Of a stretch of DNA of 64,000 bases, positions 1-64,000 are shown one piece after another; position 1 is the stretch's first letter; every line of letters starts with the position of its first letter. Source of the DNA: Anthoceros angustus. Its lineage: Eukaryota; Plantae; Anthocerotophyta. The translations under genes were made by a program, and so were the position numbers. The stretch covers positions 620,001-684,000 of the forward strand of contig MU008182.1 in assembly GCA_010909165.1 (NCBI GenBank), written 5' to 3'. The notes under the pieces were generated by a model that was given only the letters and a program-made list of their open reading frames with translations, was not told where the DNA came from and made no database searches.

Positions 1-312
1 TTGGGAGCTACACTCTTGTGAGAATAGGACTGTGGTGCCTAAAGGCCTTGGGAGCCTAGAGTGTGAGCGTGCTAGAGAAGAGTTGTTTGAAGAGGAGATC
101 AAGGGGAGAGAGATAAGCTCCTAGCTTAGGCAAAGATGGGGAGCTCTCTTTGATCTCTCATGTATTCTTGTTGACTCTTGCTGGAATAAAACACAGGCCG
201 GCCGACGCGAGTCGTCCGTGGAAGGACAGCTGGCTACTTGGCCTAGTGCGGTGTCCGGTGATGGTTTTGTCACTAAGCTGCGTGGCCTCCACCGCTAAAA
301 GGGTGTTACTTG

Positions 313-324
313 TGGTATTAGAGC
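313..324 (+). promoter_or_regulatory. Primer-binding-site-like motif (tRNA-iMet); second copy at 2570-2581
   Basis: TGGTATTAGAGC directly after GGGTGTTAC, the usual LTR/PBS arrangement of plant LTR elements. Confidence 0.6.
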
Positions 325-1012
325 TCAAGGTTGAAGCATCTTTTAGCTAGGGCGTTAGCGGAGATGGCTGATTCTCAAGAGCCAGCAGCGAGAGTAGCAG
401 CGGAAGAAGAGAGAAGGCTCCTATGTTGGAGACCGCAATGGATGAGCCTCAGATGGAGCCACTAATTCCTGGAACGGCAGAGGCAGATACCTCTGGGCCG
501 AAGACCGCCACCATGCCACAAGAGGAGCTTCAAAATCTTTTGAGGAGAATGGAAGCTAAAGAGCAATAAGTATAAGGAAAAAGAAAGCTCGCCCTACTAG
601 AAAGAGGGGTGTTTTACAAAACCCCTTTTGCAAATCCCTTTTGACTGGAGGTGCTACCTCCTTCCTTGTCGTCCATGCTTGCGCGCAGCCGCAAGGCGAA
701 CATGAAGAATGATCGACGTGATTCCCGGGCGGAGCAATCCGCCAGTTGGTGGAGGACGATCAATTTTGGCTTCATGCTCTTGCCATACCGCACGGGTTGC
801 TAAGTACACGTGGTACCAATGCTCAATTCACGTTGAATTTTGTCATGTATCTCCTTCGTTGTGGGACGAGATAGCGAGATTGTGCAGACACTCGTCGAAG
901 ATCGACCGACTGACTCCCATCTCGCGTATCGAGAAGTTCACCAAGATTCTACTCTCATTGCGCCCAAGGTGCCCACCGTACTCCATAACGCTTTTGTTTT
1001 GGCTCTTATTAT

Positions 1013-1418
1013 GCTGCAATTCTATGGTGCTGATGCTCTGCAATTCTATGGTGATGATGCTCTGCAATTCTATGGTGCTGATGCTCTGCAATTCTATGGT
1101 GCTGATGCTTTGCAATTCTATGGTGCTGATGCTCTGCAATTCTATGGTGCTGATGCTGTGCAATTCTATGGTGCTGATGCTCTGCAATTCTATGGTGCTG
1201 ATGCTCTGCAATTCTATGGTGCTGATGCTCTGCAATTCTATGGTGCTGATGCTCTGCAATTCTATGGTGCTGATGCTCTGCAATTCTATGGTGCCGGCGA
1301 TGCTGCAGTTCTATGGTGATGCTCGCAATTCTGTGTCGATGCTGCGCTTATGGTGCTGATGCTCTGCAATTCTATGGTGCTGATGCTCTGCAATTCTATG
1401 GTGCTGATGCTCTGCAAT
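1013..1418. repeat. 24-bp minisatellite (GCAATTCTATGGTGCTGATGCTCT)n; degraded copy ~3283-3600
   Basis: Directly visible tandem array without spacers; it generates the LQFYGADA / MVLMLCNS shadow ORFs. Confidence 0.95.
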
Positions 1419-1525
1419 TCTTGTTACGCTCAGATGGCAACATAGCGGGGTGTGCAGTGGAGCCCCCGGATGCTGTTGATGATGTTTTTTTCCTCCCACC
1501 CTGACAATCCAAGTGTTTGTTGGGT

Positions 1526-1610
1526 CCCTACCAGCATGTGCGAACCTGAATTTCCCACAACTATGTCAAACGTAGTTGTGGGAAATTCAGGTTCACACAT
1601 GCTGGTAGGG
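1526..1610. repeat. 85-nt inverted repeat/hairpin (38-bp arms, 9-nt loop); degraded copy ~3683-3760
   Basis: CCCTACCAGCATGTGCGAACCTGAATTTCCCACAACTA pairs with TAGTTGTGGGAAATTCAGGTTCACACATGCTGGTAGGG with one mismatch. Confidence 0.9.
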
Positions 1611-2020
1611 CGTGAAGAGATAGAAGCGCAAGGCACTTAGGCTATTGTTGAGAGGGCCTCAGTGGCTGTCCTCCTCTTGCTGCCTGAATTTAGAAGCGCT
1701 GAGTACTGTGTGTGAGCATTGGTGTAGGGATGGGTTGGATTATGCCTGTGATGGAGACTTTGCTTTTGCAACTGGATGCACTCACTGATTGTTGAAAGAG
1801 GACTGCTGGACTGTGAAATGTTTGTCCCAGAGTGATTGTGATGCTATCGAAGTATGTGTATATGCCTCCTGCCAAGGTTGTGTGCTCGTTTTGGCTTGAA
1901 ATTTTGCAACTTTGTAATGATGGATCAAGGATTTTGCTCCTGGAGGAGGTTGAGGAATCTAGCTAAGGCTTTGGGGCAGACATTTTGGTGGAAGCTGTGC
2001 TCTAGACCCGACTTGACTTT

Positions 2021-2170
2021 ACCATTTTGGTGGGGTTGCTTATGGCGTGTCAAGTTCTTTATTTTTGGTGGGGCTGGTTATTGCGTGTCAAGTTCTTTAT
2101 TTTTGGTGGGGCTGCTTGTGGTGTATCAAGTTCTTTACCATTTTGGTGGGGCTGCTTGTGGTGTGTCAAG
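2021..2170. repeat. 40-bp tandem repeat (ACCATTTTGGTGGGGCTGCTTGTGGTGTRTCAAGTTCTTT); second array 4146-4303
   Basis: About 4 copies visible in each unit. Confidence 0.9.
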
Positions 2171-4992
2171 TCTGGTGTCGTGTAAGCTAATCTCGCTTTG
2201 GCTCTATTGGATTTTTTATCATCTTATATTCCTCTTCACATGCATGTTGTCATGACCCCGCATATGATGGCCTTCAAAATCCGTGAGAATAGGATCTGGT
2301 GCCTAAAGGCCTTGGGAGCCTAGAGTGTGAGCGTGCTAGAGAAGAGTTGTTTGAAGAGGAGATCAAGGGGAGAGATAAGCTCCTAGCTTAGGCAAAGATG
2401 GGGAGCTCTCTTTGATCTCTCATGTATTCTTGTTGACTCTTGGAATAAACACAGGCCGGCCGACGCGAGTCGTCCTGGAAGGACAGCTGGCTACTTGGCC
2501 TAGTGCGGTGTCCGGTGATGGTTTTGTCACTAAGCTGCGTGGCCTCCACCGCTAAAAGGGTGTTACTTGTGGTATTAGAGCTCAAGGTTGAAGCATCTTT
2601 TAGCTAGGGCGTTAGCGGAGATGGCTGATTCTCAAGAGCCAGCAGCGAGAGTAGCAGCGGAAGAAGAGAGAAGGCTCCTATGTTGGAGACCGCAATGGAT
2701 GAGCCTCGATGGAGCCACTAATTCTGGAATCGGCAGAGGCGTATACCTCAAGACCGGCCACCATGCCACAAGAGGAGCTTCAAAATCTTTTGAGGAGAAT
2801 GGAAGCTAAAGAGCAATAAGTATAAGGAAAAGAAAGCTCGCCTACTAGAAAGAGGGGTGTTTTACAAAACCCTTTGCAAATCCTTTTGACCGGAGGTGCT
2901 ACCTCCTTCCCGCCAGCTTGGCGGCAACCGCAAGGCGAACATGAAGAATGATGCTGACGTGATTCCCAGTTGGCTGGACGATGGCAATCCGCCAGGTTGG
3001 TGGAGGACGATCAATTTTGGCTTCATGCTCTTGCCATACCGCACGGGTTGCTAAGTACACAGTGGTACCCGAATGCTCAATTCACAGTGAATTTTGTCAT
3101 GTATCTCTCCTTCGTTGTGGGACGAGATAGCTGAGATTGTGCAGGACACTCGTCGAAGATCGACTGACTCTGGGACTCCCATCTCGCGTATGCTGAGAAG
3201 TTCACCAGTATTCTACTCTCATTGCAGCCAAGGTGCCCACCGTACCTCCATACTGCTTTTTGTTTCCTTTGGCTCTTATTATGCTGCAATTCTATGGTGC
3301 TGATGCTCTGCAATTCTATGGTGATGATGCTCTGCAATTCTATGGTGCTGATGCTCGCAATTCTATGGTGCGATGCTTTTGCAATTGTGTGGCGATGCGC
3401 AGTTCTATGGTCGATCGTGCAATTCTATGGTGCGATGCGCAATTCTATGGTGCGATGCTCGCATTCTATGGTGCCGATGCTCGCAATTCTGTGCGCGATG
3501 CTCGCAGTTCTATGGTGCCGATGCTCGCAATTCTATGCCGATGCTCGCAATTCTATGGTGCGATGCTCGCAATTCTATGGTCTTGATGCTCGCAATTCTT
3601 GTTACGCCGATGGCAACATAGCGGGGTGCAATGATGCTGTTGATGATGTTTTTTCCTCCCACGACAATCCAAGTGTTTGTTGGGTCTACCGACATGTCGA
3701 CTGAATTTCCCACAACTATGTCAAACGTGGTTGTGGGAAATTCAGTTCACATTGGTAGGGCGTGAAGAGATAGAAGCGCAAGGCACTTAGGCTATTGTTG
3801 AGAGGGCCTCGGTGCATCCTCCTCTTCTTCTGAATTTAGAATAGTCTTGTGTGTGAGCATTGGTGTAGGGATGGGCTGGATGATGCCTGCGATGGAGACT
3901 TTGCTTTTGCAACGGGATGCACTCATTGATTGTTGAAAGAGGACTGCTGGGCTGTGAAATGTTTGTCCCAGAGTGATTGTGATGCTATCAAAGTATGTGT
4001 ATATGCCTCCTGCTAAGGCTGTGTGCTCATTTTGGCTTGAAATTTTGCAACTTTGTAATGATGGATCAAGGATTTTGCTCTTGGAGGAGGTTGAGGAATC
4101 TAGCTAAGGCTTTGGGGCAGAAAGGTGTGCTCTAGACCCGACTTTTCTTTACCATTTTGGTGGGGCTGCTTGTGGCGTGTCAAGTTCTTTACCATTTTGG
4201 TGGGGCTGCTTGTGGTGTATCAAGTTCTTTACCATTTTGGTGGGGCTGCTTGTGGTGTGTCAAGTTCTTTACCATTTTGGTGGGGCTGCTTGTGGTGTGT
4301 CAAGTCTGGTGTCGTGTAAGCTAATCTCGCTTTGGCTCTATTGGATTTTTGACTTGCATCTTATATTCCTCTTCACATGCATGTTGTCATGACCCCGCAT
4401 ATGATGGCCTTCAAATCCGTGAGAATATCTAGTAGGAGGATCATCACAACCTTCAAGTGCAAGCGCCTTGTAAAGATCGCGAACTTACAAGGTGTCGGCG
4501 GATTATGTTACAATATATATTGCCTTCATTTATCCTAATTTTAAGATTTTATGTATGCATTATTTTATGTAAATTTGGTCCCTAATTAGGGGCCAAATTT
4601 AGTTAAAATAATGTGTGTATATATACTGCCCAAAAATTAGGATTTAAATGGAATGGATATAATGTAATTACATTATTAAATTCATAGATATCTAATCTTA
4701 ATTAGATACCTGTTTAGTTAATTCAATAATTATTTTATCAATATTATCATATATTGAATAAATACTCAGTATATTGTATAATATACGTATATAATTTGAT
4801 CTTCATATATTATACCATATAGTATACCTTATGTCAGTACCCGTATGTATGAAAAAGAGATGTATACTATTTTTGTAGAATACATATATATTTTAATGTA
4901 TAAACAACGTTGTAAATCATTGAGACGTGAATTTTCCAAGTTGTAATCTACCTTGTAGATTGTGTTGTAAAACTAGCGATTCGTGAATTTTT

Positions 4993-5270
4993 GAGGTTGT
5001 AAATGAGGTTGTAAATGAGGTTGTAAATGAGGTTGTAAAATATTGTAATTGACCTTGTAAATGACGTTGTAAACCACGTTGGAAACGACGTTGTAAACCA
5101 CGTTATAAACGACGTTGTAAATGATGTTGTAAACGACGCTGTAAACGACGTTGTAAACGACGTTGTAAATGACGTTGTAAACGACGCTGTAAACGACGTT
5201 GTAAACGAGCCCAACGTTGTAAATGAGGTTGTAAATGAGGTTGTAATGTATATTGTAAAATACGTTGTAA
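4993..5270. repeat. 12-bp minisatellite (GTTGTAAAYGAS)n
   Basis: Visible GTTGTAAATGAG/GTTGTAAACGAC array; scattered units continue to ~5420. Confidence 0.9.
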
Positions 5271-6431
5271 ATAGACCCACTTTACAACCTAATTAAGCTG
5301 TCAGACTACAACCTCCTATTAACAACCTATTTTGCAACCTAGATTACAAGGCAACCACGTTGTAAATGGCGTTATCATTTTGGTTGTAAACGAGCCCAAC
5401 GTTGTAAATGGTGTTGTAAACCGGCTACCCGGACACCTTACCCGTCCGATTAGCCGACGTGGCGGCCATGTCAGCAACTTGATGACGTGGCAATCTTGCC
5501 TTCCACATGAAGCTGCTACCACTAGGTAAACTCATATTCACTAAAGTAAAAAATAAGAAAATAGTGCGGGCCACCTCGCTTCACCCTGATGCACTTGCGG
5601 AAACCTGTGACAAAACTCAACCAGACCCCATGCTATGGTTCCTTGCGGTCTATTCTTGCTCCAACCAAACTCCTCCTATTCTATGGATTTAGACTTAGCC
5701 GCTGTTGTCAAGGTGCGATCAAAGCAATTTCTTTATTATGTGCCCTTACGAGCGCACCTCTAGTGTGCTTCATGCATCTTTGGTGATTGGCTCTCGTGGC
5801 AGACCACAGATTTTGATTTTCTATCAGTTGCTTGTCCCCCCTGTAAAAAATATACAGTATACAATATAAATTATTTTACATATAAATTATATATTACTAG
5901 TATATTATATATGTTTACTTGAAATTTTGGTATTCTATAATTATTTTACATATATATTACATATATTATGTAAATTTCGTATATAATGTAAATTACGCAT
6001 GACATGTAATTGCTCGTCACTTAATAGAGATAGATAGCTTGAGTCACTTTTGTTTAGCGATAGATACTGATGTAATTGTTTTTTTTAAGGTTATGTAGGT
6101 TTATGGAAACTATTTAGTAATTTCAATAGTAATTGAAGATTTATTTCAACTACTTCTACAAAGGTTTTGACGGTTCCAAAGGTTTATTTGAAAAACTATT
6201 TCTGTGAAAATATGCAGAGTTTGTTTAAGTTCTTTCTCAGTTGGAGAGAAAATCAAGAATTATATGATAAATTCTGCCGCAAAAAAAGATTGTGATAAAA
6301 AAACATTCTATGCGTGCTCTCGCTACGGTCAAACAATCCTCCTCCGATGATTCGTCTAATTCTCCAGCAAGAATTATTTGAAAACCCTTGATTGTTTCAA
6401 TAAGACTTGCATATTTACCCGGAGAACCCGT

Positions 6432-6569
6432 AGAGCTCGTATGGCGAAGTCTTACTAACGACTAACGACTTAGTAGCCAGAGGACCGCAGAGCTCGTATG
6501 GCGAAGTCTTACTAACGACTAACGACTTAGTAGCCAGAGGACCGCGTAGCCAGAGGACCGCGGTCCTCT
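6432..6569. repeat. 57-bp exact tandem duplication plus partial third copy ending in an 18-bp perfect palindrome
   Basis: 6432-6488 equals 6489-6545; AGAGGACCGCGGTCCTCT at 6552-6569 is self-complementary. Confidence 0.9.
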
Positions 6570-7240
6570 CGATTGATTATCAAATTTACAGGTATAAACT
6601 TATAATTTGATGTAATTTAAGTATAAAAATAAAATACCTTTACGAACTCCTTACCGAGGGGTATAATTACATCGTAATTGACGATAGTAATGTAAGATGT
6701 AAAATAGGTAAATTGTAAAGCCACTAGCCTGTCAACACACCTTGATCCAACCAAAAGGAAAAAAATGCTGCAAAACACACTTGCAGCTCAGCTCATGAAA
6801 CTAGCTTGGAAGACCAGCAGCTCAGCCCGTTGGACAGGTTCTGTAAGAAGAACCTGTCCAACGAGTTTGCAGAAATCTTTGGACAGGTTCTGTAAGAAGA
6901 ACGGGAAACGAGGGCGTTCACGAGGAAAACTGTGGGCAGGTTCTATAAATACAATCACGGTTCTCTCTCCTTGCCTACACAAGGAACAAGAGCGCGTGAG
7001 GAAAACTTTGGGCAATATCCCAGGCCCTGCCTGACACAGTGCAAGATCAATCAGCGGCCCAGGACCCGCCCCGAGCCAGAATGCACCCAGACATCGTCCC
7101 TCCCACATAACCCAGAATCCATGAGAGACATTCCCACATAACCCAGACGTCTTGAATTCAGACAGCTCGATTGTCGAGGGCGGAGGACATGGCACTCAAA
7201 CTTCAGGCTTCTGTTTCCAAGTGTCGTAATGGGAGGACTC

Positions 7241-9234
7241 CTATTGAAGAGAATACCCAGTGGGTTTGCACCACTGCGAGAAGTCGAAGCCATCGGCGAT
7301 GAGCTTGAGTGTCGGTGGTTTTACTCTGTCCAAGAGCTGCAGGAAATAACCAAGTTCCTGTTAGAAGACACGTTTCTGTGCAGCTGAGGAACCCGGCTTA
7401 GCACAAGTTTTGAGATTGCTGGGTAGCATTGCCTTTTCGTGCAGGGACCCGTTGGACACAAGCAGAGAGCGGTCAAACACTGAAAAACTACCACCATCCA
7501 TGCGAGTGACAACTCCTCCAGCCTCCTCAACAATCTGCACAAGTTCCACAGTTGTGTTTCCATTCTTCATGCTCTTCCTGAAAGCTGGAAAGGAAGTGGT
7601 TGATCCAGGACAGCAACTCGGATATGGTTCATACCAGGACTCCGGCAGCCATGTCCCAAGGCTTCAGGCGGTACTCCCAGTACCCATCCACGATTCCCAG
7701 TGCGACATGGCACATGTCGACTGAAGCAGCACCCAGCCGACGGACACCCTGTGAGATTCCACGACAAAGTTGTGAGGCCAAGCGTCTGATGAACGACAAT
7801 GGGCAGGTCCGGTTAGATGCTGCCAGAATCGGTAAGCATACCCGGCTTATGTCTGTGAACTCTTTGAACAGTGCAATGTTGGTTGACCAGGCTTCGTCAT
7901 GCTCGTACCCAAAACCTGTCACTAATAGAGACCTCTCGATCTGCGCAGATGAATGCTATGTGATCAGATGGTTGTTCCGCCTCATACATTGCATTGCCTG
8001 TGCCCATAACAAGCACTCACCTGATCAGTTTTACTAACATGAATTGGGTGGCCATTGCAAAAGGCTCCACCACCTGCAGCATCCAGTGAAACGGGTGAGG
8101 ATTCTCAACAATGATAGTACCGGAAGCCAAGTCAATATTGTGCTCTTCTAGGCTACAGGCTTCATTCTGACGGATAATGCAGATGCATACGAAATGATAG
8201 ACGCAGAACTCTTAGCATGAGATGGGGCTGACTAGTGGGAATCATTGGCAGTTGCCTGCAGAAGCTGTAAATGTTCGAGTAACCCAGCTAAAGGGTCCTC
8301 CTCCAAATTCGACCTGCCATTGCAGACCAAAGCAAGAGGAAATAAGGAACCAAAGAATACAGACCATGCAACCTACAGGATTTATTTAGTGACCAAAATC
8401 ATCAACGAAGGTGAATTTGATTGTCAACTCACCACTGCTGCGGCAGCAGGCCTCCCCTTATGCAGAACAGCTATAGACACACCAAAGCTTGGATAAGAGT
8501 GAGCAAAGTTTGTGGTTCCATCTGGACATGCGCATACATGAACCCACGTCTCGTCAGCTGCTCATGTGCCCAAGAACGACCTGATCCCAGATGTGGTGTA
8601 ACAAGGTAGAAAACCATTCATACCAAGGGGATCCACACACCACAGGTACTCAGAACCAGAGTCTCCGCTAACGCCACCTTCTTCCCCCAGAATCAAGTGA
8701 TCCGGAAAATACTCTCGCAGTGTTTTCAGGATCGCCAATTCAGTCTTTCGATCGGTGCTGAAATACACGCCCAGCCACATCATGAACCCGATGCCAGTTC
8801 CAACTGAAAGCACAAGGCCATGGCATCGTCATCAGTCTTACTCTGTCACCAGGTCCGTAGCTCCCTTGTAGTCAATAGAACGAGGCCTATCCACTGCTGC
8901 CATGACAACCTGCCAACCCAAGCCGCCCACAAACTGAGCACACCCACATCTGAAACAAGCAAGACTACAGAACCGGCCCGAATCCCACCTCAGCTCCATC
9001 CTTGGCTGCAGCTTGCAGCCCCTTGAGCAGCTGCTCTCTGGGCACACCGCCCGTGGAGTCCGCACCAATTCTCCTCCTCTCGTCTGCCACCGACAAGGCA
9101 GCTCTGCAAGACCTGCTCCTCACAGGAGCCCTGAGGCTCAGCCCAATGCTGCAGGCTCCCCGTCTCAGGTGCCTGCCCACAGAGAGCGGCCCGGGCATGG
9201 GCACCCAGGAAATGGCAAACGCGGAGGAAGCCAT
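7241..9234 (-). CDS. IMPL1: Plastid myo-inositol monophosphatase-like protein, 10 exons (9234-8989, 8909-8842, 8757-8624, 8521-8433, ~8315-8256, 8073-8021, 7940-7842, 7748-7635, 7534-7433, 7336-7241)
   Basis: Spliced exons give the IMPase motifs DLVTE, ILGEEGG, WCVDPLDGTTNFAH, RRLGAASVDMCHVALG and KPWDMAAGVLIVEEAGG, plus an N-terminal Ser/Arg-rich transit peptide. Confidence 0.93.
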
Positions 9235-9490
9235 GACGCTCCTTAGCCAACCTCCTTGTCTTTCACGCTAAGCTGACATCACATACCCACAATCTGGATT
9301 GTAGTAGAATGGGAATATGGGCATTGGGAATGATGTTGTAGAACAGATCAACCCATGCGCGCTAATCAGGCATGTGCTTCATTAACCCTAAGTCGACACT
9401 GGAGTCGAGTTGAGTCGACTTGGCAGCAGCATGGTCTTGGCCTGAGGACGACTCCACTGCCGTGGAGTGATAGAGGACATCGATCGGACA

Positions 9491-12400
9491 ATGCACTGGG
9501 GGCGAGGAGCAGTTGGCAGCCGGCGCGTTGCTCGGCAGCTTCTGGGGCTGGGGGCCAAGCGGGGATACCAGCCCTTCAACGACGCTGCTCCATTTCCCCA
9601 CCATTTGCAGCAGCATCAGCATCAGGTGCAGGATGGGCATGGCGGCGTGGGTCGTGGCAGAGGCGGGGGAGCTCCCGCCCCTCCTGGCTACATCGGGAGA
9701 GGAGGTCCAGTCCCGGGCGGCAGCCTTGGGAGGGCGGCGGTCCCTTTCCTGGGGCTGCTGGAGGATTGCAGAGCCCAGGATTCGGGCAGCCCACACAGCA
9801 GCAGGCGCAGCCGCAGAGTGGGTCTGTGAATCGGGCCCCTGCTGCGCCTGCCGGCCAGTGGGTGCAGCAGGGAGGCCTGTCAGCGGAGGGAAGCAATTCG
9901 GGTGGCAACAGGTCGATTCCGGGGGCTGAAGGGATGGTTCGGGATTCAGGGGGTGGTAATGCAGGTGCTCAGTACTATAGCAACGGGAATGCAGCTCCTC
10001 CTAACTCTTCCAGATTTTCCGATGCGCATAGGCAGGGTGGAGGCGGTGGTGGTGGCTGGGTGCAGCAGGTCCAGTCCAGGACAGGTGGTGCTCAGTTTGT
10101 GGAGGCAGCTGCTGCTGCCCCCTCTAGATTTCAGCAGGTGTCTGATCCGTCTGGCCTCGCTTTCTCACATTCTCAAGGTCAGGTGCTTGGGCCTTCGCAA
10201 ATCCAGGGTTTTGGACCTGCGCACGGGCAGGCTGATGCGCCTCAAGGGGCTCAGCAATTTTTCGTGCCTGCACAGGGATCAGGATTTGTGGCTTTACAGG
10301 GCCAGGGCGTCCTTCCTGTTCAGGGTCAAGGATTAGTTCCTGCTCAGGGACAAGGCTTCGTTCCTCCACAGGGTCAAGGATTACCTCCTGCACAGGGTGA
10401 AGGATTCGTCTCTTCACAGGGTCAAGGCTTCGTTCCCCTACGCAGTCAAGGATTCGTTTCTCCACAAGGTCAAGGATTTGTTCCTGCACAGGGCCAAGGT
10501 TTCCTTCCTACTCAAGGCCAAGGCTTTGGTCCTGCACAAGGTCAAGGCTTCGTTCCTGCACAGAGTCAAGGCTTCAGTCCTGCACAGAGCCAAGGTTTCG
10601 GTCCTGTGCAGAGCCAAGGTTTCGGTCCTGCAGAGCCAAGGTTTCGGTCCTGCGCAGAGCCAAGGTTTCGGTCCTGCGCAGAGCCAAGGCTCGATTCCTG
10701 TACAGAGTCAGGGCTTGGTGCCTAATGCGGACTTTGGACAGGGTTCTCTGTCTTCCCAAGGTCAGGGTCAGAATTTTGTGCATCCGCAGGGTCTTGGATC
10801 CCAACAGGGTTTCCCGTCTGCACAGGGTCAGGGTTTTGTGCCTGCACAGGGGCAGGGCTCTGGATCTGCACATGGGCAGGCCTCTGGATCTGCACAGGGG
10901 CAGGCCTCTTGGCCTGCACAGCGGCAGAGTTTTGTGCCTGCCCATGAGCAGGCCTCTGGATCTGCACAATGGCAGGGTTCTGGGGTTGCACAGGGGCAGG
11001 GTTTTGGACAAGGGTCTGTGTCTTCCCAAGGCGAGGGTCGTAATTTTGTTCCTCCCCAGGGTCTTGGATCCCAACAGGGCCAAAGCTTGCCGCCTGTGCA
11101 GGGTCATGGTTTTGTGCCTGCACACGGGCAGGCCTCTGGATCTGCACAGGGGCAGGCCTTCGGGCCTGCACAGCGGCAGGGTTTTGTGCCTGCACAAGAG
11201 CAGGGCTCCGGATCTACACAGTGGCGTGGTTCTGGTTCTGGGCCTGCACAGGGGCAGGGGTTTGGACAGGGTTCTGTGTCTTCCCAAGGTCAGGGTCAGA
11301 ATTTTGTGCCTCCGCAGAGTCTTGGATCCCAACAGGGCCAAAGCTTCCTGTCTGCGCAGGGTCAAGGTTTTGTGCCTGCACAGGGTCATGCCTCTGGATC
11401 TGCACAGGGGCAGGCCTTCGGGCCTGCACAGCAGCAGCAGGGTTTGTGCCTGCACAAGAGCAGAGCTCTGGGTCTGCACAGTGGCAGGGTTCTGGGTCTG
11501 CACAGGGGCAGGGTTTTGGGCCTGCACAGGGGCAGGGATTTGTGACTTCGCTGGGGCAGGGGTTTGTGCCTGCGCAGGGGCAGGGGTTCGTTCCTGCACA
11601 GGGGCAGGGGTTTGTGCTTTCACAAGGCCAGGGATCTGGGCTTTCACAAGGCCAGGGAGTTGGGCCTTCACAAGGCCTGGGATATGGACCTGCACAGGGC
11701 CATGGTTTTGGGCAGGCGCAGGGTCAGGGTTTGTGCCTGCACAGGGCAGGGTTTCCCGTCTGCACAGGGTCAGGGTTTGTGCCTGCACAGGGCAGGGCTC
11801 TGGATCTGCACATGGGCAGGCCTCTGGATCTGCACAGGGGCAGGCCTCTTGGCCTGCACAGCGGCAGAGTTTTGTGCCTGCCCATGAGCAGGCCTCTGGA
11901 TCTGCACAATGGCAGGGTTCTGGGGTTGCACAGGGGCAGGGGTTTGGACAAGGGTCTGTGTCTTCCCAAGGCGAGGGTCGTAATTTTGTGTTCCTCCCAG
12001 GGTCTTGGATCCCAACAGGGCCAAAGCTTGCCGCCTGTGCAGGGTCATGGTTTTGTGCCTGCACACGGGCAGGCCTCTGGATCTGCACAGGGGCAGGCCT
12101 TGGCCTGCACAGCGGCAGGGGTTTGTGCCTGCACAAGAGCAGGGCTCGGATCTACACAGTGGCGTGGTTCTGGTTCTGGGCCTGCACAGGGGCAGGGGTT
12201 TGGACAGGGTTCTGTGTCTTCCCAAGGTCAGGGTCAGAATTTTGTGCCTCCGCAGAGTCTTGGATCCCAACAGGGCCAAAGCTTCCTGTCTGCGCAGGGT
12301 CAAGGTTTTGTGCCTGCACAGGGTCATGCCTCTGGATCTGCACAGGGGCAGGCCTTCGGGCCTGCACAGCGGCAGGGTTTTGTGCCTGCACAAGAGCAGA

Positions 12401-15400
12401 GCTCTGGGTCTGCACAGTGGCAGGGTTCTGGGTCTGCACAGGGGCAGGGTTTTGGGCCTGCACAGGGGCAGGGATTTGTGACTTCGCTGGGGCAGGGGTT
12501 TGTGCCTGCGCAGGGGCAGGGGTTCGTTCCTGCACAGGGGCAGGGGTTTGTGCTTTCACAAGGCCAGGGATCTGGGCTTTCACAAGGCCAGGGAGTTGGG
12601 CCTTCACAAGGCCTGGGATATGGACCTGCACAGGGCCATGGTTTTGGGCCGGCGCAGGGTCAGGGGTTTGTGCCTGCACAGGGGCAGGGTTTCGTCCCTG
12701 CACAGGGGCAAGGATCTGTGCTTTCACAGGGCCAGGGATTTGTGCCTGCACTGGGCCAGGGATTGGTGCCTGCACAGGGACAGGGATTTGTGCCAGCACA
12801 GAGCCAAGGATTTGTGCCTGCACAGGGCCAGGTATATTTCTCTGCTCAAGGCCAGGCATTCGTACCTGTGCAAGGGCAACTCGTACCTTTGCCTTCACAA
12901 AGCCAGGGTTTTATGCCTGCACAGGGCCAGGGATTCGTGTCTGCACAGGGCCAGGGATTTGTGCCTGCCTCAGGGCAATTTATGCCTGTGCAGACTCAAG
13001 GGTTTTTGCCTGGACAGGGCCAGGGATTTGTGCAGGATCTGGGTTTTGCTTCTACACAGGGACAGAGCTTCCCAAGTGCACAGAGACAGGGCTTTCCAGG
13101 TGCACAGGGACCAGGTTTGGCATCTGCGCAGGGCATTGTGCCTTCTCAAGGTCAGAATCTTGGGTCTTCCCAGCTGCAAGGATTTCCCCTTCCCCAGAAC
13201 AAAATTCCATTTCAAGGTTTTCCCTCCTTTCCAGGGCCACAGCAGCAAGAATGGCAGTTTTCCAATTCAGCAAGCATGTTATCTCAAGCTCCAGGTGCAC
13301 TGCACCTAGAGACTGCCCCTTCTCATGAGCTTCGCCCTAAGATGAGTACAGGCGTGCCTGATGAGGGAACAGCATGGCCTTCACAGGATGCTCGGCCTGG
13401 CAAGGACTTTGCTCGATTGATTGAATCAAACTTTAGGGAAGGACGACTGCATGAGGTGGAGATACTGTTCAATGAAATGAAGAAGATGCAAATTGCAGTT
13501 GAGGTCCCAACATACAATGTGCTTCTGGATACATATTCTCAGACTGGCCAACTGGACAAGCTTGACCAAGTGTTTAAAGAAATGAGACAAGTGGTTGTGC
13601 AACGGGCTGAGAGCATACGTGGGTCTACGTCAAGCCCTCTCTTGTCACCTCCAGCTGGTGGTCCATTCCAGCATCCCTCGAGCATGCAAGCGTCCCCGCC
13701 CTACTCTGTGTTTGAAGGAACTCCAAGTTCTCTGTCTCAAGTCACGTCATCCAGGCCCAGTCCAGTGTTCACTGACTCTGTGAGATTACCATCTCGAGTG
13801 GATCATACAGAATCAAGACCGTCAGAGTGGACATCACAATCCACCTGGGCTAAGCCTACAGTTGAATCAAGGCCAACTGAGTGGTCGCATGCCCCTCCGA
13901 TAAAGCAGGTCTCACCTCTGCCTCTTATCAAACCTGCTGACTCCAGGCCATCTGAGACACGTGACTGGACGCCTCAGGTGTCTTCGAGTAGGCCAGTCTC
14001 ACCTTTCCCTGTTGTCAAGCCTGGTGAATCAAAGGCAAGGCCGGCTGTCAGTGTGTCGATGGAACCACTACCTGGATTCAGGCCTGCTGAATCCACATCT
14101 GGAAAACCTGCCTCAACTGGATCTATGCACCATTTGCCTCCAATCAAACCTGCTGAGACCCAGACTCAGTTCTCACAAGCAGCTATCACGAGGCCAGCAT
14201 CACCTGAAGTTAAGTATGATGTTCCTGCTTCGGAAAGTCCTCCCTTTCCCTTCAGCTCTAAGTCTTCTCCTGATTCAGTAGCATGGGACAAACCTGGGTT
14301 GGGCAGAGGCAAGGTATTACCAGCTTCAGACAGTCTTCCCTCAGAATGGGGCCCAAAATCACCTTCTGACTCAGCATCGTTGGGTTTCAAATCAGCTGAT
14401 GATTCCAAGCCACCTGTTCATTCTGACCCTGCAGTTAGCAGCCAGGTCCCTGTTGATAAGCCTGGGTTTGGCAGAGGCAACGTATTGCCAGAGTTGGGCC
14501 TTGGTGACCGATCAGGTGCTGGACGAGGCCAGGCTCTGCCTATGCCTAACCTGGACCTTGGTGACAGATCAGGTGCTGGACGCAGCCAGGCTCTGCCTGT
14601 GCCTGAGTTGGGCCTTAGTGACAAAACAGGTGCTGGGCGAGGCCAGGCTCTACCTATGCCTGAGCTGGGCCTCATTGACAGATCAGGTGTTGGACGAGGC
14701 CAGGCTCTGCCTGAGTTGAACCTCGGCGACAGATCAGGTGTTGGACGAGGCCAGGCTCTGCCTGAGTTGAACCTCGGCGACAGATCAGGTGCGGGACGAG
14801 GCCAGGCTCTGCCATTGTCAAAGGTCGGGATTGGAAGAGGGCAGGCATTCCCTGAGTCAATCCCCAGTGAACAACCACGGGAGCAGGAAGTGGCTGGTGG
14901 GCATGGTGGAGGACAGGCTCAGCCTCCGTTAGGATTAGGCGCTGATGGTAAACCTGGAATTGGCAGAGGGAGGGGAAGCAGTTTGGCACTCGGTAGTGGA
15001 GACAGCACAAAAAGTCCATTTGTTCCCTTGTCTTTGTTTGGTCATGGCCTAGATGTGAGGCCTGGACTTGGCAGAGGGCGAGGTAAAGCTGCAGGGACCC
15101 CTTACACATGGCAGAAAGCCCTCCCAGAGGAAGCAGTCGAAGATGCAACTGCAAATGTGTTGGGAAGAGTGGAGAGAGACAAAGTGATAGGTGATGCAGC
15201 GGAGGCAGCAGAGAGGGCAAAGGCAATAGTGGCCAGAACTATGGAGGCAGACCAACGTGCACAAGGGCCATATTCAAGATCCCCTGGAGTCAGTCCAGCC
15301 ACTCGACCTCATCAATCTGTACCCCCGGTCACTCCAGAGGCTCCTCCAGTGAGGCAAAGACTTGCCCCAGAGGAAGCAATAGAAAGAGCAAGTGCCATCT

Positions 15401-16544
15401 TGTTGGAAAGAGCAGAGAGAGACAGAGCGCTTGATGAAGCTGACAGAGAACGAAAGAGAGTGCTCATTGAATCGCCAAAAACAGTCATTCTGAATACGGA
15501 TGCTGCTGTAGAACGTGCTATGAACATTCTTCAACAGAATCTAGCAAAGCAGGGTTTCGGAAAGGATATAGTGCCGAAGGTGAGCAGTGGTGAGCGCAGC
15601 AGCAAGGGTAGACTTAACAGTTTCTTAGAGTTTGGTAATGTGGCTCAAAGGAAGCGAGCTGCTTCAGAACCTTCAGCTTCTGGCGAAGCCAGAAGTGTTG
15701 GAGAACAACCAGGGAGACGGACTGACCCTAGTAGCAGAGGTCGCCAGCAGTCTGATGTCAGCAAGCAGCTTACTTTTGAGGAAGACAAGAAGATGGAGAT
15801 TGGTGATGCAGAGGAAGCTACAAAATCAGCTCTTGATCTGAAGTTCAGAGTGAGTATGTTTGTTTTTGCTTATGTTGCCAAGTTTCTGCTCTCCACATCA
15901 TGCTTTCTGATCCTTGAAAGCTGTGTGGTGTGGGCAGAGGGACTTTGATACACAGCTTGCCATGGAGGATTTTGGTACCAACCCCGATATTGAAGATAAA
16001 GCTGCACCAACCTTAGAGGAAGCATTACAAGAGGCCAAGCACTTGCTCATGCCTCTTGACGGAATTCTGGATGAGGATACTTGGCAGGTATGGCATACCC
16101 TCCACTCTGAATGCCAGAATTCTTTCACGTTTCTGCAAACCCGCTTTCTACCTACATAACCTGCCACCTTGCAATGTACCAGGCTGATGTCCAGGACGTG
16201 CTCACCCGAGCTCCTCAGCTTGAGAAGTTGGTAGAAGCTTATTCCGGAAAGGGCAGGATAGCTGCACGAGAGCAGAACGAGCAGCTGGACATGATAGCTG
16301 GAAAACTGCCCCCACACGCTTCTCCAGAGCTAACAGCTTTCACGCAACGTGCCCTCATAACTCTGCAGGTACCCTATTACCAACCACTGCATCCCCCCCT
16401 CCCCCCCTGCAGCTCCAGTCCGTTTCTCAGTTGTCTCCGCTGCTGTGCTGTGCTGTGCTGTGCTTGCAGAACAATCCAAGCTGGAAGTTTGTGCAAAAGG
16501 AGCGGATGATGAAGAATGTAGTCTCCGGTTTCTCACATTACTAG
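9491..16544 (+). CDS. Very large putative mitochondrial protein: presequence, Q/G/F octapeptide repeat domain, PPR-like insert, GRG repeats, conserved C-terminal domain resembling Arabidopsis At1g53645 (recalled as mitoribosome-associated). Frameshifts as assembled near ~9740 and within the repeats
   Basis: ATG 9491 reads MHWGRGAVGSRRVARQLLGLGAKRGY. The open frame runs to a GT donor at ~15849. Three further exons (~15939-16088, ~16183-16368, 16470-16544) give MEDFGTNPDIEDK...APQLEKLVEAYSGKGRIAAREQNEQLD...RALITLQNNPSWKF, which parallels the At1g53645 C-terminus as I recall it. Confidence 0.75.
10180..13150 (+). repeat. Coding 24-bp tandem repeat encoding (QGQGFVPA)n variants, with a ~0.94 kb higher-order duplication (~10805-11746 repeated from ~11747)
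   Basis: Visible CAGGGGCAGGGTTTTGTGCCTGCA-type units throughout. Confidence 0.92.
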
Positions 16545-17176
16545 GGGTTCTCGGACTCCACCCCGCTCGTCACCAGCACATAATTTTGAAATGCTGGCAT
16601 TGTCAGCACGGCGAAGATTAGTAATGGTAGCACATGCGTCTTCCGTGACGCCGCTGCAAGTGGGTGTGACTTCACATCCGTGCCGCTGCCCTCTATTATA
16701 TGCCTGCATCTTGCATGCGTTCAGGATATTGGACACGCTCACCGAACGCCATCGTCTGCCATTGTACGAAAGTCCTACCGCTCCGTTACCATGCAACTTT
16801 CCCACCCAATCATGGCTTTGTGTCAGTGATGATGTTGCCTCGGTCTGGGGCTGAAAATAAAAGGGCAGGCAGCAGCCCCCATGGTAGGAGAAGCAGCATT
16901 GACAATCCGCTCGGAGGTTTGTTAGGCGATTGAGCAAAGGGGAGTTGTCACCTCCCCGGTGTGACACTTGCAGCTCCAGATGCAACACCACAGAGGCGCG
17001 CACGGCTATCTCCTTTACCAGCTCCGAGTGAAGTATGTCCTGCAGCTGCTGCGAGAGTCCGAGCTGACCACTCTGCTCTAACACTCGAGCAGACGCGGCA
17101 GGTAATGGGTTGAGGGCATGTCAGATTGTGCAGTTTGTGAAAGTGGCATTGGCATTGGCATTGCGGAGCGAGTGGA

Positions 17177-18452
17177 ATGGCTGCCATGGTGTTCGGTTGG
17201 TCCGCACTGGGCTGGAGCTTTTCCAGCAAAATTGTGGGTCTGGGCGACGATGCCGCCTGGGGGGCGTTCCGCGGAAGGGGCGTCTTCGGCCTGGGCGTGG
17301 CGTACTCGAACGAGAAAAGGTTCTTGGTGGACGAAGGTCAAGTCCAGGACGCTGTAATGCTCGGGCCCAGCCTGGGGGATTTGCCCGAAGGCTGTGTCGC
17401 CTTGATTCTGTCCAAGACCAGCCCCAAGGACGCGGCTCGCCTCTCGACCGTGAACCGCGTTTTCACGCAGGCTGGAGGCGCCAACGTCATCTGGGACGGC
17501 CTGCTGCCCTCGGCCCATCTGAAGGCCCTGGGCCTTGAGGACTCCATTTTTGAGCGCTTCCCTTCCAGGAAGATGCTGTTCGAGCATCTGTCTCAGCATC
17601 TCTTCGTCACCCACCCCTTCCAGGTATGCCATCCGTCTGCTGCCTTGCCTAGGAGCTACGTTGTTGTTGCACACACCCTGCCCGTGCCTCACACACATCC
17701 TCAACGAGCAGGGCCACTGGTTAGACCCGGCCACAGGAGGAGTGTGCCGGGCCGTATCAGCACGAGCTTTCAGTGTCATATGGGGAGACGAACATCGGTA
17801 CTGGGACTGGGTCCCCAAACAGGGCTCAAGGTCTGTATGTACACCCACAGCCAGCAAAACCTGCTGCTTATCTCCCGACCTTAGTACTAACACCCATGTG
17901 TTCCCTCCTTCCTTCATTCGTTTCTTGTCTCCCAGCTTCCCAGACGTGGCCTTCGTTAAAGTGGATTACTGGTTCAAAATCCGGGGCCAGATGCAGTGCT
18001 CTCTCCCTCCTGGGGCGTACACGCTTTCCTTCAGGGTCCAGCTCGGACCAGAGAAGCCCATTGGCTACTTCCAGCGACGGATCAGCAAATGTGTGAAGTT
18101 CTCCTTCGCCATCGGGGGCGGGGGTATGTATCAGTTGGAGAAGGCGTTCTGCCTCAACTTCTTCTCACCAAACCGGGAGGTTAATAAGTTGCAAGCAAGT
18201 TATGCACAGCCGCGTATGGCGGATGATCAGTGGCTGGAATGTGAGGTGGGCGCTTTTATTATAACCGAGCATCGGAAATCAATTACCTTGCACTTCAACA
18301 TGACGGAGATTGAAAATTGCAATTGGAAGGAGGGCCTCTACTTGGACGGTGTGGTCATCAGGCCGCGCCTCCGCCCCCCTGCGTACCTCCCTCCCAATAT
18401 GTACATTCCTTCTCCACTGTTGGGGCAGGGACACGGGCCCCTCCTAACTTAA
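17177..18452 (+). CDS. F-box protein with Phloem Protein 2 (PP2) domain, 3 exons (17177-17623, 17712-17830, 17936-18452)
   Basis: F-box LGDLPEGCVALILSKTSPKDAARLSTVNRVF. PP2 motifs GGVCRAVSARAFSVIWGDEHRYWDW, FPDVAFVKVDYWFKIRG, LPPGAYTLSFRVQLG and WKEGLYLDGVVIRP. GT-AG introns restore the frame. Confidence 0.88.
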
Positions 18453-18949
18453 CATGGCCCCAACATGGCCCTCGGATTTTCTACCAAGGTCATTCCCTTA
18501 CCATGCAAAGTCTTTAGCTCACCCTTCTCTCTACCAAAGCAAACTCTTCCAGTTCTTTGCGCAGATATGGCCTAAATGATTGCTATATTTTATTCCTATA
18601 TTGATATTTTCAACAACAGGCCCTCGGTTCATACTCTTTATCCCTATTGTATATATATATAATATATAATATATATATGGGCTAGAATGGAGTAATATAC
18701 ATATGATAAATATAGGTCATTTTGGGTGAATGTGGATATGAAAAAATATGGGGCCCCTAGGATTTTTCCCTCAAAAACAGTTTCATGTCTCATTGCAGAG
18801 AAAAATTGGGCCTACTTCTTATAATAGAGCAAGAGCGGCGAAGTTCACCAAAGGAGATAAGGCAAGAGAATACAATGTAGTACGAGCAAATGTTGCAGGT
18901 TATCGGCCAGAATGGCGTATGGGGAGTCATGCTAGTGTATGGAGAGGTG

Positions 18950-19570
18950 GACTTGTATGTGAGCATGCACATGAGGATATAGTGTTGTACCCAGAAATGG
19001 AATACGAGAGAAAGTGGGTTTGGGAATGGGATGAGAATATAGTGTTGTGTCCAGAAATGGAATACGAAAGAAAGTGAAATACGCTTTTATGTATGTGGAG
19101 AGAGTGAGCAAACTTTGTTTGTAAGCATATATGAAATGAAACGGAATATGCTTGTACGCATGTATGAAAGAATTGCTTTTACCCACAAGCGGAATATGCT
19201 TCTTACGTTTGTGGAGAGAAAGCGCACTTTGCTTGTACGTATGTGTGAACAGAAACAGAATATGTTTGTACGTATGTGTGAAAGGAAACCGAATATGCTT
19301 GTACGCATGTATGAGAGAATCTATAATGTGGAGAGAAAGCGGACTATGCTTGTCCATATGTATGGAAGAAAACACGTGTGCAGAGAAAGTAGACTATGCT
19401 TGTTCGTATGTATGGAAGAAAACGGAATATGCTTGAACCCACAAGCGGAATGTCCTTTCACATGTGTGGAGAGAAAGCAGACTATGTTTGTCCGTTTGTA
19501 TGGAAGAAAACGGAATATGCTTGTACATATGTATGAGAGAATCCAGAATATGCTCATATTTACGAACTTT
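18950..19570. repeat. Diverged ~40-bp tandem repeat (GTATGTGTGGAGAGAAAGCGGA.TATGCTT-like); three ~60-bp repeats also at ~19960-20130
   Basis: Recurrent ATATGCTTGTACG.ATGT.TG and GGAGAGAAAGC motifs. Confidence 0.6.
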
Positions 19571-21088
19571 TGGGTGCAGGTAAGCACGATCCGTAAGGGT
19601 TGTATTTAAGAACGAATGGAAGGGAATATGGATGTGTATAAGGGGAATGCTAGAGTTGTATGTAATGAAAATGGACTAAGTTGATGGGAAACAATGAAAA
19701 CCCAGAGGAAATACCTTGTACTTAAATGATGCATTACATAAGCTATGGTACACGACAAGGATACAACACAAGTGGAACATAATATAGTTAAACTGAGGAT
19801 ATACATAGAAAGCTAGTACATATGTACATACGTACTAGGATTGGATGAAATATAATCGTACTTAGATTACGGAAAAGAGGTGCAATGACAAATGAGCCAT
19901 TCCCATGGTCACCAGACGCATGCCGGAGGCATAGTGTATGGATCGGGTGATAATTTTCCTATATGTATGTACACCACAGGGCTATGATGACATGTGCCAT
20001 TAACTTCTACCAATATCTAACATGTATGTACGCCATAGGGCCATGAGAATAACAGGGCATATGCCCTTGTTCCGACATCCTATATGTATGTACGCCACAA
20101 GGCCACGAGAATAGCAGGGCATGTGCCAATAACTTGTACTGACACATGCCGTTCAAAGCTTTCATACCCAAACCTACATGCCTAACTGACCACGCCGTGC
20201 AGCTTGTAAAACAAGTAGATTTGAGTGACCAAGTGTAAAACGGAAGGACACATCCAAACAACAAGAGTACAAGTGGTTAGTTGGAAAATAGTGATGACAA
20301 AACAATGAAAGGAAACTCAACCGGATAGTACGCCATGAGAACACTGCTCCCTTATTGCCTTCCAGTTTATTCTATGGAAGAAGAAGAAGAAGAATTTTAT
20401 TTAAGTCCACGAAAGACGGATTTCTGTCATGGGATTGAAATATGATAACTATATAGATTGTGATAAATAAAAAAAATTATTGTAGTAAATTATACCATGT
20501 CTCTCTCTTATACCTTTGAGTGTACATGTTTTGAGATATATCTTGGAAAGAGCCCAGGACCACCCTTACTAGCAACCTCAAGTTCCTTATCTATGATCTA
20601 CAAGGGAAAGGGGCAGGCATTCTCCCTAATGCACACTCATTCATGGCACGTAAATATAGTTTTGATTAAATTTTATTACTTCACCTAATAATATCTTAAC
20701 AATGTTATACAAGAAGTATCCATTTACGTTTCAATAACTCATAATACCGTGTGTACGGCAAGCTTGCTGCTTGCTTGCGAGGGCATATTTAGACGACCCC
20801 AGCTGAGGTTAGGGTTATGTGAGGTGAGTTTGTTTCTGGCAGTCTTCCTGGGGAACCCAGGAAGACTGACAGTGGCATCGAGTCTACGCTATAGCTCTGC
20901 TATTGCTCTAAGCAGTGAGTAGGTAATTGGGACTGTGAAGACTCCTAGCACAGCACGAAGGATTGAAGTTTCACTAGCACAACAATTGTCCATGCTGAGA
21001 GCATGTCGCCACCTTGCCAGCAGTCTCGCATGTATCGTCGGGAGTAGTTGAGTTGGTAAACCTTTTCACCATCAGGGAACCCTTGTCA

Positions 21089-24000
21089 ATGCCGCTTGCC
21101 ATGGCCGCGGGGGATTCAAGGGGAGTGGACGCCTCCAGAGCAGCTCCCGGGACCCAAGGTGGAGAGTCAAGCCCTTTTGATGCAAATCGTTTGAAGAGTA
21201 TTCTGAGCAGACAACCAGCTCCTGCTGAACTTGAAATAGAGCACTCGGCCAAGTCGGAGAAAATGGACGAGCTTGCTGCTCTTACCGACTTTCAGATCGC
21301 TGAAAAAATCGGGAGGTACACCAGTCTGAAAGACAGCTTAGAGATGAAAGACAGCAACGTGAAGCTTCATAGACAGTTGCACCTACTTCGAGCAGAGAAA
21401 GAGAGGCGTGAGAAGATGAGGACGAAGGTGGGTTTTTGTCCTCGAATTTGGGCATGGCAGTGGATGATTTAGGTCGGTATTCAATTCCGACTAGTTGGTT
21501 GGCTCAGGATGGGAAGCATTTGCAGCCAGCGGAGGGCGACGAAGCAAGGTCTCCGTCAAGGTCTTCGTCTCCTCCAGAGATCAACAAACAAAGTTTTCCA
21601 TCGAGTACAAAGTTTTCTGTCTTTCCGGAAGCTGTTGAGAGGGTACAGCAAAGTGACAGAACGGCGTCAGGACAGCAGGCTGGTCCATCTTGTCCGGCTT
21701 CGAGACGAAATAATTGGGGTTGTCTCAATAGCTTGTCAAGGTCCGTGACGGCTCCTCAATGCGCCCGGTTGGCTAGGCCTGTTGTTAATGGGCATCAGTT
21801 AAGTATACCTTTGCTGCGTGTTGCAATCTGTATGACTTCTTGCTGCTGACCATGCTGCTTACTTATTGTGCAATTTTCCTTTGGTGTATGTGGATGCAGG
21901 TCAACTCGGAGGCTACGATCGGCTGGTCTGAAAGACGTGAGTTTATTATAGAGTCTGAGCAATTGAGAGCTCTTTCTGTCATGTCCTTGGGATGCTGTCG
22001 TTAACCGCATGTGCATATCATTAAAAGGGTCCTCCTTGCTGCCATCGCAGAATGGAACCTCAGAAGCTGGAGAAACATCTGAGAGCGATAGGAAGGCTGC
22101 AGAACCTAGTGCCATTGGGCTGTCTATGGCAAGTTTGTTTCTCCGTATCACAAGTTTGGCTGGTGCCTAGTTGTAATAATCTGTTGAGGGTACTCATGCT
22201 AGGCAATGCAAACTCAGTTTCTCCACAGTTCAACCAGGTCTCCACTGCTGCAGAGTGTTCCATGTTCATGTGGGGTTCTTGTCTTCTGTACAGGACAATG
22301 CTATGGAGTTGGTCTCCTCGGATGACGAGGATCCAGGAAGGGTGCCTGTTGGCCCCAATCATGTTGCCAATGGCCGGAGCAGACGTCCAGGTTTACGGCC
22401 CTTGCTCCCAAGCAGGTGCACCTGAATAATCTGCAAGATAAATACGAGAATGCTGTTGTCTTTCCTTCGTCGTGTTTCATTCCTCTGTGGACCTGTTTGC
22501 AGGTTGGATGGCCAAACCATTGCATATCCATCCAGGTAGTGCTTTGATTTCTTGATTTTTTGTTGTTGGAAACCCCAAAATCTCGTGTACTTTCAATTTT
22601 GGGAGCGTAGTACTAGTAGTAACGCAATGCCTTTCTGGAAGAAACTTGATTGACCGAATGTTTTTCATCTTGGCCCAGGGATGATCCAGATGCAATTGAG
22701 GTGCCCTTTTCAGATATGCAGCGTTTGGCACCTTTGGAGTTCTTGAATGACACAATCATCGACTTCTACATCAAGTATGAATGGGAACTTCATTTGGTAT
22801 CATCTTGTGTGTCTTTTGCTATCATCTTGTGGGTCTGCAAAACCGGAATGCCTACTTTCCATTGTCAGAATTACAAAACATGAGTCTAGGCCCATTTCTA
22901 CCGTTTTTAAGGTTGAATCATTGCAACCAATCTGCTTCTATGAAGTTTCTGTGGTTGCAGTCGGATTGAGTTGTAACTGTGAGGTCATGTCATGTGCTGG
23001 ACAGATACATGCAGAAGGACTGGAAAGGGAGCAAGGAGAGGGACGAGTTTCACTTCTTCAACACCTTCTTTTACAAGAAATTGAGTGACATTGTGATTGG
23101 TCAGGTGCGTCTACCTTGCCTGGTCGTGTCTGTAGCCGGGTTGTGTCTGTTGCCTCTCGAAGGTTCTGTCTCTTATCTGGTGGATCTTATCAGAAACCTA
23201 AAAGAGGGGAGAACAAGGAGAGCAAGGACAACAAGGAGAAGGAGATTCTGAAGCTGCGAAAGTGGACAAAAGGAACAAACATTTTTGACAAGGCTTATCT
23301 CTTCATACCAGTACATGACAAGTAAATGTTCTCCTTTGCCTTCTTGATGTAACAGTGCTTTGTAGTAATAACACGTCTAACCGATTATTGGATATACAGC
23401 CTTCACTGGAGTCTTGCGATAATTTGTCTACCTCCGAGAAATTGGGATGGCCTTGAATATGATCCATGCATCATTCACCTCGATTCAATGCAGCCAGGAC
23501 ACAATAGCCAATATATATTTCGGGCTTTGCGAACGTAATTCTAGAGCCAATTTTTAATAGGATGCTTGACTTACAATCTGGGTTTTGATTTCTGCATAAT
23601 ACCTGACGGTTAGTCTAGAACGTTATGTAGCTACTGAGGGGCTGCATTACAGGTACTTGGTTGCAGAATGGAAGCACAGAGATGACCAACATGCATTTGG
23701 GGGTGAGGTCCCGCAAATCAAGAAGCTCAAAGTATCTGCAGAGACTTTTCAAGCGAAGAGAGTACCCGTGAGTCATTCTTTGATCAATTCCATTTCTCGG
23801 ACAGCCACAGGCTCTGTTTCGAAGACTGCTTTGGTTTGTATGCTCAGACTGTACAGTAGACGTTAACCGTCATTACCGAGTCAAAAGATGGGTTTTGTGG
23901 TGTGTTCGAGTTTGTCTCTCTTTGTTTCTTGAGCTCAATGGGATCACTGCAGACAGTAACATGCTGCAAGGAATGAATCTACCAGGTGCCACAGCAGGAG

Positions 24001-24471
24001 AATGAGTCCGATTGTGGATTGTTCTTGCTGCATTACATTCAACGCTTTATAGAGGATTCTCCGCCAAATATTAGGTGGAGTGAGCTTGAAGAGTTGAAGG
24101 ACAAACTGGTAAACGCAACATATGAAGACTTGTGGTTGGTTAAGCCGTTTGGTTGGAAATTTGAAACTGCTAGATTTCGCAGTATATGATGTTTCTGTTC
24201 AATGTTAAGCAAATAGGTGTGATATGATCTTGACACGTACCTGTGTGTTCAATAGTTTGGTCGGAAGTGGTTTGATCCTCAAGACGCCTCAAGTCTAAGA
24301 AATACAATTCAAGCAATTCTGCAAAGCCTGTTCGAAGCTCAGGAAAAAGCTCAGGAAAACGGGGCACAGCTGTTGGGCAAGGAGAATGCACCATCAAAGA
24401 GTCAAGAGGAGCAGGTCGTGACAGTCCTGCTGGATCTGGACATTCAGCGCACAAAGGCAACTCAGGTCTGA
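21089..24471 (+). CDS. SUMO protease, Peptidase C48 (ULP1C/D, OTS-like), multi-exon. The 3' end may extend to ~24672 if a single-base indel lies near 24361
   Basis: Exon peptides DDPDAIEVPFSDMQRLAPLEFLNDTIIDFYIK, FHFFNTFFYKKL, RKWTKGTNIFDKAYLFIPVHD, LHWSLAIIC (His), IIHLDS (Asp), PQQENESDCGLFLLHYIQRF (Cys) and WFDPQDASSLR. Confidence 0.9.
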
Positions 24472-25182
24472 ATCCTGTCTTCGAAGTAAATGCCACTGAT
24501 ATTCCTGCACGACAAGAGGATTCTTCTAATCGAGTTGCGTCAAAGTCACTGCAGGATGACCTGCAGTTGCTCGTGGACCTGGATGCGAAAGTCTTGTCGC
24601 CGCAGCACAAGCCGAAGGACAACTGTGTGGGGCAGTCTCAACCAGAGGTTGTCGAGTGTTGACGGATTGTAGTGTGACTCTTGCCATTGTTTGCCTTTCC
24701 GGGCGAGTAAGGCCACCTGCAAGGCGGGGAAGCGGGAAGTTTCAGGTCAGCGAGAATCCAGCCAATTCGGCTTGCCCATGCCAGCGGTGGAGGGACTGCA
24801 AGGTGGTCTGAGCGTTCTGTACTTTTCAGGGTGGAGGGTGAATGCGTCGAAGACGAGCCCGATGATGCCTGCAACTTCTAAACCTAGAGGTGGTGCTCGG
24901 AATCAGCCTCCAATTTTTTGGTCCAGCAGACAACCGGAGAGGATTGTAAACAACATTTATTAAACTGTGCCATATCAAATGATTCACTTTACCTGACGTC
25001 ACTCCGAGGATTGGTTAAGCTGCACAGCTGCCTGGAGTCTGCCACCAATGGCGGGATAGAAGGAAGATCAGAGGATTACAGAGGTACAGAGAACAGAGCT
25101 GGATAGCTATTGCCCACGAGAGGAGCCGGGGCGGGCTGGAATCAGGGACTCCAATTCCCAGACTAGACCCTCGAAAGGAGCG

Positions 25183-26394
25183 ATGGCCGCGGCGGTGCGC
25201 CCTGCGGCGGCAGCGGGGTCTTGCACGTCCGCTTGCAAGCCGGCCTGTGAGCCGAGGCGCGCGTCGAGACCATGTGTGGCTGTTGCGGGCAGCGGGAAGA
25301 GGTGCAGCTCCTTGCGTTGGATCAAACCTTGCGGGAAACCCCGGGCGCCATGGCGGCCGCTGTGCTCCGCGGCTGTGTCGAGCATCGAGCAGGAGGAGAT
25401 GACATCGGACAGGCCCGCAACGCTGCTGCGGGACGGGGAGGAGGGGGACGGAGCAGGCTCGCCCGGGATGCGGGAGAAATTCGAGCAGATGATTCGGCGG
25501 GCGCAGGACGAGATATGCGCTGCAGTGGAGGCCACCGACGGCGGGACCTTTCGGGAGGATGTGTGGACCAGACCTGGAGGGGGCGGGGGCATCAGCCGCG
25601 TGCTGCAGGATGGCAATGTGTGGGAGAAGGCTGGCGTGAATGTGAGCGTGGTGTACGGCACCATGCCTCCAGAAGCCTACCGCGCTGCCACGCACGGGGA
25701 TAGCGTGCCGGTGAATAAGGCTGGCCGGATCCCCTTCTTCGCCGCGGGAGTGAGCTCGGTCATGCATCCCAAGAACCCCTTCGCTCCCACTGTGCACTTC
25801 AACTACCGCTACTTCGAGACGGATGCGCCTGAGGGCGTGCCGGGGGCTCCCAGGGGGTGGTGGTTCGGAGGGGGAACGGATCTCACTCCTTCTTATATCT
25901 TTGATGAAGATGTGAGACATTTCCACCGCACGCAGAAGGCGGCCTGCGACAAGTTCGACGCTGCTTTCTATCCCAAGTACAAGGCCTGGTGCGACGACTA
26001 CTTTCTCATCAAGCATCGGGGGGAGAGGCGCGGCTTGGGAGGTATTTTTTTCGACGATCTCAATGATAGGGATCCTGACAAGCTACTGGCCTTCTCTACC
26101 GAATGTGTTTCTTCGGTCGTCCCTGCTTACCTGCCGATTATTGAGAAGCGCAAGGACACGCCCTTTGAACCGCACCATAAAGACTGGCAGCAACTGCGGA
26201 GAGGGCGTTATGTGGAATTTAACTTGGTGTATGATCGAGGCACCACCTTCGGGCTGAAGACCGGAGGAAGGATAGAGAGCATTTTGATGTCCCTCCCCTT
26301 AACTGCCAGATGGGAATATGATCACCATCCAGCAGAGGGGACTGACGAGTGGAAGCTTCTGGACGCCTGCCGAAACCCCAAGGAATGGGTGTGA
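25183..26394 (+). CDS. HEMF: Oxygen-dependent coproporphyrinogen III oxidase, plastid-targeted, single exon, 403 aa
   Basis: Uninterrupted ORF with [64 protein letters not shown] and [20 protein letters not shown]. Confidence 0.97.
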
Positions 26395-26663
26395 CAGACG
26401 ATCTATTGCCGATAGTGAAAGGGATCAAGAGAGTCGCTCAAGAGCTCGGTGTGTTCGCCAAATGTGTTGCCTTGAGGGTTCTCAGGCTGTGTGTGGGTGT
26501 GCTCAGGTCAGGTCCTTGTGCACTACCGCAATGAGATGGACACCGCTAGGCATAGGAAATTGGTGCCACTACCACGTAATCCTAGCATCCGAATATGTCC
26601 TAAGGCGTCAATCTCTCCCTACCCTTTTGACAGTCTACTACTCAGTTGACAAACCCGCGACCG

Positions 26664-29600
26664 TTATTGGGCGTTGAACAGCTTCCGGAATGACGGTCCC
26701 TCCTTCTTGTCCTTGGCTGGTTCAGCTAATGAAAAAATCCGCTTCATGGTGGCTGCAGACTGTGAGAAAGCGCCTCTTCCTGCACTTGCAAATACTGCTG
26801 CCCGGGACATCATTGCTTCTCTACCTGGATTAGGTGCTCCTGGGCTAGGAAGTAAGGATGAAACTGCACTGGCAAATTGCGCTGCTGTTGGGGTGGTAGG
26901 ACTTGCGGGAATCAGCCCTCCAGGTCCCCGCTTGTTAAATTGATCTAGCAGGGGCTGTTGCTCCGTCCTCTTCAAACCCTGCACGCACGCACCAATATAT
27001 GAGAAAACGGAGTTTGCGCGCCTTGTCTGCAGATGCTAGAACGTGTCTCCGTCCTACCTTCAGGTCAAGTATCCTCTGAAAGTCGGCAGATGTCCCCTCA
27101 GGTAGCAATGCCCGATAGGTGTCTGCAATGGCTTCCACAGGCGACAGAATTACCTGCCAAGAGGCCAAATGCACGAGTTATCGTCAACAACCTCAAGCAG
27201 GGAGATAAGCGCAACCCCGCACAAGACTTGAAAATCCACCTTCAGTAAAGCTTCAGCTTTCGAGATTTCACGAGTGACAAATTTGTTGTAGGTCGGTGAA
27301 GCTGTACTCTGCGTGCAGCTCAAATTGTTAAGAACAAAAATGCAAACGAAACGTGTACATATCTAGGGAAGAACTCTATACCTGGCCACCAAGTGTTGGG
27401 ACTTCTAGTAACAGAGTCTTTACAGCCTGCGTGTCCAGCAGCATCTGCATGGCACCCATAGGTGTGAGTAGGTTAGGACTGGTATATCAATAACCACCAC
27501 CGCTTCAACTACAAGGCAAACACGAGCGCTTACCTGCTGCGCTCCAGTTTCAGAGATGCGTTTGCACTTATATATGTTAAGGTGAAACCTTGGAGCAAAA
27601 GATGCCGCAAGCTGCTCACAGCATTCAAAGACGTGTCAGAACATGTAGATATGCAACAACCAGTACACAGGCCCGGCATGTTCTTGTACGTACCTTGTCC
27701 ATGAAAAATGAGTAATAAACCGTCGACAGCAAGCCAGCAATCACGGGAACACTGCTTGAAAGGATGGAACTGATGCCATTAACATATCTGTTTCACAGGA
27801 AACTCCTGTATCACCTCCGTTTTGGACCACAGCGAAAATGTAGAGCCGCGAGAGGTGTACAGGCTTACTCTGACTGATCTCCAACTGCTTCAAGTGTTCC
27901 CCAAGGCACTCGTGCCATGGCTGCAAGTTCAGCTTCGAGCTTGGTTTCCAGGCCTAGCACCAATGTTGACAGAGCCTTTGTTATCACACCTGAGAACTCA
28001 TCCTGCAGAACACGGGCAGCTCAGTTTCATAATTTCCACTCCCAAGTATCCTGCAAGTATTCAAGTGCAACGAACCAATTAATTTACTATACCTGTTCTT
28101 CTGACATGTCAATACTTTCAGAGAATTGGACGTCAATAACTTTTGAGATATTTTCCGCCAGCTGACCAGCCTGTAACAGGCAATCGGAAAGATAATCCTC
28201 CAATATGATAGCAAATCATTGCTGCGAGTCGACACAAGAAGAAGTAAGCAGCATGCAGGAAATTGTTTCTGCTGGGTTATCGTACCGTCTCATGGCAGTA
28301 CTCAGCTGTATTCACTATATAGCACATCACTCTCTCATCCTTCTCGGTCATCTGCAGATACCAGGCAATGTAAAGTTACGTGAAGTTTCATTGATACACC
28401 ATGTGAATGCTGTCTTATGGTTAGCTGCATGCCCTCTACATAAAGAAGTGATGCATGGCATTGCATGTAGGAGGCAGGGTCACCTTAATCTGCCCATCGG
28501 TACCAGTTGCAGTGGCTACTATGCCAGTGCCGCCCTTCGGAAATCTTACCAAGAGTTTCGCAGCATAGGCCCTCAGGACGCGCTGAAAGACCTGCGAGTC
28601 AAGGGCAAATGAAACCAATGCTGAATGCTATCTATGTTGACGGCATTGAGACCAGCTCAACACGGCACCATGCTGCAGGTTTTTCACTTACCTTATAGAG
28701 GTTAAAAAGCGTTTGGTTCCGAGTCAGATTGCTGCATCTTTTCAAACTTCTTTTTATGATGAGGAAAATCTGTTGATAGAGTCACGTTAGATCACCAGTC
28801 TGACAAATGACATGTGGTTAACGATGACTATTCTGCTTTAAAAAGAGCAGCCTATTCTGCAATGGAAGGAAATGGCCACCTGTGAACTGCTGGAGAGGAT
28901 ACTTGTATTGCTGCCTTCCTCAGCCTCCCAAGTCTCTTCCTGCAGCAACAGGACATCACTTCAAATCCCCTAACTACTTGGAAAGGTATCCTACACCTAC
29001 AGCAAGGTCGGACATTAAAGGCACGCACACAGAAAGAACATTCAATTAGAGACAGAACCTGAATGAGTTTCTCCAAACTTTCCATCAGGGTCTTCTCCTC
29101 CAGGTCGACGTAAGAGCCAAGATGTGGCTCAAAGCAGGACGATATCGTACCGCGAAAACTGAATTTCATAGCAGCCTGAAGGTTACACAGACTGATATTA
29201 TAATCACTATTACTGTGTGAGGGAAACCGATTCAAAGTGGAAACCAGTTCTAGAGGTAGACACACTTACAGCTGTGGCTAAACCCGTGCTTCGCTTCGAC
29301 TCCTCAAACTCGAGGGATACTTTGCCCTGACATATTATGGCAGAATCCAGATCTTAGATTCTGAAAAGAACAGACTGGAAGGTGGTCCAACAATTGCTGC
29401 TTGCATAGAGACGGTGTTCACCAGGGCCATACACGCTGCACACCCAGATAGGTCAATGTATGTTTAGCACACGTTACCTCTTGTTCATCCTTGACTGCAG
29501 AATTAGTAGCTTCAACTAAACCCAGCGCTTCTCTGTCGGCATGGCCTCTGTTATCTCTTTCATCACGGCTGACACCTGAATCGTTCCCACCAAATCGTTC

Positions 29601-31662
29601 TACTAGCTCTTGCTCAAACTCAAGTGTTCTTTGCAAGCCCTAGAGAGCACCTAAGATACTCAGGTCAACCGAATACAAACCTACCCAGAATTAATATGAA
29701 GTACATGGTCAGCCAGATGTCTGATGGCCAATACACAGCAAGAGAGTACCTGCAGCAAAGTTGCCACATCTGGTTTCTCCTTGGCTCCATCAACTCCGTC
29801 AAGAATCTCCATAAGGTTTGCCCTGTCACAAAACATCCTCCCTTTCAAGCTCTATACAGAACTTGTCCAAATCAGCCAGTCATGGTCAAGACCAATACTG
29901 CTTTTTCATACCAATCAGCTTTGCGTGTGTGTCTAGGAACCTGAACCAAAACGAGATAGCATGGACCTGCTCAAAACTCTGAAGCTCAGCTGATGAATTT
30001 GCAAGAAGTGTGTACCTCGTGACTTTGCAGAACTGCATGCACAGCAGGTAAGGGACACGCCAAGCTGATGGGAATATCTGCCAGACTTCTTCATTAGCAC
30101 GCAACTGACGCTTAATCCAAGCATAGCGGCGCTCCACTTTGTCAAGTTTTGCCACTTCTGCTCATGAAAAAAGCTCAAATCAGAACACAGTCAGCAAATG
30201 CTTGTAGGACATAGGATGCAAAGTACTCAAAACACAAGATTGCATGCTGAAAACGCAAAATACCTGTGCCTTGAAAAATTTGCTGGTACGCAGTCAACTC
30301 CTTGCTACACACAGTCCGTATTAGCTCCTCACGTGCAGAGGGATCTAGTGCATCGATGACCAAACAAGCATCTGATAGCTGCTGCATCAAGTGCCCATCA
30401 TCCTTCAGTGCAGCCGTACCTAAGCTGCAAGACAAAGTGCAAACAGGTGAAGCAGATTATGGAGCTGCAGCATGTGAGCTTCACACCATAGCAGGGTTCA
30501 TTGTCAATGTTTGTCAGTTGCTCGGTATCATGGGCTGCACAGGTGAAAAGAAAGGTTCTATACCTAGAGAAGTCAGAAAACACACACGCCTTCAAAGTTG
30601 CCTTTGTCGTCTTGAACTTGTCTCGGAGCTCATTGATTTTGGGAATATCGTTGTATGCCTCAAAATGACTAGAAAGCTGATTCACAGCCTGAATCCGTGC
30701 AAAAAACGAAAGAAAATCTACTTCAGTACACCAGGACCATTATAACAGCTTGAGGAGGAGTGGACATCTCATGTCGTTCATTTTGAGCCCATGGATACTG
30801 ACAAGGAATCACAAACCTCAAGCTGCCCAGCTGCCTCCCTGTACTGGCGCTTAGCGGCCATAGCTTGCAGCTGATCTACGGCAGATACTGGACATGAACA
30901 GTTCCAACGGGTGAGACTCTAAAACACTGGATTCATCTATGTATGTCTGAGAACAACACTTGACCAAAATATACCCAGCATTGCTAGTCGATGTAAGGCA
31001 GTGATCGTGGTGGTGATATGCTTTTTTGCATAGTCCAGCTTCTTGATGTCCCTGCATATTTCTTGCACCATAACCTCGCTTTGTTCTGCTTTCGTCTTTA
31101 TTTCCTTGATTTTTTGGGCGAGTTCCTGAGCAGAACACCTCACGATTGATCCCACATGCAGTTCACAGGGTAGCTTGTCCATTGCAGAATTTCAGGCACC
31201 TGAATTGCTCGAGTTGCACAAGCAAGATCCTCCTTAGCCTTTGTCCCGGACGTGCTCTATACATATGAGACTCAAGGATTAGAGTTCTATTACGTACTGT
31301 CATGGCCATCACAGGAAACCAGCCACGTGCAATAACATCATGAACCATGCTGAATGAGATTAAGGACAAGTGATCTTCCATCTCCAGGGGTACCTGCTGT
31401 CTTACTGCCAACAATATTTCGGCATCAACGTGACGTATCTTGTTGCGCAGTTTCAAAATCAATGGTTCAACAGCCACCAGTGAAGCTTCTGCTCCACAAA
31501 CAAGTGAAACTCAGGTCCAAGAAATCTCAGCACCGAAGCACCTAACAATGCCCTTGCACAGCTACAAATGAACGCCCCTGCACCGGGAAATATAACAGGA
31601 AACAAACCATTCGGAAACATAGAGTTGATGAAATCCAGAGTGGTGGAATTGGCCGTGGCCAT
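26664..31662 (-). CDS. VPS53: GARP/EARP complex subunit VPS53, multi-exon
   Basis: [123 protein letters not shown], and C-terminal [17 protein letters not shown]. Confidence 0.93.
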
Positions 31663-32615
31663 ATTGTCCGCGACAACAATTCGGATACAAATTCCTGCAA
31701 AAGTCCTTTCCAAAAGCTCAAAAGCTGAAGCTGCCAAACTTGAGCTGAACAGTGCTCAATGCCGCTCCCACAAAACTAGCGAGATCTGACTGTCTCAAGT
31801 AGCTCCTCGACCCTCCCCTGCTGTTTGGAAAATGCATCTGGAAATTTACCAATGACTTTTAGAATGAAATCATGCAAACTGAAGCTCAAGAGCTCAAATC
31901 TCCCTACCAGATTATGAGAAGGCATGATCCGCAGCTAATTCCCGCTGTAGACACGGATCTGCCGTGGAAACTCCAGCTCTCGACTGGCTGCGGTCAAGGC
32001 TATAGTTCAAACTGCTGGAATGCAGTCGGCCAACTCCGGCTGCTGCTCCAAGGAGTCCAATCCCTGCTCTAGGATCAGCCCAAGAATCTCGTGAGAGGAG
32101 GCAGCGCAATCTGTCTGGCAACACACATCAACTGTACAGAGGTTTTGTAGAAACTACATACTGTACGACAGACTTACTTTTACGAATGTTTGCAGCGAAT
32201 CGCTTTTGCCATTTTACTTTCACTCAATGCAACCCTACTGTATAACTCTGAATAACATTTTATATATATATATATTAATAAACGATCATCTACTATTTTA
32301 GTTTGATTTATTTCATTAAATAACTTAAGACCGGTTATGGAGTTATGTTAGGAATCTTTATCTCCATGATGTCACTCAATATTAACTCCATAACCACTCA
32401 CGCTATTTTCTTGCCTACAATTAGGTAATTTTGATTTGAATTCAATAATTGCTTGGTCTTTCTTCCGTTGTCGGCGAGCTGAGCATCACAACTTCAAGGG
32501 TCATGTGCTCTGTCAAATGATGTGAAAAGCTTCTGATTCAAATACTCCCTCCTGAATTTCTTGATAACTTAACTGCACTTTGTTTGCCACCTATTTTCAT
32601 ACCCGAACCTATCAA

Positions 32616-32767
32616 TTCAACTTTGCCTTTCGATTATATTAAGACCGTAATCCCATGACCACCTTCGAGACCTTGGAATTTTCATGACCTATTAGTTCAA
32701 CTTTGCCTTTCGATTACATTAAGACCGTAATCCCATGACCACCTTCGAGACCTTGGAATTTTCATGA
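32616..32767. repeat. ~72-bp direct repeat (32616-32687, 32696-32767); a second ~105-bp direct repeat pair at ~33033-33139 and ~33375-33478
   Basis: Directly visible duplicated text. Confidence 0.85.
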
Positions 32768-33821
32768 TCCGGTGCGCACGGTTTGTCTTGTGGCACCCCT
32801 TTCCCTCCAAATGATTGGTGATTGGTAATATACTTCTTCGAGCTTGCTGCCATTGCCCTTCGAGCTGGCCACTGTAGCCTTTCAAGCTACCTAATGTATG
32901 ATATCAAGTTGCTCTTAATACATTGTCTCTCAAGATATCTTGGTTGAGTATCTTGCACGGGAGAATTCACAATACTCTTCGCCTATTCCCGCATCAAGAA
33001 CCCATATCCGTTGATTGATTACTCATATTACGACCAGTGGCGATGTGGTAAACCCGCCCTGAGCTGATGGTGTATATGGTGTATGTCATCCCTCTTGGCT
33101 GCTACGCAACTCCCTTGCTTATCTCTCTGTTTGAAGGTTTTCTCTCTCTATGTTGGAAGGTTTTGCAGTCACTATGTTGAAGTATATTTGCATGCTTAGG
33201 GTCTCTTATTGTAGCCAACTTGCATGCATTATTTTTGAATATTGATTTTAACTAAGTGCGCACCAGTTGAGTTGACAAAGGTCTCCCATCTTGATTGTTG
33301 GCTCTTCTCGCCATGTTATTGAGGCCGTCATCGCTCTTGTTGGCCATACTGGCTATGCTATTCAGCTATGTACAACCAGCGGCGACGTGGTAAACCCGCC
33401 CTAAGCTGATGGTGTCCATGGTGTATGTCATCCCTCTCGGCCGCTACTCAGCTCCCTTGCTTATCTTCATGTTTGAAGATTATTATCAACTAGTGTGGAA
33501 AAACACTTCACATGAGAATTCGGCATAGCATATTACTATTAAATATTGTGCAAACTCTCTTTACATGAGAATTTGGCACAACACTTCCATTATTCTTATC
33601 TCGTGTAGAAGATTTCTCACTTGAGAATAACGCTCAGCAAATTATTATTCACTCATCAATTGTAAAATTGTTATCTACTCATACTTGGCTGAGGGGGTTT
33701 ATGGAGTCGTGCTGGAGCAGTGTTCTCAAGGGTTTTGGAGCGGTGAGCGGTGTTCTCAAGAGTCTTCTATACATGGTCTTCTCCAGGGTCTTCTCTAGGT
33801 CTTTTTACAGGGCTCCCCAGT

Positions 33822-34800
33822 ATGATGCAGGCCACCCAATTTGCGCCTATCAAGGACACCCCCTGCCCGGTCTGCTCTCAGCTTTGCTCTGGGGTTAAGG
33901 GGGTGAAATGTCACATTGGGCACAAGCACAAGGATTTCGACAAGACTACTTGGGAGGCACAAGTACGGCTTGCTTCTTCTTCCGGCGCAGCGGCTCACCC
34001 AATCCCTCCCAGCCTCCTTGGGCCACGTAGTCTTGGGAGTGGCTTCGGAGGTAGTCCAACCACCTGCTGGCGTTGTTTCACACTCGTTTCCCAAGCCCCC
34101 ATCTTTTTCGGCGGCCCCCAAGGCGTCTTCACGATGATGTTCGCCTTGCGTACCGCCTTCCATTGGATCACCTTGCGCGGGACCCCGGGGATGAGGAGGC
34201 TTGGACTCTTTTCCTTTTCCTTCCTAGGTGGTGTCTTCGGCGCTCTAGGGGCGGTTCTTCGGGTCATAGGGAGGTGGCTTCCCGCCTCCGCCGCTTTCAG
34301 GCGGGGGATTGGGAGGCTCTACAAGAGGAGGATCTTTTGGCGGCAAGATCTAGGTTGCGGTCGGCCAAGGTCGACCAGGTTTGTTCGGACCTTGGTAAGG
34401 CACGTCTCCGAAGGTGTCATATGTTAGGTCGGAATGGTGAGTATGCGCGGGCTGCTAGGGCTCTCCGCCCAGAGCCAGTGGCGCCGGCCTCCGAGGACAC
34501 CATCGCCGCACTCCGTGCCCTTCATCCGGCCCCCAGTGACAACATTCCACAGGATACCTTCGACTTCGTGCCCGAGGAGCTTTTTTTTCTAGATAGGGCG
34601 GTCTTTGGTCGGGCCCTCTCCACTGCCCCCCAACTCTCCTTGGGTGGTCTATCAGGGATAATTTATGACCACCTTCGAGATTATTTCTCCCCAGAGGATC
34701 CATCTAGTGGTTTTTCAGAGCTTTTCATTCTGGCGGTGGCTATGGCCAGAGGCGAGGTCCCTCGCAAGATCTCCCAGGTCTTCGGGGCTTGTAGGTTAAC
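33822..34800 (+). mobile_element. 3'-truncated non-LTR retrotransposon, probably CRE/RLE type: N-terminal C2H2 zinc finger and pre-RT region; one frameshift near 34060
   Basis: C-x2-C-x12-H-x4-H at 33864-33929 (CPVCSQLCSGVKGVKCHIGHKH). Then LRRFQAGDWEAL, GEYARAARAL, APASEDTIAALRALHP and LSGIIYDHLRD...GACRL, the region that normally precedes the RT motif RPIAVGE in CRE-type elements. The RT core is absent. Confidence 0.7.
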
Positions 34801-37655
34801 CTACAAGCCCCGGCAGTGAGTGTTGTGGGTTGTGGGTGATGCGGGCACATTCCGAAAGGTGCCTAATCACCCTTCACCGGCGGCGATGAGTTTCATTTGT
34901 CTTTTCCATCGACGCGCCGCTTTTGTGGTGTGCACGAATGTTTGGATCACTCGGGCGGCAGGCACGCCAGAAGTGCGCTAGCGCTGAATCGCTGGGTTGT
35001 ATCACCGGGGTTCATCTCCCTTATGGGCACTGGTGGTGGTCTTGACACGACCATGCATTCACATAGTCACAATGTGGATTCATCAATGCTTGACCGTTTT
35101 CTGATTTTGCTTGTGTGTGCTTGGGCATATGTGGTCACCTGACCATCATCTGTGAAGTCAGTGGTGACTTGCCCACTCATACCACCTGATCACTGGCATT
35201 AAAGCCAGTGGTCAGGTGGCCACTCATGGCCCGTGACCAGTGGTGCTATCCGGGTGGTCACCTCCCATGAGTTCTTGGTCACGTGATCACCCGATGTGCA
35301 TTGTCCTGGTTTTAATTTCCCTCCTTGCTTCCAGATGCATTGGATTTGCCAAATTGGGAGACGATGAGTGTGCAGACCAAGGTCCAATCTTAACTGATGT
35401 TAGAGCTTGCAAGGTTATCCGATGAAGAAGCCCGTTTAGAAAAGGCATCGGAGGAGCATTCAAGTTCACTAGCAGTTTTGAGCTTTTCATTACGGCGGTG
35501 GCTATGGCAGGCGAGGTCCCTCGCAAGATCTCCCAGTCTTGGGCTTGTAGGTTAACCTACAAGCCCCGGCAGTGTGAGTGTTGTGGGTTGTGGGTGATGC
35601 GGGCACATTCGCCGAGCGAGGCTTCAGCCGACCCTTCACCGGCGAGATGAGTTTCATTTGTCTTTTCCATCGGCGTGCTTTGCTTTTGTGGTGTGCACGA
35701 ATGTTTGGATCCTATGGCGCATCGCCATGCTAGCGTTGAAGCGCTGGTTGTATCAGCACGGTTCATCCCTTATGGGCACTGGTGGTGGTGGTCTTGACAC
35801 GACCATGCATTCACATGGTCACAATGTGGATTCATCAATGCTTGACCGCTTTTTCGATTTTGCTTGTGTGCTTGGGCATATGTGGTCACGACCATCATCC
35901 GTGAAGTCGTGGTGACTTGCCCACTCATACCACACGATCAGCGGCATTAAAGCGGTGGTGGTCAACCCGTGACTGGTGCTATCCGGTGGTCACCTCCCAT
36001 GAGTTCTTGGTCACGTGATCATGTGCATTGTCCTGGTTTTAATTTCCCTCCTTGCTTCCGGATGCATTGGATTTGCCAAATTGGGAGACGATGAGTGTGC
36101 AGACCAAGGTCCAATCTTAACTGATGTTAGAGCTTGCAAGGTTATCCGATGAAGAAGCCCGTTTCACAGCAAAGGCACTGGAGGAGCATTCCAAGTTCAC
36201 TAACGTGAAGCTTGCTCTGGCTGAGCTTATTTGCTAACCGGCGGATTGCCAAAGAACGAGCGAGGTTGCTCACCTCTTGACTTTCCAAAGACGACTGCCT
36301 TGTTGCCTGCGAGGTCTAACCTACAAGGTAATTCAGGGTTACCGCAAGTTCCGCAGCCGTCGATCCGCATCATTGCGGGCGCGACTTTCGGTGATGGCGC
36401 GCCGCATAATCCGTGTCGTTGTAGGAAGAAGTCCGTTCCCAAGGGAATGATAGGTGCCGCTGCTTGTGTGCTTGGGCATATGTGGTCACGACCATCATCC
36501 GTGAAGTCGTGGTGACTTGCCCACTCATACCACACGATCAGCGGCATTAAAGCGGTGGTGGTCAACCCGTGACTGGTGCTATCCGGTGGTCACCTCCCAT
36601 GAGTTCTTGGTCACGTGATCATGTGCATTGTCCTGGTTTTAATTTCCCTCCTTGCTTCCGGATGCATTGGATTTGCCAAATTGAGACGATGAGTGTGCGG
36701 ACCAAGGTCCAATCTTAAGCGATGTTAGAGCTTGCAAGGTTATCCAGATGAAGAAGCCCGTTTAGAAAAGGCATCGGAGGAGCATTCAAGTTCACTAACG
36801 TGAAGCTTGCCGTGAGCTTATTTGCTAACCGGCGGATTGCCAAAGAACGAGCGAGGTTGCTCACCTCTTGACTTTCCAAAGACGACTGCCTTGTTGCCTG
36901 CGAGGTCTAACCTACAAGGTAATTCAGGGTTACCGCAAGTTCCGCAGCCGTCGATCCGCATCATTGCGGGCGCGACTTTCGGTGATGGCGCGCCGCATAA
37001 TCCGTGTCGTTGTAGGAAGAAGTCCGTTCCCAAGGGAATGATAGGTGCCGCTGCTTGTGTGCTTGGGCATATGTGGTCACGACCATCATCCGTGAAGTCG
37101 TGGTGACTTGCCCACTCATACCACACGATCAGCGGCATTAAAGCGGTGGTGGTCAACCCGTGACTGGTGCTATCCGGTGGTCACCTCCCATGAGTTCTTG
37201 GTCACGTGATCATGTGCATTGTCCTGGTTTTAATTTCCCTCCTTGCTTCCGGATGCATTGGATTTGCCAAATTGGGAGGCGATGAGTGTGTACCAAGGTC
37301 CAATCTTAAGCGATGTTAGAGCTTGCAAGGTTATCCAGATGAAGAAGCCGTTCACGGCAAAACCTTGGAGGAGCATTCCAAGTTCACTAACGTGAAGCTT
37401 GCCTGGCTGAGCTTATTTGTACAATGGCGGATGGCGACCAAGCAAAAACGAAGCGAGGTTGCTCACCTCTTGACTTTCCAAAGACTGCCTTGTTGCCTTC
37501 TGCGAGGTCTAACCTACACAAGGTAATTTCGGTTCACGCGAGAAATTGCTGATAGCCGTTCGATCCTGAGCTGTGGCGCGACTTTCGGTGATGGCGCGCC
37601 ACAATCCGTGTCGTTGTAGGAAGAAGTCCGTTCCCAAGGGAATGATAGGCTCCGT
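34710..37655. repeat. Nested local tandem duplications: a ~0.76 kb pair (~34711-35472, ~35473-36200) and a 591-bp period array (36227-36817, 36818-37408, noisy third copy)
   Basis: Identical 112-aa and 94-aa ORF calls are offset by exactly 591 bp. The unit includes flank plus the first ~80 bp of the adjacent LTR. Confidence 0.85.
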
Positions 37656-40600
37656 TTTCGTTTGGTGATTCTTACCTCGCTGCGCCGTTCAGCCTCAACG
37701 CACACATACGCCTAACTACTCGCAACTCAGACAGCCCTGTATGGCCAAACGCTTAGGGACCTGTCGTCCGTGATTGCGCTCACATTCGCCACTCACACTT
37801 CCACCCTTCCTCTCTCCACTCACGCTACACTCATCGCCTTAGGGAAAGACGCTGGTTACATGGCCCGACCTCCTCCGCTGCTCCGCCGGCCTCCGTCCGG
37901 CTCAGACGCCTCCCGAGTTCCTCCGGCCACACGCCCACTCGGCCGGGTCGCGGCTCCGGACGAGCACGGGTCACCAGTCACCCTTCCCTGCACACACCAC
38001 AACACGTTAGGTCCGTCACCAGGACCCTGATCAATCTCCCCGGAGCTGTCGTGCCTGCTCAGTGACTCAGGACTCACGTTAGCAAGAAGACACACAAAGG
38101 TCTGCAAGAACGCGGCATCAACACCAAGAGAAAGATGATTTATTCAGAGCGGCCTTAGCCCTCTTATACTACGCCGAAGGTCGGCGCCTTTATTACACCT
38201 CTATTCTGAGCTGAGGGCCAGCTCAGGGTGCCCTAACCGGCCGCCTACTATCCTCCCTATTCCGCCTATCGCCGCCGTCGGTGGTGGGGCTGGGATGGCC
38301 CCTGATTCCTTCTTGGCACCGGCGGCCCAAAGCCGAGCTCGCTGTCATGCAAGCACCCAATCGGATGATCCGCGAGGCGGACCCTTCCTCTTCCCGAGGG
38401 TCTCAGCCGCGCCACCGGCGGCCTCGACAACGGCTCACCACCAAGTCTTCCTCGTCCTCCCTCCCTCTTCTCTCTCGCGGCCTCGCGCAGGGCCTCCAAG
38501 GGCCGGATCTTGGGGGGTGACCGTGGCTCTCCCCACTCCCGAGTTTGGACCTCGGGACCACTGTCTCGACTCGGTCCGGACCTCTAGGTCGGTCTTCCCT
38601 CTGGTCCGGTCTCCTCCGGGTCCGGCCTCCGCCTATTCTTCCTCGAGTCCGGACCTCGGGTCCGGACCTCGGGTCCGGCCTGACCCAACCCTTCCTCGGG
38701 GTCCGGACCTCGTGGTCCGGACTACTAGAGTCTGGATCCCTAAGTCCAGATTTCCTTGGGGCCGGACCTCGGGATCGGCCTTTCCTCGAGTCCGGACAAA
38801 GTCCGACCTCGTGCCCCGGCATGCCTCACCGGCTGGTCACGGGTTCATCCACCGAGCCTCCTTGGTTCCCGAATGCCCGGTTGCACCTTTCCTTCCTCCA
38901 AGATCCTCCCTCTTCCTTCCATGCGAGGGTGCCGAGGCTTCCTGTGGCGCCCTTCCTCCTCCTCCTCCTCACGGCTTCCTCCGGCCACATCAAACAACGC
39001 CCTAGGACTCCTGTGCAGGCTGTCCGGGTCCGCCCTCTCTCGCCTCCTCCTTCCATCCTTCCGAAGTCCACCTCCCGCCTAGGGTGGCGCAGACCTCGAG
39101 CCTTGAGGAGCTCTGGTAGTAGGCGAAGTCGGAATCGACTTGAATCGCCTCCTCCACATGAGCCCGAGCACCTGCATTCCTCCTCCAGAGGTGCTCCAGA
39201 ATCAGGCCGCCACCCGGTGCCTGCGGCTGCTACCAGGCGGGCGGACTCCCTTGAGGCCGTCAAGGCTGCCTCCGCTACCTCTTGCAACCTTCGCCGCCGA
39301 CGCTCTCCTCCTCCCGTTGTTCCAGCCCGCCATATGGGCCATGGAGCCGAGCTCCTTCTGCCTCGCAACCGGACGAGCAATCGAGCCTCTCCTCCAAGGC
39401 TTTCTTCCTCCGCCTATTCTTTCCGGAGGTCCTCCACTTCCTTCTCCAGGCGGGCGGTATCCCGTCAGGCTCACGGCTTCCTCCACATCCTGCTGCAACC
39501 TTGCGACGCCGAACTCCTTGCACTGCCGCCATTCTCCTCCGCTGCGGAGCTGGAGGCGCCACCTCTCGTCAAGTCTTGGATTCTCTCGTTGAGAACCCGC
39601 CCGATGCATCTTGGAGTTGCAACTCCAAGGTGTCCTTCTTGTCCGCCTCCCGCCGCCCTTCTACCTCCTGCTGCACTCGAGGTCCCCAATCTCCCGGGTC
39701 TTGGCCTCCGATGCCTCCTCACGGCCTGCGGCTTGCTCATGCCACTTGCTCGGCCTTGATTGGCCGGCTCTCGCCGCCTCCACCGGCCCGATCACGCCGA
39801 GTGATCGCGATCGGCCTGCCGAGGCCTCCGCCACCTTCACCGAGCCTCCAGCCTTGGCTCGTCCGGCTGCCTCCGCCAGATCCCGCCGCTGCGCCGGCCT
39901 CCGCCTCCTCCGCCTCCTCCGCTCAGAGGTCCTCCTTGGGCCTCGCTCACTGCTCCTCCACCAAGGAATTTGGTCCGTCCTGCGATGGACCTCTCCTCCC
40001 GCCCGCTTCCTTCCTCAATCCGAGCCGAGCCTCCTTCCGCCTCCTCCTCCTCCCCTGCCTCAGTTACCTCTTGCAACCTTGCTGCGCTCGGCGTTCTCCT
40101 CCTCCCGTCGTTGTTCCCTCATGATTCGAGCCATGGGTGAGCTCCCCTTCACTTCCTGGCCGGACGAGCAGCTGTAGCCTCTCCTCCGGTGCTTTCTTCC
40201 CGTCTATTCTTTCCGGAGGTCCTCCACTTCCTTCTCCAGGCGGGCGGTATCCCGTCAGGCTCACGGCTTCCTCCACATCCTGCTGCAACCTTGCGGCGTC
40301 GAACTCCTTGCACGCCTATTCTCCTCCGTCTTCAAGCGGAGGCGTTCTACCTCTCGCTCGAAGTCTTGGATTCTCTCGTTGAGAACCCCTGCTTTCCGTG
40401 CATCTTGGGTTGCAACTCCAAGGTGTCCTTCTTGTCCTCCTCCACCGCCCTTCTACCTCCTGCGGTGCACCACAGGGTCCCCAATCTCCCGGGTCTTCTC
40501 GGCCATCCCAAGACCCTGAGCATACCGTCCATGACGGTAGCAGACCGCCGTGTTTCCTCCACGGCCGCTGAGGCTCCCAAAGTCCGGGAGCGGCATCTCA

Positions 40601-42963
40601 CGGTCCGTGGGACCTCCATACCCCCGAGCAAGTCCGGACTGGGTTCTCGGACAATCGGGACCCTTAGGTCCCGAGTGTCCGAGCTTCCCCTCCTTGGCCC
40701 TTTTGGCGCGAGCTCCTTCTCGCCCTTTTCTCCGGGCTCGGAGGTGATGGAGTCCGGAGCACGCCTTTGCCCCTTCCTTCTCCAGGCGGGCGGTATCCCG
40801 TCAGGCTCACGGCTCGGCCGCCTCCGCCTCCTCCGCCTCGCCTCCTCACGGCTTCCTCCGCTTCCTCGCCTCCATCGCTTCCTCCGCAGGAAGAGGTACT
40901 GCACCGACCGGGTGCCGCGCCAGGTAGCCGTGGTCTTGCGTCTCTTGGCTCTCTCGGCCGCCTCCGCGGGCCTCACCGAGTGATGGCCGTGGCGGGGGGC
41001 TGGGGTCGGGCGCTTCTGCTGGGTGGCTGGTTGGGGCACGGAAGGAGGGAGGCGGAATTGCTTCCCATACTTCCTGGGTGGTGAGGGGTCCGCTGCAGTA
41101 TGGAGTCCGGAATCCCTCCGCCTCCTCCCGAGTCCGCTTTGGTCGACCGCCTCCTCCCTCCGGCGCCCTTGCCGCTCCACTTCCGGCTCCAGCCCTTTTC
41201 CGAGCGCTCAAGCTCCTTCTCGCCCTTTTCTCACAGGGCTCGGCGGAGGTGATGGAGTCAGGAGCACGCCCTTTGCCCCTTCACCGGCGGGGCCGGCTCT
41301 GGATCTGCTGCCGGTGTCCTCCTGCTCCACACAGGCGTCCTTCGCCCTCCTTCTCCTCCTTCTTGCCACTCGTCGGCGGGGAAGCTTGCGCACCGGCGGG
41401 GCCGCGTTGTGCGTTGTGGCGTGGTCTTGCGTCTCTTGGCTCTCTCACAGTCAGGGGCTCCTCGGTAGGAGTGATGGGATGTGAGGCTGGGGTCGGGCGC
41501 TTCTGTGGGTGCTGGTTGGGGCACGGAAGGAGGGAGGCGGGTGCTTCCCATACTTCCACAGGTGGTGAGGGGTCCGTTCAGGGCGTATGGAGTCAGGAAT
41601 CCTCAGTCGTCCTCCTCCGAGTCCGGGGCGCCGGCCTCCTCCCTCCGGCGCCCTTGCCGCTCCACTTGGCGGGGCCTCAGGTCCTTTCGGGCGCTCGCTC
41701 AAGCTCTCCTTCCTTGAGGAGTTCAAATGCCCCATACATGGATCGTATGGGACAGCCAGATGGCGAAGGCTTCTCGGTCTGAGCTTGCGAGCCTCGCTAA
41801 AGGCGAAGATAATCCTTCCCGGTCGCCCTCTTCCCAGCTGCGGTAGCGTGCGGGAACACCAATAGATTATCACCAAGGTGATCCACCTTGGTGAGTAGGT
41901 TCCGTGACAATGATCCGGCCACCGCCTCGACTCGACCGTCCAATGTGTCGGATATCGCCCAACCACAGGTCCGCTGCCCTGTGCCTTAGCATCGCTGGTC
42001 GGCCCTATCTTCCCTTCGCCTTGAGGGGCCCGCACCACTCCCCTCTTCCTCCTTGGGGCGGTTGTAGGCCCCAGACCTCCAAGGTCCATCGCCTTGGGTC
42101 CTCCGGAGGTTCTTGGACCGCACCTCCTTATTGACCGCCAAGATCTTCGGGCAAACTCCGGACGGTGACACTATCAAATGTCCGACCATTTGGAACACAT
42201 CCAAATGCCACTCCGCACCAATTCTCCGCCTCGGAGCGAGCCCAAAGTCCGGATAGCGCCGGTCACAATGTTGCGCTCCACAAGGTTCCATGGCTCCCAA
42301 ACTTCCTGGGCTTTTGGGTGCCATCGCCTTCTCCTCCCTTGTCAGAGCTTGGAGATCGGCCGGGCACGCTGCGCCTTCTTCGCCGCCTCCGACCTCAACG
42401 GTGAGCCAAGACGCCGAGTGTCCCACGAGATACCGCCAGAGAGCCGGATCGGAGCGCAAGAGATCGCGAGAATTGTCTCGAGGTCCGAAAATGACCTTCT
42501 TCCGCGACCACGCCGGAGTAACGGGCGGAGGGCGCCTCGTCCAGAATCGCGAGGTCCGCATGGCTTACTCGCCCTACGCCCGACCGCCTTACGCTGCCAG
42601 CTGCTACGCCGCCAGCGGCTCTACGCCGCACCGCGCGGGCGTGAATCTATAACGGCCTCGCAAGGTTACGGCCCCGACCACTGCATGCCCGTCCTCCACT
42701 CGTGGTCGCCCACGTGGCGCCGCCTAGTCCGCCCCACGCCCAACTTCTAAGTTACCGGCGATTTATCCCGCCTGGTCCCGGAGTGGGTCCGGACTTATCC
42801 TGCTACCGCCCGCCATCGTAGGTCGGTACGCCTCACTCCGAGTCCGAGTATACTCCGAGTGCCCGAGTGCTAACCGTGCTTATTTCCCCTTTTCGCCTCA
42901 TTTTATCCTTCTCACAAAAACAAACCCTACCTAATTTCTAACCCCGGAAGTCCGTAGTCCACA
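37572..42963 (-). repeat. 3' LTR (~5.4 kb)
   Basis: Plus strand starts TGTGGCGCGACTTTC and ends TCCGTAGTCCACA; both ends match 51680 and 56643. TATAAG (38163-38168) and AATAAA (38139-38144, 38189-38194) lie on the minus strand. Confidence 0.88.
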
Positions 42964-42978
42964 TACTCCCTTCTCACC
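42964..42978 (-). promoter_or_regulatory. Polypurine tract
   Basis: Minus strand GGTGAGAAGGGAGTA lies immediately before the 3' LTR. Confidence 0.85.
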
Positions 42979-42989
42979 GCTGCCTCCGC

Positions 42990-44050
42990 CAACACTAAGC
43001 GTGTACTTTTTCACCCGCCACCGCTTCACCCGAGTGGGCGGTTCACCATCCAAGCTGCGAACGGACCCATTGGGGTATACCCGACGACTTGGTAAGGCCC
43101 CATCCATCGAGGTGGAGTTTACAGGAAGTGCATATGTCGGTCCGTAAAGGAGGCGGATCTCCTCCTTCACATACTCCCGATTCCTAAGGCGCTATCATGC
43201 CAGTTGATTCTGCATGCTTGCATTGCTGTTGCGCCTCTTCCTCCCTCCGTATCGACAAACCCTAGCAACCGCTCCAGTTGGCTCTCTTCATCCGTTAAGC
43301 GCCTTTCCATCATGACCCGGAGTGTTGGCACCTCAAACTCGACCGGCATAACGGGTGAGTGCCCATAGGTCAGATAATACGGAGTTCGTTGCGTGGTTAC
43401 CTTCTCTGCCGTTCTGAACGCCCATAGCGCCGATGGCAGCTTTGTATCCCAGTCGTGCGCATAGTTAACCGTCAGCTTATTGAGGATGCGGCAGATAAGT
43501 CCATTGGTCTTCTCGTCATCCGCTTGGCCTTTGTAGGGGCGTTTACGATGTGATGCGAAATAGTCCGTCATTGCGCTTATCACATCATTGAGGAAATGGG
43601 TTCCCCTATCGCTACACAACGGACACCCATACCTTGTGATGATGTTTTCAGAGAGGAATTTGGCCACCGTGCTCGCAGAGTCCGCTCTAGCGACCGCCCA
43701 ACCCACCGTGCTCGCAGAGTCCGCTGCCACCAAGATGTACCGCTGTGTGTGCCCGGTCGGTGATAGGTCCAACGTCGATGCCCCATTTCTCAAAAGGCGC
43801 TAGTGCTAGTATGGGCACTAACGGCCATTGAGTTGTGGCGGCCGGCTTCCCGATCCGCCGACAAGCATCACACTTCTTCACAATTGGTGTGTTTCCCCAT
43901 ACATGGTGGGCCACCACTCACCTCCAAGATTTTCTTGGTGGTGACTCACGCATAATGTCCACCACCTAGTCCTTCGTGCATCCCTTTATTACCACCTCCG
44001 CTCACTGGAGGTACCTTCGTTCCACACCGTCGCCCTACCTTAAAGATGCA
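42990..44050 (-). pseudogene. Integrase, frameshifted
   Basis: Zn-binding HYA...CDAC, APFEKWGID, SDRGTHF, WDTKLPSALWAFRTA...TPYYLTYG, and GPY/F-like C-terminus VYPNGSV...RVKKY. Confidence 0.9.
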
Positions 44051-44099
44051 ACTGCTATACAACCGGAAAGGGCGAGCGAGTGCACAAAGGCTGCCACTG

Positions 44100-47050
44100 G
44101 AGTTCGATTCGTTGGGTAGCTCCATCTCCCATAGGTACTGCCCAACTCTGAAGAGGGCCGCCCGCCTCCTTCTCTCCACTGGGTCCATTGTCACCCTTGG
44201 GTTTGTCCGTGCTCCTCTACCTCCTCTATCCGCCACCAATTCCTCATCCGGAAGGCGTCCTCTTGATCCTGCAGAGGACAGTCTCCTTTAACTAAGAAGT
44301 CGGCGTTTGGTGTTGCCTTGCCTAGTCTCCACCTCAAATGTGAACTCCAGCAATAATCCACCTCGCACCGTCCGACAAGTCCGCCTTGTTCACCAAATGC
44401 TTGAGTGATGATCAACATAGAACACAAACTCGGAAGGTATAGTGTCTCGAATTTCTTAACGGCGATACCATTCCCAATGCCTCTCGCTCCGTAGTGTACC
44501 TCCGTTCGCGCGTGAGCTGTCTTCCAGTAGTAGATTGGGTGATCCCTCCGTTTCACTTTGTTGGGTACCTTCGTTCCACCCATCTACCTTAAAGATGCAG
44601 TTATACTGATAGGAAAAGGCGGCGTAGTGCACAAAGGCACCCGGGACCCGGTTCGATTCGTTGGGTAGCTCCATCTCCCATAGGTACCGTTCCAACTCCG
44701 CGTAAGAGCCCCTGCGTCGCTCCCCCTCCTACGCGTGGGTCCATTGTTCCGGCTTGGGTTTGTCATTTGCTCCTCTACCTCCTCCTCTATCAGCGCCACC
44801 AATTCCTCATCAGGGCGTCCTCTTGATCCTGCGGGCGGGCTCGTCTTTAATCTGGATAAGAAGTCGGCGTTTGGTGTTGCCTTGCCTAGTCTCCACCTCA
44901 AATGTGAACTCCTGGCAGAATCCACCTGATTCGTCCAGGACAAGTGCCTTGTTCACCAAATGCTTGGTGCAGTGATCAACATAGAACACAAACTCATTGG
45001 GCGGAAGGTAGTGTCGAATTTCTTAACGTATACCATTCCCAATGCCTCTCGCTCCGTAGTGTACCTCCGTTCGCGTCGTGTCATCTTAGTAGATTGGGTG
45101 ATCCCTCGTTTATCATCTTTTGATCGAGCACTACCGATGGCGAAGGCGGACACATCCACGCATACACATGGAATCGCTTCCCGGTCCGGTCCTTTGAGTC
45201 ACCGACTGTGAGTGGTCTGGAGGTCTCGAATGCCGCCTCCCTTCGGCGTCGGTCCATTCCTCCTCCTTCCCGAGTAGCTCTTAGCTCGGAGGCCCGCTTT
45301 GCAAAATCTTGTATGAAACGCCTATAGTAACCCACCATGCCTGTGAATCGTAACTCCTTCAAGTTCGTTGGCGGTCAGGGATGGATGACTTTCACCTTGT
45401 CTTGGTCCACCTCTATCCCTCTTACCGGCACTCGGCCCCAACAAGATTCCTCCTCATGCCAAGTAGCACTTCTCGGATGCGAGCTTGAGTCTCCTACATC
45501 GCTCCAAACACTTCCAAATGTCCCACGTGTTTGTCCTCCTCTCGTGCACAGAAGTCGTCCAAGAACACCTCCATGAAGTCCCTCGAATTCCGGAAGACAT
45601 TGGTCACCATCCGCATAAATGATCCGGTGCTCTGTCATCCCAAGGCACTCCGTTTGTAGGCAAACGTCCCCACTCCGTGGTGAATGTTGTCTTATCCAGA
45701 CTCCTTAGGTGTAATCGGTTGTAGCCGGAGTAGCCGGGCCCAAGAAGGAGTAGGTACTCCGCCACCTTGTCCAAAGATGGCCCACAAAGGGCATGGGAAA
45801 TGGTCCTTCCGTGGCGGCGTTAAGCTTTCTCCCCGAGAAATCGCCTGCCGCTTCTTGACGACCACAATGGGCGCCACCCACTCACTGTTACGATTGGGAA
45901 GATGATGTCCGCTTCGATACTTATCCAGACTTCCTTGACCTTGAGCGAGTGCTTGGGATTCGACACGCTAATCCAAACAGCACCGCCTCCGCTTCAGATC
46001 TATCCGGTGTTCGCCTTGTTTGAATGCCTTTCATATCCGTGACCTTGAAAGCAAACACCAGAATTCCCCAACAAGTGTGAGGTCTCGTTTAACCCTCGGC
46101 ATGCCCTTGCGAATTTGAGGAATTCCGGGCGAACCTCCACGTCTTCCACATCGTCGGTTGCCTCCCTTTCGTCGGTCCATTCCTCCTCCTTCTGAGTAGC
46201 TCAGAGCACGGAGGCCCGCTTTGCAAAATCTTGTATGAAAGCGCCTATAGTAACCCACCATGCCCGGGGAATCCCGTAACTCCTTCAAGTTCGTTGGTGG
46301 GCTGCGAGGGTGGATGACTTTCACCTTGTCTTGGTCCACCTCTATCCCTCTTACACTCGGTGCCCCAACAAGATTCCTCATGCAGTAGCACTTCTCGGGA
46401 TGCGAGCAGTTGAGTCTCCTACATCGTTCCAAACACTTCCATGTCACGTGTTTGTCCTCCTCTCGTGCACAAGTCGTCAAGAACACCTCCATGAAGTCCC
46501 TCGAATTCCGGAAGACATTGGTCACCATCGCATAAATGATCCGGGTGCTCTGTCATCCGAAGGCACTCCGTTTGTAGGCAAGCGTCCCCACTCCGTGGTG
46601 AATGTTGTCTTATCGGTCAGGCTCCCTTAGGTGTATGGCGGTTGTGGCCAGATGGCCGTCAAGAAGGAGTAGGTACTCCGCCACCTTGTCCGATATATGT
46701 CCACAAAGGGCATGGGAAATGGTCCTTTTTGTGGCGGCGTTAAGCTTTCTCCGATCTGCGGACGAATCGCCCTGCGCTTCTTGACGACCACAATGGGCGC
46801 CACCCACTCCTTTATTTACGATTGGGAAGATGATGTCGCTTCGGATACTTATCCGGGACTTCCTTGACCTTGGCGAGTGCTTGGGATTGATTTATCTTGC
46901 CTAATCCGAGCAGCAGCTCAGCTCTATCCGGTGTTTTGCTTGTTTGAATGCCTTTCATATCCGTGACCTTGAAAGCAAACACCCGGCCCAACAACAAGCG
47001 TGAGGTCTCGTTTAACCCTCGGCATGCCCTTGCGAATTTGAGGAATTTCC
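44100..47050 (-). pseudogene. Reverse transcriptase and RNase H, frameshifted and partly duplicated
   Basis: APIVVVKK, RKLNAATK.DHFP, FMEVFL(DD), GIEVDQDKVKVI, FTGMVGYYRRFIQDFAK, D.SAFAIG and YTTEREALGMVY..KKF. Confidence 0.9.
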
Positions 47051-47499
47051 AGGCGAACCTCCACGTCTTCCACATCGTCGGGTTGAGTCTCCCTTTCTCT
47101 TCTTGCCGCTCGTCCAAGCCGTCCTCCATCCAGGTTCATCTTCACGCATTCCCCACTCCAAAGAGCTCGTCAAGTGAAGGTTACTTCCTCGTACTTCCCG
47201 CCCCTCTCGCTGGACCCTCCTCTTGATTGCCTTCCCGGCTCTTGTTCCGCGAGTCCACCCTAAAACAATCGATGACCTCCTCGTCCACCTCCGCTCCAAA
47301 GGCGTCCCTCCGGTAATCCATCTCCTCCTCTGACCACGTGATTTTGGGGAAAGGGTAGTCCTCATTCGTATCCTCGCGTTCATCGTCCCCACTGTCTTCG
47401 GCGGAGGTGTACCCCTCTGTGGTGCTGACGGTTTCACCACAGTATGTGTCCTTACTCCAGGTAATCGCTACCCGTCCTTCCCTCACCTTCGGATCCCAG

Positions 47500-47800
47500 T
47501 CCACTGGCTTGAAGTGTATTTCCTTCCGTCCGAAGTGTAGTTTTGTCTGAGCGAGGCCCAGCCAAGGCCGCCCCAACAGGACCTCATACCCCAGAGGTCC
47601 GGCGGGTCTGATGACGACAAAATCTAATGTATAGGGGGCTCCCGCTATGGTGGCTTGGACTCCGGACAACTCCTGGCGCCGCATACATGTCCGCCATCCC
47701 GAGGGTTTTGGTGGATGGCTCAAGGTGGTGAACCCCGGCCGTCTTGCGGTGGCCTCGGTGATGAGGTTCACTCGACCCCGTATCTAGAGGCACGTTTTAA
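47500..47800 (-). pseudogene. Aspartic protease; duplicated copy ~49400-49600
   Basis: VPLDTGS followed by VNLITEA, and YTLDFVVI...YEVLLGRPWL. Confidence 0.85.
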
Positions 47801-47899
47801 TTACACACCCGCAATTTCCACTGCACCATGGGCGCCTGTGGTCCGTATGATACGACCCTTACCTCCACGTTCTTGCCCTTAGGACCAAGGAGTTCCGCG

Positions 47900-50800
47900 T
47901 GGTTGCGTTTCCTGATGGCCTTCGGACTTCGCCGATACCGGTTGTCCTTTAACAAGCCTAAGGGACACCAAGTGTTGTTGGTCCATCATCAAGTCGGCCA
48001 CCTTGAAAGGGCCGGGTGGTTCTCCCGCGCCACGCTCGCCTTGTCTCCTCCGGCGTTTGGCTCTGTGGTGGTCGGACCACTGGGTCCGGAGTTCTTCTTG
48101 AAGCATCTCGGTCACTTCTCGAACCACATCCGGAATCGCGGCCGTGGGTGAGTCCGCTCCCGGAGACTATGGCTTTTGGGGTTTCTTCTCTGGCTGCCGG
48201 TTTAACTCGCCTCTTTGGCGGGTTCGGCTTCCTTCAGGTGTTCCGTCCTCCGTATCCGTGGACTATCCTCATTTTCTTCCTCTTACACTGCCTCCTTCCT
48301 TCCTTTCGGCGACTCGGGTTGACACTTCCAAGACTCCAGTCCGCCTTCTTCTCCTTGGCGAACTTGCCCGTACCACCTCGTTCGAGCTCCTCGGTGCCTC
48401 CTCCCACTCCGCCCGCCAGCGTCTTCAATTTGTAGCAGGCGCCGCCTTAGGAGGGGGCGTCGGTGGTCTTGGCTCCCTGCGTGAGCGTGCGGGATCGGCG
48501 GTTGGACCGCCTCGGCATGTGCCCCACGCTACAATCTCCACCCGTGCTCAAAGTCTCCGTTACCTTGGGTGGGGTATGGACAGGCTTGGAGTAGTGTCCG
48601 GGTTCCCAGTTCCAACAGACCACCGCCGAGAATGGAGGGGCTCCCATTCGAGGTTGCATCGGAGGTGTATGGATGGACCTCCCGCCGGATACATCGTGGG
48701 ATCGCCCGGTGCTTCTTGCACTTGGTAAGCATCCTCCCACTGCCTCTCCTCATAGTCGACTCCACCGGTTCACGGTCCGAGGGGCAGCCGAGTGCCCATG
48801 TTGGTGACACACCGCACACCATAAATGAGTCGGACCGTGGTGGCCACCTTGCGCCGCTCATCTTCACCGATTGATCGTCAACTCTTCCACCTTTTTATGA
48901 CTCTCTAGATCTTCCCTCAACCCGCTACCTCTTTCAAAGGGTCCACCTCTCGCCGGAGCTAGTGCATCATGACCTCCTTCTTCCACCCCCGTTTCACCAC
49001 GGGCTTCTTCTTGTTTTTTGCGTTCTCCTCCTCCCTGTGGAGCTTCTTCCTGAGTCTCCTCCTCTTGATTGCCTTCCCGGCTCTTGTTCGTGAGTCCACC
49101 CTAAAACAATCGATGACCTCCTCGTCCACCTCCCAAGGCGTCCTCGGTAATCCATCTCCTCCTCGACCACGTGATTTTGGGAAAGGGTAGTCCTCATTCG
49201 TATCCTCGCGTTCATCGCCGTCCCCTTGTCTTGAGGTGTACCCTACTGTGGTCTTGTGGTTTCTCCAGTCGTGTCCTTACTCAGTGTCGCTACCGTCCTT
49301 CCCTCACCTTGGATCCCAGTCCGGCTTGAAGTGTATTTCCTTCCGTCCAGTGTAGTTTTGTGGCGAGGCCCAAGGACCCCAAGGACCTCTCCGAGGTCGG
49401 GTCGATAATGACAAAATCTAATGTATAGGGGCTCCGCTATGGTGGCTTGGACTCGGACAACTCCCTGCACTTGGCGCGTATCGCCATCACGGGGTTTTGG
49501 TGGATGGCTCGAAGGTGGTGAACCCCGGCCGTCTTGCGGTGGCCTCGGTGATGAGGTTCACTCGACCCCGTGTCTAGAGGCACGTTTTAATTACACACCC
49601 GCAATTTCCACACTGCTGGCGCCCGAGTCCGTATGAGATCGACCCTTACCTCCACGTTCTTGCCCTTAGGACCAAGGAGTTCCGGCGTGGTTGCGTTTCC
49701 TGATGGCCTTAGGACTTCACAGCCGATGCCGGGTTGTCCTTTAACAAGCGCCTAAGGGACACCAAGTGTTGTTGGTCCATCATCAAGTCGGCCACCTTGA
49801 AAGGGCGGGTGGTTCTCTCTGCGTCCGCGTTCGCCTTGTCTCCTCCGGCGTTTGGCTCTGTGGTGGTGGACCATACGGGTCTGTCGGAGTTCTTCTTGAA
49901 GCATCTCGGTCACTTCTCGAACCACATCCGGTGGAAGCTGCGGCGTTGCCGTGGGTGAGTCGCTTCTCGGAGACTCCGGTGGGGGGTTTCTTCTCTGGCT
50001 GCCGGTTTAACTTCGTCCTCTTTGGCGGGTTCGGCTTCCTTGGGTGTTCCGTCCTCCGTATCCGTGGGACTATCCCCATTTTCTTCCTCTTACCTGTCTC
50101 GTTCCTTCGCTCCTTGGCGACTCGGGTTGACACTTCCGGTACCTCGGTCCGCCTTCTTCTCCTTGGCGAACTTGCCCGTACCACCTCGTTCGAGCTCCTC
50201 GGTGCCTCCTCCCCCTCCGATTGTCGTCTTCAATTTATACAGGCGCCTTAGGGAGGCGTCGGTGGTCTTGGCTCCCAGGGGGTTGCGTGGCGTCGTCCTC
50301 GGCGAGGATTCGGACCAGTCGCATGTGCCCCGCCTTCAATCTCCACCACGGCGTTCAAAGTCTCCGTTACCTTATGCGGTGGGGTATGGGCAGGCGTTGG
50401 AGTAGTGTCGGGGTTCCACAGTTCCAACGGACCACCGCCCGAATTCTGGAGGTCCTCCCATTCGAGGTTGCATCGGAGGCGTGTATGGATGGACCTCCGG
50501 CGGGATACATCGTCTTGATCAGCGGTCCGGTGCTTCTTGCACTTGGTAAGCATCCTCCCTTTGTTCCTCGGACTCTTCCCGTCGTACTCACGGTTCCGCA
50601 GTGCGGAGGGGCAATTGCCAGTGCCCATGTTGGTGACACCGCACACCATAAATGAGTCGGACCGTGGTGGCCACCGCGCCTCGCGATCTTTCACACGGTT
50701 GATCGTCAACTCTTCCACCTTTTTATGACTCTCTAGATCTTCCCTCAACCCGCTACCTCTTTCAAAGGGGTGGTCGGACCTCTGCGGGCATCATGACCTC

Positions 50801-51600
50801 CTTCTTCCACCGCGTTTCACCACGGGCTTCTTCTTGTTTTGCGGGGGGCTTCCTCCTCCTCCTTCCGAGGGTTCTTCATCTTGATTCCGCCTCTTCCTCT
50901 TCCTCCGTGACCGCCTCTTCCTCCTCCTCCTTCCGAGGGTTCTTCATCTTGATTCCGATTCCGCCTCTTTTTCTTCTTCTTTCCTCCTTGAGGAGTCCTC
51001 CTTCGTTGGTGCATCGATTCTTCATAGTTTTCCGCCGCCGACCGCCTTGCTCACATCTTCTCTGCAACAGACATGCTTAGCCATTGGCTTGGATAAGCCT
51101 GCGAACCAACGCACCGCATGTGGTGTGGTGGGGTGCCGATCCGGAGGGCATAGAACCGCTCGATGTACGATCCCAACTTTCCGTCTTGCCTCTTTGGGTT
51201 CTCAAGTTTGGACAAGATGTAGCCTTCTTGATCGATTCGGAATCTTTCTAAGAAGGCATCCTTCAATGCTCAAGGTTGCGGGGAGCGTGAGTATTTCCTC
51301 GGTACCACCGCAGCCCCTCAGGACCCCTTGGAACAATTGGATTAGTCAGGCATCCGAACCTTCTCCGTTGAAGTTTGCCCGACACAAATCCTCCAACAAA
51401 GGTTTCATCGCTCTCCTTCTTCCTCCAAAGAGAATAGGCTTGTTTGGTCGTTGTTGCCATCATCGGCCGATGAGGAACCGCCTCCACGCCACCGACCGCT
51501 TCCTCCTCTCGATCCGACAACCCACCACTTACTGGGTCTGACCTCCGAGCTCGTCGTCTCTCACGTGCTCGCGCCGAGCGCCGGCCAACGTCCGACTCTC
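47900..51600 (-). pseudogene. gag, frameshifted and partly duplicated, with CCHC zinc knuckle remnants (~48585-48625, ~50385-50430)
   Basis: KDAFLERFRIDQEGYILSKLEN...GSYIERF (gag capsid-like) and CWNCG..GHYSNACP-like knuckle. Confidence 0.75.
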
Positions 51601-51660
51601 TTAGACTCTTCCTTAACTACCTCACGCCCTCCACGCATCCACACGCTACGAACGATTTCA

Positions 51661-51676
51661 TTCCCGAACGGCGCCA
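51661..51676 (-). promoter_or_regulatory. Primer binding site, tRNA-Asp-like
   Basis: Minus strand TGGCGCCGTTCGGGAA lies 3 nt after the 5' LTR. Its first 10 nt match the complement of the plant tRNA-Asp 3' end (TGGCGCCGTTGCCGGGGA). Confidence 0.75.
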
Positions 51677-51679
51677 AAA

Positions 51680-54600
51680 TGTGGCGCGACTTTCCGATGG
51701 CCACCGCGCACAATCCCGTGTCGTTGTAGGAAGAAGTCCGTTCCCAAGGGAATGATAGGCTCCGCTGCCGCTTCGTGTGATTCACCGCACTGCCTGCTCA
51801 CCTCAACGCACACATACGCCTAACTACTCGCAACGTTCACCAGTGCCGGTATGGCCAAGCGTTTAGGACCCGTCATATCTGCATCGCTCACATCGCCACT
51901 CACACTTCCTCTTTCCTCTCTCCACTCACGCTACACTCATCGCCTTAGAAAGACGCGGTTACACCGGACCTCCTCCGCTGCTCCGGCCTCTCCGTCCGGC
52001 TCAGACGCCTCCCGAGTTCCTCCGGCCACACGTTTCCGCTCGGCGGCTGCTCGACGAGCACGGGTCACCGCCACCCTTCCCCGCACACCACAACACGTTA
52101 GGTCCGCTACCAGACCCGATCAATGAGCTCGCCGCCGGTGACTCAGACTCACGTTAGCAAGAAGACACACAAGGTCCGCAAGAACGCATCAACACCAAGA
52201 GAAAGATGATTTATCTGAGCGGCCTTACTCTTATACTACGCCGGTCGGCGCCTTTATTACACCTCTATTCGAAAAGGGCCACTGTGTGCCCTAACCGCCG
52301 CCTACTATCCTCCCTATTCCTATCGCCGTGGTGGTGGGCCGGATGGCCTCATTCCTTCTTGGCACCGGCGGCCCAAAGCCGAGCCCCGCCGATCATGCGC
52401 ACCCAATCGGATGATCCGCGAGGCGGACCCTTCCTCTTCCCGAGGGTCTCCAGCCGCGCCACCGGCGGCTCGACAACGCGGCCACCACCAAGTCTTCCTC
52501 GCCTCCCTCTTCTCTCTCCGGCCTCGCGCGGCCTCCAAGGGCCGGATCTGGGGTGACCGTGGCTCTCCCCACTCCCGAGTTTGGACCTCGGGACTCACGT
52601 TAGCAGAAGACACACAGGCATCAACACCAAGAAAGATGATTTATTGAGCGGCCTTAGCCCTCTTATATACTCGAAGGTCGGCCTTTATTACACCTCTATT
52701 ACGGTGAGGGCCATTTCGGTGTGCCTAACCGCCGCCTACTATCCTCCCTATTCACTATCGTGCGTGTGGTGTGGATATTGATTCCTTCTTGGCAGCCAGA
52801 TTGCGGCGCGCAATCGGATGATCGCGGTAGACCCTTCCTCTTCAGGGGTGCACGTGGCGGTAGCGGCGACATCCACCACCAAGTCTTCCTCGTCCTCCCT
52901 CTTCTCTCTCTGGCGGCCCTGCGTGGGCCCTCAAGGCTGGATCTGCTGGGGTTGGTGATGGTGGCTCTCCCCACTCCCAGTTTGGACCTCGGGACCCTGT
53001 CTCGACTCGGTCCAGGACCTCTAGGTCCGGCCTCCTCCTCCGGGTCCGGCCGCCTGCCTTCCGAGTCCCCCTGGGTCCGGACCTCGGGGTCCGGCCTGAC
53101 CCAACCTTCGGGTCCGGACCTCGGGGTCCGGACGTACCAGAGTCCGGATCCCTAAGTCGGACTTGCCTCGGGGTCCGGACCTCGGGATCGGCCTTTCCTC
53201 GAGTCCGGACAAAGTCCGACCTCAGCTCTGGCATGCCTCCTCACCGGGCTGTCACGGGTTCATCCATCGAGCCTCCCTTGGTTCCCGAATGCCGCACCTT
53301 TCCCTTCCTCCAAGATCCTCCTCTTCCTTCCATGCGAGGGTGCCGAGCTTACCTCGGTGTGGCGACCCTTCCTCCTCCCGCTCCTCCCGCTCTCCCCACG
53401 CTGTTGCCATCAACAGCCCTAGGACTCCTGCTTGTCCCCGGTCCGTCCTCTCGCCTCCTTCCATCCTTCGAAGTCCACCTCCCGCCTAGGGTGGCGCGGG
53501 ACCTCAGAGCCTTGAGGAGCTCAAGGTGGTAGTAGGCGGTCGGAATCGACTTGTCAATCGCCTCCACATGAGCCCGAGCACTGCTCCTCCTTCCATCCTT
53601 CGAAGTCCACCCTCACGCCTGGGGTGGCGCGGGACCTCAGCCTTGAGGAGCTCTGCGTGGTAGTAGGCGGTCGGAATCGACTTGAATCGCCTCCTCTACA
53701 TGAGCCGGGCACGGTACTCCCTCCTCAGGTGCTCAGGCGGTCGCCCGGCTGCGTCTCGTGGCCAAGCTTACGGTGTGGGCGGGCGGACTCTTGAGGCCGC
53801 CAAGGCCGCCTCATACCTCTTGCAACCTTCGCCGCCGGCGCTTCTCCTCCTCCTGTTCCAGCCCGCCAATGGCCATGGAGCCGAGCCCCTTCGCTTCCTC
53901 AACCGGAAGCAACGTAGCCTCTCCTCCAGGCTTTCTTCCTCCGCTCATTCTTTCCTGAGGTCCTCCACTTCCTTCTGGCGGGCGGTATCCCCGTCCGACT
54001 CGGCTTCCTCCACATCCCCGCAACCTTGCGACGCCGAACTCCTCGCCCGCTATTCTCCTCCGTCTTCAAGCGAGGAGGCGTTCTACCTCTCGTCAAGTCT
54101 TGGATTCTCGTTGAGAACCCCCCGCTCCGATGCATCTTGGAGTTGCAACTCCAAGGTGTCCTCCTCCTCCCGCCGCCTCCGCCTCTTCTACCTCCTGCAC
54201 TGCACTCGAGGTCCCCAATCCCGGTGCCGGCCTCCAGGCCTCCTCACGGCTCGACTGCTTGCTCCTTGCTCGGCCTTCGTTGGCTGCGGCCTCCTCCCTC
54301 CACCGGCCCGATCACGCCGATAGTGATCGCGATCGCCTGGCCAGGCCTCCTCCTTGGCCACCTTCACCGAGCCTCCTTGGCTCGTCCGCGCCTCCGCCTC
54401 CGCCTCCGCCTCCGCCTCCTTGGCCCTTCCGCCTCCTTCGCCTCCTCCGCAGAGGTCCTCCGCCGCTTGGGCCTCCTTGGCCACCTTCACTGCTCCTCCA
54501 TGAAGGAATTTAGTCCGGTCCTTGCGGATGGACCAGACCTCCTCTCCGCCTCCGCCTCCTCCTTCCTCAATCCGCCGAGCTTCCCCTCCTTGGCCCTTCC

Positions 54601-56643
54601 GCCTCCTCCCTCCAAGCTCCACCATCCATGCGCCCGGTGGCTTCCACCTCCGGGTCTTCTCGGCCATCCCACATCCCAGAGCATACCGGCCCATGACGGT
54701 AGCGACCGCCGTGTTTCTTCCACGGCCGCCGTGAGGCTCCCACAAAGTCCGTGGAGTGGGCATCTCACGGGTCAAGGACCTCCATACCGCAGTCCGGAGC
54801 AAGTCCGGACTGGGTTCTCCGGACCCAATCAGGACCCTTAGGTCCTGAGTGCTGAGCTGCGGAGCTTCCCCCTCCTTGGCCCTTTTGGCCGCGAGCTCCT
54901 TCTCCGCCTCCTTCGCCTTGAGGGGCTCGGCGGAGGTGATGGAGTCCGGGAGCACGCCCTTTTGCCCCTTCGCGACAGGACCGGCTCGATGCGGCCGCCG
55001 CTGTCCTCCGCCTCGGCGGCCCTTCGCCTCCTCGCTTCCTCCGCTTCGCCACTCACCTGCGCCACCCGCTGGAAGAGGTACCGCACCGACTGGGTGCCGC
55101 TTGCAGTCTCGGCCTTCGCTCTCCGGTCGCGGGCCTCACCGAGTGATGGCCGTGGCGGGCTGGCCGCCTCGCTGGATGCTGCCCGGGTTGGGGCACCAAG
55201 GAGGGAGGCGGGAATTCCCATACTTCCATACTGGTGGTGAGGGGTCCGCCACGTATGGAGTCCGGAATCCTCCCGTCCTCCTCCCGAGTCCGCTTTGGTT
55301 TCACGACCGGCCTCCTCCTCCGCCTCCACTTCCAGGCCTCCCCTTTCCGAGCGCCGCTCAAGCTCTCCTTCCTTGAGGAGTTCAAATGCCCCATACATGG
55401 ATCGGTATGGGGGCCCCTGATGGCTAAGGCTTCTCGCCCGAGCTTGAGCCTCGCTAAACCGGGCGAAGATAATCCTTCCTCCGCCTCCGCCTCTTCCCGG
55501 CAGCTGCAGGTGAATAATAGATTATCACCAAGGTGATCCACCTTGGTGAGTAGGTTCGATGGACAATGATCCGCCACCACCGACTCGACCGCCCAATGTG
55601 TCGGATATCGCCCAACCACAGGTCCGTTGCGGCCCTGTGCCTTAGCATCGCCGGGCCGGCTGGCCTATCTTCCCTTCGCCTTGAGGGGCTCGGCACCACC
55701 CCCTCTTCCTCCTTGGGCGGTTGTAGGCCGCCTCAGACCTCCAAGGTCCATCGCCTTGGTCCTCCCGAGGTTCTTGGACCGCACCTCCTTATTGACCGCC
55801 AAGATCTTCCAAACTCCCGACCAGTGACATCAAATGTCCACTATTTGGAACACATCCAAATGCCACTCCCGCACCAATTCTCCCGCCTCGGAGCTGTGAG
55901 CCCAAAGTCCGGATAGCGCCGGTCACAATGTTGCGCTCCACAAGGTTCCATGGCTCCCAAACTTCCGCTGGCTTTTGGGTGCCACGCCTTCTCCTCCCTT
56001 GCTGTCAGAGCCGCTTGTCGAGACGCCGCACGCCTTTTCGCCGCTGCTCCGACCTCAACGGTGAGCCGCCAAGACGCCCGAGTGTCCCACGAGATACCGC
56101 CAGAGCCGGATCATGAGCGCAAGAGATCGCGAATTGTCTCGAGGTCACAGAAAAATGACCTTCTTCCGCGACCACGCCGGAGTAACTCCGGGCGGGAGGG
56201 CGCCTTCCCCGTCTGTGAATCGCCGAGGTCTCGCATGGCTTACTCGCCCTACGCCGCTGCACGCCTTACGCCGCCACAGACTGCTCTACCCCGCACGCGG
56301 GCGTGAATACCGCTATAACGGCCTGCAAGGTTACGCCCGACCACGATGCCCGCCCTCCACTGTGGTCGCCCACGCGCGCCGCCAGTCCGGCCCTTACGCC
56401 CAACTTCTAAGTTACTCGGCGCATTTATCCCGCCTCGGTCCCGGAGTGGGTCCGGACTTATCCTGCTACCTTGTCGCCCGCCATCGTAGGCCTAGGTACG
56501 CCTCACTCCGAGTCGAGTATACTCCGAGTGCCGTCCGAGTGCTAACTGCGGCTTATTTCCCCTTTTCGCCTCATTTTATCCTTTACTCCTACAAAAACAA
56601 AACCTACCTAATTTCTAACCCCTGTGGAAGTCCGTAGTCCACA
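51680..56643 (-). repeat. 5' LTR (~5.0 kb)
   Basis: Collinear with 37572-42963 including both termini; contains local duplications (~52140-53000). Confidence 0.88.
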
Positions 56644-56699
56644 ATCGGCCACATGAAGCCAGGTCGCCTCACACCCAATAGGGGAAAACCAAGAGCTTG

Positions 56700-58698
56700 A
56701 ATAAAGTATGTCAATCGCCAAGGAGTCGACTGATGCTTTCAAACGCATACATGCAAAGAGATGGATGGCACGACCCACGGTGGATTCCAGCCTTTAGCTA
56801 CTCAAGTGCTGCCGCCTCCAGTTACAGCACTCTGTTGCGCTTTGTACCGTGGTTCTCATGTAATGAGTGTGTCTTCTTGCCATGCGGGCATTGCTTCCAC
56901 GATGCTTGTTTGTTCCAAGCATCGCCTCCGTGTCCTCGCCTCACAGGGGGTGCAACCTTGATGTGCACCCAAGATGGATTAAATCAAGAGGGTGGCCTTT
57001 TATAAGTACCATGCCCAATGACTCATGGCATATAGATGAAGAAGAGGAGCGGAATACATTGAACTTCTCAGGGACTACGAAAGCATGGATGCACGTTTTG
57101 CGGAGGGTTGGGAAACACTCCATTGCCACGACAAAGTGAGAACCGTGAGCAGAAGAACATGCTAGAGTCATTGACTCGCATTGAACCTTGGACCCTTTTT
57201 TTTGTGTCTGCTTATCCTTCTCGTGAGTGTTGCTTGCTTTTATTGTAGGCACATATAGCGAGCTTGCCCCCATCTCTCTGTTACACTTGAAGATACCCAT
57301 GTCAACGCTAGCGCCACCACATGCTCGACTACCTATTCCGATGAGGAACACCACCGTCGCCCCGGATGGAAATGCAAAATATGTTTTACACACACCTTGT
57401 CGTTCAATGGGGAACAATGCTGGTCCATGGATGATGTCGAACTCGGGTGCGGTCACACAATTGTTGGCAAACCCTCGGCGGTGACTATGTGACAGAGCAT
57501 CCCGCCACCACCGTGGTTGAAGATGATGCACCTTATGTGGCAACATGTGTTGTGGCAGCCCCAACTCTAGGAGCAACAAGTGAGAACAACTGGTTGAAGA
57601 ACTGCTCTTCCACGAGTTTGTGCACAATGGTGAGGATCAACATGCAGGATTGCGGGCGGTTAAAGCCTTTCACTCCAACGGAGGGTTTTGTCTTATTGAT
57701 TGTGCGGCAAGAGTGGAGCTTGAAGGGAAGCCCTACGGATGTGGAATTTGACACCTAAAAGTGCGCATTGTGTAGTTGTGAAGGAGAAAAACACGAGGAA
57801 GTACCCATGGCACTCGCCATGAGATGGGAGTTATTCAAGCGGATGTTGCAGCCCCTAGGCCACATGTGGATGCGAGCCTTTGGATCTTGTGAAGTGCCAC
57901 AGCCAGTGGACATGGGGATATGTGTGCGGTGGACACTCGACAAGAAGTGGTCACTTCGTGCACTAATGGCACTTTGCCATGAGCGTACCCGAGGCGGCGT
58001 GGTCGGTTCTCGTGCTCGTGGCACTTTGCCGTGACCGGATGCCACTAAGATCGGCGTGGTCACCCATGCTTCATGCCAAGGTCATTGAGAAGGAGAAGTT
58101 GGTGACAGTGCACCAAGCTCGAGGAGGGAGACCCAAAGCTGGTTATGCCACAGTGTGGGGATCGACAAGGCATAATCCCATGGGTGTGCGGGGAGGCTGG
58201 ACCATTGAAAGGAAGCCACTCTCAAAGCACGCTAAGGGAGGCGTGGAAAAAGAAGGCATGTGGCGTGGAGGATTTGCGGTGCCCTCCGGTGTAGAACATG
58301 ATGCGGCATTTGGATGTGGGGGATAACTTCATGGTTCTTGCACTTCCAAATAACAAGGAGAAAGTTTTGTTCTATGTTCTCAAGTGCGTGTCGACATGGG
58401 AGCCCTTGCAAGAGGACTACACCGATCTATGGGGTTGGACCGTGGAAGCGGAGAATCTGTTGCAAGGGCTTTATATTATGGCGAGAACCAAAAGCATACG
58501 GTCTATATCAAGCGATGGATTAAGGAGCGTGGTGTGCCAACTCTGGTATCGCCTGACATGATAGTTGCCACCAAGTTCGAAATGGTGAAGGTGCAGAAAG
58601 ACAAGCTAGATGATAAGAAAGAGGAGCAATTGTATTGGCTTGGTCCTACACACAGACAGTGGTTGGAGCATCTAACGAAGAACAGGGCAGCAACATGA
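56700..58698 (+). pseudogene. Degenerate TE-associated ORF: Cys/His (RING-like) motifs followed by a C-terminal domain related to that of the neighbouring transposase
   Basis: LPCGHCFHDACL...CPR (~56870-56940), WKCKIC...LGCGH (~57365-57455), VGDNFMVLA...FYVLKC (~58315-58390) and IVATKFEM...LYWL (58560-58640). Confidence 0.5.
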
Positions 58699-60169
58699 AG
58701 AGAAGGCGACAGGGCAAATGTTTCAGTATATGCGTGCAGAGTTTTGGAGGGCACAAGGCGGAGGGCAGACATCGGTATTGTGTGGCTGCTCGATGTAGTT
58801 GAATACGTTTTGGACAATACCGTTGAGAGCTAGCATGCGGCGAGCTCAGAACACTCCATAGCGAGGACTGCGACCAGCGATCCTTTCCATTGAGCATGAT
58901 TGATTAATTGATTAATTAAGGCGAATAATTAAGCCTCGCATTGGTAAAGCTATCTTCATAAGTTCGATCCATCGTGGCGCTTAGATTGATGTGACATGAA
59001 AGCTCGAGTTGATCTTGTCGGGGCATTGCGTGGTACTACGAATATGTGCAATGCGTTGCATTATCATAATGCTTTGAACACACACAAGGGATGGAATCCA
59101 AAGAAGCGGAATCTAAAGCGGACACCATTCCTAACCATCGATCGAAACATGAACTTCTAGATTTGGAGCACAAGATGTCTATTCATTTACAATCGTGAAC
59201 TACTAGACCACGCGATTACAAGACCAAGCTTGTCCGACCCTCACTGGATGAGGATGGCAAGCAAATACACAAATGGCATTGGTCGTGCCTGCCGAGGATT
59301 GGCGGGCGTTGCGCTTGGCCTTCCTCAATCCACCACAACGCCCATGTTTGCGCATGTTGCACGAATCCACTGCGGGAGGAGGTGGGAGGGAGGCGCTCGT
59401 CTCCCTCCCACATCTGATGAGGCGGGCGGGCTCAGCCCCCCTCACATAGGGCGCTAGCAACAATTCCTCTTGCGCATCCGGTGGTATCGTGCTTTACGCT
59501 CGATGCGTTGCAAATAGTTCACCGCCACACTGTACAACTGGGAATGGGGAGCAAGTGCCTCGACCACTGAGGCAGACGCGTCTAGCGCAACCAAGTCGGT
59601 GGCGCCGAGGCGGATGCCTAAGGCATCCACCATCCCTCCAGCCTCAACCACGGATGCCATGGCGCGGGAGAACCTGGAGCCACGCAAAGGACAAGAACAA
59701 GTTGGTGCACAATGCTCGCGTGGCTCAAGGGGAAGACAAGTCTGTCAAATTGAGTTCAAATGACATGATGCACACGAGTGTGCATCAGGCCACTGAAGGT
59801 TGCCACATTGAAGACTTGCTTGATTACACTGTACGCGTGGGTCCATGATTAATCACTACCCACATGTTGGGACATTATGGCCACGATAGGTAGCTCATGG
59901 GGACGCGTGCAAGTATCGATGTATGGGTCACAGGATGCAGACATGGCTACCGTGTTTGGTCATGTTCCACATCACACTAGCTGCCGGTTTCAAGCATATG
60001 CAGCGATATCAATCGAGACATAGGCGAGCGATTCGGAGGAGCGATTACACGACTCATGTGCTCCCGCTGGATTTCAAGCGGTGGATTTATCATATCATCC
60101 TTGGGTCTTTCATTGACAAGTATGCAAGTGACATTCAAGGGCCCATGACGGAAGCATCTTGTACACTTT

Positions 60170-62500
60170 CTTGCACAACACCTTTCACTACCTGTAAGGC
60201 CTCTTTTGTGAGCACAAACAAAAGGTCATCACCATGTTGTCCATGCACCTCCATTTCAAACTTGCATGTCCGAACAATATGGGCTGGAGAATGCGATCGT
60301 TGTCCATATCCATTACAGCCAACCGGTGTCCTCTTGCAGTGTCTGGACCACGGACCACGAATCCCCGCTTTGTAAGTGACATTAGACCATGGGCAAGCAA
60401 TCGTGAAGCAATGTGTGCTTATGATAAGTAGGTAAAAGCTCGACCTTCATCTTCATGGTCGGCAAGTACAAGGAAGTTGTCCCGACTTGAGGACATCGCC
60501 ATGTCGACACATCAACGTCGGACTCGATGTCATTTTCACGAGATTAGCGAGGAGGGAAGGAGGACCGCATCCTCCAACAATGTTCTGCGTGATTGGCTTC
60601 CTCGAGTTACGCTGGGACCAATGCTCAGGCATGAGGTTTGATCCTCACAGGCGTCCAAGCCCAGTGTGTTTCAGTTTGAATGGTTGCTCTCAGCGATCAA
60701 CACAAAAGCATGCGTGCGCATCAGCAGTGCGTTGGGTCGCCATGCTACGGTAGATGCATTGTCTTGGAACCGAGAATAGGATCACAACCATGCTTGGCCC
60801 TCCTGTTTACCTCATGTTTACCAATTAACCAAAACCTGCACCCCATGCTGCCCGAGGCATATGAACTTGCTGCCCGATATGGTTGCGGACAAGTACTCCA
60901 CAACATCCGCTGCATTCGCCTTCTTTCGGAGATGACTCATTGCCGTAGCGATCGCTTCAAGATCCTTTTGCACCATCGTGCTCCCCTTCCCATGGCCACT
61001 CCCAAAGTATGACCGAGCATGTTACACCCATCCGTGAGGCTTGGGTAGCGAGCAATGAAATAGCTTAGCGGCATGCCTTGAACGGCTTGCGGCCCCATCC
61101 GACCAAAGACCAATGTTCCGGTGCAGGAAACCACGCATCCTGCATCCATTGCGGTCTTGAGCAAGCAATGTTGCACAAACAATGTCATGAACAAGATCAT
61201 CACTAATGTAAAATGGTAGTATTTCGATGGATGCGGGATCATGCATCCACGAGCTATTCCGGTAGAACACCAACACGAAGATTGATACCGATCATTTTGC
61301 CAGTGCATAGACTGTATCTCATTCTGGACACCAAATGCATAGTTCTGGGAGAAGTCCATGACAGAAACAACTACGTCTTGTGGAAACCATTCCAAGCATT
61401 GCCTGAACTCTATCCCTTGCCACCGTGCACAAAATCATGCAGCACAAACTCCTTGAGCTTTACCTTGAAGTGAAACACAAACTCTGAGGGGTGTGTTTCC
61501 ATGAACACAAGCTTGATACGTTTCTTATCATTCCCATCTGCGTCTCGACCAACCACTGTCGGAAACAACGCCACTTTAGAATAGCTTGTGGTTGAATGTC
61601 TACGGAGGTCTCTGATGGACAAAACAAAAGCTTGGGAATCCCACATCTGTCACAAGCCCCCTGCAGGCATGAAGGGCATGCCAGGCTTCATCTGGTCCCT
61701 TTGGACACAACAAACGCTCACATAGCTCCCTCACTGATTGCACAGAAGTGGAGGCAGCATTACATGAAAGGCTTGGTGTGGCTCCGATAGGGGCACATAC
61801 CATGCAGGAACAAAGGCAATGGCCACAGGAGTGAATCCTGGAAACTGAACCACGCAGGCCATTCAAAGCATCCTTTAAAATGCCATCTCTACGTGATATC
61901 TACAACAAGAAAGATTACGCTCGCAAACTCTTCACGTAAAAGGCTTCAACTTCTCAAATGTCCTTTGCCCAACATGGGCGTCCGGTGCTCCAAAAGCGGA
62001 GATAGAACTCATGCAGACACCACAACGACTTGTGTCGCTTGCTGAATGTATTCAGCCGAGTGGGCGATGGGTCATAGGAAAGTGACCCACTACCCACGTA
62101 TCCCAAGGACATGACCCCAAGCCCACTCGGACGAGCGGGCCAGCCACCTACGTGCATGACCATCGGGACAAGTAGCACTGTCGAATATGCACGATCCGTG
62201 GCCATGTGATTACAACAAGACCATAGAGTCACATAAATTGCGGTAGTCACCATGTTACATTTGAGGTGACCATGACACCATGCGAGGACCAAGCAAGTGT
62301 CCACGTGGTGGGCACTGTCATTGCACATGTCCCCGCCCACACCGTGACCATTGTGTCTTGGGAGGCTGGATGCCAAGAGGCCCAGTCGAGGGTGACCAAA
62401 GGGTGCGACAAAAATCTTGAATGGCGGTGAAGCCACGGGGGAGGCGAAGGAACCAAAACTTGAGATGCATTAACGCAAATCATGCCCAACATGCACCCCA
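60170..62500 (-). mobile_element. Degenerate DNA transposase of the DFS(E/Q)NY...SDD..H...SDGA...GHGKG type; superfamily uncertain (possibly CMC/Chapaev-like)
   Basis: KRIKLVFMETHPSEF...LKEFVLHDFV, VMDFSQNYAFGVQNEIQSMHW (61339-61356 for DFSQNY), YISDDLVHD..FVQHCL, WSDGAAS, YFIARYPSLTDGC, GSGHGKG (~60985-61005), ILKRSLRQ. Many frameshifts. Confidence 0.72.
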
Positions 62501-62556
62501 AGAGCATTGTGGAACAACATCTTGAACATCGATTCGAGCACCTTATACGACCTTAC

Positions 62557-64000
62557 GAGGAAAAAGCACAAGTACTAACATAATGGACCTAGCGCCAACC
62601 TGAGACATATCAAGGAAATGAGTGATATGTGTGATGAACGCCTTTAACACGATAATTTTTGAAGGGGGGGATATACTGACCCCCTTCGGCCGAGACAGCA
62701 CCCCCTTGTCACGAAGAACACCTTACCTAAAACAGCATATGTGCCCTACTTTGATAATGCACACACCCTTTCTGAGGTCATTCTTGTGATAAAAGATGCG
62801 TTTTCAAGTCAACACCCTAGAACTGGAGCACAGTAGGGTGGAGTGGGTGCATTTTTGTAGATTGTTTAGAGGTTGCCATTTTCATATGTTTTCTGGCAAG
62901 AAAACTTTTACTTGAAGTGGTGGAACACAATGAAGACAATCTTGTACTAGCGAGTCTCATTTCAATGGTCGTGAGAACATTGCAACAAACATCTGCTAAA
63001 GAAGGGAGTGGTCATCGGCATCGACAAAAGTCATTGAAGAGTGCGGCTGGCGACTCATCCATGCCTTGCAAACTGAGGAAAAAGCACAAGTACTAACATA
63101 ATGGACTAGACAACCCGAGACATATCAAGGAAATGAGTGATATGTGTGATGAACGCCTTTAACATAATTTTTGAAGGGGATATCACCCTTCGCCGAGACA
63201 AGACCCTTGTCACGAAGAAGAACACCTTACCTAAAACAAAGATATGTGCCCTACTTTGATAATGCACACACCCTTTACGAGGTCATTCTTGTGATAAAAG
63301 ATCGTTTTCAAGTCAACACCCTAGAACCGAGCATGAGGGTGTGGGTCGGTGTCAGATTGTTTAGAGGGTTGCCATTTTCATATGTTTTCACAACCGAAAA
63401 CTTTTACTTGAAGTGGTGGAACACAATGAAGACAATCTTGCATAGCGGAGTCTCATTTCAATGGTCGTGAGAACATTGCAACAAACATCCGCTAAAGAAG
63501 GGAGTGGTCATCGGCATCGACAAAAGTCATTGAAGAGTGCGGCTGGCGACTCATCCATGCCTTGCAAACTGAGGAAAAAGCACAAGTACTAACATAATGG
63601 ACTAGACAACCCGAGACATATCAAGGAAATGAGTGATATGTGTGATGAACGCCTTTAACATAATTTTTGAAGGGGATATCACCCTTCGCCGAGACAAGAC
63701 CCTTGTCACGAAGAAGAACACCTTACCTAAAACAAAGATATGTGCCCTACTTTGATAATGCACACACCCTTTACGAGGTCATTCTTGTGATAAAAGATCG
63801 TTTTCAAGTCAACACCCTAGAACCGAGCATGAGGGTGTGGGTCGGTGTCAGATTGTTTAGAGGGTTGCCATTTTCATATGTTTTCACAACCGAAAACTTT
63901 TACTTGAAGTGGTGGAACACAATGAAGACAATCTTGCATAGCGGAGTCTCATTTCAATGGTCGTGAGAACATTGCAACAAACATCCGCTAAAGAAGGGAG
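62557..64000. repeat. 496-bp tandem array (noisy copy 62557-63074, clean copies from 63075 and 63571), running off the window end
   Basis: Identical 99-aa ORF calls offset by exactly 496 bp. Confidence 0.92.

What the first reader, a model, noticed from the sequence alone, without database searches (positions are those of the whole stretch)
39000..42650. Giant ~5 kb LTRs whose U3 appears to encode a long same-sense protein
Seen: PPT, PBS and matching termini fix the LTRs at 37572-42963 and 51680-56643. TATA/polyA-like signals sit ~600 bp from the U5 end, so U3 is roughly 4.7 kb. Combining both copies across frameshifts on the minus strand gives a coherent peptide: SRKKVIFCDLETIRDLLRSDPALWRYLVGHSASWLTVEV ... 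ATDLWLGDIRHIGRSSR..RIIVHRNLLTKVDHLGDNLLVFPHA ... RLKLGREAFAIW..HTDPMYGAFELLKEGELERR, followed by a charged, coiled-coil-like region (KAKEAEKELAAKRAKEGEA; LELQLQDAS). Known: extra ORFs in Athila/Tat/Ogre elements normally lie outside the LTRs, whereas U3-embedded ORFs are a retroviral trait (MMTV sag, HIV nef overlap). Inference: this family carries an accessory gene downstream of the PPT that is copied into both LTRs at each replication. I could not assign the protein to a family.
Basis: partly seen in the sequence, partly recalled or inferred. Interest (0 to 1): 0.78.

Follow-up and report, generated by a model that had tools for sequence, protein, structure and literature searches.

The report
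Protein gene inside plant retrotransposon LTRs
A Gypsy-type jumping gene, likely from a bryophyte, has end repeats of roughly 4 kb that each contain a likely protein gene of 750-850 codons, garbled here by likely sequencing errors, and its product would plausibly protect the element from host silencing, as the predicted fold of the gene at the same position in related elements suggests.

Summary
The element is real: minus strand, 5' LTR 56643-51680, primer site, gag-pol ending at the polypurine tract (PPT), 3' LTR 42963-37572. The assembly is noisy here. Read-stutter duplicates inflate the LTRs (about 4.1-4.3 kb without them, not 5-5.4), and the two LTRs differ no more than stutter copies do, so the frameshifts are likely errors. 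A sense frame runs from ATG 42561 to a stop near 39002 (56236-53419 in the other LTR). Its codon signal matches gag/pol (z 3.2-4.5; opposite strand and non-coding controls about 1 or below), and 11 of 18 family variants are synonymous (5.2 expected). No homologue was found. Five related elements carry a sense ORF at the same place. The modelled domain of four resembles the transposon anti-silencing protein VANC21 (Z 7.7), but I could not link this protein to them by sequence. One relative has a second PPT after its ORF, suggesting capture into U3 by a switch of priming site. Extra ORFs of plant Gypsy elements are known, but described outside the LTR. This scan noted LTR-borne genes before in other genomes (liverwort-like and fungal). 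Verdict: new variant of a known kind.

The parts
51680..56643 (-). 5' LTR (about 4.3 kb without stutter duplicates)
51661..51676 (-). primer-binding-site-like tract (tRNA-Asp type is recalled, not tested)
   Evidence: a similar tract follows the LTR end in L003
43000..51550 (-). gag-pol (protease, RT, RNase H, integrase), frameshifted, with three stutter duplicates; no extra RNase H and no chromodomain; start approximate
42966..42978 (-). polypurine tract directly behind the integrase end
37572..42963 (-). 3' LTR (about 4.1 kb without stutter duplicates)
42562..42963 (-). U3 leader, about 400 bp, no codon signal; T-rich splice-acceptor-like site ending at 42911 (56589 in the 5' LTR)
39002..42561 (-). 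U3 reading frame, 3' LTR copy: ATG behind an in-frame stop, globular-looking first ~280 codons, basic/proline-rich linker, E/K/R-rich coiled-coil-like part, stop shared by both copies
53419..56236 (-). U3 reading frame, 5' LTR copy
38617..38722 (.). array of 13-14 bp units with a TCCGGA core between the ORF stop and the TATA-like box; candidate binding sites
53024..53133 (.). the same array in the 5' LTR
38139..38194 (-). AATAAA (38194, 38144) around a TATA-like box (38168), followed by a T/GT-rich tract; inferred U3/R boundary
37988..38077 (-). intron-like 90 bp in R/U5: GTGAGT donor, CTAAC branch-like site, CAG acceptor
   Evidence: sequence pattern only

Best explanation
This is a non-chromovirus Ty3/Gypsy element whose two LTRs each contain the same sense stretch with a protein-coding signal, likely an intact 750-850-codon accessory gene garbled by sequencing errors, whose product would be a DNA-binding, coiled-coil protein that likely shields the element from host silencing in the way VANC21 does. 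Shown: LTR boundaries at the two RT priming sites, the frame inside both LTRs, a sense-strand codon signal, excess synonymous variation, and a short-motif array just upstream of the promoter-like region. Inferred steps: (1) The gene entered U3 when plus-strand priming moved to a purine tract right behind the integrase, so an ORF that lay between pol and a ~1 kb LTR was copied into both LTRs. (2) It is expressed from the 3' LTR on a spliced RNA (R/U5 donor to the acceptor ~50 nt inside U3) or from its 400-bp leader. (3) The protein oligomerises through the coiled coil and binds the TCCGGA-core array in its own U3, keeping the promoter unmethylated. My odds: real gene under selection about 0.8; VANC/PMD-like anti-silencing role about 0.45.
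For: Boundaries. Breaks equal read noise. Codon test on letters where both LTRs agree, whole frame, minus strand: z 4.53 (0 of 500 order-1 simulations reached it) and 3.22 (1 of 500 order-2). Plus strand z 0.80/1.02; positive controls RT 4.08/3.67 and gag 2.79/2.13; leader, R/U5 and flank on the minus strand below 0. Variants in run X1: 11 of 18 synonymous versus 5.2 expected, P 0.0035; the other minus frames 5 and 3 of 18. Relatives: of 36 loci (of 78) with at least 800 bp after the integrase, 5 (L001, L002, L003, L027, L046) have a purine tract just behind it and a sense ORF about 170-570 nt later; the complete ones are 554, 742 and 630 aa. L001 and L046 end in coiled-coil-like sequence. The window's integrase falls in a 16-row group (support 100/99) with 5 of the 6 ORF carriers in the tree. 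A model of the domain shared by L046/L003/L027/L002 (pLDDT 78) has VANC21 bound to DNA (9lnk_A) as best of 48,161 chains: Z 7.7, rmsd 4.5, 201 residues, next hit 4.5. L001's ORF weakly matches Transposase_32 (E 2.5e-4) and that profile (E 1e-4). VANC targets are short motifs massed in tandem repeats in the element's own non-coding DNA (PMC5735166, passages). L003 has a purine tract before and after its ORF, and the window's promoter-like region aligns just behind the second (score 46 vs 25+-3, 0 of 500).
Against: No sequence link between this protein and the relatives' family: hmmsearch best E 0.38, hhalign probability 0.2%, frame-tolerant search -1.5 bits. The first ~280 codons alone are weak (z 2.40/1.38; z 1.3), and the strong part is GA-rich low-complexity sequence with periodicity on both strands. 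A simpler amino-acid-composition test did not detect the frame (z -0.6 to 0.6) and gave stray positives elsewhere. The post-ORF repeat region scored z 1.9. Of the 18 variant sites, 11 cluster in 28 bp, the mirror plus-strand frame scores 10 of 18, and X1 may be the window's own, noisy sample. Z 7.7 is within the range the tool calls common. The motif was picked after seeing it, and U3 repeat arrays are ordinary. No target-site duplication was found. None of the relatives' contigs shows two LTR copies around an ORF, and in L003 the ORF most likely lies outside a ~1 kb LTR.
Confidence: 0.45

Rival explanations
1. The U3 gene is real and selected, but the protein is unrelated to VANC/PMD: an independently captured accessory protein (transactivator, RNA or particle helper) that replaced the ancestral ORF at this position.
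For: No match to the relatives' profile, to Pfam, to 1.84 billion representatives or to the PDB by sequence. Several stretches look beta-strand-like while the relatives' model is mostly helical (by eye). Extra ORFs fall into hundreds of unrelated groups (PMC6317226, passages).
Against: Queries were at best partly in frame, so the negative searches are weak. Position, size and layout match the relatives' ORFs, and these proteins diverge fast (L001 barely matches the L046 group).
Confidence: 0.33
2. The ORF was once functional but is dead in this family and is carried passively in U3.
For: No open copy was seen; the stop-free path depends on choosing between two noisy readings; the synonymous excess could be old.
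Against: LTR-to-LTR differences equal the stutter noise. A stop-free path with no forced shift exists over all three tested segments. Host genes nearby are clean (444- and 1634-codon frames), so the noise is specific to repeats.
Confidence: 0.1
3. U3 is non-coding; the signal comes from GC-rich, GGA/GAG-rich low-complexity DNA that has few stops.
For: 64% GC and long ORFs in all frames; strand-symmetric periodicity in the distal part; no homologue found.
Against: Strand-specific codon score against composition-matched simulations; synonymous excess in the non-repetitive first part; start and stop shared by both copies.
Confidence: 0.07
4. The long LTR is an assembly artefact or a chimera of two insertions, and the ORF is really internal, as in L003.
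For: Heavy stutter, no target-site duplication, and a relative with an ORF between two purine tracts.
Against: The distal copy begins at exactly the base that follows the PPT and the proximal copy ends at exactly the base before the primer site. Stutters are adjacent, whereas the LTRs lie 8.7 kb apart. A chimera of two insertions would still have this LTR.
Confidence: 0.05

Closest known systems
Sense extra ORFs of plant non-chromovirus Ty3/Gypsy elements (Athila/Bagy2 env-like; Athila ORF-1 PF03078, PMD pfam10536, Transposase_28 PF04195) - PMC7264820 (part 1 of 3 read), PMC6317226 (passages), PMC11963269 (passages, section 11 part 1)
   Same: An accessory ORF downstream of pol in a non-chromovirus element; long LTRs up to ~5 kb are known in this group; relatives found here weakly match Transposase_32.
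   Different: Those ORFs are described in the internal region between pol and the 3' LTR (or before gag). Here the frame lies behind the PPT, inside both LTRs, and pol ends at the PPT. No Pfam match and no transmembrane-like stretch.
VANC21 of the VANDAL21 DNA transposon (PDB 9lnk; PMC5735166 passages) and the PMD/MAIN fold (bioRxiv 10.1101/2024.09.27.615353 and PMC13547354, passages)
   Same: The relatives' same-position domain resembles it in predicted fold (Z 7.7); globular domain plus coiled coil; a short-motif array in the element's own non-coding DNA.
   Different: VANC is encoded by a Mutator-like DNA transposon of dicots; homology of the window's own protein is not shown; binding is untested.
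Phygy (Physcomitrella) and Selgy non-chromovirus clades (PMC6317226, passages)
   Same: The polyprotein fills nearly the whole internal region; no extra RNase H; bryophyte-type relatives.
   Different: Described as short elements; no LTR-borne ORF is mentioned in the passages read; no reference sequences were available to place this element.
MMTV sag and other U3 ORFs of retroviruses (recalled, no call)
   Same: An ORF wholly inside U3, copied to both LTRs; polyA signal apparently upstream of a short R.
   Different: A retrotransposon of a plant; no membrane-protein features; no homology.

Membership tests
Ty3/Gypsy LTR retrotransposon | LTRs, primer site, PPT, domain order protease-RT-RNase H-integrase | tested here: met
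Ty3/Gypsy LTR retrotransposon | target-site duplication | tested here: inconclusive
   flanks do not match; the left junction has three discordant readings
Tat/Ogre/Retand | additional archaeal-type RNase H in or after pol | tested here: not met
   collinear with polyproteins lacking it across protease-RT and RNase H-integrase, and integrase ends at the PPT
Athila | extra ORF and long non-coding region between pol and the 3' LTR | tested here: not met
   under 50 bp between the integrase match and the PPT
Athila | clusters with reference Athila RT/RH/INT | not tested
   the tree held no named Athila reference; angiosperm hits formed a separate group
Phygy | polyprotein spans nearly the whole internal part | tested here: met
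Phygy | clusters with Physcomitrella Phygy; NCGN target preference | not tested
VANC/DUF1985/PMD proteins | PMD/DUF1985 fold in the window's own protein | tested here: inconclusive
   single-sequence model of a mixed-frame fragment has pLDDT 37.6; no profile match
VANC/DUF1985/PMD proteins | the fold in relatives' same-position ORF | tested here: inconclusive
   best match VANC21, Z 7.7, rmsd 4.5, 201 residues, next 4.5; Foldseek and sequence profile did not find it
VANC/DUF1985/PMD proteins | sequence-specific DNA binding and loss of methylation | not testable with these tools
   needs binding and methylation assays
env-like ORFs | transmembrane segment | tested here: not met
   highest 19-residue hydropathy 1.42 in any minus frame of either LTR; frame noise could hide one
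U3-encoded gene (MMTV sag layout) | ORF wholly between the PPT and R, present in both LTRs | tested here: met
   the position of R is inferred from motifs
U3-encoded gene (MMTV sag layout) | expressed from its own or a spliced RNA | not testable with these tools
   no RNA holder listed

The most novel reading that the evidence does not exclude
A bryophyte Gypsy lineage has moved a VANC/PMD-like anti-silencing gene into its LTR by switching the plus-strand priming site. Each LTR, solo LTRs included, is then a self-contained module of gene, binding-site array and promoter that keeps the family unsilenced, and the switch is visible among close relatives with one or two purine tracts.
Probability: 0.3. 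Interest if true: 0.8.

Novelty: new variant of a known kind. Interest (0 to 1): 0.6.

Why it matters
Plant LTRs are treated as non-coding, and annotation pipelines look for extra ORFs only between them. A gene inside U3 is doubled at each replication and survives the recombination that reduces elements to solo LTRs, so removal by the host would leave the accessory gene and its likely target sites behind. If the product is VANC-like, the long-open question of what the extra ORFs of non-chromovirus elements do becomes testable in a transformable bryophyte with one short DNA module. The one-tract and two-tract relatives also give a simple route for gene capture into LTRs.

Tried and rejected
No own genome was held, so copy number, solo LTRs and dN/dS could not be examined. 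Homology searches with the best in-frame fragment (41986-42564) found nothing: word search among longer proteins, metagenome contigs, phmmer of 1.84 billion representatives (0 hits), ESM Atlas whole (best 0.78) and residues 8-75, Pfam, PDB sequences and earlier findings by sequence. All used partly out-of-frame queries, so they are weak negatives. Folding that fragment failed (pLDDT 37.6) and I ran no fold search on it. Viral contigs held no integrase relative. For the relatives' model, Foldseek on PDB and on viral models found nothing at E 0.001, and the sequence profile found only coiled-coil matches. Expression: no RNA holder listed; run X2 gave 7 partial pieces, not used. Isolated LTR-to-LTR mismatches were too few and are noise (0 of 3 and 3 of 6 synonymous). 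The amino-acid-composition test was underpowered. By eye, the start of the protein and a motif near its end reminded me of Transposase_28-type proteins (recalled); Pfam scans of the start did not support this and the end motif was not scanned as its own fragment. The window's promoter-like region aligned above chance in 1 of 3 relatives tried (L003; not L046 or L001). Literature searches for an ORF inside a plant retrotransposon LTR returned no such description; the library lacks most subscription papers, Steinbauerova 2011 was seen only as a reference, and the supplements of PMC6317226 (element tables) were not read and may bear on this.
Full report
Setting. The window is from a land plant. 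It holds a clean 444-codon frame that looks like coproporphyrinogen oxidase (name recalled), and the element's integrase is closest to Riccia and Marchantia proteins at 52-62% identity. An earlier unchecked note on this genome calls the host likely a hornwort. No whole genome was held. Repeats here are of raw long-read quality: adjacent duplicates of 0.4-2.3 kb with many one-base gaps occur in the flanks and inside gag, RT and RNase H.

The element. On the minus strand it reads: 5' LTR 56643-51680, primer-site-like tract 51676-51661, gag-pol, purine tract 42978-42966, 3' LTR 42963-37572. Homology between the LTRs ends exactly at these priming sites. Related polyproteins map in the order protease, RT, RNase H, integrase, without room for an extra RNase H, and the integrase match runs to about 43003. 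So there is no internal space for an accessory ORF. No target-site duplication could be read.

LTR size. Each LTR holds duplicates missing from the other, and a contig of run X1 skips one of them (40721 to 41226). Without them the LTRs are about 4.1 and 4.3 kb. LTR pairs differ by 3.5-6.8% mismatches and 63-69 gap openings per kb; stutter pairs in gag/pol differ by 3.9-6.1% and 55-73. True LTR divergence is therefore hidden in the noise: the element is likely young and the frameshifts are likely errors. Both copies have an ATG behind an in-frame stop about 400 bp into U3 (42561, 56236) and the same stop (near 39002 and 53419), which gives about 750-850 codons without stutters.

Is it coding? 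I scored only letters on which both LTR copies agree, let the frame move as either copy allows, and compared with simulated sequence of the same composition. An amino-acid-composition score did not detect the frame (z -0.6 to 0.6), was weak on positive controls (z 1.5-2.5) and gave stray positives. Unsupervised periodicity gave z 1.3 for the first part and 3.5 for the rest, on both strands. A codon table trained on 1,904 codons from outside the LTRs gave z 4.53 and 3.22 for the whole frame on the minus strand (0 and 1 of 500 simulations) and 0.80/1.02 on the plus strand. RT scored 4.08/3.67 and gag 2.79/2.13; leader, R/U5 and a flank scored below 0 on the minus strand; the post-ORF repeats scored 1.9; the first ~280 codons alone 2.40/1.38. 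Run X1 listed 20 variant sites in 41650-42990. One lay in the leader and one outside the pre-fixed frame words. Of the remaining 18, 11 are synonymous against 5.2 expected (P 0.0035); the other minus frames give 5 and 3, the mirror plus frame 10. The sites are clustered (11 within 28 bp) and X1 may be the window's own sample. Together I put a real, selected gene at about 0.8.

What protein? No search with the window's fragments found a homologue, and folding failed. I turned to relatives. An integrase scan gave 78 metagenome loci; 36 have at least 800 bp behind the integrase, and 22 loci were scanned for purine tracts. Five (L001, L002, L003, L027, L046) have a purine tract just behind the integrase and a sense ORF about 170-570 nt later. 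L002, L003, L027 and L046 share a ~210-residue domain, with a fragment in L024 and 20 database hits. In an integrase tree of 41 rows the window lies, on a long branch, in a 16-row group (100/99) holding 5 of these 6 carriers; L001 lies outside. The shared domain folds with pLDDT 78, and its best match among 48,161 chains is VANC21 bound to DNA (Z 7.7, rmsd 4.5, 201 residues; next 4.5). Foldseek and a sequence profile missed it. I ran that wide search after earlier unchecked notes reported an anti-silencing-like fold for LTR-borne genes in liverwort-like genomes. L001's ORF weakly matches Transposase_32. The window's own protein does not match these profiles, so the link is by position, size and layout only.

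Mechanism (inferred). VANC proteins bind short motifs massed in tandem repeats in their own element's non-coding DNA and cause loss of methylation (PMC5735166, passages). They share a fold with PMD proteins and are predicted to oligomerise through coiled coils, as is the Athila domain (bioRxiv 10.1101/2024.09.27.615353; PMC13547354; passages). The window's U3 has an array of 13-14 bp units between the ORF stop and the TATA-like box, with 6 TCCGGA cores in each LTR against about 0.5 in shuffles; L046 is also rich in this core, L003 and L002 are not. The motif was chosen after seeing it. A donor-like site in R/U5 and an acceptor-like site about 50 nt into U3 would allow a spliced RNA for the 3' copy; no RNA evidence exists. 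L003 has a purine tract before and after its ORF, only the second followed by TG, with about 1 kb from there to the primer site, and the window's promoter-like region aligns just behind that second tract. L001, L002 and L046 have TG right after the first tract. This fits capture of an internal ORF into U3 by a switch of priming site, but no relative's contig shows both LTRs.

Comparison with what is known. Extra ORFs of plant LTR elements are described in the internal region (PMC7264820, part 1 of 3; PMC6317226, passages; PMC11963269), and LTRs of up to about 5 kb are known. Six literature searches found no description of a gene inside a plant retrotransposon LTR, within the limits of the library. 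This scan has noted such genes in other genomes; those notes are unchecked and are not counted as support. The element fails the Tat and Athila structural tests and resembles Phygy only in its compact internal region.

Verdict. This is a new variant of a known kind: a probable accessory gene relocated into the LTR. The gene is likely, its family and function are open, and the noisy sequence limits what this copy can show. Interest 0.6.

Noticed in passing
window 35861-37649: A ~590-bp unit is read three times, each ending in the last ~80 bp of the 3' LTR; the junction letters differ between readings, which blocks reading the target-site duplication.
   Followed up: partly
window 39764-40946: X1 contigs join these two places (skip 1181, only 20 letters on the short side): a deletion variant inside the U3 frame or a misjoin at a short repeat.
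   Followed up: no
window 33747-36200 (+): Non-LTR-retrotransposon-like frames (C2H2-type zinc finger, weak Pfam Zn_SUZ12 E 1.9e-4; RT-like frame 34055-34819, by eye) left of the element.
   Followed up: partly
window 9334-15948 (+): A very long frame (1634 codons) with a Q/G-rich tandem array and one PPR-like motif (by eye).
   Followed up: no
window 25060-26394 (+): An intron-free 444-codon frame resembling plastid coproporphyrinogen oxidase (name recalled); clean, unlike the repeats.
   Followed up: no
window 60937-61434 (-): A transposase-like frame fragment by eye, no Pfam match.
   Followed up: partly
window 42930-43010 (-): The integrase frame seems to run through the purine tract and may stop only ~30 bp inside the LTR; noise prevents certainty.
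   Followed up: partly
L036, L038, L040, L042, L045, L050, L057, L058, L061, L067, L069: A separate integrase group with sense ORF fragments behind pol that resemble each other but had no clear purine tract next to the integrase.
   Followed up: no
L046 (whole locus): TCCGGA is over-represented throughout, pol included (12 versus about 1 expected).
   Followed up: partly
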